DNA of 64,000 bases from an uncultured Acidobacteriota bacterium (GCA_963836075.1 CAWIIB010000009.1:672001-736000), one strand, 5' to 3'. Positions 1 through 64,000 are shown, counted from the stretch's first letter. The notes: generated from the letters alone by a model not told the origin. Numbers and translations: made by a program.

Positions 1-1
1 C

Positions 2-535
2 CGCCAGCTGGAGATCCCGGTCTTCTACGTCAGCCACCAGCCGGAAGAGGTGGCCCGCCTTGCCGACCACCTGGTGCTGATGGAACCGGGCACCATCCGG
101 GCCTCCGGACCGATGAACGAGATGCTGACCCGTGTGGACCTGCCGCTGGCCCGGGGCCGCGGCTCGGCGGCCATCGTCGAAGCGCTGGTCACCGGCCGGG
201 ACCACACCTGGCAACTCACCTGCCTCAGTTTCCCTGGAGGCAAAATTACCCTGCCCGGAACAGGTCTGAACGATGGTGAGACGGTGCGGTTGCGAGTGCT
301 GGCCCGCGACGTCAGTCTGTCGCTGGAACCGCACAACAATACCAGCATCCTCAACATCCTTCCGGTGCGGGTAGTCCAGATGGCCGACCAGCCCCCGGCA
401 CAGGTGATCGTCCGTCTGGAAGCCGGGGGTGTGCCGCTGCTCTCCCGCATCACCCGCAAGTCGGCCGCGGAGCTCCACCTCGAGCCAGGATCAGAGGTTT
501 GGGCCCAGGTGAAGAGCGTGGCGCTGCTTGACTGA
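2..535 (+). CDS. modC: Molybdate ABC transporter ATP-binding protein, 3' part (5'-truncated by window)
   Basis: Frame from nt 2 reads RQLEIPVFYVSHQPEEVARLADHLVLM (ABC H-loop), then a TOBE/Mop tail 'SILNILP...LSRITRKSAAELHLEPGSEVWAQVKSVAL'. Confidence 0.9.
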   Translation, partial: RQLEIPVFYVSHQPEEVARLADHLVLMEPGTIRASGPMNEMLTRVDLPLARGRGSAAIVEALVTGRDHTWQLTCLSFPGGKITLPGTGLNDGETVRLRVLARDVSLSLEPHNNTSILNILPVRVVQMADQPPAQVIVRLEAGGVPLLSRITRKSAAELHLEPGSEVWAQVKSVALLD

Positions 536-658
536 GAAAAATGTGCCCTCCGGCCATTTTTCACTTGCATAAAAAAATATAATTCCGTTAAAATGGAATG
601 CAAGTGAGTATATCCGCGCCAGCGGAGTAACAGGCCGTATTCACTGACAGGCTCAGAG

Positions 659-2095
659 ATGAACAGTCTCGGCAAGATCACCGTTCTCCTGACCATTCTG
701 CTGCTCATTTTCTGTTATCACGCCACCAGGGCGGACCGCACTGAACTGACCACGCTCCCGGAAAAGAATCTTGATCGTACAGAAAGAATCGCCAAAGAAT
801 TCGGGCTCTCCATCGAGGCCGGCGGTTCCCTGGCCAGCATCATGCGTCTGACCTATTCCGATCTGGATCTCCAGAAAATGGAGAGCACCTGGACCAGGTT
901 GCTGCGGGAGACCATCGCGCTGAACGAAGGCCTGGTGGCCAATGCCAATCCGGCCGAGCTGCACGACCCCGCCGCCAACCGGGTCGAGCCGGGAACCACA
1001 CTGCAGCTGCCCGCCATCGCCGCGGTGGAAGAGGGCGACACCGGCATCAGCCGGGTACTGATCAGGTTGAATCCCAAATTGAAGGGCAACGGGCGCGCTC
1101 TCATCGGAGCGATCAAGGCGACCATCAACGCCAATGCCGACCTGATCAGAAAGGCCGACGTGAACCAGTTGCGTGACGGCCGGTTTAACGTCATCGTGGT
1201 TGGCGACATCCTCATCCTTCCGCCCGACGTGCTGCCGCACACACCGGCCCATCACCCCGTGCAGCAGCCCGCCATGGTCGCAAAGAAGACGACCGAAAAC
1301 GCGACACTTCCCACCAGTGAGGAAAAGCTGGAGGAGACCGCCCACCAGGAAGCGGCGGTTGTGGTGACCGAGCCCGAAGAGACCGAAGCAACACTGCCCA
1401 CCGGTGAGGAAAAGCCGGTGGAGATCGCCAGCCAGGTGGCGGCGTCTGTTCTGCCCGAGCCCGAAGAGACCGAAGCGACACTGCCCGCCGGTGAGGAGAA
1501 GCCGGTGGAGATCGCCGGCCAGGTGGCGGCGTCTGTTCTGCCCGAGCCCGAAGAGACCGAAGCGACACTGCCCGCCGGTGAGGAAAAGCCGGTGGAGACC
1601 GCCGAACAGGTTGCGGCGGTTGTGGAGTCCCTGCCTGAGCAGGCCGAGGCGGCACCGCTGGAAATGGAACCGGTGGCCGTGGCCCATGTGGATACCGATG
1701 ACCCCGCTGACCCACCCCTGATTGTGGAACCGTTTCCGGTGATCGCCGGCTCGAAATTTGAGAACCCCATCGGCCCCACCGGCCCCATCGGCCTCACCGC
1801 GTGGGAGACCCGGCGTCCGGCCAAGCCGGTGAAGAAGACCGATCTCCTGGCCGGGGGCAACCTGCTCCTGGCCTACCTGCTGGCCGGGCTGGCTCTCCTG
1901 GGGCTCTTTGTTATTCTGTTGGTCAGGTGGCTCGAGCGGGACAGCGTGTTCCGTGAACAGTTCAACCTGCTGTTCGGAGCAGCTGTTTTCCTCATCACCT
2001 TCGGACGAGTGCGGATCAAGCCGCTCGTGGAAGTCACCGCCGAGGATAAAGACCGTCTGCCGATCCCCGACCAGGAGGGAAAGCAGGAAACCTGA
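659..2095 (+). CDS. Exported FimV-like protein: signal peptide, two LysM-like segments, acidic repeat stalk, C-terminal TM anchor
   Basis: Hydrophobic N-terminus; LysM-like ends 'NRVEPGTTLQLP' and 'NVIVVGDILILPP'; 29-aa acidic repeats; TM 'LLLAYLLAGLALLGLFVILLV'. Confidence 0.6.
   Translation: MNSLGKITVLLTILLLIFCYHATRADRTELTTLPEKNLDRTERIAKEFGLSIEAGGSLASIMRLTYSDLDLQKMESTWTRLLRETIALNEGLVANANPAELHDPAANRVEPGTTLQLPAIAAVEEGDTGISRVLIRLNPKLKGNGRALIGAIKATINANADLIRKADVNQLRDGRFNVIVVGDILILPPDVLPHTPAHHPVQQPAMVAKKTTENATLPTSEEKLEETAHQEAAVVVTEPEETEATLPTGEEKPVEIASQVAASVLPEPEETEATLPAGEEKPVEIAGQVAASVLPEPEETEATLPAGEEKPVETAEQVAAVVESLPEQAEAAPLEMEPVAVAHVDTDDPADPPLIVEPFPVIAGSKFENPIGPTGPIGLTAWETRRPAKPVKKTDLLAGGNLLLAYLLAGLALLGLFVILLVRWLERDSVFREQFNLLFGAAVFLITFGRVRIKPLVEVTAEDKDRLPIPDQEGKQET
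1295..1625 (+). repeat. Intragenic tandem repeat, 87-bp unit, about 3.8 copies
   Basis: ACACT(T/G)CCC(A/G)CC(A/G)GTGAGGA recurs at 1304, 1391, 1478 and 1565; encodes PEPEETEATLPAGEEKPVEIA... Confidence 0.95.
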
Positions 2096-2102
2096 TCCCG
2101 CC

Positions 2103-2594
2103 TTATTCCGAAGTCCTCCGGACACTTTCAGATCCAATCAGGCTCACGTCCAGGCGGCCAATGCTGACCGGCGAAAGGCCGGTCCACGGCGCCGTGGCCA
2201 CTATCTGCGACCAGGATTCAACCGTCCCGCCAACCCGGCTCAACTGTCCGTCCTCGGCCACTTCGTCGTTCCCTGACTGCTGAGAGAGGAACGCCTCGAG
2301 CATGTCCTGACGAGGGCCGTGGGCGGCGACCCAGCGCAACTCCTGGATGCCTGGATCGAGGTCCAATCTCTTGCGGGTGATCTGCGGTCGGCCCCGACCG
2401 AGGTTCATGCAGTAGAGCGTCGGTTCCTGCATCCATTCCCGGTCAAGGGAAAACTCCATCGCGGACTCAACAGTCGAACATGTCGACGTGCCGGACACAG
2501 TTGTCTTCTCCCCAACGCCCTGGGCCATGACCGTGGCTCCCGTGAAAAGAATCATTCCGGTGATCAGGATGGCGGCGGCTCTGTTCCTAAACAT
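2103..2594 (-). CDS. Hypothetical secreted protein
   Basis: ATG 2594 after purine-rich RBS; signal-like MFRNRAAAILITGMILFTGATVMA. Confidence 0.55.
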   Translation of the reverse strand: MFRNRAAAILITGMILFTGATVMAQGVGEKTTVSGTSTCSTVESAMEFSLDREWMQEPTLYCMNLGRGRPQITRKRLDLDPGIQELRWVAAHGPRQDMLEAFLSQQSGNDEVAEDGQLSRVGGTVESWSQIVATAPWTGLSPVSIGRLDVSLIGSESVRRTSE

Positions 2595-3003
2595 CTTCCT
2601 TCCCCCTTTTTCGTTTTTCTCGTTCATTTTTTAAGGTTCATCCCGATATTTGATCTGCAGATCGATTCCATGCACACCGGTAAAAAGAGCAAGGGCCGTG
2701 CCAGACGGTGGAGTTGATTTGAACGCATTGATTTCAAATCGATTATCCGATCCGATCGCCACACGGTCAGCCGGGACACGGGGGGAGACTGCAAAATATC
2801 CGGCAGGCCTGTCAGCAAATTTCACAGGTAGGCAAAGTGATTTACTGAAGCACGCGGTTTACGAACCATCGGCACCGCTCCTACATTATCCAGCGGAAAT
2901 GGGGAATATATGCCTGTGGCAGCTCTATTTGATTCAGGCCGGAGTGATCTGGTAACGTCTGATATGGATACCGGACAATCCGAACCAAACAGGGGGCATC
3001 ATC

Positions 3004-3762
3004 ATGATTCAGAACAGCCGAAACCATACTCGTCTCTCTGTTTTTCTATTCGCCATGGTTTTGGCAGCATCCGCCTTACCCGGATTCTGCCAGTCACAGA
3101 ACTCCCCAACCGCTGAACCGGCGCACGACCCGTCGCTTCCCCCCATCGACTGCCCGCTCCACAAGCATGGCATCGACCCGGACCATCTGCGGCCGATCGA
3201 AGACGTGGATGAGTACATCGCCTTCCTCGACAACCCGGAACGGGCGGCCTGGCAGAAACCGGATGAGGTGGTGGCGGCACTGAACCTCGAGGGATCGGAG
3301 ACGGTGGTCGATCTCGGCGCCGGCGGTGGCTACTTCACCTTTCGCATGGCCAAACTGCTTCCTGAAGGCAAGGTCATCGCCAGCGACATCGAACCGGAAA
3401 TGATCCGGCACATCCACCACAAGGTAATGACCGAGGGGATCAAGAACGTCCAGGCGGAGCTGATCGAGCCGGCGAACCCGATGCTGCCGGAAGGCGTCGA
3501 CCTGGTCTTCATCTGCGATGTGCTGCACCACGTATCGGACCGTCCGGCGTGGCTCAAGAAACTCGCCGGCAAAATGCGTTCCGGCGCCCGGCTGGTGCTC
3601 ATCGAGTTCCGGGAAGGTGATCTGCCGAAGGGGCCGCCGGAATCGATGAAGATCCCGCGGGACAAGATCATGGAGCTGATGGCCGGGGCCGGATTCGTTT
3701 TTGTGTCGGAGAGCCCGGAGCTGCTGCCCTACCAGCTCTTTCTGGAATTCGCAAAACCATGA
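3004..3762 (+). CDS. Class I SAM-dependent methyltransferase-like protein with N-terminal signal peptide
   Basis: VVDLGAGGGYF motif I; DLVFICDVLHHV; 'ERAAWQKPDEVV' segment. Confidence 0.85.
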   Translation: MIQNSRNHTRLSVFLFAMVLAASALPGFCQSQNSPTAEPAHDPSLPPIDCPLHKHGIDPDHLRPIEDVDEYIAFLDNPERAAWQKPDEVVAALNLEGSETVVDLGAGGGYFTFRMAKLLPEGKVIASDIEPEMIRHIHHKVMTEGIKNVQAELIEPANPMLPEGVDLVFICDVLHHVSDRPAWLKKLAGKMRSGARLVLIEFREGDLPKGPPESMKIPRDKIMELMAGAGFVFVSESPELLPYQLFLEFAKP

Positions 3763-4256
3763 CCGCCGAGGCTCCCTTCACCTTCACCCCCATCGGCGTG
3801 ATCCGCTCGGATCACAAAACCGCGGCGGGCACACCCATCCAGCCCGCCTATGCCGATGATACGTGCGTGGGGCAGGTGATCCTCGAGCCCGGGTTCGAGG
3901 AGGCGCTGGAAGATATCGAAGGGTTCGAACGTGTCTGGCTGATCTACCTGCTCGACAGGGCCGGAGATTACCGCCCGAAAATCGTCCCATACCGGGACGT
4001 GATCGAACACGGCCTGTTCGCCACGCGCTCACCGTGCCGGCCGAATCCCATCGGCCTCTCGGTGGTCCGGCTGGTGGCCCGCAAGGGGAACATCCTGCAA
4101 ATCAGCGGGGTGGATATCCTGAACGGCACACCGCTGCTGGACATCAAACCCTATGTCCCGGAATTCGACGCTCACCCCGTTTCAAAAGCCGGCTGGCTGG
4201 ACGAGCGGCGCTCCGAGCGCACCCGGGCCGATGACCGGTTTCACCAGCCCGAGTAA
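3759..4256 (+). CDS. tsaA: tRNA m6t6A37 methyltransferase TrmO/TsaA family
   Basis: TPIGVIRS, GLFATRSPCRPNPIGLSVV and GVDILNGTPLLDIKPYVP motifs; ATGA overlap with upstream gene. Confidence 0.92.
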   Translation: MTAEAPFTFTPIGVIRSDHKTAAGTPIQPAYADDTCVGQVILEPGFEEALEDIEGFERVWLIYLLDRAGDYRPKIVPYRDVIEHGLFATRSPCRPNPIGLSVVRLVARKGNILQISGVDILNGTPLLDIKPYVPEFDAHPVSKAGWLDERRSERTRADDRFHQPE

Positions 4257-4305
4257 AAATTTTTATCCGTTTGCAGTCTTACAGGACATTGATCTGCCCC
4301 GGCGG

Positions 4306-6474
4306 TCACTGCTTCAGCAGTTCAATCATCTTTTTCGGGTCGGTGACCGGGGCCTGGCAGGCATAGTTGCGGCAGACATAGGCAGTGGCCTTGCCTTCCC
4401 GGCTGGTCTGTGCCTCGAGATAGGGGGCCAGGGCGAGAACGGGGTCCTGCTCTTCGGGACGAAGGACCACCACCATGTTGGGGATGTAGACCGATTCCAC
4501 GGCGCGGAGCATCTGTTTGGTGTCCTCGGCATCGCGCTTTCCGGCGATCACCACCTCGAAGGAGGGGCCGGCGGCAAAATCGACGGCGCAGAGCATCTGG
4601 GTGAAGCCGGTGGGGGACTGGACCAGCTGGGCGGAAAAGAGCTTGGCGATGGCCGCCGCCTTCTGCTCCAGCTGCGGGTCGGCGGTGATCCGGCCGAGGC
4701 GGATCAGGTTCATCATCGCCACCGAATTGCCGGAGGGAACGGCCCCGTCGTAGCCATCCTTCTGCCGGACGATGAGTTCCTCTGCGTCGTCGGCCGTGGT
4801 GAACAGCCCGCCGGCCTTTTCGTCCCAGAAGTGGTAGAGCATCTGCAGGTTCAGCTGGAGCGCCTCTTCGAGATATGCCGCGTCGAATGTAGATTCGTAC
4901 ATCTCGATCAGACCCCAGACAAAAAAGGCGTAGTCGTCGATCCCGCCGTCGATCCCGGCCGAACCCTCGCGGTAGCGGTGGAGCAGCCGGCCTTTCTTTG
5001 TCCGCATCTTTTCCCGGTTGAAACGGATGGCCTTCTCCGCCACGGCGAGACAGCTCGGCTCATCGAAGACTCTGGCCGCCTGGGCCAGTGCGGCGATCAT
5101 CAGGCCGTTCCAGTCGGTGAGCACCTTGTCGTCCTTGTAAGGGTGAATCCGTTTCTCGCGGACGTCGAACAGGGTGATCAGCGACGGCTCAAGTCTGGCG
5201 CGAAGTTTTTCCTCATCCAGTCCCAGGCGGGCGGCGTTCTGGGCCATGCTGCCGGTGAGGTGGAGGATATTGGCGCCGTGGCCGCCCTCCTCAAAAGTGC
5301 CCCCATCCTTAATGTTGAAAAGGTCGATGACCAGTTTGGCCTCGGCCGCGGGCAGCAGATTGCGAATCTCCTCGGTGGTCCAGAGGTAGAACTTCCCCTC
5401 CACGCCCTCACTGTCCGCGTCTTCGGCGGAATAGAACCCGCCCTCAGGAGAGGTCATATCGCGAATGACGTAGGTGAAGATTTCCTCGGCCACCCGGCGG
5501 TACTCGATTTTTCCGGTGGCCTGGTGGGTTTCGATCAAGGCCAGGGCAATCATCGCCTGGTCGTAGAGCATCTTTTCGAAGTGCGGGGCAAACCACCGCT
5601 CGTCGGTGGAATAGCGGTGGAACCCTAAACCGAGGTGGTCGTATATCCCTCCCCGGCGCATGGCCTGGAGGGTTTTCTCCACCATCTCCAGCGCCCTTTC
5701 GTCACCGCTGCGCTTCCAGTGGCGGAGACAGAGCAGCAGCTGGTGCGGGGTGGGGAACTTCGGCGCCCCGCCGAACCCGCCGTTCCGGTCGTCGAAGCTG
5801 CGCTCCAGCAGGCCGAAGGCCGCCTTGACCTCGGTGGGGCCCGGGTCGTTACCCGGGGTCATCGCCGAACTCTTTTCCAGAACCGAGGTGATCTCGTCGG
5901 CGCCTTTCAATAGCTCCTCACGGCGGGTATTCCAGGCTGCGGCCAGCTGGGGGAGCATGTCCATCATCCCCGGACGGCCGTGCATGCCGTGCTTGGGGAA
6001 GTAGGTGCCGGCGAAAAAGGGCTTCTTCTCCGGGGTCATGATCACGGTCAGCGGCCAGCCGCCCGAACCGGTGAGCATCTGGCAGACGGTCATGTAGACC
6101 CCGTCGATGTCCGGCCGCTCTTCCCGGTCGACCTTGATCGAGACGAAGTGCTCGTTGAGCAGCGCCGCCACCTCGGTGTCCTCGAACGACTCGCGTTCCA
6201 TCACGTGGCACCAGTGGCAGGTGCTGTAGCCGATGGAGAGGAAGACCGGCTTGTCTTCCGCACGCGCCCTGGCGAATGCCTCCTCACCCCAGGGATACCA
6301 GTCCACCGGGTTGTGGGCGTGCTGCAGGAGGTAGGGGCTCTTCTCGTCGATCAGCCGGTTGCTCATCTTTTCCTTTCCGGACGGCTCGGCCTGCAGCCCG
6401 GCGGAATCGACGGGACCGGAGCAGGATATGGCGAGGAGCAGCAGCAGCGGCAGCCTCGTCATCAGTTTCATCAT
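4306..6474 (-). CDS. YyaL/SSP411 thioredoxin-domain (DUF255) plus six-hairpin protein
   Basis: [48 protein letters not shown]; possible lipoprotein signal LAISC (alternative start at MSNRL). Confidence 0.93.
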
Positions 6475-6494
6475 CGTGGTGTTTCTATATCTTT

Positions 6495-6935
6495 CTATCC
6501 GGGATACTTGCGGTCGATATAGTCTTTCAGGTGGCGGTTCTCGTACTCGCTGACCTTTTTCTGGTGCTTGACCACGTCGCCCATGGAGATGATCCCCACC
6601 AGCCGCTTTTTGTCCAGGATCGGCAGGTGGCGGACACGGTTCTCGATCATCAGGTTCTCCACCGCGTCCAGCTCGTCTTCGGGCTCGCCAATAATGAGAT
6701 CGGTGGTCATCACGTCCTTCACCGGGGTCGTCTTCAGGACGTCATACTTGGTGTAGCTGACGTAGAGGATATCCCGCTCGGTGAGGATCCCGGCGATGCT
6801 CCCCTGCTGGTTCAGGGCCAGCAGGCTGCCGATCTTGTTCTTGACCAGGACCTCCATCGCGTCGAAGATCATCTTCTCGTCATGGATGGTGACCACTTCC
6901 GGTCCCTTGGTTTTCAGTATGTCCTTTACTTTCAT
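6495..6935 (-). CDS. CBS-pair protein
   Basis: [11 protein letters not shown]...GILTERDIL...VRHLPI...[10 protein letters not shown]; GGAGG RBS. Confidence 0.92.
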
Positions 6936-6962
6936 CGTCCTCACCTCCGCTGCAGGAAATGC

Positions 6963-7430
6963 TCAGCCCTGCTGTTCCTTCAGTTCAGCCAGCACCGCTT
7001 CAGCATGACCCTTGGCCTTCACGTTGGGCCAGACCCTGGCCACCTTGCCCGCCGGGTTGATCAGCACGGTGCTCCGCGCCACGCCCATGTACTCCCGCCC
7101 GTAGTTCTTTTTCAGCCGCCAGGCACCGTAGGCCTCCAGCGCCTGGTGCTCCGGGTCGCTGAGCAGGGTCACCTTCAGGTTTTGCTTCTCCCGGAAATTG
7201 CGGTGGGTGACCGTCTTGTCCGGGCTCACTCCCAGCACCACCGCGTCGAGCTTCTCGAACTTCTTGAGGGCCGCCGTGAACTCGGCGGCTTCCACGGTTC
7301 ACCCGGAGGTGTTGTCCTTGGGGTAGAAGTAGAGCACAACCCATTGGCCCTTAAAGTGGGAGAGCCTCACCAGTTCATCGTCCTGGTTCAACAGCTTGAA
7401 GGCCGGCGCTTTCATTTTTGGTTCGAGCAT
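6963..7430 (-). CDS. bcp: Selenocysteine-containing BCP/PrxQ peroxiredoxin (155 aa, Sec TGA at 7299-7301)
   Basis: Reading through the TGA gives [51 protein letters not shown]; TGA sits at the PxxxT/SxxC peroxidatic Cys; AGGAGG upstream of ATG 7430. Confidence 0.9.
7270..7289 (-). promoter_or_regulatory. Putative bacterial SECIS hairpin
   Basis: Starts 9 nt after the UGA: GCCGCCG-AGUUCA-CGGCGGC, a perfect 7-bp stem with G at loop position 2. Confidence 0.7.
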
Positions 7431-7737
7431 CCCCCTTCGTCCTCCTTGATTCACAGATCAGTGCAATTGATTAATGCGCCCCGAACATCATCGGGACAAC
7501 AAACCACTACAATGGTAGATGATATTGCAGATACTGTGCCATATGGATGAGAATGGTTCAAGACTAAGATTATATAGCATTTACAAGCAATCGAACATTT
7601 ATCTCGTGATACCTGACTTCCGCCTGGGTTGCAACGAGACAAAATTCCGTCTCACATCGGGCAAGATGAGACACCCCGGGAGACATGAACAGGATGCAAC
7701 AGAATCGGGTCAGCCCCTTTTGTTGCATATGCGCTAC

Positions 7738-7773
7738 AAAAAACAGGGACACCCTTCCCGGAGTGTCCCTGTT
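7738..7773 (-). terminator. Rho-independent terminator after porin gene
   Basis: AACAGGGACAC / GTGTCCCTGTT inverted repeat ending in a U-run on the minus strand. Confidence 0.75.
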
Positions 7774-7799
7774 CCACTTGCCTTAGTTGGGTACCCGGC

Positions 7800-9068
7800 C
7801 TAGAAGCCCCACGCGGTGAAAAACATCACCTTGGTCACGTCCTGCGAGAATTCATCCGCATCGTAAATAGCCGCCTTGATGGCGAAGAGCTGTTTCCAGG
7901 AACTCTTCCAGCCGGCCATGAGGTCGATTTCATCGCCGTAATAGGCACTGCCTTCGTCGGACTTGAACCAGTGGTAGACCCCCTTGAGGTCGAAGGCTCC
8001 GAGCTTGCTGCCGAGAGCGATGTACGTATCAGTCAGCCCGTTCTCCGGCGTGTTGAGAAAGCGGTCGGCCCAGCCGTTCCACTTGTGCAGCGTGGCCAGC
8101 GGCGTGGAGAAGCTTCCGTTTGCAGGGCTGCCGCCCAGCACCTCGTAACCGAGGGTGAACGAAAACGCCCTGGTGTAACCAAAACCGGCTTGCAGGCGGT
8201 AGTAGTCGGCATCGACATTGTACGGGTTGCTTGCGATATCGTTCTGTTTGGCGTATTCGAAATCGTAGTTGATCTTCCAGTCCTCTTCGGCGGCCCAGTC
8301 ACCGTCCAGCCGGCCGCCAAAGGTGCCGGTGGAGGCGCCGTAATCGGCCTCGTTGTCATAGTCCAGGTAGTAGTAGTAGAGCGTGAAATCGACATAGGGA
8401 CAGCCGGTTACCCTGGCGTTGAACAGACTGCTGTTCATCTTCTTGTTGTCGCCGAAGACCCGGTTGACGTTGGCCATATAGATATAGGTCAGCCGGGTGT
8501 GGGGAATCGACTCGTTGCCGATGGAGAAGGCGTCGAAGGACTGGTGGTTCTGCCGCCAGCCCACGTTGCCCACAAAGCGCTGGTTGTCCAGGATGATCTC
8601 GTCCCGGCCGGCCCGAAGGATGGTGTCCGGAATGGCGCGGACATCGAGGTAGACCTGGTTGATCTCGGTGAGCGCCGGGTCGGCCACCACCGGCCGGTCA
8701 TCCACGCCGTTCCAGAGGCTGCCCGCGCCCTTGTTGTTGTAAAGGTCGTTGCCCAGCACGGTGACGTTCTCCGCCTCGAGAAAGGCGCTGACGCCGTGCC
8801 AGGGAAGCGTACGGTACCCCAGGGCGGTGCGCAGGGTGGAGGCGTGGGCATCCTTGTCCGGCACCAGGTCATCGGCGACATTTTCATAGCGGTAGCGCAG
8901 GTTGAGGGAGACCGTTCCCTTCATCAGGGCCTCGAGCAGGTTGTCGGCTTCGGCCTTTTTCTCATCCTTCCCGTCCTCTCCGGCCAGAACCATCGGGGTG
9001 CTGAGCAGAATGATCAGCAGTATGGCCAGCAGCCAGCGCCCGCCAGGCACGGTTGAAATCATTTTCAT
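7800..9068 (-). CDS. Alginate-export-family outer-membrane beta-barrel
   Basis: Signal peptide; LRYRYENV, GRDEIILDNQRFVGNVGWRQNHQSFD, FSTPLATLHKWNGWAD; C-terminal aromatic 'TAWGF'. Confidence 0.8.
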   Translation of the reverse strand: MKMISTVPGGRWLLAILLIILLSTPMVLAGEDGKDEKKAEADNLLEALMKGTVSLNLRYRYENVADDLVPDKDAHASTLRTALGYRTLPWHGVSAFLEAENVTVLGNDLYNNKGAGSLWNGVDDRPVVADPALTEINQVYLDVRAIPDTILRAGRDEIILDNQRFVGNVGWRQNHQSFDAFSIGNESIPHTRLTYIYMANVNRVFGDNKKMNSSLFNARVTGCPYVDFTLYYYYLDYDNEADYGASTGTFGGRLDGDWAAEEDWKINYDFEYAKQNDIASNPYNVDADYYRLQAGFGYTRAFSFTLGYEVLGGSPANGSFSTPLATLHKWNGWADRFLNTPENGLTDTYIALGSKLGAFDLKGVYHWFKSDEGSAYYGDEIDLMAGWKSSWKQLFAIKAAIYDADEFSQDVTKVMFFTAWGF

Positions 9069-9134
9069 GGACGCCTCCCTCAAATAAAGAGGAGGGCCGG
9101 CCGGGCCTTGCAAAATGGCCGGCCGGACCCGCGC

Positions 9135-10616
9135 TCACTGGGCATACCGTTTCTTGAACTCCTCGGCAGCCCGCTTTCGCGCTGCCGCTTCACCTTCGCT
9201 CATCTCGCCGAGGAACCAGCGGTGCATCTCGCCGGTCAGCACCTCGTGGAGTTTCTCCTCAACCTGCCGGGCCGCGAGGGCCTTTTCGCCATCCAGCGCC
9301 TTGTTATGCTCGATGACTTCCTCCAACTGGGGGACGAACTCGTGGTAGAAGCGGTGGGCCACTTCGAACATCCCGTGCCACTGCGTATAGTCGGGGCCCA
9401 TCATTGCCGCCCCGTGGCGCGCCCGCCGGCCCTCGTGGTGCCAGAGGAGGAAGTAGGTGAACTCGATCTCGTCATCGAAGTTCACGTCGTTGGAGAAGAG
9501 GCCGGCGCCGCGGGCCATCTGGAACAACTCGGTGGCCGGCCGGCCGAACTTATCGTTGTAGAGGTTCACCAGGTCGTCGAACTGGGTGTAGAAGTTGCCC
9601 ACCCACTCCGGGCCGTGGCAGGACGCGCAGACCTCCTGCATGTCCGTGCGGCGGACCTGCCAGCTCTTGACGGTCTTGCCCTGCTTGAGCGCTGCGGCAT
9701 CGATCTTCTCCGAGACCGGCGGCCTGAGGGTCCAGCTGATGCGGTCGCCCACGTCGTGGGTCACCGGCTGGGTTTTCGTCGCGCCCATGTGGCAGGAAGA
9801 ACAGGTGGGACCCTGCTCGTAATCGCGGCCGGGGATCCACTCCTCCTCGGCCATGCCGTCGGCGAACCGCACCCGGTTGGCGGCAAAGGCAATGCCGTGC
9901 TTCGACTCGGTGTAGACCTCCATCTGCGGGTGGTCCGGGCCGAGGTGGCAGCGGCCGCAGTTTTCGGGCTGCCGTGCCTGGGCCAGGGAGAAGTTGTGCC
10001 GCTGGTGGCAGGCGGAGCAGGAGCCCTTGGAGCCGTCCGGGTTGAGCCGGCCCACACCGGTGTTGGGCCAGGTGGCCGGGTCGAGCTTGCCGTTCTCCAG
10101 CACCTTGACCTCCGAGCCGTGGCACTGGAGGCAGCCGGAGACCGCCACCGGCGAGGCCTGGGTCTTCTCTCCCTCCGGGGAGAAGACCGTGAAGCCCTCC
10201 ACCACCTCGGCCAGCACGTTGTCCAGGCTGCCGAGGATCTTGCCCGCATCGGCGTGATGGCTGGCCTGGAACTCCTCGTACTCAGCTTCGTGGCAGTTGG
10301 AGCAGTCCCTGGGTGACACGATGGTGGCGATCAGCGCCCCCTCGTGCTCGTAAGCGTCGAGGTCGTTTTTGTCCGCCTCATGGCAATCGATACATCCGAT
10401 GCCGGAACCGAAGTGCTTGCTCTCCTGCCACTGCCCCACGATTCCGGGGCTTTTCACCCGGTGGCAATCGACGCAACCCTGGCTGTCCGAGGGGGCGGCG
10501 GCTTCCGCAGCGGCCATCACCTGCCGTTGCCCACCCACGACCAGGGCCGCCATGAGCAGCGCACCAAGAAGAATGCAGGGGATCCTGCCGACGGCTTTTT
10601 TTGTCTCCAGGAACAT
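9135..10616 (-). CDS. Octaheme hydroxylamine-oxidoreductase-family cytochrome c (probably reductive type)
   Basis: 8 CxxCH (CVDCH, CIDCH, CSNCH, CLQCH, CSACH, CGRCH, CSSCH, CASCH); CHLGPDHPQ.E.Y.ESKHG; GAAMMGPDYTQWHG. Confidence 0.88.
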   Translation of the reverse strand: MFLETKKAVGRIPCILLGALLMAALVVGGQRQVMAAAEAAAPSDSQGCVDCHRVKSPGIVGQWQESKHFGSGIGCIDCHEADKNDLDAYEHEGALIATIVSPRDCSNCHEAEYEEFQASHHADAGKILGSLDNVLAEVVEGFTVFSPEGEKTQASPVAVSGCLQCHGSEVKVLENGKLDPATWPNTGVGRLNPDGSKGSCSACHQRHNFSLAQARQPENCGRCHLGPDHPQMEVYTESKHGIAFAANRVRFADGMAEEEWIPGRDYEQGPTCSSCHMGATKTQPVTHDVGDRISWTLRPPVSEKIDAAALKQGKTVKSWQVRRTDMQEVCASCHGPEWVGNFYTQFDDLVNLYNDKFGRPATELFQMARGAGLFSNDVNFDDEIEFTYFLLWHHEGRRARHGAAMMGPDYTQWHGMFEVAHRFYHEFVPQLEEVIEHNKALDGEKALAARQVEEKLHEVLTGEMHRWFLGEMSEGEAAARKRAAEEFKKRYAQ

Positions 10617-10746
10617 GATTCCGTGTCCTCTCTGCTTGCGGCGGTCCCTGGCGGAGCGGCCTGGATCGCCATGTTGGATAGCCGAAATGATGAGCGAGAA
10701 CCTCCCGAATGGTGAGGGCCGGCAACTGAAAGATGTAGTCCGGGAT

Positions 10747-11187
10747 TCAACCGGACACGTAACACTTGTCGTCCGGCCCTTCTATTGCCTGAGGAGCAAA
10801 ATCGGCCAGCGAGGTGGACGCCAGTTCCTCCTCCACCAGCCGGGATACTTTCTCTCGCAGTTCCTTCAGCTTGCACTCGGCCCCCTGGCAGATCTGTTCT
10901 CCCAGCAGACAGCCGTCCGGTTTGGGCGGCGGGTCCACCGCCCGGATCACCTCCAGCAGCGTCACCTTCCGCGGGTCCGCGGCCAGGCAGAACCCGCCCC
11001 TGGCGCCGCGGGTTGAGTGCACCAGCCCCTTGCGGGCCAGCTCCTGCAGCACCTTGCTGAGGTGGGACGGTGAACTGGCGATTTTTTCGGCGATCTGGGT
11101 GGCGGACACCGTCACATTCTTGTCCAGCCCGGCAAGGTAGACGAGAGAGTGGACGGCGATGTTGGCGGCGACCGAAAAGTTGAGCAT
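10747..11187 (-). CDS. Rrf2-family transcriptional regulator (probable Fe-S/NO sensor)
   Basis: HLSKVLQELARKGLVHSTRGARGGF, VTLLEVIRAVD, Cys cluster C-x6-C-x4-C. Confidence 0.92.
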   Translation of the reverse strand: MLNFSVAANIAVHSLVYLAGLDKNVTVSATQIAEKIASSPSHLSKVLQELARKGLVHSTRGARGGFCLAADPRKVTLLEVIRAVDPPPKPDGCLLGEQICQGAECKLKELREKVSRLVEEELASTSLADFAPQAIEGPDDKCYVSG

Positions 11188-11395
11188 TGGGAACTCCTGA
11201 AGAGACAATTCGGAATTCGGATTCTTAATAACGTATTTTGGGGAAAATGTCAATCAAATCAATGGGTATTGGTTGAAAAAATTCCCGCGGGCGGACAGCC
11301 CCAGGTGAAATTGCTCTGCCACGCACTGCCGGAGCATGCTAGACTTGGGATGTCGATGATCCCGAGAATAACTCTCGAGCCGGAGGGGATGAGGA

Positions 11396-12643
11396 ATGAG
11401 CGAACTGATCAACAATGCCGCCAAGCGCAAGGAACTACTGAAGCACATGATTCTCCAGTTGCACAAGGGTGAAGCGCCGGAAGAGGTGCGCAAGCAGCTG
11501 ATCCGCATCATGGGCCAGGTGCCGTATAACGAAGTGGTGGAGGTGGAACAGGAACTGATCAACGAGGGCCTGCCCCAGGAGGAGGTGCTCAAGCTTTGCG
11601 ACATCCACACCGCCGCCCTGGAGGGCGCCATTGACCGGAGCGGCGCGGCCACCGCCCCGCCGGGCCACCCGGTGCACACCTTTCTCGAGGAGAACAAGGC
11701 ACTGCGCTGGGAGATCGACAAGATCGGCTCGCTGCTCGACAAGCTGGCCGCCCTCCCCGAGGACGCACCGGCCGCGGAGATCATGAACGACCTCCGCGGC
11801 TCGTTCCACAACCTGATGGACGTGGAGAAGCATTACCTGCGCAAGGAACACCTGCTCTTTCCCTTCCTCGAGAAGCACGGCATCACCGGCCCCCCCACGG
11901 TGATGTGGGGCAAGCACGACGAAACGAGGGAACTGCTCAAGGCGGCCGATGAAGCACTGGCCCAAGGTGCATCGCTTACTGCCGGCGAAGCGAACGCCGC
12001 GGCGGACCTGCTCCTTCGACCGGCTATGGAAGCGGTTTCGGGGATGATCCTCAAGGAGGAGGAGATCCTCTTCCCCATGACCCTTGACACCTTGAAGGAC
12101 GAGGAGTGGTACGAGATCGACCTGCAGAGTCTTGAAATCGGGTTCTGCCTCTACGACCCGCAGGAGAGCTGGAAACCGGAAGGCGTCGAAGCGAAGCCGA
12201 GAGCCGAGGCGGATGGCCGGGTCCAGTTGCCCAGCGGCAGTTTCACCGTCCCCGAACTGACCACGATGCTGAACTCCATCCCCTTCGACATGACCTTTGT
12301 CGACCGGGACGACACGGTGCGCTACTTCACCCAGGGCCGGGAGCGGATCTTCGGCCGTAGCCGGGCGATCCTCGGCCGCAAAGTGCAGTTCTGCCACCCA
12401 CCCTCCAGCGTACACATCGTCGAACAGATCCTCGATGATTTCCGCTCGGGCAAGGAGGAGCACTGCCGCTTCTGGATCACCCTCGGCGGGAAATTTATCA
12501 TCATCGAATACTTCGCCATGCGCGGAGAGGACGGCGAGTATCTCGGCACCCTCGAAGTCAGCCAGGATCTGACCGAGAAGCGGGCCCTGCGGGGCGAGCA
12601 GCGGCTGCTCTCCTATGTCGCGGGCGACGGGGAGGGCGAATGA
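11396..12643 (+). CDS. DUF438 / hemerythrin-like / PAS domain protein
   Basis: LKLCDIH, GHPVHTFLEEN, HYLRKEHLLFP, VMWGKHDE; PAS 'DMTFVDRDDTVRYF...CHPPSS'. Confidence 0.88.
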   Translation: MSELINNAAKRKELLKHMILQLHKGEAPEEVRKQLIRIMGQVPYNEVVEVEQELINEGLPQEEVLKLCDIHTAALEGAIDRSGAATAPPGHPVHTFLEENKALRWEIDKIGSLLDKLAALPEDAPAAEIMNDLRGSFHNLMDVEKHYLRKEHLLFPFLEKHGITGPPTVMWGKHDETRELLKAADEALAQGASLTAGEANAAADLLLRPAMEAVSGMILKEEEILFPMTLDTLKDEEWYEIDLQSLEIGFCLYDPQESWKPEGVEAKPRAEADGRVQLPSGSFTVPELTTMLNSIPFDMTFVDRDDTVRYFTQGRERIFGRSRAILGRKVQFCHPPSSVHIVEQILDDFRSGKEEHCRFWITLGGKFIIIEYFAMRGEDGEYLGTLEVSQDLTEKRALRGEQRLLSYVAGDGEGE

Positions 12644-13186
12644 TGGACGAAGCGCGAAAGGAGCTCCCCGAGATCACCCCCGACACCCGGTTGGCCGCCC
12701 TGCTGGACGCGGCCCCCGAACTGGAGGAGACCCTCTTCGGCCTCTCGCCGGCCTATGAAAAACTGAAGAACCCGGGTACTGCGCAAGACGGTGGGCCGGG
12801 TGGCCACCCTGCGGCAGGTGGCCCGGGTGGGCGACGTGCCACTGGGCCGGCTGATCAACACGCTGCGCTCCGCCGCCGGCATGGAGGCGATGGCGGACGG
12901 GGAGAGTGACGGGGATGAGGGGGGCGAAACGCCCGACTGGGTCACGGCCGGATCGGTGAAGAACTCGCTGGACGCCCGGCCGCTCATCGAGGCAGGCGAG
13001 CACCCGATGGGCCAGGTGATCAAGGCACTGCCGTCCCTGGGCTCCGGCGAGCTGTTCCAGTTGGATACGCCCTTCCTCCCTGCCCCGCTGATCGACATGG
13101 CCCGGGAGAAGGGGTATCGCGCCTGGTCCGAAGAGATCGCCGAAGACCACTTCAGCACCTGGTTCGCCCCGGGGGCGAGCAGCTGA
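12640..13186 (+). pseudogene. DUF1858/DUF2249-type protein split by a +1 frameshift at ~12774-12776 (pseudogene or assembly error)
   Basis: Removing one G from CCCGGGTA restores EKLKNPVLRKTVGRVATLRQVA and joins ORFs 12640.. and ..13186 (LDARPLIEAGEHP, PFLPAPLID). Confidence 0.8.
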
Positions 13187-13214
13187 GAACGGAGATCAGA
13201 GAAGGAGAAAGGTC

Positions 13215-13874
13215 ATGGCATCTATGCAGACACTCGGGGAGTTGGCCACCCGGTATCCCGGCGCAGCCAAGGTCTTTTACAACCATGGCCTCGATTACTG
13301 CTGCGGCGGCACACTGACACTCGACGAAGCCTGCCGGGGGAAAAACCTCGACCCGGACGAAGTGCTGGCCGAAATCAAGGCCCCGGAAGACGGTTCATCA
13401 AAGCAGGTCCGCTGGGAGGAACAGCCTCTCGGTGACCTGGTCGACCACATCCTCTCCCGCTACCACGCCCCGTTGCGCGAGGAACTGGCCCGGCTGATCG
13501 ACCTGGCGGCGAAGGTCGAACAGGCCCATGCCGACAAACCCGACTGTCCCCGGGGGCTCAAGCAGCACCTGATCGGCATCGCCGAAGCGGTGGAGAGCCA
13601 CCTGGCCAAGGAGGAGCAGGTCCTGTTTCCGCTCATCAAATCGGGTCAGACACAGGGCGCGGCCAATCCGATCAGGGTCATGGCTCTCGAGCACGAGGAG
13701 CATGGAGAAAACCTGGCCAAGACCCGGACCATGACCAGGGACTTCCATCTTCCCGCCGAGGCCTGCAGCACCTGGGCCGAGCTGTATCGCAGCCTGCAGC
13801 GCCTGGAAAAGGATCTGATGGACCACATCCACCTGGAGAACAATATCCTGTTTCCCCGGGTCTTAAACGCGTGA
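13215..13874 (+). CDS. ric: Iron-sulfur cluster repair di-iron protein (YtfE/ScdA/RIC)
   Basis: GLDYCCGG, HILSRYH, HLAKEEQVLFP, EHEEHG, HIHLENNILFP. Confidence 0.95.
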   Translation: MASMQTLGELATRYPGAAKVFYNHGLDYCCGGTLTLDEACRGKNLDPDEVLAEIKAPEDGSSKQVRWEEQPLGDLVDHILSRYHAPLREELARLIDLAAKVEQAHADKPDCPRGLKQHLIGIAEAVESHLAKEEQVLFPLIKSGQTQGAANPIRVMALEHEEHGENLAKTRTMTRDFHLPAEACSTWAELYRSLQRLEKDLMDHIHLENNILFPRVLNA

Positions 13875-13950
13875 CAGGGATGAGCCGTTGACATTCCCAT
13901 AGGCTCATTTTCGTTGAGGCCGTTGTGTCCACAACGCCCGATTATCGCTC

Positions 13951-13979
13951 TTGACAAGAAACGATGCCCGCATTATAAA
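13951..13979 (+). promoter_or_regulatory. Sigma70 promoter of tetR
   Basis: TTGACA (13951) - 17 nt - TATAAA (13974). Confidence 0.8.
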
Positions 13980-13997
13980 TAAGTTAACGCTTACTTA
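13980..13997. promoter_or_regulatory. Putative TetR operator 1
   Basis: TAAGT-taacgctt-ACTTA over the predicted transcription start. Confidence 0.7.
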
Positions 13998-14009
13998 TCT
14001 TGAGGAATC

Positions 14010-14621
14010 ATGGCCGACGAAAAATCCAGGCAAGCAGCTGGAAGCCCTGCGGGGCGCCGCAGCCGGCCCTCGCACCGGGGCGAGCTGTTCGAGGCCGCAC
14101 TTCGCCTCTTCGCCGCTCACGGGGTGAAGAACACCACCATCCGCGACATCACCGGCGCCGTCGGCATCACCGAAGCGGCGCTTTACCGTCACTGGCCAAG
14201 CAAGCAGGCCCTGGCCGAAGAGTTGATCGAGCAGGCGTCCGCCGAGCTCACCGAACGGCTCAGGGAAGCGGAAGAGAATGCACCAACGCCGGAGACGAAA
14301 CTTGCGGCACTGATCGACGAGTTGTTCACCTACCACGATCAGAACCGTGACCGCTTCGACCTGGTGGTTCACGTGGCGCACCTCGATCCGTCGATGGTCG
14401 AAAACAGGACCTCCCGGCCCAGCACCGTGGTGCTGCCGGTATTGCGGGAGGGGATCCGCACCCGCGTCTTCAGAAAAACAAAACCCGAACTGGCCCTGGC
14501 CCTGATCATCGGGGCCGTGGCCCGGACCACCCAGCTGCGGCGCATGGGGGTGATCACGGGGTCGGCGGCCAGCAACAGGAGAACGATCAGGGAGATGGCG
14601 CTCCGGGCACTGCTCGCCTGA
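14010..14621 (+). CDS. TetR/AcrR-family regulator
   Basis: LFEAALRLFAAHGVKNTTIRDITGAVGITEAALYRHWPSKQAL HTH. Confidence 0.93.
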   Translation: MADEKSRQAAGSPAGRRSRPSHRGELFEAALRLFAAHGVKNTTIRDITGAVGITEAALYRHWPSKQALAEELIEQASAELTERLREAEENAPTPETKLAALIDELFTYHDQNRDRFDLVVHVAHLDPSMVENRTSRPSTVVLPVLREGIRTRVFRKTKPELALALIIGAVARTTQLRRMGVITGSAASNRRTIREMALRALLA

Positions 14622-14668
14622 AACGGTGTCGGCCTGTGGGAGGGGAGAAATGTGTTGCACCAAGTAAG

Positions 14669-14686
14669 TAAGTGTATGTTTACTTA
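14669..14686. promoter_or_regulatory. Putative TetR operator 2, upstream of qNor
   Basis: TAAGT-gtatgttt-ACTTA, same arms and spacing as operator 1. Confidence 0.7.
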
Positions 14687-14770
14687 CCAATGTTTGATCA
14701 GCCGCGTGCCCGCCGCCCCCGCCGTTGCGGGTGGCCGGTGGCCGCGGCGACCGTGAAGGAGGGGGAAGAA

Positions 14771-17020
14771 ATGGTCTCGAAACGACTGAAGGTTGCCGTC
14801 GTGCTCAGCTTCACCCTGAGCATGATGGTGCTGCTCGCCGGCGGCTGGTTCATGAAGGACAAGGTGCCGCCCTACCCCGAGCGGATCGTCGCCAACGGCG
14901 AGACGCTGGCCGTGCGGACCGATATCCTTGCCGGGCAGCAGGGTTACCAGAAATACGGCCTGATGGATCTGGGGAGTGTCTGGGGCCACGGAGCCCTGCG
15001 CGGTATCGACTTCTCGGCGGCGATACTTCACGAATACGGCGTGGAGATGCGAAAGGTGGAGGCGCAGAGCCGCTTCGGACAGTCCTACGAAGACATGGAC
15101 ACCGCCGCACGGGGCGCGGTGGACGCGGTGGTGATCGAGGCGATCAAGGAGAACACCTACAACGCTGGAAGCGGCACGCTGACCCTCAATCCGGCGCAGA
15201 AGGCGGCCTTCGAGATCCTGGTGGATCGTTATACCGCTCTGCTCCACGAGGGCGACATGAGCATGGGGTTTGGCAAGGGCCTGGTGGCCGACGCCGGCGA
15301 GGCTCGCAAAATCGCCACCTTCTTCTTCTGGTCCGCCTGGGCCGCAGGCACCACCCGGCCGGAGGGTGACACCACTTTCACCAACAACTGGCCTTATGAC
15401 CCCTCGGTGGGCAACGGGCCGCCACCCGGGGCGCTGGTCTGGACCTTCTTCTCCATCCTCTCCTTCTTCTGCCTGCTGGGCTACGTGGTCTATATCGTCC
15501 ACCGCTACCGCTTCTTCTACGGCACCGGCAACGCCGCCGAGCTGGGCGACCGTTTGGCCGAGCTGCCGCTGACACCGAGCCAGCTGGCCACGGCCAAGTA
15601 CTTCTTCGTCGCCGTGGTGCTCTTTTTCCTCCAGACTTCAATGGGCGGCCTGCTGGCCCACTACACCGTCCACCCCGACACCTTCTGGGGCTTCGACAAG
15701 CTGGTGGAGTTCTTCAACTTCCAGTGGGCCAAGACCTGGCACCTGCAGCTGGCCATCCTCTGGATCGCCGCGGTCTGGATCGCCACCGCTCTTTTCGTCT
15801 CCCCGATCATCGGCCGCCGGGAGCCGAAGGGCCAGCGGGCGCTGGTCAACATCCTCTTCGGGGCCATCATCCTCGTGGCGGTGGGCAGCCTCACCGGCGA
15901 GGTGCTGGGCATCAAGGGCTTCTTCCAGGGCAAGAGCTGGTTCTGGTTCGGCCACCAGGGCTGGGAGTATCTCGAGCTGGGCCGGGTGTGGCAGATCGCC
16001 CTCTTCGGCGGCCTGGCCTTCTGGCTCTTCATCATGGTGCGCAGCTACAGCAGCATCTTCCGCGAAAACAGGTGGGGTGTGGCCCAGCTGTTCACCTACG
16101 CCGCCGGGGCCATCGTCCTCTTCTTCGGCTTCGGCCTGCTCTACGGCTCGAACACCCACATCTCCATCGCCGACTACTGGCGCTGGTACGTGGTGCACCT
16201 CTGGGTCGAGGGGATGTTCGAGTTCTTTGCCGCCGCGGCCTTCGCCTTCCTGCTCACCACGGTGGGGCTGGTGGACGAGAAGAGCGCTCTGCGCGCCGCC
16301 TACCTCACCGCCACCCTGGCCTTCCTCGGCGGGATCATCGGCACCGGCCACCACTATTACTGGTTCGGCGGCCCGTCCTTCTGGCTGGCCCTGGGCGGCA
16401 CCTTCTCCGCGCTGGAGACAGTCCCGCTGCTGCTGCTGGTGGTACGTGGCTGGTTCGAGTTCAAACATGTCCAGGACGCGGGGCACGACTTCGCCTTCAA
16501 GTGGCCGCTCTACTTCCTGGTGGCCTCGTCCTTCTGGAACTTCCTCGGCGCCGGGGTGTTCGGCTTCATGATCACTACGCCGCTGGTCAACTACTTCGAG
16601 CACTCGACGTACCTCACGGCAAACCACGGGCACACCGCGCTCTTCGGCACCTACGGCATGCTGGCCATCTCGCTGATGCTCTTCGTACTGCGGATCATGA
16701 TGAAGAAATCGGCCTGGAACGAGGGGCTGCTCAGAATCAGCTTCTGGGGCCTCAACATCGGCCTGGCGATGATGTTTATCGTCACGCTGCTGCCGGTGGG
16801 CATCCTGCAGGTGATCTGGGTCATCAAGCACGGCTTCTGGATGGCGCGCAGCGCCGAGTTCTACAACACGCCGCTGGTCCAGGCACTGGGGCAGTTCCGC
16901 ATGATCCCCGACGTGATCATGATCGGTGCCGGCGTGCTGGTGCTGATCTACATCGTCACCACCGCGCTGTTCAACCTGCGCAAGGCGGAGATCAGCGACG
17001 GGGAGAGTTTCCCTGATTAA
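14771..17020 (+). CDS. norB: Quinol-dependent nitric oxide reductase (qNor)
   Basis: GSVWGHGA, TNNWPYDP, WHLQLAILW, HLWVEGMFE, GTGHHYYW, SALE, HGHTALFG; ATG 14771 after purine-rich RBS. Confidence 0.95.
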   Translation: MVSKRLKVAVVLSFTLSMMVLLAGGWFMKDKVPPYPERIVANGETLAVRTDILAGQQGYQKYGLMDLGSVWGHGALRGIDFSAAILHEYGVEMRKVEAQSRFGQSYEDMDTAARGAVDAVVIEAIKENTYNAGSGTLTLNPAQKAAFEILVDRYTALLHEGDMSMGFGKGLVADAGEARKIATFFFWSAWAAGTTRPEGDTTFTNNWPYDPSVGNGPPPGALVWTFFSILSFFCLLGYVVYIVHRYRFFYGTGNAAELGDRLAELPLTPSQLATAKYFFVAVVLFFLQTSMGGLLAHYTVHPDTFWGFDKLVEFFNFQWAKTWHLQLAILWIAAVWIATALFVSPIIGRREPKGQRALVNILFGAIILVAVGSLTGEVLGIKGFFQGKSWFWFGHQGWEYLELGRVWQIALFGGLAFWLFIMVRSYSSIFRENRWGVAQLFTYAAGAIVLFFGFGLLYGSNTHISIADYWRWYVVHLWVEGMFEFFAAAAFAFLLTTVGLVDEKSALRAAYLTATLAFLGGIIGTGHHYYWFGGPSFWLALGGTFSALETVPLLLLVVRGWFEFKHVQDAGHDFAFKWPLYFLVASSFWNFLGAGVFGFMITTPLVNYFEHSTYLTANHGHTALFGTYGMLAISLMLFVLRIMMKKSAWNEGLLRISFWGLNIGLAMMFIVTLLPVGILQVIWVIKHGFWMARSAEFYNTPLVQALGQFRMIPDVIMIGAGVLVLIYIVTTALFNLRKAEISDGESFPD

Positions 17021-17100
17021 TCGTCAGCGCCGACATTGCGAGCCTCCGGCCAGCGGGGGCCGCTGGAGGTCAGCAGAAGGAACATGCCACTACGCTCGTC

Positions 17101-17137
17101 ATTGCGAGGCACTCACCGCAGGTGAGTGCCTCGCAAT
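17101..17137. repeat. Perfect 17-bp inverted repeat with GCA triloop
   Basis: ATTGCGAGGCACTCACC-GCA-GGTGAGTGCCTCGCAAT. Confidence 0.85.
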
Positions 17138-17233
17138 CTCTCTTGGATTCACTGACTCCAGAGAAGTCGCCGCGTCGTCGGCTTCGCGGGCCCCTCGCAT
17201 TAGCACTGAGTGAGCATTATCAAGGAGTACGAC

Positions 17234-17521
17234 ATGGGTGAATGCGGACCAGGATGCGGCAGCGGAGCGGGCCCCTTTGCCGAGGGCCGGGAACTGGTGG
17301 AGTTTGTGAGCAATGCCCACGGCGGGGCGGTGGCCAGACAGCCGCTTCCGGCCGCGCTGGAAACGACGTGTCAGGGCTGCGGCGAGCCCTTTGCCCTGCG
17401 AACCTTTGTCGGCCGATGCCCGGCCTGCGCCGGGGTGCACGCCGTCTCGCCGCCGCGCTGCGACGATGCGGCCAACATCCAGTACGCGGGAACAGGTTTT
17501 GAGCCGTACGCTGAGGAGTGA
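17234..17521 (+). CDS. Small Cys-rich (Zn-ribbon-like) hypothetical protein
   Basis: AAGGAG RBS; CGPGC, CQGC and CPAC motifs. Confidence 0.7.
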   Translation: MGECGPGCGSGAGPFAEGRELVEFVSNAHGGAVARQPLPAALETTCQGCGEPFALRTFVGRCPACAGVHAVSPPRCDDAANIQYAGTGFEPYAEE

Positions 17522-17597
17522 CAGGTGTCCATCGCGGTTCCGCCGATCGTGACACCTGCCCGCACGTCTTTCAGTTCAACACCCAGGAGGTGAAACC

Positions 17598-18149
17598 ATG
17601 GATCCCATCAACGTTCTCGTCAGCGAACACACCCTGATTCGCCAGTTCCTCTCCAGCCTCTCCTTCGCCCTGGAGAAACTGGAGCGGGGGGAGACGCTGA
17701 GCAAGGAGTATGTGGAGCAAGTGGTCGTGTTTGCCCGCAATTTCGTCGACAAGCACCACCACTTCAAGGAGGAGTACCAGATGTTCAGGATGGTGGCGGA
17801 GAAACACGACGGACAGCTCGACGCCCAGCTGGACGCCCTTCGCAACCAGCACGAGCACGGGCGGCAGTACATCACTGACATTACCGCATCCTTGGACGGG
17901 CACCTGAACGGTGACGACTCCAGGACGACGACCATGCTGGAGAGCCTTGCCGCCTACCTCTCCATGCTGCGCCAGCACATCAACCGCGAGGACCATATCT
18001 TTTATCCCATGGCGCGCAAAGCCCTCAGCGGTGACGAGTTCGAGCGGCTGCGAACATCGTTCGAGGAGGCGGACGCCAAGGCCGGTGAGGGTTTCATGGG
18101 CGAGTACCAGGAGCGAATCCTCAAGATGGAGGCCCTGCTCACCACCTAA
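17598..18149 (+). CDS. Hemerythrin (HHE) domain protein
   Basis: LVSEHTLI, HHFKEEYQMF, QHEHGR, HINREDHIFYP. Confidence 0.9.
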   Translation: MDPINVLVSEHTLIRQFLSSLSFALEKLERGETLSKEYVEQVVVFARNFVDKHHHFKEEYQMFRMVAEKHDGQLDAQLDALRNQHEHGRQYITDITASLDGHLNGDDSRTTTMLESLAAYLSMLRQHINREDHIFYPMARKALSGDEFERLRTSFEEADAKAGEGFMGEYQERILKMEALLTT

Positions 18150-18385
18150 CCTGAAGCGGTAGCTTGAAGTGACGGCCGCAGGCGGCGCTCAACGATGAGA
18201 TCGCCACGGCGTCGGCGGCGCCTGTCCGATACCTCGCGGTGACAGGAACGCGCCGTGCCCTCCCCCGCGCCGTCAAAATCGACTAGAATAGAAGGGATAT
18301 ACGTGAATAACGGCCTGGAGGCCCGGGGGAGCGCGCCCTCCCCGGGATCAGCCGCACGAGGCGCAAACGGAGCTGCATCACCACT

Positions 18386-20242
18386 ATGAAACGAGCGACC
18401 ATCATCCTCTCCATCGCCCTGATGCTGCCGGCCGTCGTCCAGCCGCCGGCTTCCGCCTGCACCAACTTCCTGATCACCAGGGGGGCCAGCGCCGACGGGT
18501 CGACCATGATCACCTACGCCGCCGACTCGCACGTGCTCTACGGCGAACTCTATTTCACGCCGGCCGGCAGGCACGCTCCGGGCACCATGCTCGACGTGTA
18601 TGAATGGGACACCGGGAAGTATCTGGGCCAGATCACCCAGGCGCCGGTCACCTACACCGCGGTGGGCAACATCAACGAGCACCAGGTGGCCGTGGGTGAA
18701 ACTACCTGGGGTGGTCGCTCCGAGCTGCACGACCCCGAGGCAAAGGTGGACTACGGCAGCCTGATGTATCTCGCTCTGCAGCGGGCAAAGACGGCCCGCG
18801 AAGCCATAGAGGTGATGACCGGCCTGGTGGCCGAATACGGCTACTACAGCTCCGGCGAGACCTTCTCCATCTCCGATCCCAACGAAGTCTGGATCATGGA
18901 CATGATCGGCAAGGGGCCGGGCAACACCGGCGCCGTCTGGGTGGCCCGCAAGGTGCCCGACGGCTACATCTCGGCCCACGCCAACGCCGCCCGGATCCGC
19001 CAGTTCCCGCAGAACGACCCCGAGACCCTCTTCGCCCCGGACACCATCTCCTTTGCCCGGGACAAGGGCTGGTTCGACGGCGACGATGCCGACTTCAACT
19101 TCGCCGAAACCTACTCGCCCCCCGACTACGGCGCCAACCGCTTCTGCGACGCCCGGGTCTGGTGCATGTTCAACCGCGCCCGCCCCTCGGAGATGCTGCC
19201 TTCCGACTGGGTCACCGGCCAGGACGGCGCCGAGCCGCTACCGCTCTGGATCAAGCCGGACAAGAAACTCACCGTGGCCGACGTGCTGGGCTACATGCGC
19301 GACCACTTCGAAGGCACCGAGCTGGACATGACCACCGACATCGGCGCCGGGCCCTACGAGCTGCCCTACCGCTGGCGGCCGCTGGTCTGGAAGGCCGGCG
19401 ACAAGATGTACTTCAACGAGCGGGCCACCTCGACCCAGCAGACCGGCTTCTCCTTCCTGGCCCAGGGCCGCTCCTGGCTGCCCGACCCCATCGGCGGCAT
19501 CCTCTGGTTCAGCGTGGACGACGCCTTCAGCACGGTCTACTTCCCGGTCTACTGCGGTGTCACCGAAGTGCCGCACAACTTCGCCGTTGGCACCGGCTCC
19601 TGGAACGAGTTCAGCTGGGACTCGGCCTTCTGGGTCTTCAACTGGGTCTCCAACTACGCCTACCTGCGCTACAACGTGATGATCAAGGACATCCAGGTGG
19701 TTCAGCAGCAGCTGGAAGGGCAGTACATGGCCGAGGTCCCGGAAGTGGACGCCGCGGCGGCCGTGCTCTACCAGCAGGCGCCGAAGCTGGCCCGCGACTA
19801 CCTGACCAGCTACACCGTCGGCACCGGCGAAGCGCTGGTCAAACGGTGGAAACAGCTGGGCGAGGACCTTCTCTTCAAGTATCTCGACGGCAACACCAAG
19901 GACGCCCAGGGCAAGGTGACCCACACCGGCTATCCCGAATCGTGGTATCAGAAGCTGGCCGAGGCCACCGGCAGCAAACTGGAGATGATCCAGCTGGCGC
20001 CCGAGAAAGCGGCGGCGGAGAAAGCCGAAGCCGAGGCCCAGGCACAGCGCGAAGGGATCCGCACGGCGATCTACACCCTGCTGGAGTCGCGGGGCATCAC
20101 AGCCGATGACGCGGCAAAGGAAAAGATCGACACCACCGAGGACCTGGAGAAGCTGGGCATGGCGCTGGTCAACGCGGCAACCGCCGAGGACGCCGCCCAC
20201 CTGGTGCCCGAGGGCCCGTCGGCGCCGGCTGACACGCACTGA
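18386..20242 (+). CDS. Secreted C69-family dipeptidase (Ntn hydrolase)
   Basis: Signal ending ASA then nucleophile CTNFLIT; NINEHQVAVGETTWGG, LALQRAKTAREAI. Confidence 0.9.
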   Translation: MKRATIILSIALMLPAVVQPPASACTNFLITRGASADGSTMITYAADSHVLYGELYFTPAGRHAPGTMLDVYEWDTGKYLGQITQAPVTYTAVGNINEHQVAVGETTWGGRSELHDPEAKVDYGSLMYLALQRAKTAREAIEVMTGLVAEYGYYSSGETFSISDPNEVWIMDMIGKGPGNTGAVWVARKVPDGYISAHANAARIRQFPQNDPETLFAPDTISFARDKGWFDGDDADFNFAETYSPPDYGANRFCDARVWCMFNRARPSEMLPSDWVTGQDGAEPLPLWIKPDKKLTVADVLGYMRDHFEGTELDMTTDIGAGPYELPYRWRPLVWKAGDKMYFNERATSTQQTGFSFLAQGRSWLPDPIGGILWFSVDDAFSTVYFPVYCGVTEVPHNFAVGTGSWNEFSWDSAFWVFNWVSNYAYLRYNVMIKDIQVVQQQLEGQYMAEVPEVDAAAAVLYQQAPKLARDYLTSYTVGTGEALVKRWKQLGEDLLFKYLDGNTKDAQGKVTHTGYPESWYQKLAEATGSKLEMIQLAPEKAAAEKAEAEAQAQREGIRTAIYTLLESRGITADDAAKEKIDTTEDLEKLGMALVNAATAEDAAHLVPEGPSAPADTH

Positions 20243-20267
20243 GCGAGCCCGGGGAGGACTGCACGAG

Positions 20268-20807
20268 TTGAACGGTTCGGACCAAGTTCTCTACAGGGAG
20301 ACGCAACGATTCACCCAATGGTGGATCTGGGTCCTGGTGCTGGGGATCGCGGGCTTGATGTGGTACGGAGCCGTTCAGCAGCTGCTGTTCGGCATCCCCT
20401 TCGGAGGCAATCCCGCGCCCGATCCGTTGATGTGGATCCTCCTCCTGGTCTTCGGCGTCGGCATGCCGTTGTTGATGTACGCCCTGAACCTCAAAACCGA
20501 AGTTCGTCCCGATGGTCTCTATCTCCGGATATTCCCCCTGCACCGGCGATACCAGGTCATCCAGTGGCAGGAGATCGAGCGGTTCTACCCGCGGACGTAC
20601 CGACCCATCCGGGAGTACGGCGGGTGGGGGATCCGCTACGGGTTGAGCGGCAAGGCTTACAACATCAAAGGAATCCAAGGCCTTCAACTGGAATTGAACG
20701 GGGGGAACCGTCTCCTGGTGGGGTCCGCCGATCCAGAGTCCCTGGTTCAGGCGATCGCCTCGGCATCGGGATTGTCCTCCCATGATCCGGGGGAGTCCGG
20801 CTCATAA
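20268..20807 (+). CDS. Membrane protein with PH-like domain (DUF6141-like)
   Basis: YRETQRFTQWWIW, two TMs, YRPIREYGGWGIRY; start codon uncertain (TTG). Confidence 0.7.
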   Translation: MNGSDQVLYRETQRFTQWWIWVLVLGIAGLMWYGAVQQLLFGIPFGGNPAPDPLMWILLLVFGVGMPLLMYALNLKTEVRPDGLYLRIFPLHRRYQVIQWQEIERFYPRTYRPIREYGGWGIRYGLSGKAYNIKGIQGLQLELNGGNRLLVGSADPESLVQAIASASGLSSHDPGESGS

Positions 20808-20876
20808 ACCTGACCCGGCGGCGCTGCTAACCGAGCACCACCAACAGCCCCCGGAAAAGGGGGCCGTTTCATGTAC

Positions 20877-20931
20877 ATGACAGGATTGTCATCTCGGGGG
20901 ACGTGTGCGGTTCAGAATAATCGAGTAGTAT
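20877..20931 (+). promoter_or_regulatory. Regulon promoter P1 (response regulator)
   Basis: ATGACA-GGAT-TGTCAT, N18, TTCA (20911), N11, TAGTAT (20926). Confidence 0.8.
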
Positions 20932-20938
20932 TTCATCC

Positions 20939-21613
20939 ATGAACGTGCTGATTATCGAAGATGACCGCAAGATCGCCTCCTTCGCGAAAAAGGGCCTGGA
21001 GGAGCAGGGCTTTACAGTGACGGTCTGCCGCGATGGCGACGAAGGGTGTGAGCTGGCCACCGGCCTCGCCTGGGATGCCGTCATCCTCGACATCATGCTC
21101 CCCGGCCGCGACGGGCTGAGCATCCTGCGCACCCTGCGTGACGCGGGCAACACAGTGCCGGTGATCCTGGTCACCGCCCGTTCCGGTCTGGACGAGCGTG
21201 TGGAAGGCCTCAATCTCGGCGCCGACGACTACCTGGCCAAGCCTTTCTACATCGAAGAACTGGTGGCCCGGGTCCACGCGGTGACCCGCCGCGCCTCGGG
21301 GGAGAAACTGAGCGTGCTCCAGTCGGGCGACCTGGTGGTCAACCTGATCACCCGCGAGGTGCGCCGGGGAGAAGAGGCGGTGGAGCTCACCGCCCGGGAG
21401 TTCAGCCTGCTGGAAATGCTGCTCCGCTCGCCGGGCCGGGTCTTCACCCGCACCCGCATCCTGGAACACGTCTGGGGCTATGACTTCGACCCGGAGACCA
21501 ACCTGGTGGACGTCTACATCCGCCGGGTGCGGAAAAAAGTGGACACCGACCCCGAACACCTGCTGATCGAGACCGTGCGCGGGGTGGGCTACCGGCTGCG
21601 CAAGGAGGACTGA
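20939..21613 (+). CDS. OmpR/CusR-type response regulator
   Basis: LIIEDD, ILDIMLPGRDG, GADDYLAKPF, wHTH 'NLVDVYIRRVRKK...TVRGVGY'. Confidence 0.95.
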   Translation: MNVLIIEDDRKIASFAKKGLEEQGFTVTVCRDGDEGCELATGLAWDAVILDIMLPGRDGLSILRTLRDAGNTVPVILVTARSGLDERVEGLNLGADDYLAKPFYIEELVARVHAVTRRASGEKLSVLQSGDLVVNLITREVRRGEEAVELTAREFSLLEMLLRSPGRVFTRTRILEHVWGYDFDPETNLVDVYIRRVRKKVDTDPEHLLIETVRGVGYRLRKED

Positions 21614-23095
21614 ATGCGCATCCTCTCCTTCCGCACCCGCATCGCCCTGCTCTCCCTGCTCATTTCCGGCGCGGTGCTGGTGGCCTTCGGCTTCTCCTTC
21701 CTGCGGGTCATCCAAAAGGTGGGCCTCGACCGGGTGGACAATGAACTCAGTTCCCTCGCCGAAAGCCAGCTCCGTGGTCACCACCCCCCGGAACACTGGG
21801 AACTGTTTGACCAGTCACTGGGTGATATCTACGGAGAGGAACAGCGGGAGCAGCGGATCATTCTCCTCGAGGACGACAGCGGACAGGAGCTCTACCGATC
21901 ACCCCACTGGCCGGAAGGACTTCTGCTCCCCGACTTTCCACCCCTGGAATACCCGAACCCTCCGCCGACATCATCTCTGAGGCCTGGTGGTCCACCACCG
22001 GGACGTGGAGGACCGCCCCTTGGGCCCGGTGGCCCGCCAAGGGAGCACCAGCCGCCCAGTTTCCCGCAATTCCGTTCCATCACCGCCGGGGACAGTACCT
22101 ATCGTGTCTGCCGGATGGGCAACCAGCGCACCACCCTCACCATCGGCCTCGACCTGGCGGCGCACCGGGCGGAGACGAATCGCTTCCGCAATACCTTTTT
22201 CACCGCCGCCCTGGTGGCGCTCCTCCTCCTGGCCCTGGGTGGCTGGATCCTCGCCCGGCAGGCCCTGGCCCCGGTTGCCGCAATCACCGCCACCGCCAGC
22301 AAGGTCACCGCCCGGGGGCTGGACCAGCGGATTCCGCAGCGGGAGGCCGATGTGGAGTTCGAGCGGCTGACCGAGGTGATCAACAGCATGCTCGGCCGGC
22401 TGGAGCGAAGTTTCCAGCAGGCAGCGCGGTTCAGTGCCGACGCGGCCCACGAGTTGAAGACACCGCTGACCATCCTGCAGGGCGAGCTGGACCAGGCGCT
22501 GCAAAGTGCCGAACCGGGATCAGGGGACCAGCAGCGGTTCGGCGACCTGCTGGAGGAAGTCCAGCGCCTGAAGGCCATCGTGAAAAAACTGCTCATTCTT
22601 TCCCAGGCCGACGCCGGCGAGCTGAACCTCTCTCTCGAGCCGATTGACATCAGCCGGGAGTTGAGCGCCACCGCCGAAGACCTGGAAATCGTCGCCCCCT
22701 CGCTCGAGGTCCACAAGGACCTGCCGCCGGGCATCAAGATCAATGCCGATCCCGATCTCCTGCGCCAGGTGATCAGCAACCTGGTCAGCAATGCGGTGAA
22801 GTACAACCGGGAGGGGGGCTGGATCGAGATGCGCCTGGAGCAGGATGGGACATCGGCCTCGTTCACCATCTCCAACAGCGGCGACGCCATCCCCTCCGCG
22901 GACCGGGAGCTGATCTTCCATCGCTTCCACCGGGTCGATCCGGCGCGGAGTAAGGTCGTGGAAGGCACCGGCCTCGGCCTCAGCCTGGCCCACGAGATCG
23001 CCCGGGCTCACGGCGGCGACCTGGTCCTCTCAGCCGACGCAGAGGACCGGTCCACATTCATCCTCACCCTGCCGCTGGCCCGGACAGCAAACTGA
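21614..23095 (+). CDS. CusS-like sensor histidine kinase (2 TM, HAMP, HisKA, HATPase)
   Basis: FSADAAHELKTPL, NLVSNAVKYN, GTGLGLSLA; Gly/Pro-rich periplasmic loop. Confidence 0.95.
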   Translation: MRILSFRTRIALLSLLISGAVLVAFGFSFLRVIQKVGLDRVDNELSSLAESQLRGHHPPEHWELFDQSLGDIYGEEQREQRIILLEDDSGQELYRSPHWPEGLLLPDFPPLEYPNPPPTSSLRPGGPPPGRGGPPLGPGGPPREHQPPSFPQFRSITAGDSTYRVCRMGNQRTTLTIGLDLAAHRAETNRFRNTFFTAALVALLLLALGGWILARQALAPVAAITATASKVTARGLDQRIPQREADVEFERLTEVINSMLGRLERSFQQAARFSADAAHELKTPLTILQGELDQALQSAEPGSGDQQRFGDLLEEVQRLKAIVKKLLILSQADAGELNLSLEPIDISRELSATAEDLEIVAPSLEVHKDLPPGIKINADPDLLRQVISNLVSNAVKYNREGGWIEMRLEQDGTSASFTISNSGDAIPSADRELIFHRFHRVDPARSKVVEGTGLGLSLAHEIARAHGGDLVLSADAEDRSTFILTLPLARTAN

Positions 23096-23115
23096 CCCTC
23101 CCGACACGATTCAGG

Positions 23116-23170
23116 ATGACAGCATTGTCATTCCACCAGCCACCGCACGTTCATTCCCTGCCCGTATAGT
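23116..23170 (+). promoter_or_regulatory. Regulon promoter P2
   Basis: ATGACA-GCAT-TGTCAT, N18, TTCA (23150), N11, TATAGT (23165). Confidence 0.8.
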
Positions 23171-23219
23171 GATGATGTAAGAAAAAACCTAATGACACGG
23201 ACCAGCGGGGGCAAAGAAC

Positions 23220-23288
23220 ATGAACAATCCATACGTCATCGCACTGATTGCACTGATCGCACTGTATGCCGTCCTGTCGGCGGCATAG
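23220..23288 (+). CDS. Candidate 22-aa hydrophobic micropeptide
   Basis: MNNPYVIALIALIALYAVLSAA*, preceded by a GGGGG run, directly downstream of P2. Confidence 0.4.
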   Translation: MNNPYVIALIALIALYAVLSAA

Positions 23289-23399
23289 GAAGGGCCGGTT
23301 TTCCGGCCTCGGGGGCTGGACCGGATTCTCCCGGGCTCCTGGAGGAGAACGCCGGGAGCCGGTTCGGCCCCCGGAAAGGGAAACGGGAAAGGACGAACA

Positions 23400-23615
23400 A
23401 TGGCCATCGAACGCATAGACGGATGCATCGGCTGCGGAACCTGCGTAAAAACCTGTCCGACGGATGTGATTCGCACGGACCCTGATACCGGGAAGGCAGT
23501 AATAACGTATCCGGCCGATTGTCAGATCTGTCACCTCTGCCGGATGTACTGCCCGGTCGATGCCATCACCATCACACCGGAGAAGTCCATCCCGGTGGTG
23601 GTCTCGTGGGGCTAG
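23400..23615 (+). CDS. 2x[4Fe-4S] ferredoxin (AprB-like small subunit)
   Basis: CIGCGTCVKTCP and CQICHLCRMYCP. Confidence 0.93.
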   Translation: MAIERIDGCIGCGTCVKTCPTDVIRTDPDTGKAVITYPADCQICHLCRMYCPVDAITITPEKSIPVVVSWG

Positions 23616-23617
23616 TC

Positions 23618-24259
23618 ATGAGAAGTCAAACCAAGAGAAACTACCTTATCCCTGAAGCCCTGGCATTCATGGGCCTGCCCCTGCTGCTCTGGGCCATGGG
23701 AAACGTCCCCCGTCGCACCATGCTCAAGGAGACCTTTTCCCTGCTGTTCATCCTGGCCTTCAGCCAGATGCTGGGGCAGTTCTATCTGTCCCGGGGCGGC
23801 AGGAATCTCTTCAGCGGCCCGACGATGGGTTCGACGATCAAGATTCACAAGATCGTCGGCTACACGGTTACCACCATGCTCCTCGTCCACCCGGTGCTGA
23901 TCGTCGTGCCGCGGTACTTCGAATCGGGGATCACCCCGCTCGATGCCTTCGTCACCATTGTCACGACCTTCGACAGCAGGGGGGTCGTCCTGGGCATCAT
24001 CGCCTGGAGCCTGATGATCACCCTGGGCATCACCTCCCTCATTCGCAACAGGCTGCCCATGACGTACAAAACATGGCGGCTGGTCCACGGGATACTCTCC
24101 GCCCTGTTCATCTCAGTGGCGGCCTGGCACGCAATCGATCTGGGACGTCACACCGACCGGGCCATGTCCATCTACATGATGGTTCTGGCCGCGGGCGGCC
24201 TCTTGCTCCTGACGAGATCCATCATCAACGGAAATAAACTGAAAACGGGGGACAGATAA
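23618..24259 (+). CDS. Ferric-reductase-like / MsrQ-like membrane cytochrome b (TM domain only)
   Basis: About 6 TMs; four His in the family pattern IHKIVG, LVHP, WRLVHG, AWHA. Confidence 0.8.
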   Translation: MRSQTKRNYLIPEALAFMGLPLLLWAMGNVPRRTMLKETFSLLFILAFSQMLGQFYLSRGGRNLFSGPTMGSTIKIHKIVGYTVTTMLLVHPVLIVVPRYFESGITPLDAFVTIVTTFDSRGVVLGIIAWSLMITLGITSLIRNRLPMTYKTWRLVHGILSALFISVAAWHAIDLGRHTDRAMSIYMMVLAAGGLLLLTRSIINGNKLKTGDR

Positions 24260-26059
24260 ATGAAAAACTCTAATGGATCCAGAAAGATGTCCCGCCGTAA
24301 TTTCATGGCCCTGACCGGCGGCGCCGCCGGGTTGGCCACCCTGGCCTCGATGGGGGTTTCCACCGGCTGGTCGTCGAATACGGCGGCAATTGATCCCGAC
24401 ACGTTGAAGCGAGTGGAAAACGAAACCGATGTCCTCGTCGTCGGCGGAGGGATTGCCGGGCTGTTCGCAGCGGTCAAGGCACACGATGCGGGCGCCAGGG
24501 TGCTGCTGGTTTCCAAGGGACGCCTCGGTTCGTCCGGCCAGACGCCCTTTGCCCGGGGCATCTTCGCCTATGACCCGGCCACGTCGGAGATGAGCCTTGA
24601 CGAATTCACGGCAGCCGTCTCCCGTTCCGCCCTGGGAACGAACAACCCGGTCTATACCCGGCAGATGGCCGAGCACTCTCTGGCCCGGGTCAACGAGCTC
24701 CGGGAATGGGGGTTCTTCGAGTCACCGCTCTACAACTCGTCCTTCAGCAAACCGATCACCCAGCGGAAAATCCCGGTCATCGAGCGGGTGGTTATCACCC
24801 ACCTGATCAAGGAGAAGGGCCGGATGGCCGGTGCCGCCGGTTTCAGCCTGGATGAGCAGACAGTCACCCTGTTCAAGGCCAGAAGCGTCATCCTCTGCAC
24901 CGGGGCGGGCGGATTCAAACCCAGCGGGTTCCCGATCTGCGACCTGACCCACGACGGCACAGCCATGGCCTACCGCATCGGCGCCAGGGTCACGGGCAAG
25001 GAATGGAACGACGGGCACGGCGGCCGTGCCGAGAACCCGGCGGCCTGCTACGACGGCTGGCAGGGCGTGCTGGAGCAGAATCCAGGCGTCACCGGCATCG
25101 GGATTCGTCACGACCTGGGAGTCGATGAGAACTACACCGCGTACATGACCGGCAACCCGGTCGTGCAGGGACCTCCAGGAAGAAACGGCGGTGAAAAACC
25201 AGCCGGCGGGCCCTATGTCCCGGAAGAGTTCCAACGAAGCGGCCCTCCCGGGGGTGGCGGACCTCCTGGCGACGAAGGCCCTCCGGGCGGCGGCAGGCCC
25301 CCCGGCGGCGAGGGCCCTCCGGGCGGCGGACCTCCCGGCGGAGACCGGAAAGGTGGTGGCCCCCCCGGCGGCGGGCGCGGTCCTTCAGTCGGCGGATCCT
25401 CGGCCGGCATGTCGATCCACAAGGCCGAGGGACTGGTCCCGATCAACGAAAAATGCGAGTCGGACATCCCGGGTCTGTACGCCGCGGGTGACGCACTGGG
25501 TTCATACATGGCCGGCGCCATCTACACCCAGATCGGCTCCTCCCTGGCCGGATCTGCCGTCCAGGGCGCCATCGCCGCGGAGGCCGCCGCGGAATACTGC
25601 AAAAGCGTTGAAATGCTGACAATTCCGGAAGCCAGGGCCCGCGCGGTGGAAGGAGAGATCCTCGCACCGCTGAAGAGGACTTCCGGCTACGGCCCGGCCT
25701 GGGTCACCCAGACGCTGCAGGGGATCATGATCCCGAACTTCGTCATCTACATCAAGAAGGAGAGCATCCTGAAGGCGGCCCTGGCCTACATCGAGGAACT
25801 CCGTGACCACCACATGCCGCTGCTCCGGGCCGCCGACCTGCACGAACTGCGGCTGGCCCACGAGACCGCCAACATGATCGTCAACGCCGAGATGAAGCTC
25901 AAGGCCTCCCTCATGCGCAAGGAGAGCCGCTGCAGTCACTACCGGCTGGACTACCCCGAACGAGACGAGGAGAACTGGAAGGCCTGGATCAATATCCGCC
26001 AGGGGTCCGACGGCAGCATGCAGCTGGAAAAGCAGCCGTTCGGCAGCTGGCCGGCATAG
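24260..26059 (+). CDS. Tat-exported FAD flavoprotein of the SdhA/FrdA/AprA superfamily
   Basis: SRRNFM Tat motif; DVLVVGGGIAG, VILCTGAGG, IPGLYAAGD, RKESRCSHYRLDYP. Confidence 0.85.
   Translation: MKNSNGSRKMSRRNFMALTGGAAGLATLASMGVSTGWSSNTAAIDPDTLKRVENETDVLVVGGGIAGLFAAVKAHDAGARVLLVSKGRLGSSGQTPFARGIFAYDPATSEMSLDEFTAAVSRSALGTNNPVYTRQMAEHSLARVNELREWGFFESPLYNSSFSKPITQRKIPVIERVVITHLIKEKGRMAGAAGFSLDEQTVTLFKARSVILCTGAGGFKPSGFPICDLTHDGTAMAYRIGARVTGKEWNDGHGGRAENPAACYDGWQGVLEQNPGVTGIGIRHDLGVDENYTAYMTGNPVVQGPPGRNGGEKPAGGPYVPEEFQRSGPPGGGGPPGDEGPPGGGRPPGGEGPPGGGPPGGDRKGGGPPGGGRGPSVGGSSAGMSIHKAEGLVPINEKCESDIPGLYAAGDALGSYMAGAIYTQIGSSLAGSAVQGAIAAEAAAEYCKSVEMLTIPEARARAVEGEILAPLKRTSGYGPAWVTQTLQGIMIPNFVIYIKKESILKAALAYIEELRDHHMPLLRAADLHELRLAHETANMIVNAEMKLKASLMRKESRCSHYRLDYPERDEENWKAWINIRQGSDGSMQLEKQPFGSWPA
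25241..25385 (+). repeat. Degenerate ~18-bp tandem repeat encoding (GPPGGx)n
   Basis: GPPGGG GPPGDE GPPGGG RPPGGE GPPGG GPPGGD ... GPPGGGRGP. Confidence 0.8.
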
Positions 26060-26108
26060 AAGAATATGTTTAGTACCCCGGCAGTGAGCCGTGACACCAA
26101 CTGGTCAG

Positions 26109-26163
26109 ATGACAGTATTGTCATTTGCCCGCCAGGGCGTTTTTCATGTTTAATCCGCATAAT
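26109..26163 (+). promoter_or_regulatory. Regulon promoter P3
   Basis: ATGACA-GTAT-TGTCAT, N18, TTCA (26143), N11, CATAAT (26158). Confidence 0.8.
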
Positions 26164-26326
26164 TCATGAGGAAGCGGCGAGATTTTGTCGAGGAAACCGC
26201 TTCGCACAGTGGCCAACCGCCCCGTTTCGACCCGGGACGATGCTATATCAGCAGCCGCACGGTAACCCGAGCGCACCATGAGGTTCCATAGTTTCTCAAT
26301 TACCCATCCCTGAAAGGACTTGAAAG

Positions 26327-28942
26327 ATGTTCAAGAGGAGTCCGGCCCGTACCGCCAGTTCACACTTCATACTCTATCCGGCATTCATACTGCTTGCCGG
26401 CCTGTTCATCATCGGCACGGCCACACCGGCCCTGGCCGGCTACCCTCCCGCAGCGTCGCACCCGCTCTTCGACGGTGATGCCGTCCACGAAATCCACCTG
26501 ACTTTCAGCCAGTCCAACTGGTGGACCCTGCTCGAGGACAACTTCGAGGGCCTGGAGGATCCTCTCTATCTCGAAGCCGACTTCGACTGGGATGGCCTTC
26601 ACCTGGACGACATCGGTGTCCGCTTCAAGGGCAGCAGCAGCTACTACAGCAACCCCACCGACAAGAAGTCGTTCAAACTGGACATCGACGAGTTCGTGGC
26701 CGGCCAGGAGATCTACGGTCTGGACAAGCTGAACCTGAACTGCAACTGGCTCGACCCCAGCGGTGTCCGGGAAAAGTGCATGTACGAACTGGGCTACGCC
26801 GCCGGGCTGCCCACCGAGCGGACCAACTATGCCGCACTCTACATCAACGGTGACTACTGGGGGCTCTACACCATCGTTGAACAGTTCGACGGAGAGTTCA
26901 TCGACAGCCGCTTCGGGTCCGCCCAGGAAGACGGCAACCTCTGGAAGGGGGATGACTACGGCACGCTGGAGTATCTCGGCACGGACCAGACCTCCTACTA
27001 TGGCGACTACGAGCTGAAGACCAATGAGACGGCAAACGACTGGTCGGCCCTGATCGAGCTGACCGACGGCCTGAACAACACGGCCATCGGCGATCTCCCC
27101 GGCGTGATGCACGACCTGATCGACGTGAACTCCGCCCTGGCCCTCATCGCGGTGGACAACCTCTGCGTGAACCTCGACACCTACATCGGCCGCTGTGCCA
27201 ACTACTACCTCTACCACCGGGACCTGGACAGCCGTTTCGTCTTCGCCAACTGGGACCTCAACGAATCGTTCGGCGTCTTCAACATGTACGGGCTGTCGAT
27301 CACTCAGCTGAAGCAGTTGAGCCCCTACTGGACCAACCCGCAGGGGGGCGAGGAACGACCGCTGGCCGAACGGCTCTGGCAGATCCAGGCCTACGATGAC
27401 ATCTATATCGGGCACCTGCAAAAGCTGATGGCCGGCGCCGCCGAACCGGACACCCTGATCGCCCGAATGGAGGAGCTGCGCACCCTGATCCAGCCCCATG
27501 TCTATGCTGAAGTGTCCCCGCGACGGATCTTCACCCCCACCCAGTTCGACAACGCCATGAGCACCGACCAAACCTACGGTTCGGGGGGCCGCCCCCGGCC
27601 CATCCCCGGGCTGGAACCTTTCATCCGTGACCGTGACACCTGGCTCCGAGGCCAGATCGGCACCTGGACGCCGCTTGACGGCCTGGTGATCAACGAACTG
27701 ATGGCCAGCAATTCCAGCACCATGGCTGACGAACATGGCGACTTCGACGACTGGATCGAGATCTACAACGGCGGCACGGAGACCATCGCCCTCACCGGCA
27801 TGAGCCTCACCGACGACTTGAGCGTTCCGGACGCCTATGTCTTCCCCTCGACGTTCCCCGCCACCACCATCGCCCCCGGTGAATACATCATCGTCTGGGC
27901 CGACGACGAGCCGGAAGAAGGGGATTATCACGCCGGGTTCAAACTCAGTGCCGACGGCGAACCCCTCTACCTGCTGGACGGCGGGGTGATCGTCGACGAC
28001 ACCACCTGGCAGCCGCTGGGCCCGGACGTGAGCTGGGGCCGGTGGCCCAACGGCACCGGCGGGTTCAAGACGCTGGGCACGGCCACCCCGGGCGCGGAGA
28101 ACGACGACTCCACCACGCCGGAAGAGGTTGTCCTGTTCATCAACGAGTTCATGGCCGACAACACCAGTTTCATCGAGGACCCGGACGAACCGGGCACCTT
28201 CCCCGACTGGGTGGAGATCTACAACCCCGGCCCGGTGGATGTGGAAATGGAAGGCCTGTTCCTCACCGATGACCTGACCCAGACCACCCAGTGGGCTTTC
28301 CCTGAACTGACCCTTGGCGTCGGCGAGTTTCTGGTACTGTGGTGCGATGATGACGAGGGCGACGGCCCGCTGCACACCAATTTCAAACTGGGCGCCAGTG
28401 GCGAAGAGATCGGCCTGTATGGCCGCATCGCGGCGGGCAACGAACTGATCGACTCCTACACCTTTGGCCAGCAAAACGAAGACGAAAGCGAGGGGCGGGA
28501 GACCGACGGTGCGGCGACCTGGGTCTTCTTCAGCTCACCCACTCCAGGTTCGAGCAACGGAACGGGGGCGTCTTCAACGGTGGCCGCCGAATTGACCTGC
28601 ACACCTTCAGCAGGCACGGTTCCTTTCAGCACCCAGATGGCCGTTACCCTGACCAATCTCTACACCGGCCAGACCCGCCGCATGGCCGGACGGGTCAACG
28701 TAACGATTGCCAGCGGCAACTCCTATACCAGCTGGCGTGCCGGATACACCAACCTCTCGCCCGGTGAGAGCTATGTCACAAACTGGTACCAGACCATTCC
28801 GGCGCTGGGTTCAGTGGTGGGCGACAACCTGTTCAGCCTGGTGGCGGAGGACGTGACTCCGGCCCCGTATAACCAGCCGCCCTACCCCGCGGCAGGCGAC
28901 ACGGCCACGGACGCCTGTATCGTGACCGGCATCGCCCCTTAA
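26327..28942 (+). CDS. Secreted CotH-kinase-family protein with two lamin-tail domains and a C-terminal beta domain
   Basis: GVRFKGSSS, KKSFKLD, YWGLYTIVEQ, NYYLY, WDLNESFG; two 'INE(L/F)MA.N...DW(I/V)EIYN' LTD domains. Confidence 0.9.
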   Translation: MFKRSPARTASSHFILYPAFILLAGLFIIGTATPALAGYPPAASHPLFDGDAVHEIHLTFSQSNWWTLLEDNFEGLEDPLYLEADFDWDGLHLDDIGVRFKGSSSYYSNPTDKKSFKLDIDEFVAGQEIYGLDKLNLNCNWLDPSGVREKCMYELGYAAGLPTERTNYAALYINGDYWGLYTIVEQFDGEFIDSRFGSAQEDGNLWKGDDYGTLEYLGTDQTSYYGDYELKTNETANDWSALIELTDGLNNTAIGDLPGVMHDLIDVNSALALIAVDNLCVNLDTYIGRCANYYLYHRDLDSRFVFANWDLNESFGVFNMYGLSITQLKQLSPYWTNPQGGEERPLAERLWQIQAYDDIYIGHLQKLMAGAAEPDTLIARMEELRTLIQPHVYAEVSPRRIFTPTQFDNAMSTDQTYGSGGRPRPIPGLEPFIRDRDTWLRGQIGTWTPLDGLVINELMASNSSTMADEHGDFDDWIEIYNGGTETIALTGMSLTDDLSVPDAYVFPSTFPATTIAPGEYIIVWADDEPEEGDYHAGFKLSADGEPLYLLDGGVIVDDTTWQPLGPDVSWGRWPNGTGGFKTLGTATPGAENDDSTTPEEVVLFINEFMADNTSFIEDPDEPGTFPDWVEIYNPGPVDVEMEGLFLTDDLTQTTQWAFPELTLGVGEFLVLWCDDDEGDGPLHTNFKLGASGEEIGLYGRIAAGNELIDSYTFGQQNEDESEGRETDGAATWVFFSSPTPGSSNGTGASSTVAAELTCTPSAGTVPFSTQMAVTLTNLYTGQTRRMAGRVNVTIASGNSYTSWRAGYTNLSPGESYVTNWYQTIPALGSVVGDNLFSLVAEDVTPAPYNQPPYPAAGDTATDACIVTGIAP

Positions 28943-29080
28943 CCCTGGTTTCATTTCGGCCGCCCGGTGAGCTGTGGCTACCGGGCGGCCGTCATTCCAG
29001 GTCATTGCGAGGTGACTTATAATCGCCCGTATCGCAGAAGCATTGACCAATCACACCAGCCAATCGGGCTGGTTTTCATT

Positions 29081-29135
29081 TTGACAACTTTGTCATCCAG
29101 GCTGAGGGGGTCTGTTCATCCTGGGCTCGTATCCT
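29081..29135 (+). promoter_or_regulatory. Regulon promoter P4
   Basis: TTGACA-ACTT-TGTCAT, N18, TTCA (29115), N11, TATCCT (29130). Confidence 0.75.
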
Positions 29136-29180
29136 ATTGATGAGAGTAAGAAACAGATACATCCACAAAAGGAGACCGTC

Positions 29181-29732
29181 ATGAACAACCTCATCAATTC
29201 AGCGATTCTCAGTGCGATCGTGGCACTGCTCCTGCTCCTGGCGGGAAGCAGCGAACTGTATGCCCAGGGCCGCGGCCAGCCCGACGGACCGGGCAGAGGG
29301 ATGCGCCAACCCCCCAGCGTGGACCAGGTCTTCGCCAGGGAAGACGAGGACGGCGACGGCCTGATCAGCCAGGACGAGTTCGGCGGACCGGCCGAGCACT
29401 TCTCCCTCTTCGACACCGACCGCGACGGATACCTGACCCGGGAGGAAGTGACCGCCTCGCTGAAGAACCCTCCCCCGCGCAATGGCGGTGGCGGGCAGGG
29501 CCGCGGCAACGACCCGCGGTCACGGCAGAGTGGCCCCCCCAAGTCGGACTTCACACAGATGGACACAGATGGCGACGGGGTGCTCAGCGCCGAAGAGTTC
29601 ATCGGCCCAGAGGATCTCTTTTCCCTGATCGACGCCGACCAGGACGGTGCGCTCACCGAAGAGGAACTCGACAACGCCCGGGACAGGATCCCTTCACCCG
29701 GGAACGGCAGCCCGCCCGGTCAGGCACGGTGA
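29181..29732 (+). CDS. Secreted EF-hand protein (4 EF loops)
   Basis: DEDGDGLISQDE, DTDRDGYLTREE, DTDGDGVLSAEE, DADQDGALTEEE; signal peptide. Confidence 0.9.
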   Translation: MNNLINSAILSAIVALLLLLAGSSELYAQGRGQPDGPGRGMRQPPSVDQVFAREDEDGDGLISQDEFGGPAEHFSLFDTDRDGYLTREEVTASLKNPPPRNGGGGQGRGNDPRSRQSGPPKSDFTQMDTDGDGVLSAEEFIGPEDLFSLIDADQDGALTEEELDNARDRIPSPGNGSPPGQAR

Positions 29733-29756
29733 TTCCCTGACCAACGAGGAGTAATC

Positions 29757-32060
29757 ATGAAAAGGAACACCATCACTCCGAAATCAGCTCTACCGGCTGC
29801 GCTGATCGTGCTGCTTCTCCTGGGCGGGAGTGTTCCCGCCCAGGCCCAGGACTCGCCAGTGGTGGACACCGGCCAACTGCTCTGCTACGACGAGCTTGAC
29901 GAAATCACCTGCCCGGCCGAGGGGCAGGCCTTCTTCGGCCAGGACAGCCAGTATGACGGGAGCCAGCCGCTGTTCACCATCAGCGGTGACGGGCTGACCG
30001 TCCACGACCTGGTCACCGGCCTGACCTGGCAGCAGAGCCCGGACACCGACGGGGACGGCACCATCGAATATTCGGACAAGATGTCTTTCCAGGATGCCCA
30101 GAACCGGCCGGCGGCGCTCAACGCCATGAACTACGGCGGCTTCGACGACTGGCGCCTGCCGTCGATCAAGGAGCTCTACTCGCTGATCGATTTCAGCGGC
30201 GTGGACCCCAGCGGTTGGACCGGCAGCACGGCCGGGCTCATCCCCTTCATCGACACCGACTATTTCGGGTTCGAATACGGCGACGAAAGCTCGGGTGAGC
30301 GGATCATCGACTCCCAATACTGGTCGAGCAACGAGTATGTCGGCACCACCATGGGCGGCGACCATACCGTCTTCGGGGTCAACCTGGCCGACGGGAGGAT
30401 CAAGGGCTATGGCACCACACTCTTCGGCAGCGACAAGCTCTCCTTTGTCCAGTGCGTGAGGGGCAATCCCAGCTACGGCGTCAACGACTACACCGACAAC
30501 GGGGACGGCACGGTGACCGACAACGCCACCGGCCTGATGTGGACGCAGGACGACAGCGGCAGCGGCATGTTCTGGGAGGACGCCCTGAACTATGCCGAGA
30601 CCCTCGATTTCGCCGGGCACGAAGATTGGCGGCTGCCCAATGCCAAGGAACTGCAGCTGATCCTCGACTATACCCGTGCGCCCGGCGCCGCCGACCCCGG
30701 ATTCCGCGGCCCGGCCATCGATCAGGTCTTCAGTTGCACCGCGATCACCGACGAGGGGGGCGGTGTCAACTATCCGTTCTACTGGACCGGCACCACCCAT
30801 GCAAACTGGACCGATAACCCCGGCGGGTTCGGGGCCTATGTCTGCTTCGGTGAAGCGCTGGGATGGATGGAGCAGCCGCCCGGCTCCGGCAACTACGTCC
30901 TGATGGATGTCCACGGCGCCGGCTCCCAGCGCAGCGACCCGAAGGCCGGCGACCCCGACGACTGGCCTTACGGCCACGGCCCCCAGGGAGACGTGATCCG
31001 CATCTACAACTTCGTCCGTTGCGTGCGGGACGATGTGGATTTGACCGGCGCGTTTGTCCTCACCGGCCCCGGCCCGGGGTATGACAATTCCGCCCTGGTC
31101 CGGGCGTTTCCGCCGGAGCAGGACGCGGTGCACAGTTCCCAGTTCTTCGCCTATTCACCGGAGCACTACGGGGTCAACGTTACTTCCGGGGATGTGGACG
31201 GCGACCTGCTGGACGAAATCATCACTGGCGCCGGCCCGGGCGATATCTACGGGCCGCACGTGCGCGGTTTCCAGATTGACGGCTCGGCCATCGCCGGGCT
31301 CAGCTTCCTGGCGTACGGGACCAACAAATTCGGCGTGAATGTCGCCGCCGGGGACATTGACGGTGATGGCGACGACGAGATCATCACCGGCGCCGGCCCC
31401 GGCGCGGTCTTCGGCCCGCATGTCCGGGCCTTCAACTACGATGGGACTGGAAACCTTACATCGGTTTCGGGCGTGAACTACTTCGCCTACGGCACACCCA
31501 AGTGGGGTGTGAACGTTGCCGGCGGCGACATCGACGGCGACGGCTATGACGAGATCGTCACCGGTGCCGGCCCGGGCTCGGTCTACGGACCCCACGTCCG
31601 CGGCTGGAACGTGGATGGAGAAGCTGCGACCGCCATCAGTGCGGTGAGCTTCTTCGCCTACGGCACCAACAAGTTCGGGGTCAACGTAACCTGCGGCGAT
31701 CTGGACGGTGACGGCATCGACGAGATCGTCACCGGCGCCGGCCCGGGCAGTGTCTTCGGCGCGCACGTCCGGGGCTGGAACTATGACGGAACTGCGCTCG
31801 CGTCCATTTCAGCGATCAACTTCTTTGCCTGGCCCACTGACCAGGCACGGTACGGCGCGAAACTGTTTGCCGGAACCGACCTGGATGACGACGGAAGGGA
31901 CGAACTGGTGGTCGGCCCGGGACCCGACCCGGAAATGAGTTCACCGGTCAGGGTCTATCAATACGACGGATCGCAGGTCGACATGCTGCTTTCGTTCCAG
32001 GCCTACCCGGACGGATGGACCAGGGGTGTCAGCGTGGCCGCCGGGAAGTTTGGCGGGTGA
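29757..32060 (+). CDS. Secreted DUF1566 (Lcl) x2 protein with C-terminal FG-GAP-like repeat module
   Basis: VVDTGQ..CYD, TVHDLVTGLTWQ, DWRLPSIKELYSL, DNGDGTVTDNATGLMW, DWRLPNAKEL; repeats GVNV..GD.DGD..DEI.TGAGPG. Confidence 0.88.
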   Translation: MKRNTITPKSALPAALIVLLLLGGSVPAQAQDSPVVDTGQLLCYDELDEITCPAEGQAFFGQDSQYDGSQPLFTISGDGLTVHDLVTGLTWQQSPDTDGDGTIEYSDKMSFQDAQNRPAALNAMNYGGFDDWRLPSIKELYSLIDFSGVDPSGWTGSTAGLIPFIDTDYFGFEYGDESSGERIIDSQYWSSNEYVGTTMGGDHTVFGVNLADGRIKGYGTTLFGSDKLSFVQCVRGNPSYGVNDYTDNGDGTVTDNATGLMWTQDDSGSGMFWEDALNYAETLDFAGHEDWRLPNAKELQLILDYTRAPGAADPGFRGPAIDQVFSCTAITDEGGGVNYPFYWTGTTHANWTDNPGGFGAYVCFGEALGWMEQPPGSGNYVLMDVHGAGSQRSDPKAGDPDDWPYGHGPQGDVIRIYNFVRCVRDDVDLTGAFVLTGPGPGYDNSALVRAFPPEQDAVHSSQFFAYSPEHYGVNVTSGDVDGDLLDEIITGAGPGDIYGPHVRGFQIDGSAIAGLSFLAYGTNKFGVNVAAGDIDGDGDDEIITGAGPGAVFGPHVRAFNYDGTGNLTSVSGVNYFAYGTPKWGVNVAGGDIDGDGYDEIVTGAGPGSVYGPHVRGWNVDGEAATAISAVSFFAYGTNKFGVNVTCGDLDGDGIDEIVTGAGPGSVFGAHVRGWNYDGTALASISAINFFAWPTDQARYGAKLFAGTDLDDDGRDELVVGPGPDPEMSSPVRVYQYDGSQVDMLLSFQAYPDGWTRGVSVAAGKFGG

Positions 32061-32095
32061 GGGGCTTTAACTGAAAACCGATTCGGCCGTTGGTG

Positions 32096-35000
32096 CTATT
32101 CCCGCCACCGGGCCGCCTCGGCCGGTTTGCCCCATGCTTCGTAAAGTCTGACAAGACTCTGGAAATTATACCGCTGCAGCCTGGGGCGGTTCTTCCCGTA
32201 TTCGCGCACCAGTTCATGGGCGTTAAGTAGCAGGGACTCCGCCTCGGTGAATCGTCCACTACGTGTCAGGCACTCTGCCAGGGTTGTCTGGAATCCGGCG
32301 TAACCGGCAGGATTGTCCCGTTCTTCCAGGTTGTTCTGCATCGTGCGCAGGGCATCCCGCAATTCTGTCTCCGCTGATTGGAGATTTCCTCCTCGAAGAT
32401 GAGCCAGGCCGAGGATCATTTTCGCCTCCCCGGTGGCCCAGTAGTTCTCTCCTCGCGCCTCTTTCCAATACCTGATCTGATCCTGCCCGATTTGAACCGC
32501 TTCTTCCGTCGCTCCCAGATGAGCCAGTTCCGTACCGAGTCGCAGTTCCGCAAGTCGACAGCGATTGATCCCTGCCTCTCCCAGGGGGGTGCACGTTTCA
32601 GCAACCCGTCTGAACAGGGCGACCGCCTCCTGCCCCTGATCGCACCAGGCGAATCTGCGCCCAACGGGATAGAGCACATTTTCTGCGTACTCAAGTGACG
32701 CCTTTCCATGAGCTTCAATTACCAGTCTCTCTGCCTGCGCCAGGCGGCTGTTCGCCTCGACCTGCTTTCCCTGGGCGGCCAGTGCTCCGCAAAGAAAGAC
32801 CAGCGCCTGAACCTGATCATCAGCATTCGGCTCACTCATCCCCTCGTGCAATTCCACCGCCTCGAGAAGAACCGCCTCAGCTGCCGCCCACAAGCCTTCA
32901 TCGACAAGACTCTCGCCAAAGTCACGGAGGTCCTCGGCGATATCGACCTGCTCCCTGTCCGCCTGTTGCCGCATCGAGCGAACCTGGAGAAGGGTTTCCG
33001 CTTTTGCACCATCCAGATCGCCCGCCAGGGTGAGATAGCGCACCAATCCCAGGACGAGCGTCTCGGCATTGGGAGTGTTTCTGGACTCGAGAAGGGCCAC
33101 TGCCTGCCGCTGAACTTCGATGGCCCGGGGCAGATTCCCGGTCATCCGGCAGCCCCGGGCCAGAGTGTCCAGAAGCAGACTGGAGTCCTCCGGAGGCACC
33201 GCACGGATGGCCTTTTCTGCCACAGGGAGTGCCGCTTCAGGATCGCGAAGGTCGGGGGGCCAGCAGGTGAGCAGTTCCCAGGCGTATTCATTGAGCGCTT
33301 CGGGGCCGGCATCATCAGCTTCCGCACGACGTCGGAGATCAGCCAGATGGTCCCTGACATAGTCCCGGGCTTCACCGTGGCGTCCGGCGGCCCGCAGCCC
33401 TGCCAGCAGGTGTCCTTCCGCGTACATGGTCCAGGTGTTCGACTCGCCATGCGTCTCCAGGCAGGCGTCGTAAATTTCACGGTAGAGCCGAAGTGCCTCG
33501 TCCGTCTTCCCCCGCCGCAACAGCAGGTCCGCCAGGTCCCGGGAGAGGACCCAACTGCTGGGCGAAGCGTTCCCCTCGTTTTTCTTGAACACGCGGAGCG
33601 CCCGTCGCCAGAGGTCTTCCTTCTCGTCAAACTCCTTCGAGCGCTGTAGGCTGCGGCCGAGGCCCATCATGGCGAAGGCGGTTGACGGGTGATCGGGTCC
33701 GAGCACTCGCTCGATGTTCTCCAGGGAGGCTTTCCAGCTGTTTTTCCCCGGCCTCGTATTCTCTCTGGAAATTCAGCGCCCAGCCGAGGGTCGTTTCGGC
33801 ATACAACGCCAGCGCATCATCGGAGCTGAAGTGCCGCCGGGTGATCTCGAGGGCTTCGCGGGTCAGCTCTTCGGCCTCCTTACCGCGGTTACCCCACATG
33901 TGCCAGTGGGCCCACTCCAGAAGGGTGAACACCACGTCCCGGTGCTTGTTGCCCAGAACCCGGCGCTGCTTCTCCAGGGTGTCGCGAAACACATCGGTTG
34001 CCGAAGAGAATTTCCCCTCATTGTCCAGCAGCGAGGTGCTGCGGTCCACGGTCAGGGTTTGGGCCAGAAAGGTGGTGGCGGAAAGGGTGTTCGGGTGCTC
34101 CGGCCCGTAGATCCGCTCGAAACCGTTCCGCGCCGCCTTGACCATTTTCGCATCCATCAGCAGGTATCCGAGCTGTAGCTCGGAGCGCAACCGGTCGGGA
34201 TGATCCTCGGGGAGGATGCCGGCCCGGATCTCAACCGCCCGTTCCAGGTGCGGTCTCGCATCCTCCAGATGTCCGAGCCCGGCCAGGGTGATCCCGATGG
34301 TCTCCCGCGCTTCCGCCTCCAGCCCAGGCTTCCCCCGGAATGTTTCTTCGAGCCTTTCGCCACCCCGTTTCAGCATCTCCACCACCGAAACGTTGCGGTC
34401 GAACACGCCCTTGGTGGTGCCGGTGACGGCCTCCTCGGGGGCGAAGGCGGAGTGGAGGCGCAGTTGCTGGGGATCCACCGAGCCGAGCATGTCGGAAAAG
34501 AAACTGTTGATCGCCCTTGCCGACTCCGCCTCGGCCCGGGCCACGGCCCGCTCCCTCGAGGCCTGGGTAAAACCGATCATGGAGAGCACCATCCCGGCGA
34601 ACAGGGCCAGCCCCACAACAGTGGCCACTCCCACCGCGGCCCGGTGGCGTCCGACGAACTTGCGCGCCCGGTAGATGGCGCTGGGCGGGCTGGCCAGCAC
34701 CGGCTCCCCGTTGAGATAGCGCCGCACGTCGAACATCATGCCGTTGGCCGTCTCGTAGCGCCGGGTGCGGTCCTTCTCCAGGGCCTTCATCACGATGCAG
34801 TCGAGATCACCTTTGAGATGCTTCCGCAGCCCCTCCCGGTCGGTCTGCTGGTGCTCGGCGGTGCTGGTGGCATCCCGGCCCAGGGTCTGGATGCGGGTCG
34901 ATGGTTTGTGCGGGCTTTCCTCCCGGATCAGTTTCTGGATGTCCGCATGGGACAGGCTCTTCAGCCGCTGGACATCGAAGGGCGTGGTCCCGGTGAGCAG

Positions 35001-35732
35001 TTCGTAGAGCAGAACGCCGAGGGAATAGATGTCGGTGCGTGCATCCACGTCCAGACCCGACATCTCCGCCTGCTCCGGGCTCATGTAGACCGGCGTGCCC
35101 ATGAACTGGTGATACTCGGTGAACAGGGTCTTCTCGGTCAGCCGCTGGTGCAGCGCCTTGGCGATGCCGAAATCGATGACCTTGGGCACCGGCACCCCGT
35201 CGTGCAGGGTGACCAGCACGTTGGACGGCTTGAGGTCGCGGTGGATGATCCCCTTGTGATGGGCATGCTGAATGGCCTGGCAGATCCTGGTGAAGAGCTC
35301 CAGACGGTCAGTGGTGGAGAGTTTGTTCTTTTCACAGTAATCGGTGACCGGGACACCCCGGACCAGTTCCATGACGAAGTACGGCCGGCCGGTCTCCGTG
35401 GCACCGGCATCCAGCACCCGGGCGATGTTGGGGTGGTCCATCAGGGCCAGCGCCTGGCGCTCGGCCTCGAAGCGGGCGATCACCTGTTTGGTGTCCATGC
35501 CCAGCTTGATGATCTTCAGCGCCACCTTGCGGCGCACCGGTTCCTGCTGCTCGGCCATGTACACCGTGCCGAACCCGCCCTCGCCGATCAGCTGCAGGAT
35601 CTTGTAGCGGCCGATCCGGTCCCCCGGGCTGTCGGTGGAGGAGGAACAGTCCACAGTGGGCGCCGCATCGGGCCAGGACTGGTTTGCCCGTTCGCTGCCC
35701 TGGTCATTGCGGCTGTCGTTTGTTCGGTTCAT
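32096..35732 (-). pseudogene. Ser/Thr protein kinase - TM - TPR protein, split by a +1 frameshift at ~33734
   Basis: [27 protein letters not shown]; removing one G in CAGCTG-G-AAAGCC gives ...[18 protein letters not shown] and joins the two ORFs. Confidence 0.82.
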
Positions 35733-38310
35733 GGGATTCCTCGTTGCAAATTACCGTTGCCGAAGCGGCGGCGGTGAAATTCGACTATCACACACCTGGC
35801 CCGCCGACAGGCCCACCCTGGAGAGCGAGGAACAATACGTCGTCTCCTGCAGCGCTGCGATCGTCCTTGTTCTCGAACCGTCGACCCCGACCGCCGTCAT
35901 CGATCCCGTTTGGCCCGACCGCGTACAGCAGCGGTGCACCGTCAACGATCCGGTATATGAAATCGTGGCCGAAATAATTCCGATAGAGTGGCTCCAGCTC
36001 GAATGCGGCCAGCGCCTCGTCAATGTTCTCCGGCCACCCTCCGTTTGCATGTCGGAACACGCTGATCGCGGCCGCGACCAGCGTGGCATCCCGATTCATC
36101 CGGGCTTCACGTCGAAGTTCGATCGCACGCGTGAAGTCTGGAATCAGAGGGTTGAGCGCCGGGTGGTCCTTGAACTGCTGCTCCAGCCGGGTGTGTTCGG
36201 CCCTGATCTCGCGAAAGCTGGCGTCCTGTTGGATGTGAAGCCGATCGCATAGCCCCTTTATGACGGAGAGCGCCCGCTCGAAATCCAGCGCTTCGGCATC
36301 CGCAATCATGGCCGGTGACGGATCGGCATACGGGTTCTCTTCTACCCCCCACTCATCCGCCAGACCGCGGAGACGAGCAAGATCGAGCCGGGCAGGTGCC
36401 CGTGCGTTGGTCTTCACGAACGCTTCATTCAGCATCTGTCGCAACGTGCGCACTTCAATGATGGAAGTGTACTCGAAGTCAGGAAGGGGTGGAGCCTGCA
36501 GTAAAAATGCCGAGTAAGCAGGCGGAAGTGGTCCGTTCGCGACCGCGTCGGTCACCATCCAGCGGTACGCGTTGTGGATGACGTTTCGGCACGAGATCTC
36601 AACCAGGGCGTTGATCAGGGTGGCGCCATCACCGATATAGCGCGAGATGCGCAAAGCGGCGTTCAGGTCCACGATCGCCAAATCACAGCTGTCTTCATCA
36701 TGGTGAACAAGCGCGCTCGCGCAGAGCACCTCCGCCCCGAACCGGGCTTCCTGGAGGGCCGGCAGGAGAAATCTGACCAGCAGGTCACCACCGGATGAAG
36801 CCCCGAAGTAGAAGCGATGCTGGCTGGTGGACTCGACGAGGCGGCTTACACCTTCCCGATTCGCATGGACCCAGGCCACCGCGACGGGATCCCTGGGCTG
36901 GTCGGGATGTCTCGCGCATGACAGTACAGCTTCCCGCGTCAGAGTATCGAGTGCCGCGACATCAGTGACGGAACCGCCATCCGGGGCCGTCGGGAACAGT
37001 CCGGTAATCCATTCGGTCGCCTCGAGATATGTCGTTTCCGGAGAGTCCTGGGGATATTGCCGGCGGACTTCTGCCGGCAGCAGCGCCGCGAGATCCTGTG
37101 CGCGTCGCAACTGGGGAATGACAGCCTGGTACTCTTCAAAATTCCTGACAACTTCGGCGCGTGCCGCCTCCAAACGAAATTTTGCGTTGGCCCCTTCCGC
37201 TTCGGCGCGACGCCACATCGTCAGCGAAGTGACCAGACCGATCAGGATTACAGCGATAAACCCGGCAATGGTACCCACCGCGGCCCGGTGACGTCCGACG
37301 AACTTCCGCGCCCGGTAGATTGTGCTGGGCGGGCTGGCCAGCACCGGCTCCCCGTTGAGATACCGCCGGATGTCGAACATGAAGCCGTTGGCCGTTTCGT
37401 AGCGCCGGGTGCGGTCCTTCTCCAGGGCCTTCATCACGATGCAGTCCAGGTCGCCCTTGAGATGCCGGCGCAGCCCCTCCCGATCGGTTTGCTGGTGCTC
37501 GGCGGTGCTGGTGGCATCCCGGCCCAGGGTCTGGATGCGGGTGGATGGTTTGTGCGGGCTTTCCTCCCGGATCAGTTTCTGGATGTCCGCATGGGACAGG
37601 CTCTTCAGCCGCTGGACATCGAAGGGCGTGGTCCCGGTGAGCAGTTCGTAGAGCAGAACGCCGAGGGAATAGATGTCGGTGCGTGCATCCACGTCCAGAC
37701 CCGACATCTCTGCCTGCTCCGGGCTCATGTAGACCGGCGTGCCCATGAACTGGTGATACTCGGTGAACAGGGTCTTCTCGGTCAGCCGCTGGTGCAGCGC
37801 CTTGGCGATGCCGAAATCGATGACCTTGGGCACCGGCACCCCGTCGTGCAGGGTGACCAGCACGTTGGACGGCTTGAGGTCGCGGTGGATGATCCCCTTG
37901 TGATGGGCATGCTGAATGGACTGGCAGATCCTGGTGAAGAGCTCCAGACGGTCAGTGGTGGAGAGTTTGTTCTTTTCACAGTAATTGGTGACCGGGACAC
38001 CCCGGACCAGTTCCATGACGAAGTACGGCCGGCCGGTCTCCGTGGCACCGGCATCCAGCACCCGGGCGATGTTGGGGTGGTCCATCAGGGCCAGCGCCTG
38101 GCGCTCGGCCTCGAAGCGGGCGATCACCTGCTTGGTGTCCATGCCCAGCTTGATGATCTTCAACGCCACCTTGCGGCGCACCGGCTCCTGCTGCTCCGCC
38201 ATATACACCGTGCCGAACCCGCCCTCGCCGATGAGCTGCAGGATCTTGTAGCGGCCGATCCGGTCCCCCGGTCTGTCGGTGGTGGAAGAACAGTCCACGG
38301 TGGGCGATGC
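34630..38310. repeat. Direct duplication (~1 kb) of kinase-domain DNA, copies at ~34630-35670 and ~37275-38310, offset 2644 bp
   Basis: Long stretches are identical by eye; shadow ORFs 34765/37409 and 35138/37782 are nearly identical. Confidence 0.92.
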
Positions 38311-38370
38311 ATCGGGAATTGACGGTCGATCCCTGTCTTCAGTGGAGCAGTGGTCGTCGAAATCGTTCAT
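35788..38370 (-). CDS. Ser/Thr protein kinase - TM - helical extracytoplasmic domain with GspG-like tail
   Basis: Same kinase motifs; TM '[18 protein letters not shown]'; tail 'GWPENI...[14 protein letters not shown]'. Confidence 0.9.
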
Positions 38371-38546
38371 GGGAAACCTCGATACCGACTAGCGTACCCG
38401 AAGCGGCGCACGGATAGAGAAGTTCGGGAAAGGGCAAGGAAAGAAAAAACGTCAGGTTTGCTTGAAGAAGCTCAACAAATAACAACGGGCAAAACCCGGC
38501 CTTTCCTCATCCGGAAAGGGCAGGGCCGCCCGCAGATCCGACATTC

Positions 38547-40175
38547 TCAGTCTTTCTTCCGCCGGAGCAGCATCATGGTGACGTCATCGTCGAAGCTGTC
38601 CCCGCCGTGGAACCCGCACAGCTCGTCCATCACCGCCCCGGTCATCTCGTTGAGCGGCCGGCCGCATTCGCGGGTCAGGATCTCCGAGAGCCTTTCCTTT
38701 TCGAAAGCCTCCTCCTCCGGGTTCTCGGCCTCGGTGACCCCGTCGGTGTACAGGGCCAGCAGTTCACCCGGCTGAAGGGTCAACTCCCCCTGGGTGAAAC
38801 GGGCTGTCTCGAACATGCCGGCGGCCATGCCTGTGGAGTCGATGGAATCCACCCGGCCGCTCCGGCACAGGTGCAGCGGTGGATTGTGGCCGGCGTTCAC
38901 ATACGAGACCCGGCCATCGGCCGGATCGAGAATGCCGAAAAAGAGGGTCACGAAATGCACCGAATCGGTTGAACGCCAGAGATCGCGATTGAGGCGGGTG
39001 ATCAACCGCTCTGGCGACCAGAGCTCTTCGGCCAGCAGACGGACAATGGGCATGATGTGCGAGACCAGCAGGGCGGCGCCCAGGCCCTTGCCGGTGACGT
39101 CCCCGAAGAGGAAGGCCAGCCGGCCGTCGGGCAGCAGCTGCGAATCGTAGAGGTCGCCGCCCACGGTGAAACAGGGCTTCCAGAAGGCGTGCAGGTCATA
39201 CCCCTCCACCTGGGTCACCGTCTCCGGCAGGATCTGGTCGAGGATCTCCCGCGCCGCCGCCACATCCCGCTGCAGCCGGCGCTGTTCCTCTTCCAGGGCC
39301 GTCACCCGGGCCTGAGTGATCTTTACCGCGGAGAGGTTGGCCAGGATGCCGAACGTCCGCAGGTCATCTTCGGTGTATGAGACCCTCATGTCCGCCGTGT
39401 CGGCGTAGAGAAACCCGATGACGTTTTCGTTGTCGAAGAGCGGGGCGGCCATGGCCGAATGGAGGCCCTGGGCAATGATGCTTTCCTGGGCGTTGAACCT
39501 CGAGTCGAGCAGCGCATTGGCGGTCACGAATGCCGCCTTATCCTTCATCACCTTGTCCACCATGGTGCGGCTCAGCATCATCCGGTTCCGGTTCTCTCGG
39601 CCCTGAAACTTCTGGGCCTTCACCGTCAGGTCCTCGTCGTCCTCGGAGAGGAGCAGCAGCGCGCGACCGGGATTGAAGGTCTTGACCACCAGGTCCAGGA
39701 TCACCTCGAACAGCTCGTCCAGCGGCATGCAGACCGCCAGGAGTTCCCCGGCATCCACCAGGACCTGGAACCGGTCGGGCTGATCGTCCCGCCGGGGGCC
39801 TTGTGGATTGCGAATCTCCTCCCAGGAGAGCCCGGTGCGGGCCAGAGCGTCGTCTTCCGGCGCGTAGTACTCGTTGATCGAGATCTCACGGTCCGACAAC
39901 CGCAGGGTGACATCGGCCATGGTCAGCCGGTCACCGTTGACCATGGAGGTCGGCTGCTCGATGCGGACGCCGTTGACGCTGGTACCGTTGTGCGAGCCGA
40001 GATCGGTCACCACCACGGATTCGCCGCTGACCACCAGTTCCAGGTGCCGCCGGGACACGCCGGGGTGGTCGACACAGAACTGGCAGTCGAGGGAGCGTCC
40101 CAGGATGTGCCGGCCTTCGGTCAGGGGAAACCGGATCGCCCGCTGGTCCAGATGTCCGTTGAGGAAGAAAGGCAT
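38547..40175 (-). CDS. FHA-GAF-SpoIIE (PP2C/RsbU-like) phosphatase
   Basis: FHA LGRS..VSRRH..DLGSHNGT; GAF; VGGDLYD, GDVTGKG, NAGHNPP, YTDGVTEA, DDVT. Confidence 0.93.
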   Translation of the reverse strand: MPFFLNGHLDQRAIRFPLTEGRHILGRSLDCQFCVDHPGVSRRHLELVVSGESVVVTDLGSHNGTSVNGVRIEQPTSMVNGDRLTMADVTLRLSDREISINEYYAPEDDALARTGLSWEEIRNPQGPRRDDQPDRFQVLVDAGELLAVCMPLDELFEVILDLVVKTFNPGRALLLLSEDDEDLTVKAQKFQGRENRNRMMLSRTMVDKVMKDKAAFVTANALLDSRFNAQESIIAQGLHSAMAAPLFDNENVIGFLYADTADMRVSYTEDDLRTFGILANLSAVKITQARVTALEEEQRRLQRDVAAAREILDQILPETVTQVEGYDLHAFWKPCFTVGGDLYDSQLLPDGRLAFLFGDVTGKGLGAALLVSHIMPIVRLLAEELWSPERLITRLNRDLWRSTDSVHFVTLFFGILDPADGRVSYVNAGHNPPLHLCRSGRVDSIDSTGMAAGMFETARFTQGELTLQPGELLALYTDGVTEAENPEEEAFEKERLSEILTRECGRPLNEMTGAVMDELCGFHGGDSFDDDVTMMLLRRKKD

Positions 40176-40182
40176 TGGTTGA

Positions 40183-40527
40183 TCAGTCCCCACTCAACTG
40201 CTGCAGGGCATCTTCCACTGTGGGAGAGACCTTCATCACGCGCATCAGGCCGACCATGATGATCGGTCTCTCTGTCTTTTCCGAAAGGCCTGAAAACCTC
40301 AGAGCCGCACCGGCGTTTTCTGTGGAACTGACGATGGAGGCCAGGATTCCGACCCCGGCACTGTCCAGCTTGTCGACAGCACTGAGATCGACGATCACTT
40401 TTTCGGTCCCTTCGGTGATACTGTTCCGAACATCATCGAGAAACGAGTAACAGTCCGGATGTCCGCGGAGATTGCCGGCCACCTCATAAATACGGACGCC
40501 CTGTTGTTCATGACAGTTGACCTTCAT
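40183..40527 (-). CDS. STAS anti-sigma-factor antagonist
   Basis: VIVDLSAVDKLDSAGVGIL with the phosphorylatable Ser; GGAGG RBS. Confidence 0.9.
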   Translation of the reverse strand: MKVNCHEQQGVRIYEVAGNLRGHPDCYSFLDDVRNSITEGTEKVIVDLSAVDKLDSAGVGILASIVSSTENAGAALRFSGLSEKTERPIIMVGLMRVMKVSPTVEDALQQLSGD

Positions 40528-40686
40528 CGGGATCTCCTCCGGTTGGATAAACATCGATTGCCGGATCAGATGGCAGCTGCATCCAGCCTTTCCTGTTAAA
40601 AGTTATCCCAGGGTAATATTCAATTTTTGCACAGGAAGCGGATACCACACAACCGGAGGGCCGCATTGGTGGACTCGCGGCCCACC

Positions 40687-41514
40687 CTACCCGGCAGAGC
40701 TTTCCGGCAATGCGGCAACGAACTCAAGCCACAACGAGTCAAGGCTAATCCCGTACTGCTCCTCCAGTGACATGCCGAAGTCCCGGCCGTCATACAGGGC
40801 GAGCAGGTGGCGGTTCAGCGCCTCGGGGTCCCTCTCCTGCAGGAAGTCGAGAAAGAGGCGGGACTGGCTGTGCAGCAGGGGCCAGGAGACCCCGTACTGC
40901 GCAGCATCCTTGAGCAGGAAATAGCCTTCCGTATCCGGATGGAAGTGCCGGCCCGAAGCCAGCGCCTGCATCGCCTCCTCCCTGGAAATGCGGTCGAAAC
41001 CCATGCCGGCGGCCTTGTTGGCCAGCCCCTCGCAGAACCAGGAGGGGAGGTTCCGCCTGCCGCCGTACCGGCCGGCCTGCTGCTTGAGGTGCAGGTGGGA
41101 CAGTTCGTGGGTCAATGTCTGAAGGTGGGTATCCATGCCGTAAAAATCAAAGGCCTTCGGCGAGACCCAGACGTCCCAGGGGAAAGCGATCCCCCGCACC
41201 GGCGCCCGGGGATCCTGGCTGATGTGCCCCATGAAGCTCTCGTGGGACGCCGGCACGTAGACCCGAAACCCCGGCTGGAAGGGGTGCGGCTGCAGGGCCT
41301 CCACCCGGCGGATGGCCTCGGGCAGGACCTCGGCCAGGCGCTCAGCCAGCCCCTCCGCTCCCGGTTCATACCAGAAGCGGGGGTCGCTCTCCAACTGCTC
41401 GAACCCGGAGACCAGACGCAGCGCGGCTCTTGCCTTGGAGGAGAGGAGCAGCAGCAGGGGTGATAAGAGGACGATCAGCAGGATGACCAACAACAACCGT
41501 CGCCTGGTGCTCAT
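40687..41514 (-). CDS. Peptidase MA-like zinc metallohydrolase
   Basis: LTHELSH (HExxH) plus LPSWFCEGLA; N-terminal TM. Confidence 0.8.
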   Translation of the reverse strand: MSTRRRLLLVILLIVLLSPLLLLLSSKARAALRLVSGFEQLESDPRFWYEPGAEGLAERLAEVLPEAIRRVEALQPHPFQPGFRVYVPASHESFMGHISQDPRAPVRGIAFPWDVWVSPKAFDFYGMDTHLQTLTHELSHLHLKQQAGRYGGRRNLPSWFCEGLANKAAGMGFDRISREEAMQALASGRHFHPDTEGYFLLKDAAQYGVSWPLLHSQSRLFLDFLQERDPEALNRHLLALYDGRDFGMSLEEQYGISLDSLWLEFVAALPESSAG

Positions 41515-41537
41515 CCGCCGGCTTCCTCCCTGGTTTC

Positions 41538-42020
41538 TCAATGGTGCCTGTTTTCCCTGTGATACGACAGTCTATCCGCAATGATACCGGCGAGGTCATC
41601 AGAATCGAATTCCAGCCCCCGGGCATCGATGACCACCCCATCCGTGCCGATCTGGCTTATCGGCTTGTAGAGGATGGAGACCAGGCTTTCTTCCAGGCCC
41701 AGTTGGGAGGCGGCGCTCACGTTGAGGAAGATCCGCTGGCCGTGATGCTGGGACACGCTCTCGATCTGCCCCCAGGGGATGGTGGCGCTCCCCAGCCGGA
41801 GGTCGCAGATCCCCTGATCATCGATGGTGAGAACCGTTCCGCTGTGGAAAAGTGCCTTGATGACATGGATGTTGTTGAACAACAGCAGGACACCATAGAA
41901 GGTCCAGGCCCAACGCCCCCGGGAAGGCGACGAGAAAATCATCAGCGAAACCACCAGCCCGAAAGCCAGGCCCCACAGCGCCTTCCTCTTCGAGTAGCGG
42001 ATCTGAATCGGATCGAACAT
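41538..42020 (-). CDS. Small membrane protein (2 TM plus PH-like, STM3941-like)
   Basis: MFDPIQIRYSKRK, 2 TMs, LTIDDQGI...IPWGQI. Confidence 0.6.
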   Translation of the reverse strand: MFDPIQIRYSKRKALWGLAFGLVVSLMIFSSPSRGRWAWTFYGVLLLFNNIHVIKALFHSGTVLTIDDQGICDLRLGSATIPWGQIESVSQHHGQRIFLNVSAASQLGLEESLVSILYKPISQIGTDGVVIDARGLEFDSDDLAGIIADRLSYHRENRHH

Positions 42021-42039
42021 CCCGCACCCCGGGGCTGAA

Positions 42040-42710
42040 TCAGTCGGATCGCACCGTGACCATCTCCAGCGGACCATACGAAACTTCGAGAAGACGAAAT
42101 TCGCCCCACCAGCCGGCACAGCCATCGCCTTCCCGGGCCGTCGGTCGCCTCGCCAAGACGGGTGACATCCATGGGCATGGCTGATTTTCCAGGAGGTGTT
42201 GTCGCTTGATGTCATCATCGAAGGAGAGCACGAAATCATAGGTGAGCCGTATGATCTCACGATATACCTGCTCGTCGGCCATGTCGGTATGGCGTGTTTC
42301 CGGAGCGGCTTCTTCGGCAGTTCGATGAATCAGCACTGGATTCTCGACTGGGACGTGAACAGTTCTTCTCCCATCTCGCCGGTCGGTCGATCTCACTCCG
42401 CTGGATACCCTCCGATTGCAGATATCGGATGGTCCCGTAGCCCACCTCGGCCATCATGCACGGACGTCTCCGGGTATCGGTCCGGGCCGGGCCGTTCGCT
42501 CCGGGAAACCCGTGCGCGACGGAAAGGGCCGGCAAGGACCCCTTCCCACGCGCCGGCTCCATCCTCGCTCGATTGGCTCGACCAGGCGCACGATCTCATC
42601 GACTCGCGCGGGTCGATGCCCAGGGCATCGTCGGGGCCTGATCGCGAGTGGACAGGCGGGGCGGCAACGATCAGGGCAGCGAAGACCAGGACCAGGGCGA
42701 GATGTTTCAT
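42040..42710 (-). pseudogene. Probable degraded secreted-protein gene with several frame changes
   Basis: Signal MKHLALVLVFAALIVAA; protein-like segments continue in different frames (ARVDEIVRLVEPIERGW; AEVGYGTIRYLQ; YREIIRLTYDFVLSF). Confidence 0.35.
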
Positions 42711-42996
42711 GGCTCTTCTCCCTCGGCTGGGACATTTTCGGCAACAAGGGGTTCCGGGGTTTCCTTCTCTTCATTGTCTACGATTGCCACCACTTCCCCG
42801 TCCAGCTTCATCAACCGGATGTCCTCGTGATTCTCCCGCCGTTCGAAGAGCCGTCAGGAAATTCGGGGCGTTGACGGTTTCCCCTGGGGACAGTATATTT
42901 TCCCAAAATGGATCAAGCAATCGCATCGAGCCCATGACCGGACTGATATTCCCTTTTTGCTATGCAACATCAAGCGTTTCATCTGGAGGCCGGACA

Positions 42997-45900
42997 ATGG
43001 ATCGTTACCTCGCCTGCGCACTGGTTATGCTGTTCATCATGTTCCAACCGGGATTCCAGGGCCCGGCAGTTGCCGACGAAACCGACCTGGAGGGCCTGGC
43101 CCGGAGTCTCACCTCCGAGGATGACGCCGTCCGTTTCGCAGCGGTGGAGGCCCTGGGACAGGTCGGCGACCCGGAGGCCGTTCACCTGTTGATCAACGCA
43201 CTCAGCATCACGACCGCCGCCTCGGCACGGGAGATGGCCGGCGGCAGGGGATCCGACTTCAAGTTTCGCCAGACCGTGGCCCAAACCCTGGGGGAGATGG
43301 GCGAAATCGCCTTCGAGCCGTTGATCGCCGCCCTCGATGACCAGAACCGGAGTATCCGCAATGGCGCGGCCATGGCCCTGGTGTATCTTGGGGATGAACG
43401 GGCCATCGAACCGCTGATCGCCGGATTGCGGCAGGGACCGGGCGCACGGGGCCCATACAATTCCGGAGCCCTGTCCGGTCTGAGGCAATTCGGCTCACGA
43501 GCGGTGGAACCGCTGATTGCCGCACTGCAGGGCGATGATCCCTCTATCCGGGCCAACGCGGCCATCGCCCTGTCCTTCGCCAACAACAGCCGGGCGGTGC
43601 CGGCGCTCATCAAAGCCTTGCAGGATGAAGACCCGATGGTGCGCAGCCAGGCCGCCCTGGCCCTGGGCACGATCCGCGAGGCGGCGGCCGTGGAACCGCT
43701 ACTGGCCCTCCTGGAGGACGAAGAACCGCTCTGTCGGTCGAACGCCTGCTCGGCCCTGGGCTGGCTCGGGGACGACCGTGCCCTCGATCCGCTGCTCGCC
43801 ATGCTCGGGAACGACGAAAGCCCCCGGGTGAGAACAAACGCCGCACAGGGGCTGGGGCGACTGGAGAACAAGCAGGTCTTCGAACCGCTGCTGCACTCGC
43901 TGAGGAATGACCCGGACTGGATGGTTCGTGGGGCCGCCGCTTCTGCCCTGGCCGAGGTGGACAAAGAGCGGGCGGTGGAACCCCTGCTGGAAGCGCTGTC
44001 CCTGAAAGACGCTCCGCCTCCCGAGGACGCGGGGGAAACCCACCAGGTAACCGAGCGCCTGCTCAACGAAGACTGTGACCCGGTGGAGAACACCCGGGTG
44101 ATCAGTCAGTGGGAGCGGGAACGGGAGAGGTATCTGCAAAGCGTGGTCTTTGCGCTCTCCAACCTGAGGGAAACCCGGGCCATCGAGCCGCTGATCGAGA
44201 TGCTGGAGGATGAAAACCCGCAGATCAGGAGGGTGTCCGCCCGCATATTGGGGAACCTGCGCGACGAAAGGGCCGTGGAGCCGCTTCTCAAGGCGGTTGA
44301 GGACGAAGATCCCCGGGTCAGCCGTTATGCCGTCGAAGCCCTGCAGCGCCTGGGCCACCCACGGGGTGGGGAAAAAATGCAATCGGTGGATGCCCCGGCC
44401 GTCTGCTCACCGCCCGATGATCGGTCACGCCGCACCTCGGCGCGAGCCCTGGCAAACCGGGCGGGCACCGAAGACGAAATCGCTGCCATGCTGGAGAGCG
44501 GGGACCCGGAAGTCCGGGCCGTGGCATTGCTGGCCCTTGGTACTCAAGGCGATCCGGCGGATATGGCTCGGGTCGCCGCCGGCCTGGAGGACGATGAGGA
44601 GCTGGTTCGTGTCTGTGCCATCGAAGCCCTGTCCTATCTCCGCGATCCAAGAATCAGGCTGCTGGCGCCGATCCTGGGAAACCGCGGTGAAGAAACCGCC
44701 ACCAGGGTCGCGGCGGCAAAGGCCCTGGGCACCATCGGCAAACAGTCGCCTTCCATGCCGCTGATGGTGGCGCTGCAGGACGAGGCAGCCGAGATCCGCA
44801 CTGCAGCAGCCTCAGGGCTGGGCGATCTGCGTGACGACGGCACCGCGCTGCCGCTGATCGAGGCCCTGAAAGACGAGGATGAGGACGTTCGCACCGCCGC
44901 GGCCCTGTCACTGGGTAAACTCGGCGACCCCCGTGCCGTGGAACCGCTGCTCAGTTACCTGGATAGTTCTGACCAGAGAACTCGCATGCAAGCCTTGATG
45001 GCCCTTGGCCAGCTCAAGGACGAGCGGGCCGTGGAGCCTTTGCTCGAGGTCCTGCGGAACGAAACTCGCGAGAATGTCTTTGGTGTGATCAATGCCCTCG
45101 GCGAGATCGGAGACCCCCGGGCCGTGGAACCGCTGCTGGCCATGCTGGACAACGGCTGGGCCCGGGAGAACGCCCTTATGGCCCTGAGCAACATCCCCGA
45201 CCCGCGGGCGATCCAGGTGGTCATCGATTCCTTCGGCGAAGAGGAGGAGAACCGGTGGAGGTGGAGCCGCGCCGGCTACCGGCTGGCACAGTTGGGTGAG
45301 CCGGCCCTGGCCCCCCTGATCAGTTCGCTCCGGAATCAGTCGCCGCTGGTCCGGGCCAATGCGGCGCAGGCCCTGGGCCAGATGAAAGACGAGCGTGTTG
45401 TTGATCCCCTGATCAAAACGCTCGCCGAGGACGAGAGTGAACAGGTCCGGGCGAAGGCGGCCTTCTCGCTGGGCTGGACCGGTGACCAGCGGGCCATGGA
45501 TCCGTTGACCGCGGCCCTGAACGATCCATCAGACCAGGTCCGCAAGAGTGCCGTGAACGGACTGGGGGCCTTGGAGAACGAACAGCTCATCGACGTGCTG
45601 GTGACCGCACTGGACGATGACTCCGCCGAGGTTCGCACCGCCGTACTGCTGCAACTGATGCAGTTTGACGACCCGAAGATCATCGACCCGCTGCTGGCCG
45701 CCCTGGCGGACAGCGACGGCACGGTTCGGCAGAAGGCGGCCCTTGCCCTCTGCTACACTGGTCAGGATGATGCCCGGATCGGCCAGGCGTTCCAGTCGGC
45801 CGTGGACAACAGGGACCTGGCCATGGTCTCCGGCGCCTACGCCTGGCTGATCGAGAAGGGACTTCCCGGGTATCTCCCCCTGCTGGAAGAGGCGCTCACG

Positions 45901-46083
45901 GCCCACTGGTACCAGGAGATGGCCCAGGACCTGCTGATGTGCGGCAACCGCCGGCTGGAGCTGGCGGTGCGGAATCGGGCCATGACACAGAATCTCCCCG
46001 GAGTCCGGTTCTCCAATGAGTATTGTGTGCTCTGTCCTCGATGGGGGCGCCGTATTTCCCCCGGCCAGTCCGACATTCCGTAA
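42997..46083 (+). CDS. Secreted HEAT/PBS-lyase repeat protein (~1030 aa)
   Basis: GGAGG RBS, signal MDRYLACALVMLFIMF; many 'VR..AA.ALG.(I/L)GD.RAVEPL..AL.D' repeats. Confidence 0.88.
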   Translation: MDRYLACALVMLFIMFQPGFQGPAVADETDLEGLARSLTSEDDAVRFAAVEALGQVGDPEAVHLLINALSITTAASAREMAGGRGSDFKFRQTVAQTLGEMGEIAFEPLIAALDDQNRSIRNGAAMALVYLGDERAIEPLIAGLRQGPGARGPYNSGALSGLRQFGSRAVEPLIAALQGDDPSIRANAAIALSFANNSRAVPALIKALQDEDPMVRSQAALALGTIREAAAVEPLLALLEDEEPLCRSNACSALGWLGDDRALDPLLAMLGNDESPRVRTNAAQGLGRLENKQVFEPLLHSLRNDPDWMVRGAAASALAEVDKERAVEPLLEALSLKDAPPPEDAGETHQVTERLLNEDCDPVENTRVISQWERERERYLQSVVFALSNLRETRAIEPLIEMLEDENPQIRRVSARILGNLRDERAVEPLLKAVEDEDPRVSRYAVEALQRLGHPRGGEKMQSVDAPAVCSPPDDRSRRTSARALANRAGTEDEIAAMLESGDPEVRAVALLALGTQGDPADMARVAAGLEDDEELVRVCAIEALSYLRDPRIRLLAPILGNRGEETATRVAAAKALGTIGKQSPSMPLMVALQDEAAEIRTAAASGLGDLRDDGTALPLIEALKDEDEDVRTAAALSLGKLGDPRAVEPLLSYLDSSDQRTRMQALMALGQLKDERAVEPLLEVLRNETRENVFGVINALGEIGDPRAVEPLLAMLDNGWARENALMALSNIPDPRAIQVVIDSFGEEEENRWRWSRAGYRLAQLGEPALAPLISSLRNQSPLVRANAAQALGQMKDERVVDPLIKTLAEDESEQVRAKAAFSLGWTGDQRAMDPLTAALNDPSDQVRKSAVNGLGALENEQLIDVLVTALDDDSAEVRTAVLLQLMQFDDPKIIDPLLAALADSDGTVRQKAALALCYTGQDDARIGQAFQSAVDNRDLAMVSGAYAWLIEKGLPGYLPLLEEALTAHWYQEMAQDLLMCGNRRLELAVRNRAMTQNLPGVRFSNEYCVLCPRWGRRISPGQSDIP

Positions 46084-46109
46084 CCGGCGGCGCAGGCCGG
46101 TTTCGTGGA

Positions 46110-46577
46110 TCAGGCAATGAGGTCTTTTTTCAGAAGCCAGGCCTCCCGGCGTGGTGTGGCTTCACGGGTTGCCGCCACAAAGCTCATCTCGGTGGCTCGC
46201 CAGAGCGCGGTGGGGGTGCAGGGAGGTTCCAGGCCAACCACCTGGATTTCTGGGGTTGTTTCCCGGACAACCTGATCGACTATGGAGAGCAGGTAGCCGA
46301 GGCCGGTGCCATGATCGAGGCTGTCGGGCCGGGCGGCCAGTTTCGAGAGATCATCGATCAGCATCACCTCCCCCGGATTTCCCAGGCCGGTGACCTCGTC
46401 GACGAACACCACCCGCTCGCACTCTTCCACCAGTTCAAGGAGGTTGTTCTGGGAGAGACTGCCGTCCACCACCTCGACACCGTGGGGAAGTTCACGCTGG
46501 GCCAGCTGGTCGAATACCTGCGGACCGGCCGAGTCGCCGTCCGCATGACGTTTACCGATACAAATGATGCGTATCAT
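46110..46577 (-). CDS. Hydrogenase maturation protease-like protein
   Basis: IICIGK...GDSAGP, VEVVDG, VVFVDEV, SLDHG. Confidence 0.7.
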   Translation of the reverse strand: MIRIICIGKRHADGDSAGPQVFDQLAQRELPHGVEVVDGSLSQNNLLELVEECERVVFVDEVTGLGNPGEVMLIDDLSKLAARPDSLDHGTGLGYLLSIVDQVVRETTPEIQVVGLEPPCTPTALWRATEMSFVAATREATPRREAWLLKKDLIA

Positions 46578-46703
46578 CCCCTCTATCTCCGATGCTGAGT
46601 GTCGACAGATCCCCTTGGCCAATGCCGTTCTTTTCGGCATTCGGCCGTCCCCAATCAAGAGATAGTCCGCTGTCTCGATAGAATTTTTTTGGGGCTGGCT
46701 GGT

Positions 46704-47930
46704 TCACACCAGAAACGCGTCGGGAACATCCAGGATGCGGGCAATCTCCAGCACCCGCGACTTCACGTCAAATCCCAGGGCACAGGCGGCGCCGCAGGAG
46801 CGGCAACCGGCGCAGGGGATATCGGCGGGTGTCAACGAGCCCAGGGCCATCCTCGCCTTCCCCGGCTGCCGGTGCCCGTACGCATACATATACCCCCGCA
46901 TCAGCGTGGGGATATCCAGCTCCGCCGGGCAGCCGGCCAGGCAGGCGGAACATTGCTGGCAGAAAAGCCCGGCGAGTTTCTGCTCCTCCCCCAGCTTGAG
47001 ATCCTGACGTTCTTCAGGGGTCAGCTCCGGGTCCCGCATCACCTCCAGGTCCTCGTTCATCTCCTCGTAACTGGAGAAGGCAGGGATGGTGGTGTGCACA
47101 TTTTCGTCGGCCAGCACCCATTTGAGGGCCGCCTTCATATTGATCTTTCGCAGGCGTAACCGGTCCCAGTAGACACCGGCCTGGGTCTTCATCGCCACCA
47201 CCCCCACCCCGGCGCCGGCCGCCGCGGCAATGGCCCTGCGCACCTCTTCGCGGTGGGTCTGCCGGAAGTTGTAGGCGGTGACCACCACGTCCCAGAAGCC
47301 GCTCTCGGCCGCCGCCCGGATCACCTCCGGTTCCCGCTGGTGGGTGATCAGCCCCGCAAAGCGGGTCTTGCCCGCTTTTTTGAGCCGCCCGTAGGCCTCG
47401 ATGTACGGCTCGTGCAGCGCGGCCTCGCGGCTCCCCACCGAAGCCATGTAGTAGATGTCCACGTGGTCGAGGCCCAGACGCCGCAGGCTGCCGTCCATCG
47501 ATTCGATGATCCGTGCCGGGTCGGCCTCCCTGCCGATATCCAGTGAGCGGTCCTGACCGAAGCGGTAGGGCAGGTCAGGGCTGGTGGCGACGACAAAGGA
47601 ATCCCTCGGCCGCCCCTTGAACACCTCACCGAGCAGCCGCTCGTGCCTCTCCTCGCCGTAGCCGCTGGAGGTGTGGAGGTAGACGATCCCCTCGTCCAGG
47701 GCGGAGCGGGCGAGGTTGATCGCGTAGCTGGATCCCATGCTGACGATGGGAAGACTGAGCCCGGTGCGCCCCAGGGTTCGGCAGACCGGGGCCGCGGCCG
47801 ATGCCGGCGCAGCCGGTTCCGGGGGCGGCTGGGGCGAACAGGCCGGCGAAGCGGTCAGTGCCGCACCGGCAAGGCCGGCCGCCCCCGCTTTCAGAAAGAT
47901 TCTCCTGGTCGGCACGCGGTCACGGCTCAT
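46704..47930 (-). CDS. Aldo/keto reductase with Tat motif and C-terminal Fe-S domain
   Basis: TRRIFLK; RTLGRTGL; SLRRLGLDHVDIY; CQQCSACLAGCP and CAGCRSCGAAC. Confidence 0.88.
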   Translation of the reverse strand: MSRDRVPTRRIFLKAGAAGLAGAALTASPACSPQPPPEPAAPASAAAPVCRTLGRTGLSLPIVSMGSSYAINLARSALDEGIVYLHTSSGYGEERHERLLGEVFKGRPRDSFVVATSPDLPYRFGQDRSLDIGREADPARIIESMDGSLRRLGLDHVDIYYMASVGSREAALHEPYIEAYGRLKKAGKTRFAGLITHQREPEVIRAAAESGFWDVVVTAYNFRQTHREEVRRAIAAAAGAGVGVVAMKTQAGVYWDRLRLRKINMKAALKWVLADENVHTTIPAFSSYEEMNEDLEVMRDPELTPEERQDLKLGEEQKLAGLFCQQCSACLAGCPAELDIPTLMRGYMYAYGHRQPGKARMALGSLTPADIPCAGCRSCGAACALGFDVKSRVLEIARILDVPDAFLV

Positions 47931-47993
47931 GGGATTCACCTCACGAAAGCCCGGACACTATGAATATCCAGGAGAGACTTGGTGCGGAGCGGC

Positions 47994-48338
47994 CTACATC
48001 TGCTCCAGGCACTCCAGGGGCACCCAGCCCACTGCTCCGGACGGCACCTCACCCCAGAGCCAGTCACTCTCGATGAGCAGGCAGTGGATGTAGTCGCCCT
48101 CCTCCACCGCCAGCTCGGTGGAGTCATAGTCCCGGTTCATCACGCAGAACTGGCCATCCACCTCCACCCAGGCCTCGGGCACCCATCCGGCCTGGCCGTC
48201 CTTGCTCCTGACCCAGAGCCACCCTTCCCACTCCGTGTCGCGGCGCTCGAACCGCAGCTGCTCACCGGCGAAGAGTGTCAGCGGCTCTGTCTCATCCGGC
48301 TCGTGGGCCCTGATGACCCGGAAACGCTCAAAGTACAT
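47994..48338 (-). CDS. Tandem SH3-domain protein
   Basis: GWLW...GWVPEAWV; DYDSTELAVEEGD...GWVPLECL. Confidence 0.82.
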   Translation of the reverse strand: MYFERFRVIRAHEPDETEPLTLFAGEQLRFERRDTEWEGWLWVRSKDGQAGWVPEAWVEVDGQFCVMNRDYDSTELAVEEGDYIHCLLIESDWLWGEVPSGAVGWVPLECLEQM

Positions 48339-48352
48339 CGCAATCCCCTCAG

Positions 48353-49033
48353 TCAGGTCTCATGGTTTCCGGCCGCCTGGTCAGGAAAGCCCATCAGCAG
48401 CCGGTTCTTCGGCGTGATCTCTTCCGGAATCAACCGGGTAACCACCTGGTAACCGGCCTGGCGAAGCCTGGCCGCCCTGGTGAGATCCACGGCCAGAGGG
48501 CCGTCCACCCAGCCCTCCAGACCGCCGGTTGCCGATCGCTCCAGGTCGTGGCAACAGGGCAGAACAGCCACCCGCGCCCCGGCCTCCATTGCCAGGTCGA
48601 GCACCGTGTCGCTGAGCGAACCACAGGCGTGGGCCGAAACCGCCAGATCGCCGGGGAGCAGCTGGAAGGTCTGCAGCGGTGCGTCCACAAACCGCACGCG
48701 GTTCTCCAGCCGCGGCCAGGCAGCGGTCACCGCCCGGGACAGCTTCCGGGCATTCTTCGGAATCCGCTGGTCCACCACCACCGCCTCCGGCGAGCTGTCG
48801 TCGAGAAGCAGCATGATCTGGGCCAGCAGCCCGTGCCCGCCGGCGAAGTCCACCACCCGGCCTCCGCGGAACCGACGGCGCACCCGGCGGGCGAACTCCC
48901 ACGATTCAAAAAGCTCCTTGGCCGGCAGCGTCCCGGCAGAGCAGACCGCTCGCGCGATCCGGTCAAACAGCGTCTCCCCGGGGAACTCCGCCAGTTGTCT
49001 GTTGGTGAGTCTGCTCTTGGAGGATCTCTTCAT
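48353..49033 (-). CDS. Methyltransferase (Methyltransf_32-like)
   Basis: VVDFAGGHGLL, SAHACGSLSD, VLPCCH, ITPKNRLL. Confidence 0.85.
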   Translation of the reverse strand: MKRSSKSRLTNRQLAEFPGETLFDRIARAVCSAGTLPAKELFESWEFARRVRRRFRGGRVVDFAGGHGLLAQIMLLLDDSSPEAVVVDQRIPKNARKLSRAVTAAWPRLENRVRFVDAPLQTFQLLPGDLAVSAHACGSLSDTVLDLAMEAGARVAVLPCCHDLERSATGGLEGWVDGPLAVDLTRAARLRQAGYQVVTRLIPEEITPKNRLLMGFPDQAAGNHET

Positions 49034-49277
49034 TGCCCCACTCCCGATCCTACTCCACATGTCCATAATACTCATTTCAACTCGCCCGGTGAATTGAAAG
49101 ATTCGCCGCCCCGGGAAATTGCCGATTGACGATCTGGCCGGTAGGGATTATGTTGGTGAAAACAAAGACCGCCTGATGATGATCATGTGTGGTGATGGTC
49201 TCACTGCTCCGGCGAACGGGCTGGCAATCGCCTGCGGCAAAGACAGCTGCGAACCGCTGCAAAGGGGGTATCATTCA

Positions 49278-50687
49278 ATGAAATACACGGCCTTTCTTCT
49301 CTGCCTGATGCTGATGCTGTTCGGCGCAACCACCGCCCGTGCCGATGACGAGGCTCCCGGGTACACCCACGAAGAGTACTACGAGCACTATGAGGGCACA
49401 GCCACCTGCCTGGAGTGCCACGAGGAGGAGGCCACATCCTTCTTTCACTCCCAGCACTACCAGTGGCAGGGGGAAGCGCCGGCGATCACCGGCTCGGGGA
49501 CCCAAAAATATGGCAAGATGAACACGATCAACGATTTCTGCACCAACCCGCTGGCCAGCTGGATCGGCGAGGCCGTGAACAGTGACGGCAACGTCATTTC
49601 CCGCGGCTGCTCCCAGTGCCACGCCGGCCTGGGCAAGCTGCCTTCGGCGACCATCTCCAGGGAGCAGCTGGAGAACATCGACTGCCTCTTCTGCCACGTC
49701 AAAGGCTACCGCCGCAGCCTCTACAAGTCGGATGACGGCGAGTGGGAATGGCGGCCGATCCTCTGGAACAACCAGGAGGGGATGGACGAGGTGAGCAAGC
49801 GGATCTCGGCGCCCACCCGGACCATGTGCCTGCGCTGCCACTCGGGGTCCGGAGGCGGCCAGAACTTCAAGCGCGGCGACCTCGAGTATGCGCTGCGCGA
49901 CTGCGACCGGGAGTTCGACGTGCACATGGCATCAGAGGGTGAGAACCTGACCTGCGCCAACTGCCATGCCGGTGGCGACCACCGGGTGCTTGGCCGGGGC
50001 ACCGACCTGGCGGGCACCGACCTGCCCGGCAGATCGATCAACTGCGACGGGGCGTGCCACGGCCAGGCACCGCACAAGGCCAAGGCGTTGAACCACCACT
50101 GTGAAAAGATCTACTGCACCGTCTGCCACATCCCGGAGTTCGCCAAGGAAGATGCCACCGACATGTTCCGCGACTGGTCCACGCCGGTGCACAAGACGGA
50201 CATCAACAAGTACACGCCCACCATCCACCTGGAAAAGGATGTGCAGCCGGCCCTGGCCTGGTACAACGGGATGACCACCATGCAGTTCATGGGCCAGCCG
50301 GCCACGACCCTCGACGACGGCACCGTGGGGATCATGATCCCCGAAGGCAGCCGCGAGGATCCGAAGTCGCGGCTCTACGCCTTCAAGCTGCGCCACTCCA
50401 GCCTGCCGATACTGAAGAAAGAGCGCTGGCTGATCCCCATCGCCGTGGAAAGCTACTTTGTTGACGGTGACGTGGACCACGCGGTGAGCGAGGCGGCTGA
50501 GGTCAGCTACGGCATCGAGCACCCGGACTACGAGTGGATCCAGACCACCCGCTACATGGGCATTTTCCACGAGGTGCAGCCCAGGGAGGCGGCCCTGGGC
50601 TGTCTCGACTGCCACAGCGAGAACGGACGGCTGGACTGGAAGGACCTGGGGTACGAGGCCGACCCGCTGGCGCAGTTCTTCGAGTAG
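49278..50687 (+). CDS. Octaheme tetrathionate-reductase (OTR)-like cytochrome c
   Basis: Signal peptide; 7 CxxCH plus one Cx3CH (CDGACH); HYQW...GKMNTINDFC; CH..SGGG..FKRGDL; DVHM. Confidence 0.82.
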   Translation: MKYTAFLLCLMLMLFGATTARADDEAPGYTHEEYYEHYEGTATCLECHEEEATSFFHSQHYQWQGEAPAITGSGTQKYGKMNTINDFCTNPLASWIGEAVNSDGNVISRGCSQCHAGLGKLPSATISREQLENIDCLFCHVKGYRRSLYKSDDGEWEWRPILWNNQEGMDEVSKRISAPTRTMCLRCHSGSGGGQNFKRGDLEYALRDCDREFDVHMASEGENLTCANCHAGGDHRVLGRGTDLAGTDLPGRSINCDGACHGQAPHKAKALNHHCEKIYCTVCHIPEFAKEDATDMFRDWSTPVHKTDINKYTPTIHLEKDVQPALAWYNGMTTMQFMGQPATTLDDGTVGIMIPEGSREDPKSRLYAFKLRHSSLPILKKERWLIPIAVESYFVDGDVDHAVSEAAEVSYGIEHPDYEWIQTTRYMGIFHEVQPREAALGCLDCHSENGRLDWKDLGYEADPLAQFFE

Positions 50688-50693
50688 CGGTGA

Positions 50694-50715
50694 AAGAGGT
50701 GATCGGTCACCTCTT
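50694..50715 (+). terminator. Hairpin downstream of OTR-like gene
   Basis: AAGAGGTGA-TCGG-TCACCTCTT followed by CTT. Confidence 0.55.
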
Positions 50716-50734
50716 CTTCGTCAGGACGTGGGCG

Positions 50735-50860
50735 AAAAAACGCCGGCTGGGGTTCGAGAGCAAGGCGACGGCTGATGAGAAAGCGCAGCATACTCTAGAT
50801 GGTATGTGAGCATTTCGAATAAGCCGTCAACGATGCCCTCGGGCCTCAGACGGCGTTTTT
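50735..50860. repeat. ~125-bp nested palindromic REP/MITE-like element
   Basis: Ends AAAAACGCCGGCTGGGG / CCTCAGACGGCGTTTTT (15/17 complementary); inner arms GACGGCT/AGCCGTC and CATAC/GTATG. Confidence 0.65.
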
Positions 50861-51233
50861 AGTCCAGCCGGTCAAAGACCTTCTTCGTAATCTCCGACTC
50901 CACGCTGCCGGTGTGGGCAATACCCGCCGGCTCGAAGAGCAGCAGCTTGACGTGGCCGTGGGGGATCACCCGGTGCTCCACGCCCCGCCCGACGATGCAG
51001 AACTCGCCGGTGTGCAGCCAGGTGGGTTCCTTCACCCCCTTCTCCAGCACCTCCAGTTCCCCGTCGAGGACGCAGAACAGTTCGTCCTCGTCCAGGTGGG
51101 TGTGCCACGGGACCTTGTCCCCCTCGCAGCGGACCAGCATCACCAGCTGGCCATTCAGTTCACCCACAACCTTCGGCGAAAACATGTCGTCGAACCGGTC
51201 AAAGCAGTCGGCGATATTTATCACTTTCGCCAT
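50859..51233 (-). CDS. Cupin-domain protein
   Basis: FSPKVVGELNG, WHTHLDEDELF, GVEHR, LLFEP. Confidence 0.9.
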   Translation of the reverse strand: MAKVINIADCFDRFDDMFSPKVVGELNGQLVMLVRCEGDKVPWHTHLDEDELFCVLDGELEVLEKGVKEPTWLHTGEFCIVGRGVEHRVIPHGHVKLLLFEPAGIAHTGSVESEITKKVFDRLD

Positions 51234-51296
51234 GATGGCCTCCTTTCAACCGTCGTGACGTGCCCGTCACCCGGCCATACCCGCCTCCCGCAAAGG

Positions 51297-54200
51297 CTAC
51301 TCGAGACGGCCCACGGCAGCGCGGCCGCCGCAGTTGATCCAGCCGTCGTAAGCAAGGAAGTCGATCCCTGAAATGGCGGAGACCGGCCCGCCGTCGAGAT
51401 TCCAGCCCTTGAGGTGGGCCAGGGCCAGGGGGTCCGGACCGGGAGCGGTGAGGACCTCGTCGATCCCGTCACCGTCCAGGTCGCCCGCGCTGACCACCGC
51501 ACCGAAGCTGGTGGGGTAGGCGAACCAGCTGGCGCCGGCCAGCGGTTGGGCGGTGCCGCCGTCCACGTTCCAGCCGCGGACGTGGGCGCCAAAGATGGAA
51601 CCCGGCCCCGGGCCGGTGACGATCTCGTCCATACCGTCCCCGTCCAGGTCACCGCAGGCCACGTTGACGCCCCACTTCAGGGTGCCGTAAGCAAAGTAGC
51701 TCACCCCGGGAATCGGAACCGTGCTCCCGCCCCCGTCATGGTTCCAGCCCCTGACGTGGGGCCCGAACACCGCGCCGGGTCCGGCGCCGGTGACGATCTC
51801 GTCCATGCCGTCCCCGTCGATGTCGCCGCAGGCCACGTTGACCCCGTACCTCAGTGTGCCGTAGGCAAAGAAACTCGTCCCGGGAATGGGAACCGTGGTC
51901 CCGCCCCCGTCGTTGTTCCAGCCGCGAACGTGGGGCCCGAACACCGCGCCGGGTCCGGCGCCGGTGACGATCTCGTCGTTCCCGTCCCCATCGATGTCAC
52001 CGCAGGCCACGTTGACCCCGTACTTCAGCGTACCGTACGCCAGGAAGTTGACCCCGGACAGTGCCTGCCCGTCAGGCCGCCAGCCGCGGACGTGGGGGCC
52101 GTAGATGTCACCGGGCCCCGCGCCGGTGATCACCTCGTCCAGCCCGCTGCCGTCCAGGTTGCCGCAGGCCACGTTGACCCCGTATCCCGAAGCCCCGTAA
52201 GCCAGCCACTGGGCCCGGGAGGTGCGCACCAGCGGCGGGCAGGTGGGACCGGGCCCGGGTCCGGTGACCAGCGAGGCCCAGGCCGGCCCGGCAGCCCAGT
52301 TTTCCACCTGGAATGTACGAACCGCCGGCGAGGGGTCCTCCACGTTACCGCTGTTTCGCGCACGGACGTAAAAGACGTGTTCGCCCGGGGCAAGGCTGCT
52401 GAATGTCGCCCTGTCCAGGCCGCTGAACTCCGACCAGTCGCCGTCGTCCAGGCGGCAGGAGAACTGCAGCGACTCCGGCGGGTCCTCGCTGTCGCTGCCG
52501 GTGAAGGTGAAGGTGAGCAGCGGGGAGTCCACCGTGCCCTGCGGCCCGGAGGTGATCGATGTGTCCGGTGTGGGCAGGGCCAGCGGGGTGTGGGGGTCGC
52601 CGATGAGGGTCAGCTCGAAGTAACACCAGCGGTTGGTCATGCTGTCCGAGGTTTCCACCAGACCCACCAGGTCGTGCTTGCTCAGCTGGTTTGCCTTGCC
52701 CACGTTGCGGTCGCCCATCTCCAGCAGCCGCTGGAAAAGCGCCCGCTGGAACTCGCCGCTGAAGAAGTTTTCCCCGGTGGGATCGAACCAGCCGTAGCGG
52801 GAGTTCATGATCACCGAGAAGGCGCCGAACTGCTCGCGGTTGACCAGTTTCTCGGCGAAGCAATCCGCGGAATCGAAGGACCCTGAATAGCAGCCGCAGC
52901 TGGACGCGAGAAACAGGCCGCTGTTGTAGAGCGAGTCCGTGTCCCAATTGTTGAGCCGCAGGCAGTAGTTGATCCAGGCGTGTCCGTCGTGGGCCACCAG
53001 GTGTGGCGAGTCGTTGAGCGCGGCGAGGCATTCCTCCGCCCCCCACTGGTCCCAGTGGTATGGCCGGTCGTCAAGCCAGGTCTTCTGGAAATCGTCGAAG
53101 TGCTCGGCCACCCGGTCGAGGTTGGCTCCGCCCTGACCGTGGTTGCCGTCATAGTTGCCCAGATATTCGCCGAGAAACAGCGCCTGGTCGTGGCGATGGT
53201 GGCCGTTGGTCTCGTAGCCGATAGTCTTGGCGACAAAATTCTCCACCTCGTCCCAGGTCTGCACCGGCGCCCGGCCGATCCAGACCTCGGCCAGCAGGTC
53301 CACGTCGCCCCCGCCGGCGCCATCGTTCGGCTCGCCCCAGATGTCGTCTCCGTCGTGGTTCCAGGGGCCGTCAAGAGCACCGAAATAGAGTTCGGTGGGG
53401 ATGTAAGCCGACTCGTATTCCTCCTCCCAGCTCTCAGCCGCCGCTCCACGGGAGAACCCGTAACATTGCCGGAAGGGGATTTCGCGTATGTCACCGCCAA
53501 GCAGTACGTATTCAACCCCCCAGTCGAGGTAGGCGTCACGGATGTACTGCCGCAGTTCGTCGGCATCATCCACGCCGTTGTAAGCAGCATAGATGTCGTC
53601 GATATCCGCGGTCTTCACCCGCAGGCCGCAGGCCTCCTTCTGTTCGATGAGCGGCTGGAAGGGGGAGAGCAGCGCCTCCGAGGTGATCAGCAGGTAGTCG
53701 TAGCCGGCGGTGGCGCCCCGGCGCCGCTCCTCCGCCGCCCGGGCATAGAGCCCGATGGCCGAAGGGTTGTCGACGAAGGCGGCCACATCGGCCGAGCGGT
53801 CACGCACCCCCAGCATGGCCGGGCCGTCCCGGTTGTCGTCCTTCGGCGAGACGGTCAGTTCCAGACGCAGCGCGGACTGGAAGACCAGCCGGCCGCTCTT
53901 CGGCCGGTACTGCACCGGGTAGAGCCGGACAATGGCGATGTCATACCCGCACCAGCGCTGCACCGAGACCAGCTCAGCTCGATCAGACGGGTATGGCTCG
54001 TCCGATCTGTAGATGGCGGCCAGCGGCCGGTCGTTTTCCGCGGCCCGGTTCAGCGCCGTCTGGCTCGAACTCAGCGGCATCGGCGTCCGGGCAAAGGCCA
54101 GCGGGTGGGCCACCTGCAGCGTTCTCGCCGGGACCGTGGGCTGAACCCGCACCCCGAGCACGTTGCTTCCGGGCGGCAGAAGAATCTTTGCCGTGCGGAA

Positions 54201-54419
54201 CGGGACCAGCGGCTCTCCGGACCGCTGGAGCACCAGGCAGTCGTCCACCCGGAGGCGGGTCTCACCCGTGGTTACCGTCATTGCTGGAGAGTTGAAGTGA
54301 TAGGCCACCGAAACAGCGCTCGTCCGCGCCACCGGCGATTGTTCGGCCGGAACGGGAGAAGATATGACGAGCAGGGCGGCCAGGACAAGGATCACATACA
54401 TGAAATGATTGCGGGACAT
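51297..54419 (-). CDS. C25 (gingipain-like) cysteine protease with propeptide, Ig-like domain and FG-GAP-like C-terminal module
   Basis: DYLLIT, YVLLGGD, EVWIGRAPV, catalytic H(DGH) and C(GCYSG), LIGDP; 58-aa (174-bp) C-terminal repeats at 51661, 51835 and 52009. Confidence 0.9.
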   Translation of the reverse strand: MSRNHFMYVILVLAALLVISSPVPAEQSPVARTSAVSVAYHFNSPAMTVTTGETRLRVDDCLVLQRSGEPLVPFRTAKILLPPGSNVLGVRVQPTVPARTLQVAHPLAFARTPMPLSSSQTALNRAAENDRPLAAIYRSDEPYPSDRAELVSVQRWCGYDIAIVRLYPVQYRPKSGRLVFQSALRLELTVSPKDDNRDGPAMLGVRDRSADVAAFVDNPSAIGLYARAAEERRRGATAGYDYLLITSEALLSPFQPLIEQKEACGLRVKTADIDDIYAAYNGVDDADELRQYIRDAYLDWGVEYVLLGGDIREIPFRQCYGFSRGAAAESWEEEYESAYIPTELYFGALDGPWNHDGDDIWGEPNDGAGGGDVDLLAEVWIGRAPVQTWDEVENFVAKTIGYETNGHHRHDQALFLGEYLGNYDGNHGQGGANLDRVAEHFDDFQKTWLDDRPYHWDQWGAEECLAALNDSPHLVAHDGHAWINYCLRLNNWDTDSLYNSGLFLASSCGCYSGSFDSADCFAEKLVNREQFGAFSVIMNSRYGWFDPTGENFFSGEFQRALFQRLLEMGDRNVGKANQLSKHDLVGLVETSDSMTNRWCYFELTLIGDPHTPLALPTPDTSITSGPQGTVDSPLLTFTFTGSDSEDPPESLQFSCRLDDGDWSEFSGLDRATFSSLAPGEHVFYVRARNSGNVEDPSPAVRTFQVENWAAGPAWASLVTGPGPGPTCPPLVRTSRAQWLAYGASGYGVNVACGNLDGSGLDEVITGAGPGDIYGPHVRGWRPDGQALSGVNFLAYGTLKYGVNVACGDIDGDGNDEIVTGAGPGAVFGPHVRGWNNDGGGTTVPIPGTSFFAYGTLRYGVNVACGDIDGDGMDEIVTGAGPGAVFGPHVRGWNHDGGGSTVPIPGVSYFAYGTLKWGVNVACGDLDGDGMDEIVTGPGPGSIFGAHVRGWNVDGGTAQPLAGASWFAYPTSFGAVVSAGDLDGDGIDEVLTAPGPDPLALAHLKGWNLDGGPVSAISGIDFLAYDGWINCGGRAAVGRLE

Positions 54420-54677
54420 GGCTGGCACTCCCTTTGATGAGGCGCCCGCCGGATAGCCCGGGCAGCACCGGGGAGGCAGAACCCACCCCCGATCCGGGAG
54501 CCGTCACAGCGACGCGTTCGCTCCGGCAAGGCACCAGGCAATAACCCGTAAAAAAGATTATACAACGCAGGAAATCAGTTATTTTCTGAAATATACTTCA
54601 CGCGTAGAAATGCAACAGATCCCGCCGTCGGAGACGTTTATCTGCAAGACACGCGCAGCCCTCTCAGTTCCTCCTGG

Positions 54678-55352
54678 TCAATCAACCACCGTCTCGCAGA
54701 AGGTTGACGACCCGTCCACTTCGCTGACCTCGGGCACCAGACCCAGCTGCTGCCAGAGCTGCCGGAAATCCTCGGGGCGCATATACCCGGCCTCGAAACC
54801 GTCCTGACAGACGATCATACCTTCCCGGGTGGCTTCGCGGTCGATGGTCCCGATCAGGCCGTGTGACGCCTGCCGTTCGAACCACTCCAGCCGGTGGTCC
54901 CAGAACCCCCTGGCGTAGCTGGAGAAGATCACCCGCCCCCCGGGCCGGCAGACCCGCACCGCCTCGCGGACCAGGCTCTCCCGGTCCACACCAAAGGTGG
55001 CAATCCCGTTCTGCAGGCAGAGAACCACATCGAACTGCCCGTCCCTGAAGCTCATGGACGACGCATCCATGTCAATAAATTGACACATGGCCCCCGGGCA
55101 CATGGTCTGCCGGGCCAGCTCGAGGCTCTGCGCCGCGGTGTCGATACCTACCAGGCGGCCGGCATCACTGGAGAGCCGGGCCAGCACCCGGCCATAGCCG
55201 CAGCCCAGTTCCAGGACCTCGTCGCCGGGGGAAAGCCGTGAACGGACGTGGCCGATCTCGGCTTCGAGATACTGCAGCACCCGCGGCGTGGCCAGTTCGT
55301 AGCAGTGCCGCAACCGGTGACCGGACAGGTTTTCCGCATAGTAGGAGCGCAC
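54678..55352 (-). CDS. Class I SAM-dependent methyltransferase
   Basis: VLELGCGYGR, FDVVLC, RVCRPGG. Confidence 0.88.
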   Translation of the reverse strand: MRSYYAENLSGHRLRHCYELATPRVLQYLEAEIGHVRSRLSPGDEVLELGCGYGRVLARLSSDAGRLVGIDTAAQSLELARQTMCPGAMCQFIDMDASSMSFRDGQFDVVLCLQNGIATFGVDRESLVREAVRVCRPGGRVIFSSYARGFWDHRLEWFERQASHGLIGTIDREATREGMIVCQDGFEAGYMRPEDFRQLWQQLGLVPEVSEVDGSSTFCETVVD

Positions 55353-55626
55353 TCAGAGCACCATCTTCACGCCTTCGATATTGTGCAGCTCGGCGTCGAT
55401 CCTGTTCATGGCCTCACGGGATTCCACCACGGTGGTGATGCTGTAGCTGACGTAGGTGCCGTTCTTCGACTTGCTCCCCCGGACCACCGGGGCTTCGACC
55501 CCCAATCCCATCAGCACTGTTTCGATGACAAAAGCCATCTTTTCGTGGTCCTCGGCGATCACCCGGGTACTGGCATTCCAGGGGAAACTCGAGGTTGGCT
55601 GGATCCAAAGCACAGCTGTCGTTCAT
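55353..55626 (-). pseudogene. DUF493/YbeD-like ACT protein with +1 frameshift at ~55564
   Basis: MNDSCALDPANLEFPLECQY + RVIA...SKNGTYVSYSIT...GVKMVL join if one base is removed from CCCGGG. Confidence 0.78.
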
Positions 55627-55740
55627 GCGGCCCCCTTCCGGCTCTCCCTCCGCCACAGCTCCGGGTCCTCGACAGACGGCAGTGCGCGGCAATGAATTCA
55701 ATGATTTTACAAACAGTATCACAATCGGTGGAGACTCGGG

Positions 55741-57345
55741 TCAGTCTCCCCGGGCCTGACCGGTGGCCGTCTCCGCGACCTCCGGTGCCATCCGGTCGGC
55801 AGGAATGGAAACACTGGGCAGGAGGACGGTGAAGGTTGCGCCCTGTCCCTCGGTGCTCTCCACCTTGATGTCTCCCCCGTGCTTTTCGATGATCCCCCTG
55901 GAGACGGACAGCCCCAGTCCGGTCCCCTCGCCGGTGGCCTTGGTGGTGAAAAAGGGGTTGAAGATCGAGCCGATCAGGTGCTGCGGAATTCCGGTGCCGC
56001 TGTCGGTGAAACGGGCCGCGATGAAACCGGTCTCCTCGCCCTCTTTCGTTTCAATGCGCAGCGTCCCGCCCCCGGGCATGGCGTCGATGGCGTTGAGAAT
56101 CAGGTTGAGGAAGACCTGGTCCAGCAGCTTGCGGTCACCGTAGATCGGCGAGAGGGTCTTCTGCAGGTTCATCTCCAGTCTGATCGTCTGCATCTTTATC
56201 TGGTTCTTGGCCAGCTGGACCGTCTCGTCGATGATCTCGTTGATATAGACGTACTCATGCTCGGCTTCGCTCTGCCGGGCAAAGTCGAGCAGGTTCTGGA
56301 CGATCTTCTGCGCCCGCTCGCCCTGGGTCACCAGGTCCTCCATCATCTCGTCGATCTCCTCCCGGCTCAGATCGTCGAACCCCTCGCGCATCACATCCGC
56401 GGTGATGATGATGTTGTTCAACGGGTTGTTCAGCTCGTGGGCAATCCCGGCGGTGAGGTTGCCGATCTCGCGCAGCTTCTGCGACTCCATCAGGATCTTC
56501 TGCCGCTTGTTGATCTCGTACATCATGTGGTTCAGGGCGATGGCCAGGTTTGAGTACTCGTCCTTGTACTTGCGTTTGGGAGTGATGGGTAAAAAGTCCC
56601 CTCCGGCAAAGCGCTGGGTGGCCTCCATCAGACGGTTGAGCCGCAGCACGAGGTGGCGGTTGATGTGCACGGCAATGAAGACGAACAGAACCAGCATAAT
56701 CCCCAGCAGCAGGATGAAGATGCCGGTCATCCGTTTCAATCTCACGATCACCAGTTCCCGTTCCTTCTGCGAGATATACAGGACGCGTTCAAGGGCGATG
56801 GAGCCGTGGTAGCGGATCCGATCGGAGAGATAGGTAAACTCGTCCGATTTGCGAAACCGCTCATCGTTCCCCCTTTTTTGCATCTGTTCGGCCACTTCCG
56901 CGTACTCTCTCAGGTTGACCCGAACGCCTTCGATCTCATCCGCTCCCACCACCCGGCCAAGCTCGATGGATGCCTGGTCCAGCAGAGTGCCGGCAATGGC
57001 CAGGTGCTCCTCGATTTCAGACAGGTCGGTGTTGTAGAGGAAGAAGTTCTTCTCGATCCGCCGCACGTGCTGGATTTCATTGGACAACCGGTCGGCGATG
57101 GAAATGTAACGGATGTGGTCCTTGATCAAGGTGAACATGAATATCCCTGATGCGGCAATGGTGGCGCTGATCACGAAAATACTGAAGAGAATGAGGGCGA
57201 GCCTGGTCTTGATGGTGAAGCTGGGGCGCTCGAGGAGGGATTGCCTGATCCTGGTCTCCTCGGCGTCGATGTCTGTACTGGAAGATGTGGAACTGCTCCG
57301 GGAGGGCATGCCGGATTTCAGCTGCTCTTGATCAGAGTTTTCCAT
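55741..57345 (-). CDS. NtrB-like sensor histidine kinase (2 TM, HAMP)
   Basis: AGIAHELNNPL, QVFLNLILNA, FNPFFTTK, GTGLGLS; start at 57345 or 57309. Confidence 0.92.
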   Translation of the reverse strand: MENSDQEQLKSGMPSRSSSTSSSTDIDAEETRIRQSLLERPSFTIKTRLALILFSIFVISATIAASGIFMFTLIKDHIRYISIADRLSNEIQHVRRIEKNFFLYNTDLSEIEEHLAIAGTLLDQASIELGRVVGADEIEGVRVNLREYAEVAEQMQKRGNDERFRKSDEFTYLSDRIRYHGSIALERVLYISQKERELVIVRLKRMTGIFILLLGIMLVLFVFIAVHINRHLVLRLNRLMEATQRFAGGDFLPITPKRKYKDEYSNLAIALNHMMYEINKRQKILMESQKLREIGNLTAGIAHELNNPLNNIIITADVMREGFDDLSREEIDEMMEDLVTQGERAQKIVQNLLDFARQSEAEHEYVYINEIIDETVQLAKNQIKMQTIRLEMNLQKTLSPIYGDRKLLDQVFLNLILNAIDAMPGGGTLRIETKEGEETGFIAARFTDSGTGIPQHLIGSIFNPFFTTKATGEGTGLGLSVSRGIIEKHGGDIKVESTEGQGATFTVLLPSVSIPADRMAPEVAETATGQARGD

Positions 57346-57724
57346 CTGCTTCCAGCGAGGCGGCGGCTTTGTCGATGGCCACCTTGAGGTCCTTCGGTCT
57401 GAACGGTTTGGAGATAAAGTCAAAGGCCCCCTTGGCCTGAGCTTCGCGGGCGATCTCGATGGTGGCATAACCGGTGATCATGATCACTTTCGTTCTCTCG
57501 CCTTTCTCGATCACCCGGTTGAGCACCTCCATCCCGTTGATGTTGTCCATCCGGATGTCGGTAACCACGATGTCAAATGTCTTCCCCTCGATCCGCTCAA
57601 TCGCCGAGCTGCTGTCGACAAATGTCTCCACCCGGTGCTTCGATTTCCCCAGGTACTGTTCCAGCCGCTTGCAGACCACCACCTCGTCATCGATGATGCA
57701 GATGTCCAGACCGCGTTTCGCCAT
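57332..57724 (-). CDS. Single-domain response regulator (REC)
   Basis: IIDDE, VVTDIRM, ITGY, FISKPF. Confidence 0.92.
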   Translation of the reverse strand: MAKRGLDICIIDDEVVVCKRLEQYLGKSKHRVETFVDSSSAIERIEGKTFDIVVTDIRMDNINGMEVLNRVIEKGERTKVIMITGYATIEIAREAQAKGAFDFISKPFRPKDLKVAIDKAAASLEADGKL

Positions 57725-57766
57725 CGTTCAGTTCCTTTCGTCCCAGGAGCCCTTTCGTTTGGCCGG

Positions 57767-58831
57767 CTAGGTGGATATCGAGGAGAGTGCCCGGCGGTGT
57801 CTGATGTAACCGCGTCCGACGTTGACCAGGATGATGAAGACCCCGCTGAACCCGCTGAGGTAGAGAATCGCCTTGCTGATCGAGTTGAGCGTGGGATACA
57901 GCTCCGGACCCACCAGCACGAGCAGCTTCAGCTGGGCCAGGTAAATAGGCACGGCCACGGCACGGCTGATCACGCAGAGAATGATGATCACCCCGGTGAC
58001 CAGACGGATGATCCGCTCGTTGACCACCTTGGTGCCGTAGGCGCCGATGAAGACCCCGAGAAGGGAACCAAGGTAGAGCAGCAGGACCAGCCGGATGTCG
58101 ACAAAGCCCTCCATGGCGTAGTTGATCGCGCCAAAGGCGCCCATGAACATGGCCAGGAACAGCTCGGTGCCCGCGGCCACCGCGGTGGGCACGCCAAAGA
58201 CATAGATCATCGCCGGCACCCCGAGGAACCCGCCCACACCGATGGTCCCGGCAAGGTAGCCCACCGAGAGGCCGACCAGCAGGATGACCCAGAGCGAGAT
58301 TCTCACGTCGGCCACCGGGAAGTTGATCATCGGGAAAAGCCTCATACCCGAAAGCCAGGTGGCAATCTTTTTCGACGGCCCGGTATCACCTTCCGCCCGC
58401 TTTCTCAGCGAGTCCCGCAGCATGGAGACTGAAACAAAGAAGAGGACGATGATGAAGACCAGGCTGATATAGAGGTTGGCCGCGGCCCCCGAGCCTTCAC
58501 CGTGACCGCCGCCGCTGCCGAAAAGCGAGGTTGAGATCCAGACCGCCAGCCGGATGCCGAGCAGGGCGGTGACCAGCATGAAGACACCGAGCTTCTTGTC
58601 CACGTGGCCCATCTCACCGTGCTTGCGGGACCCCACCATCGCCTTGCCGAACTTGTGGGTGATGTTCGAGCCCACCGCCACCACGCCCTGCACCCCGAGG
58701 TTCATCATTCCCGGGGTCATGAAGAAGGCCCCGCCACTGCCGATGAAACCGGAAAGCACCCCGCCGATGAAACCGAGGAGAATCACCTGAAAACAGGTGG
58801 TGAGGTCGAGCGCAATAAACAAGTCACCCAT
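57767..58831 (-). CDS. TauE/SafE-family (sulfite exporter-like) membrane protein
   Basis: GVLSGFIGSGGAFFMTP and GYLAGTIGVGG; about 9 TMs. Confidence 0.88.
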   Translation of the reverse strand: MGDLFIALDLTTCFQVILLGFIGGVLSGFIGSGGAFFMTPGMMNLGVQGVVAVGSNITHKFGKAMVGSRKHGEMGHVDKKLGVFMLVTALLGIRLAVWISTSLFGSGGGHGEGSGAAANLYISLVFIIVLFFVSVSMLRDSLRKRAEGDTGPSKKIATWLSGMRLFPMINFPVADVRISLWVILLVGLSVGYLAGTIGVGGFLGVPAMIYVFGVPTAVAAGTELFLAMFMGAFGAINYAMEGFVDIRLVLLLYLGSLLGVFIGAYGTKVVNERIIRLVTGVIIILCVISRAVAVPIYLAQLKLLVLVGPELYPTLNSISKAILYLSGFSGVFIILVNVGRGYIRHRRALSSIST

Positions 58832-58848
58832 GTTGATTCACCCGTTGA

Positions 58849-60363
58849 TCAGTCGAACTTGAACATTTTGAGCACCGACGAGGTCACGGTGCTGTAAACC
58901 TGCGCGAAGAACGGGACGAATACGAAGACGGCCGCCGTGGCCGCGAGCCGCCACTTCAGCTCCGGCCGGGCAAGGAAGGACAGGATCTGCTCGTCGAAGC
59001 GAAAGACGGAATAGACCGACAGGCCGGTCAGGGCCGCGCAGGCCACCATCCGCACTAACTGTTTGGCCCCGAAGTGATACTTGGAGACGATCTGCTCGAT
59101 GCTCAGCACCGGGACCTTCAGCGAATCCGAAAGGGCGTTCGACCACTCGGTGGTCAGCCGCTTGCGGGTCGAGGAACCCTTGGAGAGGAAGATGCCGTCG
59201 AGGATGATCAGGCGGTAACTCGTGGCCCGGTCGATGGCGTTGAGCAGGGTTTTTCGCGACCCCTGGAGGGTCATTTTCCGGCCGGCCTTACCGTCGCCGA
59301 TCAGCCGCGCGTAGAGCCGGGATATGTCACTCCCTTCGTCCTGGAACGTCGTGTCCTCGTCGTCGATGATCCCCGTCTCGCGCCATCCGGATGACGCATC
59401 TTCGGCCGTGACCTCGACCGCCTCCTCGACCCCGCCTTCACCGTCACCCGGTGTGAACTTGACCAGCTCTACCGCGGCGTCCCAGGCGGCGGCGATTTCC
59501 ATCACCGAACGGTATGACGGGCCCTCGGGCTCGAAGGCCTCCTGGATCCAGAGGATATTGGTGGCGGCCGCGGTGCAGACCACTTCCCGCACACCCTCCA
59601 CGCCGCCGACCAGGGCCGGGATCTCGTCCACACCTTTCACCGCACCATGAGGGTAGGTGACGTGTACGACCCCATCGTCGGCCCGCACCGTGACATTGAG
59701 CCGGCGCGTCTTCTCGTCATCGGCAAGCCGCAGGCGGCACTTCGAGGCAAGCAACAGGTTGCGCAGCGCCGCCGACGTCGCCGGCGTGGGCTGGAACTCG
59801 GGAAGCTGGGCCATGGAAACCGCGGCCAGGGCCGCGTTCTGGCTGCTCATGTGGCTGAGGTTGAGCACCATGTCGTAAAGAGTGAAGACCTCCCAGTCCA
59901 CGTTGTAGAACTCGCGGACCCACAACCGCCGGTCGTCCTCGACGCTTTCGATGTATTTCTTGGCCTTCTTCCGGTCGAGGCTGAGGGTCTCGCCGACCAG
60001 GTTGATCCGCGATTCGAGGTCGAGAACCACCCGGATCTTGAGGACGTGGTCCACACCGGGCAGCAGCAGGTGTCCGGCCCGCCCGTGGTAGACGATGTCG
60101 TTCCCCAGCGCCTTTTCACAGAGCAGCGAGGTGGCCAACGCCTTGTAGTGCTCGAGCTCGGTGGAGAGGGTCTCCGACGTCTGGTGGCGCATGACGATGG
60201 CCGTTTCCAGTTTGCCGATGGGAATACGGAGCTTGTTCGCCTCTTCGAACAAGTCTTCACGGCCGATGCAGAGATAACCGAGTTTGGCCGCCAGCGCCTC
60301 GGCGAATTCTCTCCCGTGGGTCTTGCTGCCCCGGGATACGCAGATGATCTTCATCGTGAGCAT
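58849..60363 (-). CDS. Cytidylate-kinase-like - BON-like - C-terminal 2 TM protein
   Basis: IICVSRGSKTHGREFA, IVYHGRAG, D..R..WV..FY..DW...YD.VLN. Confidence 0.78.
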   Translation of the reverse strand: MLTMKIICVSRGSKTHGREFAEALAAKLGYLCIGREDLFEEANKLRIPIGKLETAIVMRHQTSETLSTELEHYKALATSLLCEKALGNDIVYHGRAGHLLLPGVDHVLKIRVVLDLESRINLVGETLSLDRKKAKKYIESVEDDRRLWVREFYNVDWEVFTLYDMVLNLSHMSSQNAALAAVSMAQLPEFQPTPATSAALRNLLLASKCRLRLADDEKTRRLNVTVRADDGVVHVTYPHGAVKGVDEIPALVGGVEGVREVVCTAAATNILWIQEAFEPEGPSYRSVMEIAAAWDAAVELVKFTPGDGEGGVEEAVEVTAEDASSGWRETGIIDDEDTTFQDEGSDISRLYARLIGDGKAGRKMTLQGSRKTLLNAIDRATSYRLIILDGIFLSKGSSTRKRLTTEWSNALSDSLKVPVLSIEQIVSKYHFGAKQLVRMVACAALTGLSVYSVFRFDEQILSFLARPELKWRLAATAAVFVFVPFFAQVYSTVTSSVLKMFKFD

Positions 60364-60400
60364 TCCCCAGCCGGGTTTCCCTCGCTGCAGAGGGTGCGGC

Positions 60401-61234
60401 TCAATCGTGACCGAATACCCCGCCTCTCAACCGGTCGGAGGAGAGGGAGATGTGGGCATCGCACCTGGTGACCCCCTTTACCGACTCGGCTGTTTCGACA
60501 ATCAGGTTTTTCTGCTTGCGGCCCTTGACCAATCCGCGAATAGTGACGGCACCCCTTTGCGCCGCCACTGTGATCTTCTGGTCCCAGATCCGGTCGTCGG
60601 CGGCGATAGCGGCCCGCACCTCCGACTCGAGCAGATAATCTTCCAGGTGGCGTACCGATTTCGGGGTGGTGGCGAACTCCTCGCTTTTGGCCAGCATGAC
60701 AATCATCTCGCAGGCCGTGTCCAGAGAAATGTTGCCGAGGTTGGCGACAAAGTCGTAAAGCGCCGGGTCGTACCAGTCCTTGTCATGGAGAAACTTGACC
60801 CAGCGGCGCCGTTCCTCATCGACTTTGAGCAGGGCCGCGGCAGCCTCCTCCCGCGAGAGACCGGATTCGTCCATCATGTTCTGGGTCCGCAGGTCGAGGG
60901 GGGCTTCCAGCCGGACTTTCAGCACGTGCCGAATCCCGTCCAGGTAGAGCGGGCCGGCGTAGCCGTGATAGATGATGTTGTCCTGCAGAGCGGCTTCGAT
61001 CAGGGAGCACTTGACATAGATCAGGTAGCGGCTGTGCTCCTGGGTCATCCGATGCCAAAGGCTGGGGGCCTCGGTCAGTTTCTGGTAGAGGTCCTCCTCC
61101 ATGATGTTGTATTTCCTGGCGCAGGAGGAGATAACTTCCCGGCTCATGCACTTGTAGCCCAGGCGTTTCTCCAGCTCGTGGGCCAGCATTTCCCCACCGC
61201 TCTTCATCCCCCGGCTGATGGTGATGATGGCCAT
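60401..61234 (-). CDS. Cytidylate-kinase-like protein with BON domain
   Basis: IITISRGMKSGG, IIYHG, D.ERRRWV..L...DW.DP.LYD; BON 'ITVAAQRGAVTIRG...VKGV'. Confidence 0.82.
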   Translation of the reverse strand: MAIITISRGMKSGGEMLAHELEKRLGYKCMSREVISSCARKYNIMEEDLYQKLTEAPSLWHRMTQEHSRYLIYVKCSLIEAALQDNIIYHGYAGPLYLDGIRHVLKVRLEAPLDLRTQNMMDESGLSREEAAAALLKVDEERRRWVKFLHDKDWYDPALYDFVANLGNISLDTACEMIVMLAKSEEFATTPKSVRHLEDYLLESEVRAAIAADDRIWDQKITVAAQRGAVTIRGLVKGRKQKNLIVETAESVKGVTRCDAHISLSSDRLRGGVFGHD

Positions 61235-61511
61235 GGAACCCTCCAATCCTGGGTGGATAGAACTGTAGGTCATTCCGGCTGAAGGTGAGAACGCGAACTG
61301 GAGACGGAACAGGTCCGGATCGAACGCCCGCGGGAAGCGCAGGATATTCGACCGAAACTTGTCAGAAGTCGTTGGAGCCTGAACGAGTCACGAGCGCCGG
61401 TTACTTTAACAATAGGCGTTTTTATTCGCCGGGTCAAGGAACTATCCGGAGAGCAAATCGCTGTCAACGTGTGCCCGGCGGAAGGTCAGGATGTCGATCG
61501 CCTGTCCGGGA

Positions 61512-62228
61512 CTATTGATCGGGTCCTGCTGATTCCTCCTCTGTTTTCTCCGCCACCACCACCAGCTTTCGGCCAAAGAGGAGGGTTGTCGTGTTCTGCG
61601 AAGGGACCGGGCTCTTGCGCCGGGCCTCCACCAGCGTCACCAGCTTGAGCAAGGGCACCAGGAAAGCAAAAGCGATGGAGAGGCTCTGCCGCTTGTCGGT
61701 GGCCACCCGCTGCAGGCGGAAACCGCAGCGGGAGAGCATCCACTGGTACCGGTTGAGTGTAAAGGGGGAGATGTGCTGGGAAGACGGGTCCACCTTGAAC
61801 GGCTCCAGCGGGCCGAAAGAATAGTAATACCCGCCAAAGAAGAAGAGCATGCGGGACTTGAGGGAGAGGATGTTCGGCGTGGTGAAAAGGAGCAGCCCCC
61901 CTGGTTTGAGCACCCGGGCCGCCTCGGAGAAGAAGACTTGGTGGCCGTCGATGTGCTCCACCACCTCCACGGCCACGGCAATGTCGAACTGCGCGTCGTC
62001 GTACGGCAGCCGTCCCGCCTCGTCGATGCACCGGCACTGGACGCCCTCGATCTGGAACTGTTCGGGGTTCGGGTCGCAGGCCTCGACGGCGAGGCCCGCC
62101 TCCTTCAGCCGGGCCGACAGCGCACCCTGGCCGGCCCCTAGGTCGAGGGCGCGGAGGCCGGGCCGCTTGAAGTCGATACATTGGGAGAGCAGGGACACCA
62201 CCCGCCGGTGGGTCCCCCTGACCGCCAT
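61512..62228 (-). CDS. Class I SAM-dependent methyltransferase
   Basis: ALDLGAGQG, LPYDDAQFD, EVVEHI, RVLKPGG..TTPN. Confidence 0.88.
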   Translation of the reverse strand: MAVRGTHRRVVSLLSQCIDFKRPGLRALDLGAGQGALSARLKEAGLAVEACDPNPEQFQIEGVQCRCIDEAGRLPYDDAQFDIAVAVEVVEHIDGHQVFFSEAARVLKPGGLLLFTTPNILSLKSRMLFFFGGYYYSFGPLEPFKVDPSSQHISPFTLNRYQWMLSRCGFRLQRVATDKRQSLSIAFAFLVPLLKLVTLVEARRKSPVPSQNTTTLLFGRKLVVVAEKTEEESAGPDQ

Positions 62229-62295
62229 TGATCGCGCCACGAGAATCCCCCTTCTTGCAAAGCTTATACCGGCGCCGGGGGATAAGAGAAGGGGT

Positions 62296-63309
62296 TCACG
62301 CCTTGAGCACGATGCGATAGCGCGCCTTTCCCGACTCCAGGCGGGCCAGGGCGTCATTGACGTTCTTCAGGTCGAACTCCTCGGTGACCGTCTCGATGCC
62401 GTGCCGGGCACAGAACTCGAGCATCTTGCGGTTCAGGGCCGGCGAACCCAGCGGGCTGCCGGAGATCGACTTCTGCTGACCGATCAGGGTGAAGGCCGGC
62501 ACCGGGATCGGCTCGAGCACCGCACCCACGGTGTGCAGCACGCCCCGGGCGCCCAGAGCATCGAGATACGACCCCCAGTTGAGACTGACGTTAGTGGTGT
62601 TGAGGATGAAGTCGTAGGTGCCGGCCGCCTTGGCCATCGCCTCGTCATCCCGGGAGTTGACCACGTGATGGGCGCCCATCCCCCTCGCCTCGTCCGCCTT
62701 GTCGGGGGAGGAGGTGAAGGCGGTGACCTCACAGCCCCACTTGGCCAGGAACTGCAGCGCCAGGTGGCCCAGGCCGCCGATGCCGATGACTCCCACGCGG
62801 TCCGTGGGTTTGACCCCGGCCTGGACGATGGGGTTGAAGACGGTGATCCCGCCGCAGAAGAGCGGGCCGGCCTTGGCGGGGTCGATGGATTCTGGGATCA
62901 GGGTGGCCCAGGTCCACTGGCAGCGCACCATGTCGGCAAAGCCGCCGTGGCGGCCCACAACAGTCCCCTCGTTGGAGCCGCAGAGGTTGTGGTCGCCGTC
63001 GAGGCAGTGGTCGCAGTGCATGCAGCTGCCGGAGAACCAGCCGAGGCCCACCAGGTCGCCGACATTGATACCGCGGACAAACTCGCCGGCGGCCACCACC
63101 CGGCCCACCACCTCGTGCCCGGGCACCAGCGGGTACTGGCTCATCCCCCATTCGTTGTTCAGCATGCTCAGGTCGGAGTGGCAGATGCCGCAATACTCCA
63201 CCTGGATGTCCACCTGGTCGGGCCCCAGTTCGCCCAGCTCGAAGCTGAACGGCTCAAGCGCCCCCTTCGCGTCCATCGCCGCATAGGCGTTTACCGTGGT
63301 TGTGCTCAT
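62296..63309 (-). CDS. ahr: Zn-dependent NADPH aldehyde reductase
   Basis: CGICHSDLSMLNNEWG..QYPLVPGHE, CMHCDHC...C, GIGGLGH, ARYRIVL. Confidence 0.9.
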   Translation of the reverse strand: MSTTTVNAYAAMDAKGALEPFSFELGELGPDQVDIQVEYCGICHSDLSMLNNEWGMSQYPLVPGHEVVGRVVAAGEFVRGINVGDLVGLGWFSGSCMHCDHCLDGDHNLCGSNEGTVVGRHGGFADMVRCQWTWATLIPESIDPAKAGPLFCGGITVFNPIVQAGVKPTDRVGVIGIGGLGHLALQFLAKWGCEVTAFTSSPDKADEARGMGAHHVVNSRDDEAMAKAAGTYDFILNTTNVSLNWGSYLDALGARGVLHTVGAVLEPIPVPAFTLIGQQKSISGSPLGSPALNRKMLEFCARHGIETVTEEFDLKNVNDALARLESGKARYRIVLKA

Positions 63310-63389
63310 TTCACTGTTCCTCGTTGGGATCCGGGCAGGAGGATTCCCTCGCAGAGTAGCGGGAAATCTCTCGCCGCAACATTATAAAT

Positions 63390-64000
63390 CTATTGCTTGA
63401 AGATATCTTTCAGAAAACTGTCGAGGTCCTGCCACGATTTCTTGTCCGCCTCCTCGTTGTAGCCCAGCGGCAAACCGAACTCCTGGGCCATTTTGTCGGC
63501 GTCGGGATTGGTGTAGCTGTGCTTCGCACCCTCGTAGGTCATGAATCGCAGGTCGACACCGGCATCCTTCATCTCCTTCTTGAAGGCCTCGATCTGTTCG
63601 GGAGTGGTGAACTGGTCGTCGGCGCCGTTGCAGACCAGGATCTTCGCCTTGACCGTGCCCTTTTCCGCCGGCGCGAGAGCGCCGAGGCTGCCGTGGAAGC
63701 TGGCCACCCCGTCGAGGTCCTTGCCCATCCGTGCCATGTGCAGCACCACACCGCCGCCAAAGCAGTACCCGATGGCCGCCACCCGCTCAGGATCTGTGGT
63801 CGGGTGGTTTTTCAAAACCTCCATGGCCGCGTCGAAGCGGGCCGACGCGGCGTCCAGGTCGGACATCACCGCCATGGCGAACTTCTGCGCGTCGCCCGGG
63901 TGGCCGGCCTGCTTGCCGTCGCCGTACATGTCCACGGCCAGGGCGGTGTAGCCCATGCCGGCCAGTTGGCGGGCCCGCTGGCGGGCGTACTCGTTGTGCC
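63390..64000 (-). CDS. Dienelactone hydrolase family protein (5'-truncated by window)
   Basis: GYCFGG nucleophile elbow, SFHG, GAKHSYTNP. Confidence 0.92.
   Translation of the reverse strand, partial: HNEYARQRARQLAGMGYTALAVDMYGDGKQAGHPGDAQKFAMAVMSDLDAASARFDAAMEVLKNHPTTDPERVAAIGYCFGGGVVLHMARMGKDLDGVASFHGSLGALAPAEKGTVKAKILVCNGADDQFTTPEQIEAFKKEMKDAGVDLRFMTYEGAKHSYTNPDADKMAQEFGLPLGYNEEADKKSWQDLDSFLKDIFKQ

Follow-up and report, generated by a model that had tools for sequence, protein, structure and literature searches.

In Escherichia coli the CusR-related two-component system HprRS (YedVW) controls hiuH-msrPQ. Two-component systems that sense cations through periplasmic PDC sensors include PhoQ and the Ca2+-responsive CarSR of Pseudomonas. 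According to extracts of two reports, CusR itself binds one box between two operons and autoregulates (PMC10920338; 10.1101/2020.08.17.251918), and in extracts of a third, CotH, polyphosphate polymerase (VTC) and DUF4956 accessory genes adjoin Gram-positive pel operons (Whitfield et al., 10.1101/768473). The locus described here lies in a window of 64,000 nucleotides of DNA from an uncultured Acidobacteriota bacterium. In this sediment bacterium a switch of the copper-sensor type appears to govern exported calcium-binding, kinase and redox proteins, not metal pumps. The best explanation of the locus as a whole is, in our judgement, a CusR-type regulon of four promoters with exported, co-travelling cargo and a cation as its signal, to which we assign a probability of about 0.6.

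An earlier note on this DNA had claimed four base-exact promoters, and every element that it named is present at all four. The pattern WTGACANNNNTGTCAT matches at 20877, 23116, 26109 and 29081, in the form WTGACA-N4-TGTCAT; because three of the sites are perfect palindromes, the four give seven strand matches. TTCA follows exactly 18 nt past the box at 4/4 sites, and a -10 hexamer exactly 11 nt past TTCA. On the plus strand, to which all features placed in the window here belong, P1 (20877-20931) consists of the box at 20877-20892, TTCA at 20911-20914 and TAGTAT at 20926-20931; P2 (23116-23170) of the box at 23116-23131, TTCA at 23150-23153 and TATAGT at 23165-23170; P3 (26109-26163) of the box at 26109-26124, TTCA at 26143-26146 and CATAAT at 26158-26163; and P4 (29081-29135) of a box with a TTGACA half at 29081-29096, TTCA at 29115-29118 and TATCCT at 29130-29135. 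Terminator-like hairpins stand directly before two of the promoters. The one before P1 (20847-20864; six G-C pairs and a T-rich tail) ends the upstream DUF6141 gene, and the one before P4, found by hairpin prediction at 29055-29073, lies 3′ of the CotH gene. The -10 hexamer of P1 ends 7 nt before the ATG of the regulator gene, from which an mRNA with little or no leader is predicted. No canonical -35/-10 promoter stands out in the region, the search having found one where 2.3 are expected.

The resemblance to the CusR box that had been proposed is letter for letter. The inverted repeat of P1, ATGACA-N4-TGTCAT, is the one found in the E. coli cusR-cusC spacer, and the 33 nt from box to -10-like hexamer at the cusC promoter equal the distance observed here. 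As in E. coli, an OmpR-family regulator and a HAMP/HisKA kinase adjoin the box, and the layout, in which the first promoter precedes the regulator's own operon, fits the autoregulation claimed earlier. In contrast to the single divergent promoter pair of E. coli, the four promoters here are unidirectional, and the conserved TTCA takes the place of TCAG. The box differs from that of HprRS in being of the CusR type.

The first operon encodes an OmpR/PhoB-type response regulator of 224 aa (20939-21613; Pfam Response_reg 9e-28, Trans_reg_C 1e-29) and a sensor histidine kinase of 493 aa (21614-23095) with two TM segments and HAMP, HisKA and HATPase_c domains. The assignment of the regulator to the CusR type is supported by NCBIfam TIGR01387 (heavy-metal CusR/CopR/SilR/CzcR), the best of 99 families at 235.2 bits, though below the cut-off of 279.2, followed by MtrA (213), CusR (211), PhoB (203) and HprR (203). 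In a 15-row tree the regulator falls into a clade with Opitutales regulators (support 92/96), which themselves adjoin boxes of the same type; the clade of CusR (99/97) is a separate one and branches off at a fork that the tree does not resolve. By sequence, the pair is a likely CusR-clade two-component system, and it has probably been exchanged between Verrucomicrobiota and the host Acidobacteriota genus. The kinase reaches 267 bits against TIGR01386 (cut-off 293), the match covering aa 165-487 only. Its periplasmic domain (approximately aa 33-190) contains a G/P-rich loop and the His-rich motif GHHPPEHW, which would suit Cu or Zn too. This domain and those of three Opitutales kinases gave no Pfam match at E values up to 10, so that, unlike in E. 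coli, a CusS domain is absent by sequence. Modelling predicts a PDC/PAS-like fold.

Could this be an ordinary Cu(I)/Ag(I)-responsive CusRS/CopRS, in which the exported proteins serve this lineage as its own response to envelope copper stress? In both type and position the box is the same as that of E. coli CusR and as the one before the cusCBA operon of the betaproteobacterium Oryzisolibacter, which adjoins a kinase with a CusS domain; here, however, the earlier claim that Cus and Cop efflux genes are absent holds, and no Cu efflux, multicopper oxidase, Cu chaperone or Cus/Cop gene was found among the 8 locus, 4 flanking and 26 further window proteins. The heavy-metal regulator and kinase families are the best models, but both scores (235 vs 279; 267 vs 293) stay under the cut-off. 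Homologs of the kinase are called 'heavy metal sensor kinase CusS' by JGI, yet Pfam CusS (PF21085) was found nowhere in the genome (94.7% complete). CusS 5KU5 is the top Foldseek match of the sensor model, weakly at E 0.03, and its Z score of 8.8 is tied with many PDC sensors, including CitA and PhoQ (8.1-8.4 for PhoQ sensor domains). GHHPPEHW and the three MopE-type metal-binding motifs on an Lcl_C protein of one of the triad loci discussed below would suit copper, whereas the EF-hand inserts in homologous sensors suggest a hard cation over Cu(I). We regard a copper response as unlikely, while a metal may still be the signal; it is for the cargo that the earlier phrase 'rather than metal efflux' stands.

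With PhoQ and CarSR the system shares the predicted PDC/PAS-like sensor and a regulon with exported Ca2+-binding and propeller proteins. The likeness of the sensors is one of predicted fold; unlike in those systems, both its DNA box and the clade of its regulator are of the CusR type, and EF-hands are inserted in the sensor or encoded beside it.

P2 is followed by three genes that we term the redox triad. The first encodes a 2x[4Fe-4S] ferredoxin of 71 aa without a signal peptide (23400-23615); it is the one gene call of the earlier note that had to be corrected, the others being upheld. The second (23618-24259, the former position most likely being its start) encodes a Ferric_reduct membrane cytochrome b of the YedZ/MsrQ-like kind (Pfam PF01794, E 1e-12) with two His pairs, 14 residues apart within each. 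The third product, of 599 aa (24260-26059), is by domain search and Tat motif a Tat-exported FAD flavoprotein of the SdhA/AprA superfamily; in its motif SRRNFM, R12, R13 and F15 are invariant in 8/8 aligned family members. The nearest solved relatives, SdhA (7d6v), the PAPS reductase alpha subunit (8a8o) and AprA (2fja), match the FAD and C-terminal parts only, with E values from 6e-23 to 1e-17. The family is approximately 70% identical across phyla and bears generic database names. Among metagenome loci the ferredoxin was found by tblastn in 66/80 (74-96% identical) and the cytochrome b in 73/80, clustering placing the latter at 70/81 loci; the two genes keep the same order, and most misses are short contigs.

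The closest known flavoenzymes, of the same superfamily as the flavoprotein, are the Campylobacterota methylmenaquinol:fumarate reductase and, as regards their subunits, AprAB/PAPS reductase. As in periplasm-facing flavoenzyme complexes, a Tat motif on the flavoprotein accompanies a small 2x[4Fe-4S] partner that, having no signal peptide of its own, would hitch-hike. In contrast to those complexes, a di-haem protein of the Ferric_reduct family serves as membrane anchor, and a variable G/P-rich loop (approximately aa 303-375) stands in place of the middle (capping) region. By analogy with MsrQ feeding MsrP, di-haem cytochrome b, ferredoxin and flavoprotein may form a redox chain built like a periplasm-facing, quinol-fed reductase, and electrons would then run from quinol to the exported enzyme.

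The same analogy would admit an envelope-oxidant sensor like HprRS, with the triad as a periplasmic reductase for repair or detoxification comparable to MsrPQ. The two systems do share a CusR-related regulator and a Ferric_reduct-type di-haem membrane protein that would feed an exported reductase. The exported partner is nevertheless different, ferredoxin and FAD flavoprotein standing here in place of the molybdoenzyme MsrP; neither MsrP nor another molybdoenzyme is encoded in the target operon beside the MsrQ-like protein, and the regulator reaches 202.7 bits against the HprR equivalog model, below its cut-off of 353. In Opitutales MAGs an animal haem peroxidase and a di-haem cytochrome c peroxidase stand under promoters of the same layout, and the triad elsewhere adjoins MarR regulators and RND/MFS efflux genes, but the core regulon of the same-genus genome G002 and of Opitutales MAG.200 has no redox module, and EF-hand, CotH, Lcl_C and VTC genes would go unexplained. 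An oxidant signal thus appears rather improbable to us.

The remaining cargo is exported, as read from signal peptides. P3 precedes the gene for a CotH kinase-like protein of 871 aa with two lamin-tail domains (26327-28942; Pfam CotH 1.1e-55, LTD 3.4e-28). P4 precedes those for an EF-hand protein of 183 aa (29181-29732), whose four EF-hands form two pairs with P/G/R-rich linkers between, and an Lcl_C (DUF1566) protein of 767 aa (29757-32060) with two Lcl_C domains and a C-terminal FG-GAP propeller. In metagenome loci the N-terminal part of the latter reaches 62% identity. Where E. coli CusRS has an efflux pump, the cargo here is made up of exported redox, CotH, EF-hand and Lcl_C proteins.

This cargo mix, which had been noted as unusual, is a recurrent cross-phylum gene neighbourhood and probably no accident. 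Forty-three dereplicated metagenome loci extending at least 3 kb beyond the triad were informative. In raw counts, 31 of these carry at least one of Lcl_C, CotH, EF-hand, VTC, DUF4956, DUF2490 and U140 (a 140-aa gene of unknown family); Lcl_C occurs at 17, CotH at 17 and EF-hand at eight, and CotH has adjacent VTC and DUF4956 genes at four. The grouping of CotH, VTC and DUF4956 recalls the pel accessory genes as far as the extracts describe them; differing from that group, the gene context here has the redox triad, Lcl_C, EF-hand and a CusR-type regulator, and no pel genes. VTC and DUF4956 are absent from the CotH locus of the window. A VTC gene lies behind CotH in the metagenome relative L116, and contig 1 of the host genome holds a second CotH-VTC pair, without a box. 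Same-box cargo likewise recurs in Opitutales: the box drives VTC and DUF4956 in G402 and G404, and EF-hand, as well as an Lcl_C-arylsulfotransferase, in G402. In G488 it drives EF-hand and Lcl_C. The cargo system of the regulon is undescribed.

Outside the host lineage the triad adjoins other regulators (LytS/LytTR, MarR, ECF sigma), and among 53 distinct regions upstream of it a CusR-type box was seen only in L115 and L116, further up. The triad is absent from G002, and the whole locus from G001, which makes the triad an add-on and not part of the core. Conversely, in the scan of genome contigs described below, the layout is also found at promoters of genes that do not belong to the set (for haem peroxidase, a PMP-repeat protein, cytochrome c peroxidase, and GH38 plus sulfatase); hence no single cargo is defined by the box.

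The full layout of box, TTCA and -10 occurs only at the four sites in the 6.2-Mb genome. Across 6,227,877 bases the strict box alone is found at five places. The one beyond the four sites, at position 1754227 of contig 9, lies between convergent genes without TTCA or -10; with up to two mismatches there are 302 strand hits, and TTCA at +18 accompanies only the four. Identity among the sites is 0.85 in the box and 1.0 in TTCA, falling to the background level of 0.24-0.33 in spacers and flanks, which shows that they are not copies of one element. The layout is kept at orthologous promoters in two relatives, G002 and L116, with three sites each, P1 included; spacer identity at the CotH promoter is down to 0.22-0.45. 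Layout matches occur in 3/401 host-phylum genomes and at 10 places in six Verrucomicrobiota genomes. Of the 15 distinct places in a scan of genome contigs, six are in unrelated taxa and may be chance. The view that the motifs arose by chance, or are left over from repeated or mobile elements, and have no regulatory role is close to refuted: the fifth strict box and the chance-like matches in unrelated taxa would fit, but 100 dinucleotide-preserving shuffles gave no box, the three elements are identically spaced at 10 promoters in three genomes with diverged spacers, all four sites lie 5′ of a gene and face it, the flanks are at background identity, and the reversed pattern is absent from the 401 genomes. 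Every part of the earlier reading that comparison can test is supported by these sequences.

Returning to the CusR-type regulon with a cation signal, we consider it most likely that the adjacent regulator binds at the four sites, which would give a local, autoregulated regulon made up of four transcription units. The phosphorylated regulator would bind the palindrome, centred approximately 53 bp 5′ of each predicted start. Between about -28 and -24, the conserved TTCA(T) probably represents a third TGTCAT half-site in degenerate form; at the promoter of G488's own two-component genes, a perfect TGTCAT occupies this position. Palindrome and TTCA(T) together would recruit RNA polymerase to promoters with a -10 and without a -35. 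The cargo may represent one functional set of exported proteins co-occurring across phyla, comprising the triad, the CotH kinase, the EF-hand protein and the Lcl_C/FG-GAP protein, to which relatives would add the VTC-DUF4956 polyphosphate-polymerase pair.

The signal is most likely a periplasmic cation sensed with the help of EF-hands, and Ca2+ would be the first candidate. In three of the 120 kinase homologs listed, the periplasmic sensor loop contains a pair of EF-hands, which shares 46-52% identity with the free EF-hand protein of the regulon, a resemblance that points to Ca2+ or a related cation. The earlier label 'Ca/phosphate-related' finds support in the same-box VTC-DUF4956 genes and in these EF-hand inserts of homologous kinases. 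In the window, the free protein would cooperate with the G/P-rich sensor loop of the kinase. Such fusions are rare among the kinases listed, and Ca2+ is not the only ion that EF-hands can bind.

A fuller reading, tentative and as a whole doubtful, takes the locus as the regulated core of an envelope system, so far undescribed and spread across phyla, that handles extracytoplasmic calcium and phosphate. The CusR-clade kinase would sense the cation through EF-hands, borne on its loop or on the free protein, and would induce extracytoplasmic polyphosphate synthesis (VTC-DUF4956), the secreted CotH kinase, the Lcl_C/FG-GAP binding proteins and the quinol-fed periplasmic Fe-S flavoenzyme. Were this true, the purpose could be control of mineral scale or metal-phosphate deposits at the cell surface. 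The G/P-rich, partly collagen-like loops of kinase, flavoprotein and EF-hand proteins may serve as mutual recognition handles.

The leader of P2 has features of its own. A 97-aa ORF (23192-23485) was considered as the ferredoxin gene and rejected, having no family match and the Arg-rich look of a wrong frame. A small ORF at 23220-23288 would be translated into a 22-aa hydrophobic peptide; it is kept in L115 and L116 with synonymous changes and is missing in G002. A best-scoring hydrophobic small ORF 5′ of the ferredoxin gene was found at 4/54 loci, that of L115 alone being similar to the 22-aa peptide. The segment from 23289 to 23400 has a folding energy of -66 kcal/mol (z -3.8), and folding and comparison place a conserved GC-rich hairpin at 23310-23373, with compensatory changes among three sequences at two of its 24 predicted pairs. 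The hairpin is kept in G002, where it stands before a different gene.

Four promoters of the window, P1 to P4, share one layout, and sequence comparison makes it very probable (about 85%) that they form a real regulon. The box, a WTGACA-N4-TGTCAT palindrome searched with the pattern WTGACANNNNTGTCAT, is found in the window at 20877, 23116, 26109 and 29081, and these sites give seven strand matches because three of them are perfect palindromes. In ungapped register TTCA lies 18 nt past the box at all four, and the -10 hexamers (TAGTAT, TATAGT, CATAAT and TATCCT for P1 to P4) each lie 11 nt past TTCA; the base-exact architecture described in the earlier note is thus recovered in every element. 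The motif also exceeds background, one of the points on which that reading could have failed: 100 dinucleotide-preserving shuffles yielded no match to WTGACANNNNTGTCAT, and among the 302 strand hits obtained in the assembly (6,227,877 bases, 10 contigs) with up to two mismatches at the 12 specified positions, only P1 to P4 have TTCA at +18. Across the assembly the strict box is present five times. The fifth (ATGACATGTTTGTCAT) is at 1754227-1754242 of contig 9, outside the window, which spans 672001-736000 of that contig; it falls between two convergent ORFs, and both TTCA and a -10 are missing there.

The four regions are not copies of one element, since their flanks and spacers have diverged (mean pairwise identity 0.24 upstream, 0.30 and 0.33 in the two spacers, 0.24 downstream) relative to the conserved box (0.85) and TTCA (1.0). 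By a consensus scan the region has no canonical -35/-10 promoter (1 found against 2.3 expected); the scan also placed terminator-like hairpins directly before P1 (20847-20864) and P4 (29055-29073). TTCA was ruled out as a -35 element, as only 11 nt separate it from the -10. An alternative -10 at 17 nt past TTCA was likewise rejected: no hexamer is present there and the start would fall within the regulator gene.

P1 precedes an OmpR-type response regulator (20939-21613) and a HAMP/HisKA kinase (21614-23095). Its -10 ends 7 nt 5′ of the regulator ATG with no Shine-Dalgarno sequence in between, as is also the case in G002, a genome of the same genus, and in L116, a metagenome contig which with L115 represents a close relative; the regulator mRNA is therefore predicted to be leaderless. 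P2, with a leader of about 220 nt, precedes a 71-aa 2x[4Fe-4S] ferredoxin (23400-23615), a Ferric_reduct cytochrome b (start most likely 23618, end 24259) with two His pairs, each spaced by 14 residues, and a 599-aa flavoprotein (24260-26059) possessing a twin-arginine signal, FAD_binding_2 and Succ_DH_flav_C domains and a G/P-rich loop. P3 serves an exported CotH protein with two lamin-tail domains (26327-28942), and P4 an exported four-EF-hand protein (29181-29732) and an exported protein with two Lcl_C (DUF1566) domains and FG-GAP repeats (29757-32060).

The P2 leader contains a small ORF (23220-23288) for a 22-aa hydrophobic peptide, retained in L115/L116 with synonymous changes and deleted in G002; homologs 5′ of the ferredoxin gene were found only in the L115/L116 lineage, and the product may be a leader peptide or a small subunit in the membrane. 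Two GC-rich hairpins follow at 23289-23400 (-66 kcal/mol, z -3.8), the longer of which is kept in G002 ahead of a different gene with two compensatory pairs and is not followed by a T-run. Rfam returned four sub-threshold chance matches for 20500-32500 at E up to 1, none at the gathering score. A 97-aa ORF (23192-23485) has no family match and looks like a wrong frame.

The FG-GAP part of the Lcl_C protein (31057-32045, the last ~300 residues) occurs in more than 40 copies per genome in the host and in both same-genus genomes, G001 and G002, at 72-77% nucleotide identity, and a Peptidase_C25 protein at 51297-54428 ends in the same FG-GAP type. It resembles a C-terminal module common to a very large family of exported proteins. 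Dense G/P-rich stretches of GPPGGG type, partly in Gly-X-Y register, are found in the kinase (aa ~115-150), the flavoprotein (aa ~303-375) and around the EF-hand pairs (29181-29732), as well as in a metagenome locus (L105:5915-6367). Only eight six-frame ORFs of at least 150 aa in the host genome have such a stretch, two of them in the locus. A private link between kinase and flavoprotein through these loops was considered but lost strength, since every member of the flavoprotein family has such a loop and since G002, which lacks the flavoprotein, still has the loop in its kinase.

A DNA search of the three genomes of the genus located the locus in G002 at 81-84% identity. It was not found in G001 (91% complete, 380 contigs), where only the repeated FG-GAP domain and short weak matches appeared. 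The G002 locus runs from peptidase C69 through P1 and regulator-kinase to a P2-like promoter ahead of an EF-hand/Lcl_C pair, and then to a promoter ahead of CotH; the ferredoxin, cytochrome b and flavoprotein genes are absent from this locus. L115/L116 have the gene order of the window with P1, P2 and P3, the regulator being 95%, the kinase 78% and the flavoprotein 84% identical. The scan of relatives which the earlier note called for thus finds the layout again in G002 (three promoters) and L116 (P1 to P3), with diverged spacers. All ten promoters of host, G002 and L116 have the box, TTCA 18 nt after it and a TAnnnT-like hexamer a further 11 nt on, and at the CotH promoter the spacers fall to 0.22-0.45 identity with elements and distances unchanged. 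Among 401 sampled genomes of the host phylum, box-N18-TTCA was present in the host (4), G002 (3) and a third genome, G233 (1); the G233 match lacks a -10, and its box begins with C. The reversed pattern, used as a control, matched in none of the genomes.

Genomes of 185,579 species were scanned for box-N18-TTCA-N11-TANNNT, which gave 17 stretches at 15 distinct places: one in the G002 contig, seven in five Verrucomicrobiota MAG records (Opitutales, Opitutaceae, Puniceicoccaceae, Verrucomicrobiia), one in the betaproteobacterium Oryzisolibacter, and six in unrelated taxa, which may be chance. Since TTCA and TAnnnT are fixed in the pattern, their presence in these matches is by construction, and the independent evidence is the spacing in the host, G002, L116 and L140 only, plus the flanking letters. 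Genes in foreign loci were called by a simple longest-ORF rule. Among the Opitutales MAG relatives 3 of 41 genomes have the layout; all Verrucomicrobiota matches together comprise 10 places in six genomes, with 11 promoter directions. The genes beneath them encode a regulator-kinase, an EF-hand protein with a 199-aa protein of no known family, Lcl_C fused to arylsulfotransferase, the polyphosphate-polymerase domain VTC with DUF4956 (twice, in two genomes), EF-hand with Lcl_C, an animal haem peroxidase, a PMP-repeat protein, a 130-aa protein of no known family with a di-haem cytochrome c peroxidase, GH38 with a sulfatase, and a 797-aa protein of no known family. The two-component operon of G488, one of the Verrucomicrobiota genomes, has a perfect box at the same distance from the -10, and at the TTCA position a full TGTCAT on one strand and TTGC on the other. 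Because TGTCAT stands there, we infer that TTCA(T) may be a degenerate third half-site near -28 to -24. PhoB-type promoters have a proximal site at the matching place.

The likeness to the E. coli CusR box that had been proposed holds in both sequence and spacing: the cusR-cusC spacer of E. coli K-12, ATGACAATTTTGTCAT, has a box of the same type with a TAAAGT hexamer 33 nt past it, a distance equal to that in P1 to P4. Where these have TTCA, the E. coli spacer has TCAG. The E. coli CusR box is positioned at -53. E. coli CusR is described as binding a single box between two operons and as autoregulatory (PMC10920338; 10.1101/2020.08.17.251918). The Oryzisolibacter site lies 3′ of a regulator and a kinase with the CusS sensor domain and 5′ of OEP / HlyD_D23 / P-II / AcrB-type genes, a canonical cus operon.

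The regulator scores highest with TIGR01387 (heavy-metal regulators), though its 235 bits fall short of the 279 set as cut-off; equivalogs for CusR, HprR, PhoB and MtrA reach 203-213 bits. The host encodes eight OmpR-family regulators (E below 1e-30). In a 15-row tree the host, G002 and L116 regulators cluster with three Opitutales regulators (support 92/96) and E. coli CusR pairs with the Oryzisolibacter protein (99/97), while the fork joining the host/Opitutales clade, the CusR clade and one host paralog is without resolution. The kinase matches TIGR01386 only from residue 165 onward (267 versus a cut-off of 293), its periplasmic domain has no Pfam match at E up to 10, and no CusS domain was found in the host genome. 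In a model of the sensor (pLDDT 71, six-row alignment) the fold is PDC/PAS-like and includes about 55 residues of disordered loop. Foldseek puts CusS (5KU5) first but weakly (E 0.03), and with VIA-align CusS (Z 8.8) ties with Mlp24, TlpB, CitA and PhoQ (Z 8-10); the modelled fold does not discriminate among CusS and other PDC-type sensors. A search with the sensor region gave 190 homologs (E up to 1e-5), of which the named ones come from Verrucomicrobiota, Pontiellaceae and Armatimonadia and are labelled CusS by JGI. The clade of the regulator, the family of the sensor and the layout of the promoters are each of PVC type and in the host phylum confined to one genus, which suggests exchange of the regulatory system between Verrucomicrobiota and this Acidobacteriota genus. 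Base composition gives no signal of a recent transfer (GC 0.631 for the locus versus 0.628 for the window).

CusR-type switches are copper and silver regulators, and a copper signal would be the conventional reading of the box, which we regard as unlikely here. As the earlier note stated, the locus has no efflux genes of this kind: neither Cus nor Cop genes were found among the 12 proteins around the locus and 26 further window proteins. The box and its promoter geometry have instead been reused in two phyla for a quite different, non-efflux set of exported genes, and the automated label "heavy metal sensor kinase CusS" on this clade is therefore probably misleading. An oxidant as the signal appears slightly less likely still.

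A different input is suggested by the EF-hands. Among the 120 kinase homologs listed, three (P0140, P0141 and P0153) have an EF-hand pair, two loops 23 residues apart, within the variable periplasmic loop. Single comparisons of this inserted pair with the EF pairs of the window EF-hand protein gave identities of 46% and 52% (E 1e-11 and 2e-9), and inserted and free pairs have the motif D-x-D-G-D-G-...-EF-x-GP-x-EHF in common. In the host, G002 and two Verrucomicrobiota genomes (G402, G488), an EF-hand gene is preceded by the box or adjoins the two-component genes, and the same subtype adjoins the ferredoxin/cytochrome b/flavoprotein triad in metagenome loci L105, L120, L122, L074 and L112. Because the pair is fused into homologous kinases, the free protein probably works with the sensor loop, and the input would then probably be Ca2+ or another EF-hand ligand; a Ca2+-type signal specifically is a tentative choice, held at somewhat under even odds. 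A predicted complex of kinase sensor (aa 33-192) and EF-hand protein (aa 29-183) lent no support (0.00 versus a mark of 0.32), the fold of the EF-hand protein being itself uncertain.

Flavoproteins of this family in Desulfobacterota, Thiothrix, Bacteroidota, Phycisphaerae and Calditrichia show about 70% identity, a level that implies strong constraint on their activity, and all family members have the Tat motif and a variable G/P-rich loop. Its nearest solved relatives, SdhA (7d6v), PAPS reductase alpha (8a8o) and AprA, align over the FAD and C-terminal parts only, and the ESM Atlas gave generic FAD-protein clusters only. Same-phylum matches are ordinary SdhA/FrdA operons and were ruled out as orthologs; the genomes searched included an unpublished one (G025), on which none of the conclusions depends. 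At E 1e-50 the flavoprotein was not found in five genomes reached from the pattern matches; it occurs in 1 of 81 genomes from the phylum of G401. In 80 metagenome loci kept from a scan, tblastn detected the ferredoxin in 66 and the cytochrome b in 73, the order unchanged. Dereplication at 97% flavoprotein identity left 70 groups, with at least 3 kb beyond the triad in 43 representatives. As raw counts over these 43, for which two CotH genes in the 6.2 Mb of the host are a rough yardstick, neighbours include Lcl_C (17), CotH (17), a 140-aa family without Pfam match, U140 (9), small EF-hand proteins (8), DUF2490 (5), VTC (4) and DUF4956 (4), at least one of these being present at 31. OmpR-type regulators and kinases are each found at 16 loci, a regulator of any type (including LytS/LytTR, MarR and ECF sigma) at 30, and RND/MFS/OEP efflux genes at 8. 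One locus (L098) reads co-directionally Lcl_C-VTC-DUF4956-DUF2490-CotH-U140-ferredoxin-cytb-flavoprotein.

Cargo families whose co-occurrence the earlier note proposed to check thus recur beside the triad in these loci. Outside the lineage of the window, a search for CusR-like half-sites 5′ of the ferredoxin gene turned up no CusR-type box in 53 distinct metagenome upstream regions. By this comparison the cargo set is older and wider than its CusR-type regulator. We lean towards the cargo being one functional system. A group of CotH, polyphosphate-polymerase and DUF4956 genes is mentioned as accessory beside pel operons, no function being given in the part cited (10.1101/768473). For the wider set (CotH, VTC, DUF4956, DUF1566, ferric reductase, EF-hand, FAD-binding) no published description was found in a search whose coverage did not extend to subscription journals. 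Together, the triad and its DUF1566, CotH, EF-hand, VTC and DUF4956 neighbours make up a set of genes that is conserved, common in sediment bacteria and so far unstudied. The regulon, which has four clean promoters, a single regulator and a signal that can be tested, offers an experimental handle on bacterial CotH kinases and on VTC-type polyphosphate polymerases beyond spores and yeast vacuoles.

The four promoters have a -10 but lack a -35, their CusR-type box keeps a fixed distance, the regulator encoded beside them belongs to the matching clade, all products are exported and the cargo families co-occur; on this basis we propose the following scheme. A periplasmic cation would be sensed by the PDC domain with EF-hand aid, leading to phosphorylation of the regulator, which would bind the palindrome (near -53) together with the TTCA(T) half-site and activate all four units, its own operon included. 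The cytochrome b might then pass electrons across the membrane to a co-exported ferredoxin-flavoprotein pair reducing some periplasmic substrate, and CotH, EF-hand and Lcl_C/FG-GAP proteins, with VTC-DUF4956 in relatives, may perform calcium and phosphate chemistry at the envelope.

U140, not present in the window, adjoins the ferredoxin or flavoprotein gene at L082:4090-4602 and eight further dereplicated loci. Beside the triad at L080:7405-10827, a protein of 1140 aa combines four Lcl_C domains with three putative metal-binding motifs of MopE type. Genes for an LTD/phytase-like protein and then a VTC protein come after CotH in L116. The second host CotH gene (contig 1, 452594-455492, outside the window) lies beside a VTC gene, the usual pairing, without a CusR-type box.

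Named relatives of the host RpoB are exclusively Acidobacteriota (Terriglobales, Silvibacterium and others; 68-72% identity), with three further proteins at 94-95%. The gene (contig 9, about 2605496-2609585; L137) is split into a 1312-aa frame and a separate 188-aa frame with the Rpb2_6 end, relatives having 1430-1490 aa, probably through a frameshift or sequence error. A look through sequencing runs gave 20 of metagenomic DNA and none of RNA. Reads of X1-X4 yielded only short low-depth contigs, some identical to the window, which have no bearing on the promoters or on whether the triad is present. At 11396-18149 of the window a DUF438-hemerythrin-PAS protein, an ScdA-type hemerythrin, a TetR regulator, a quinol-type NorB (COX1 plus NorB cytochrome c-like domain) and another hemerythrin form a cluster that by its domains looks like nitrosative-stress defence.
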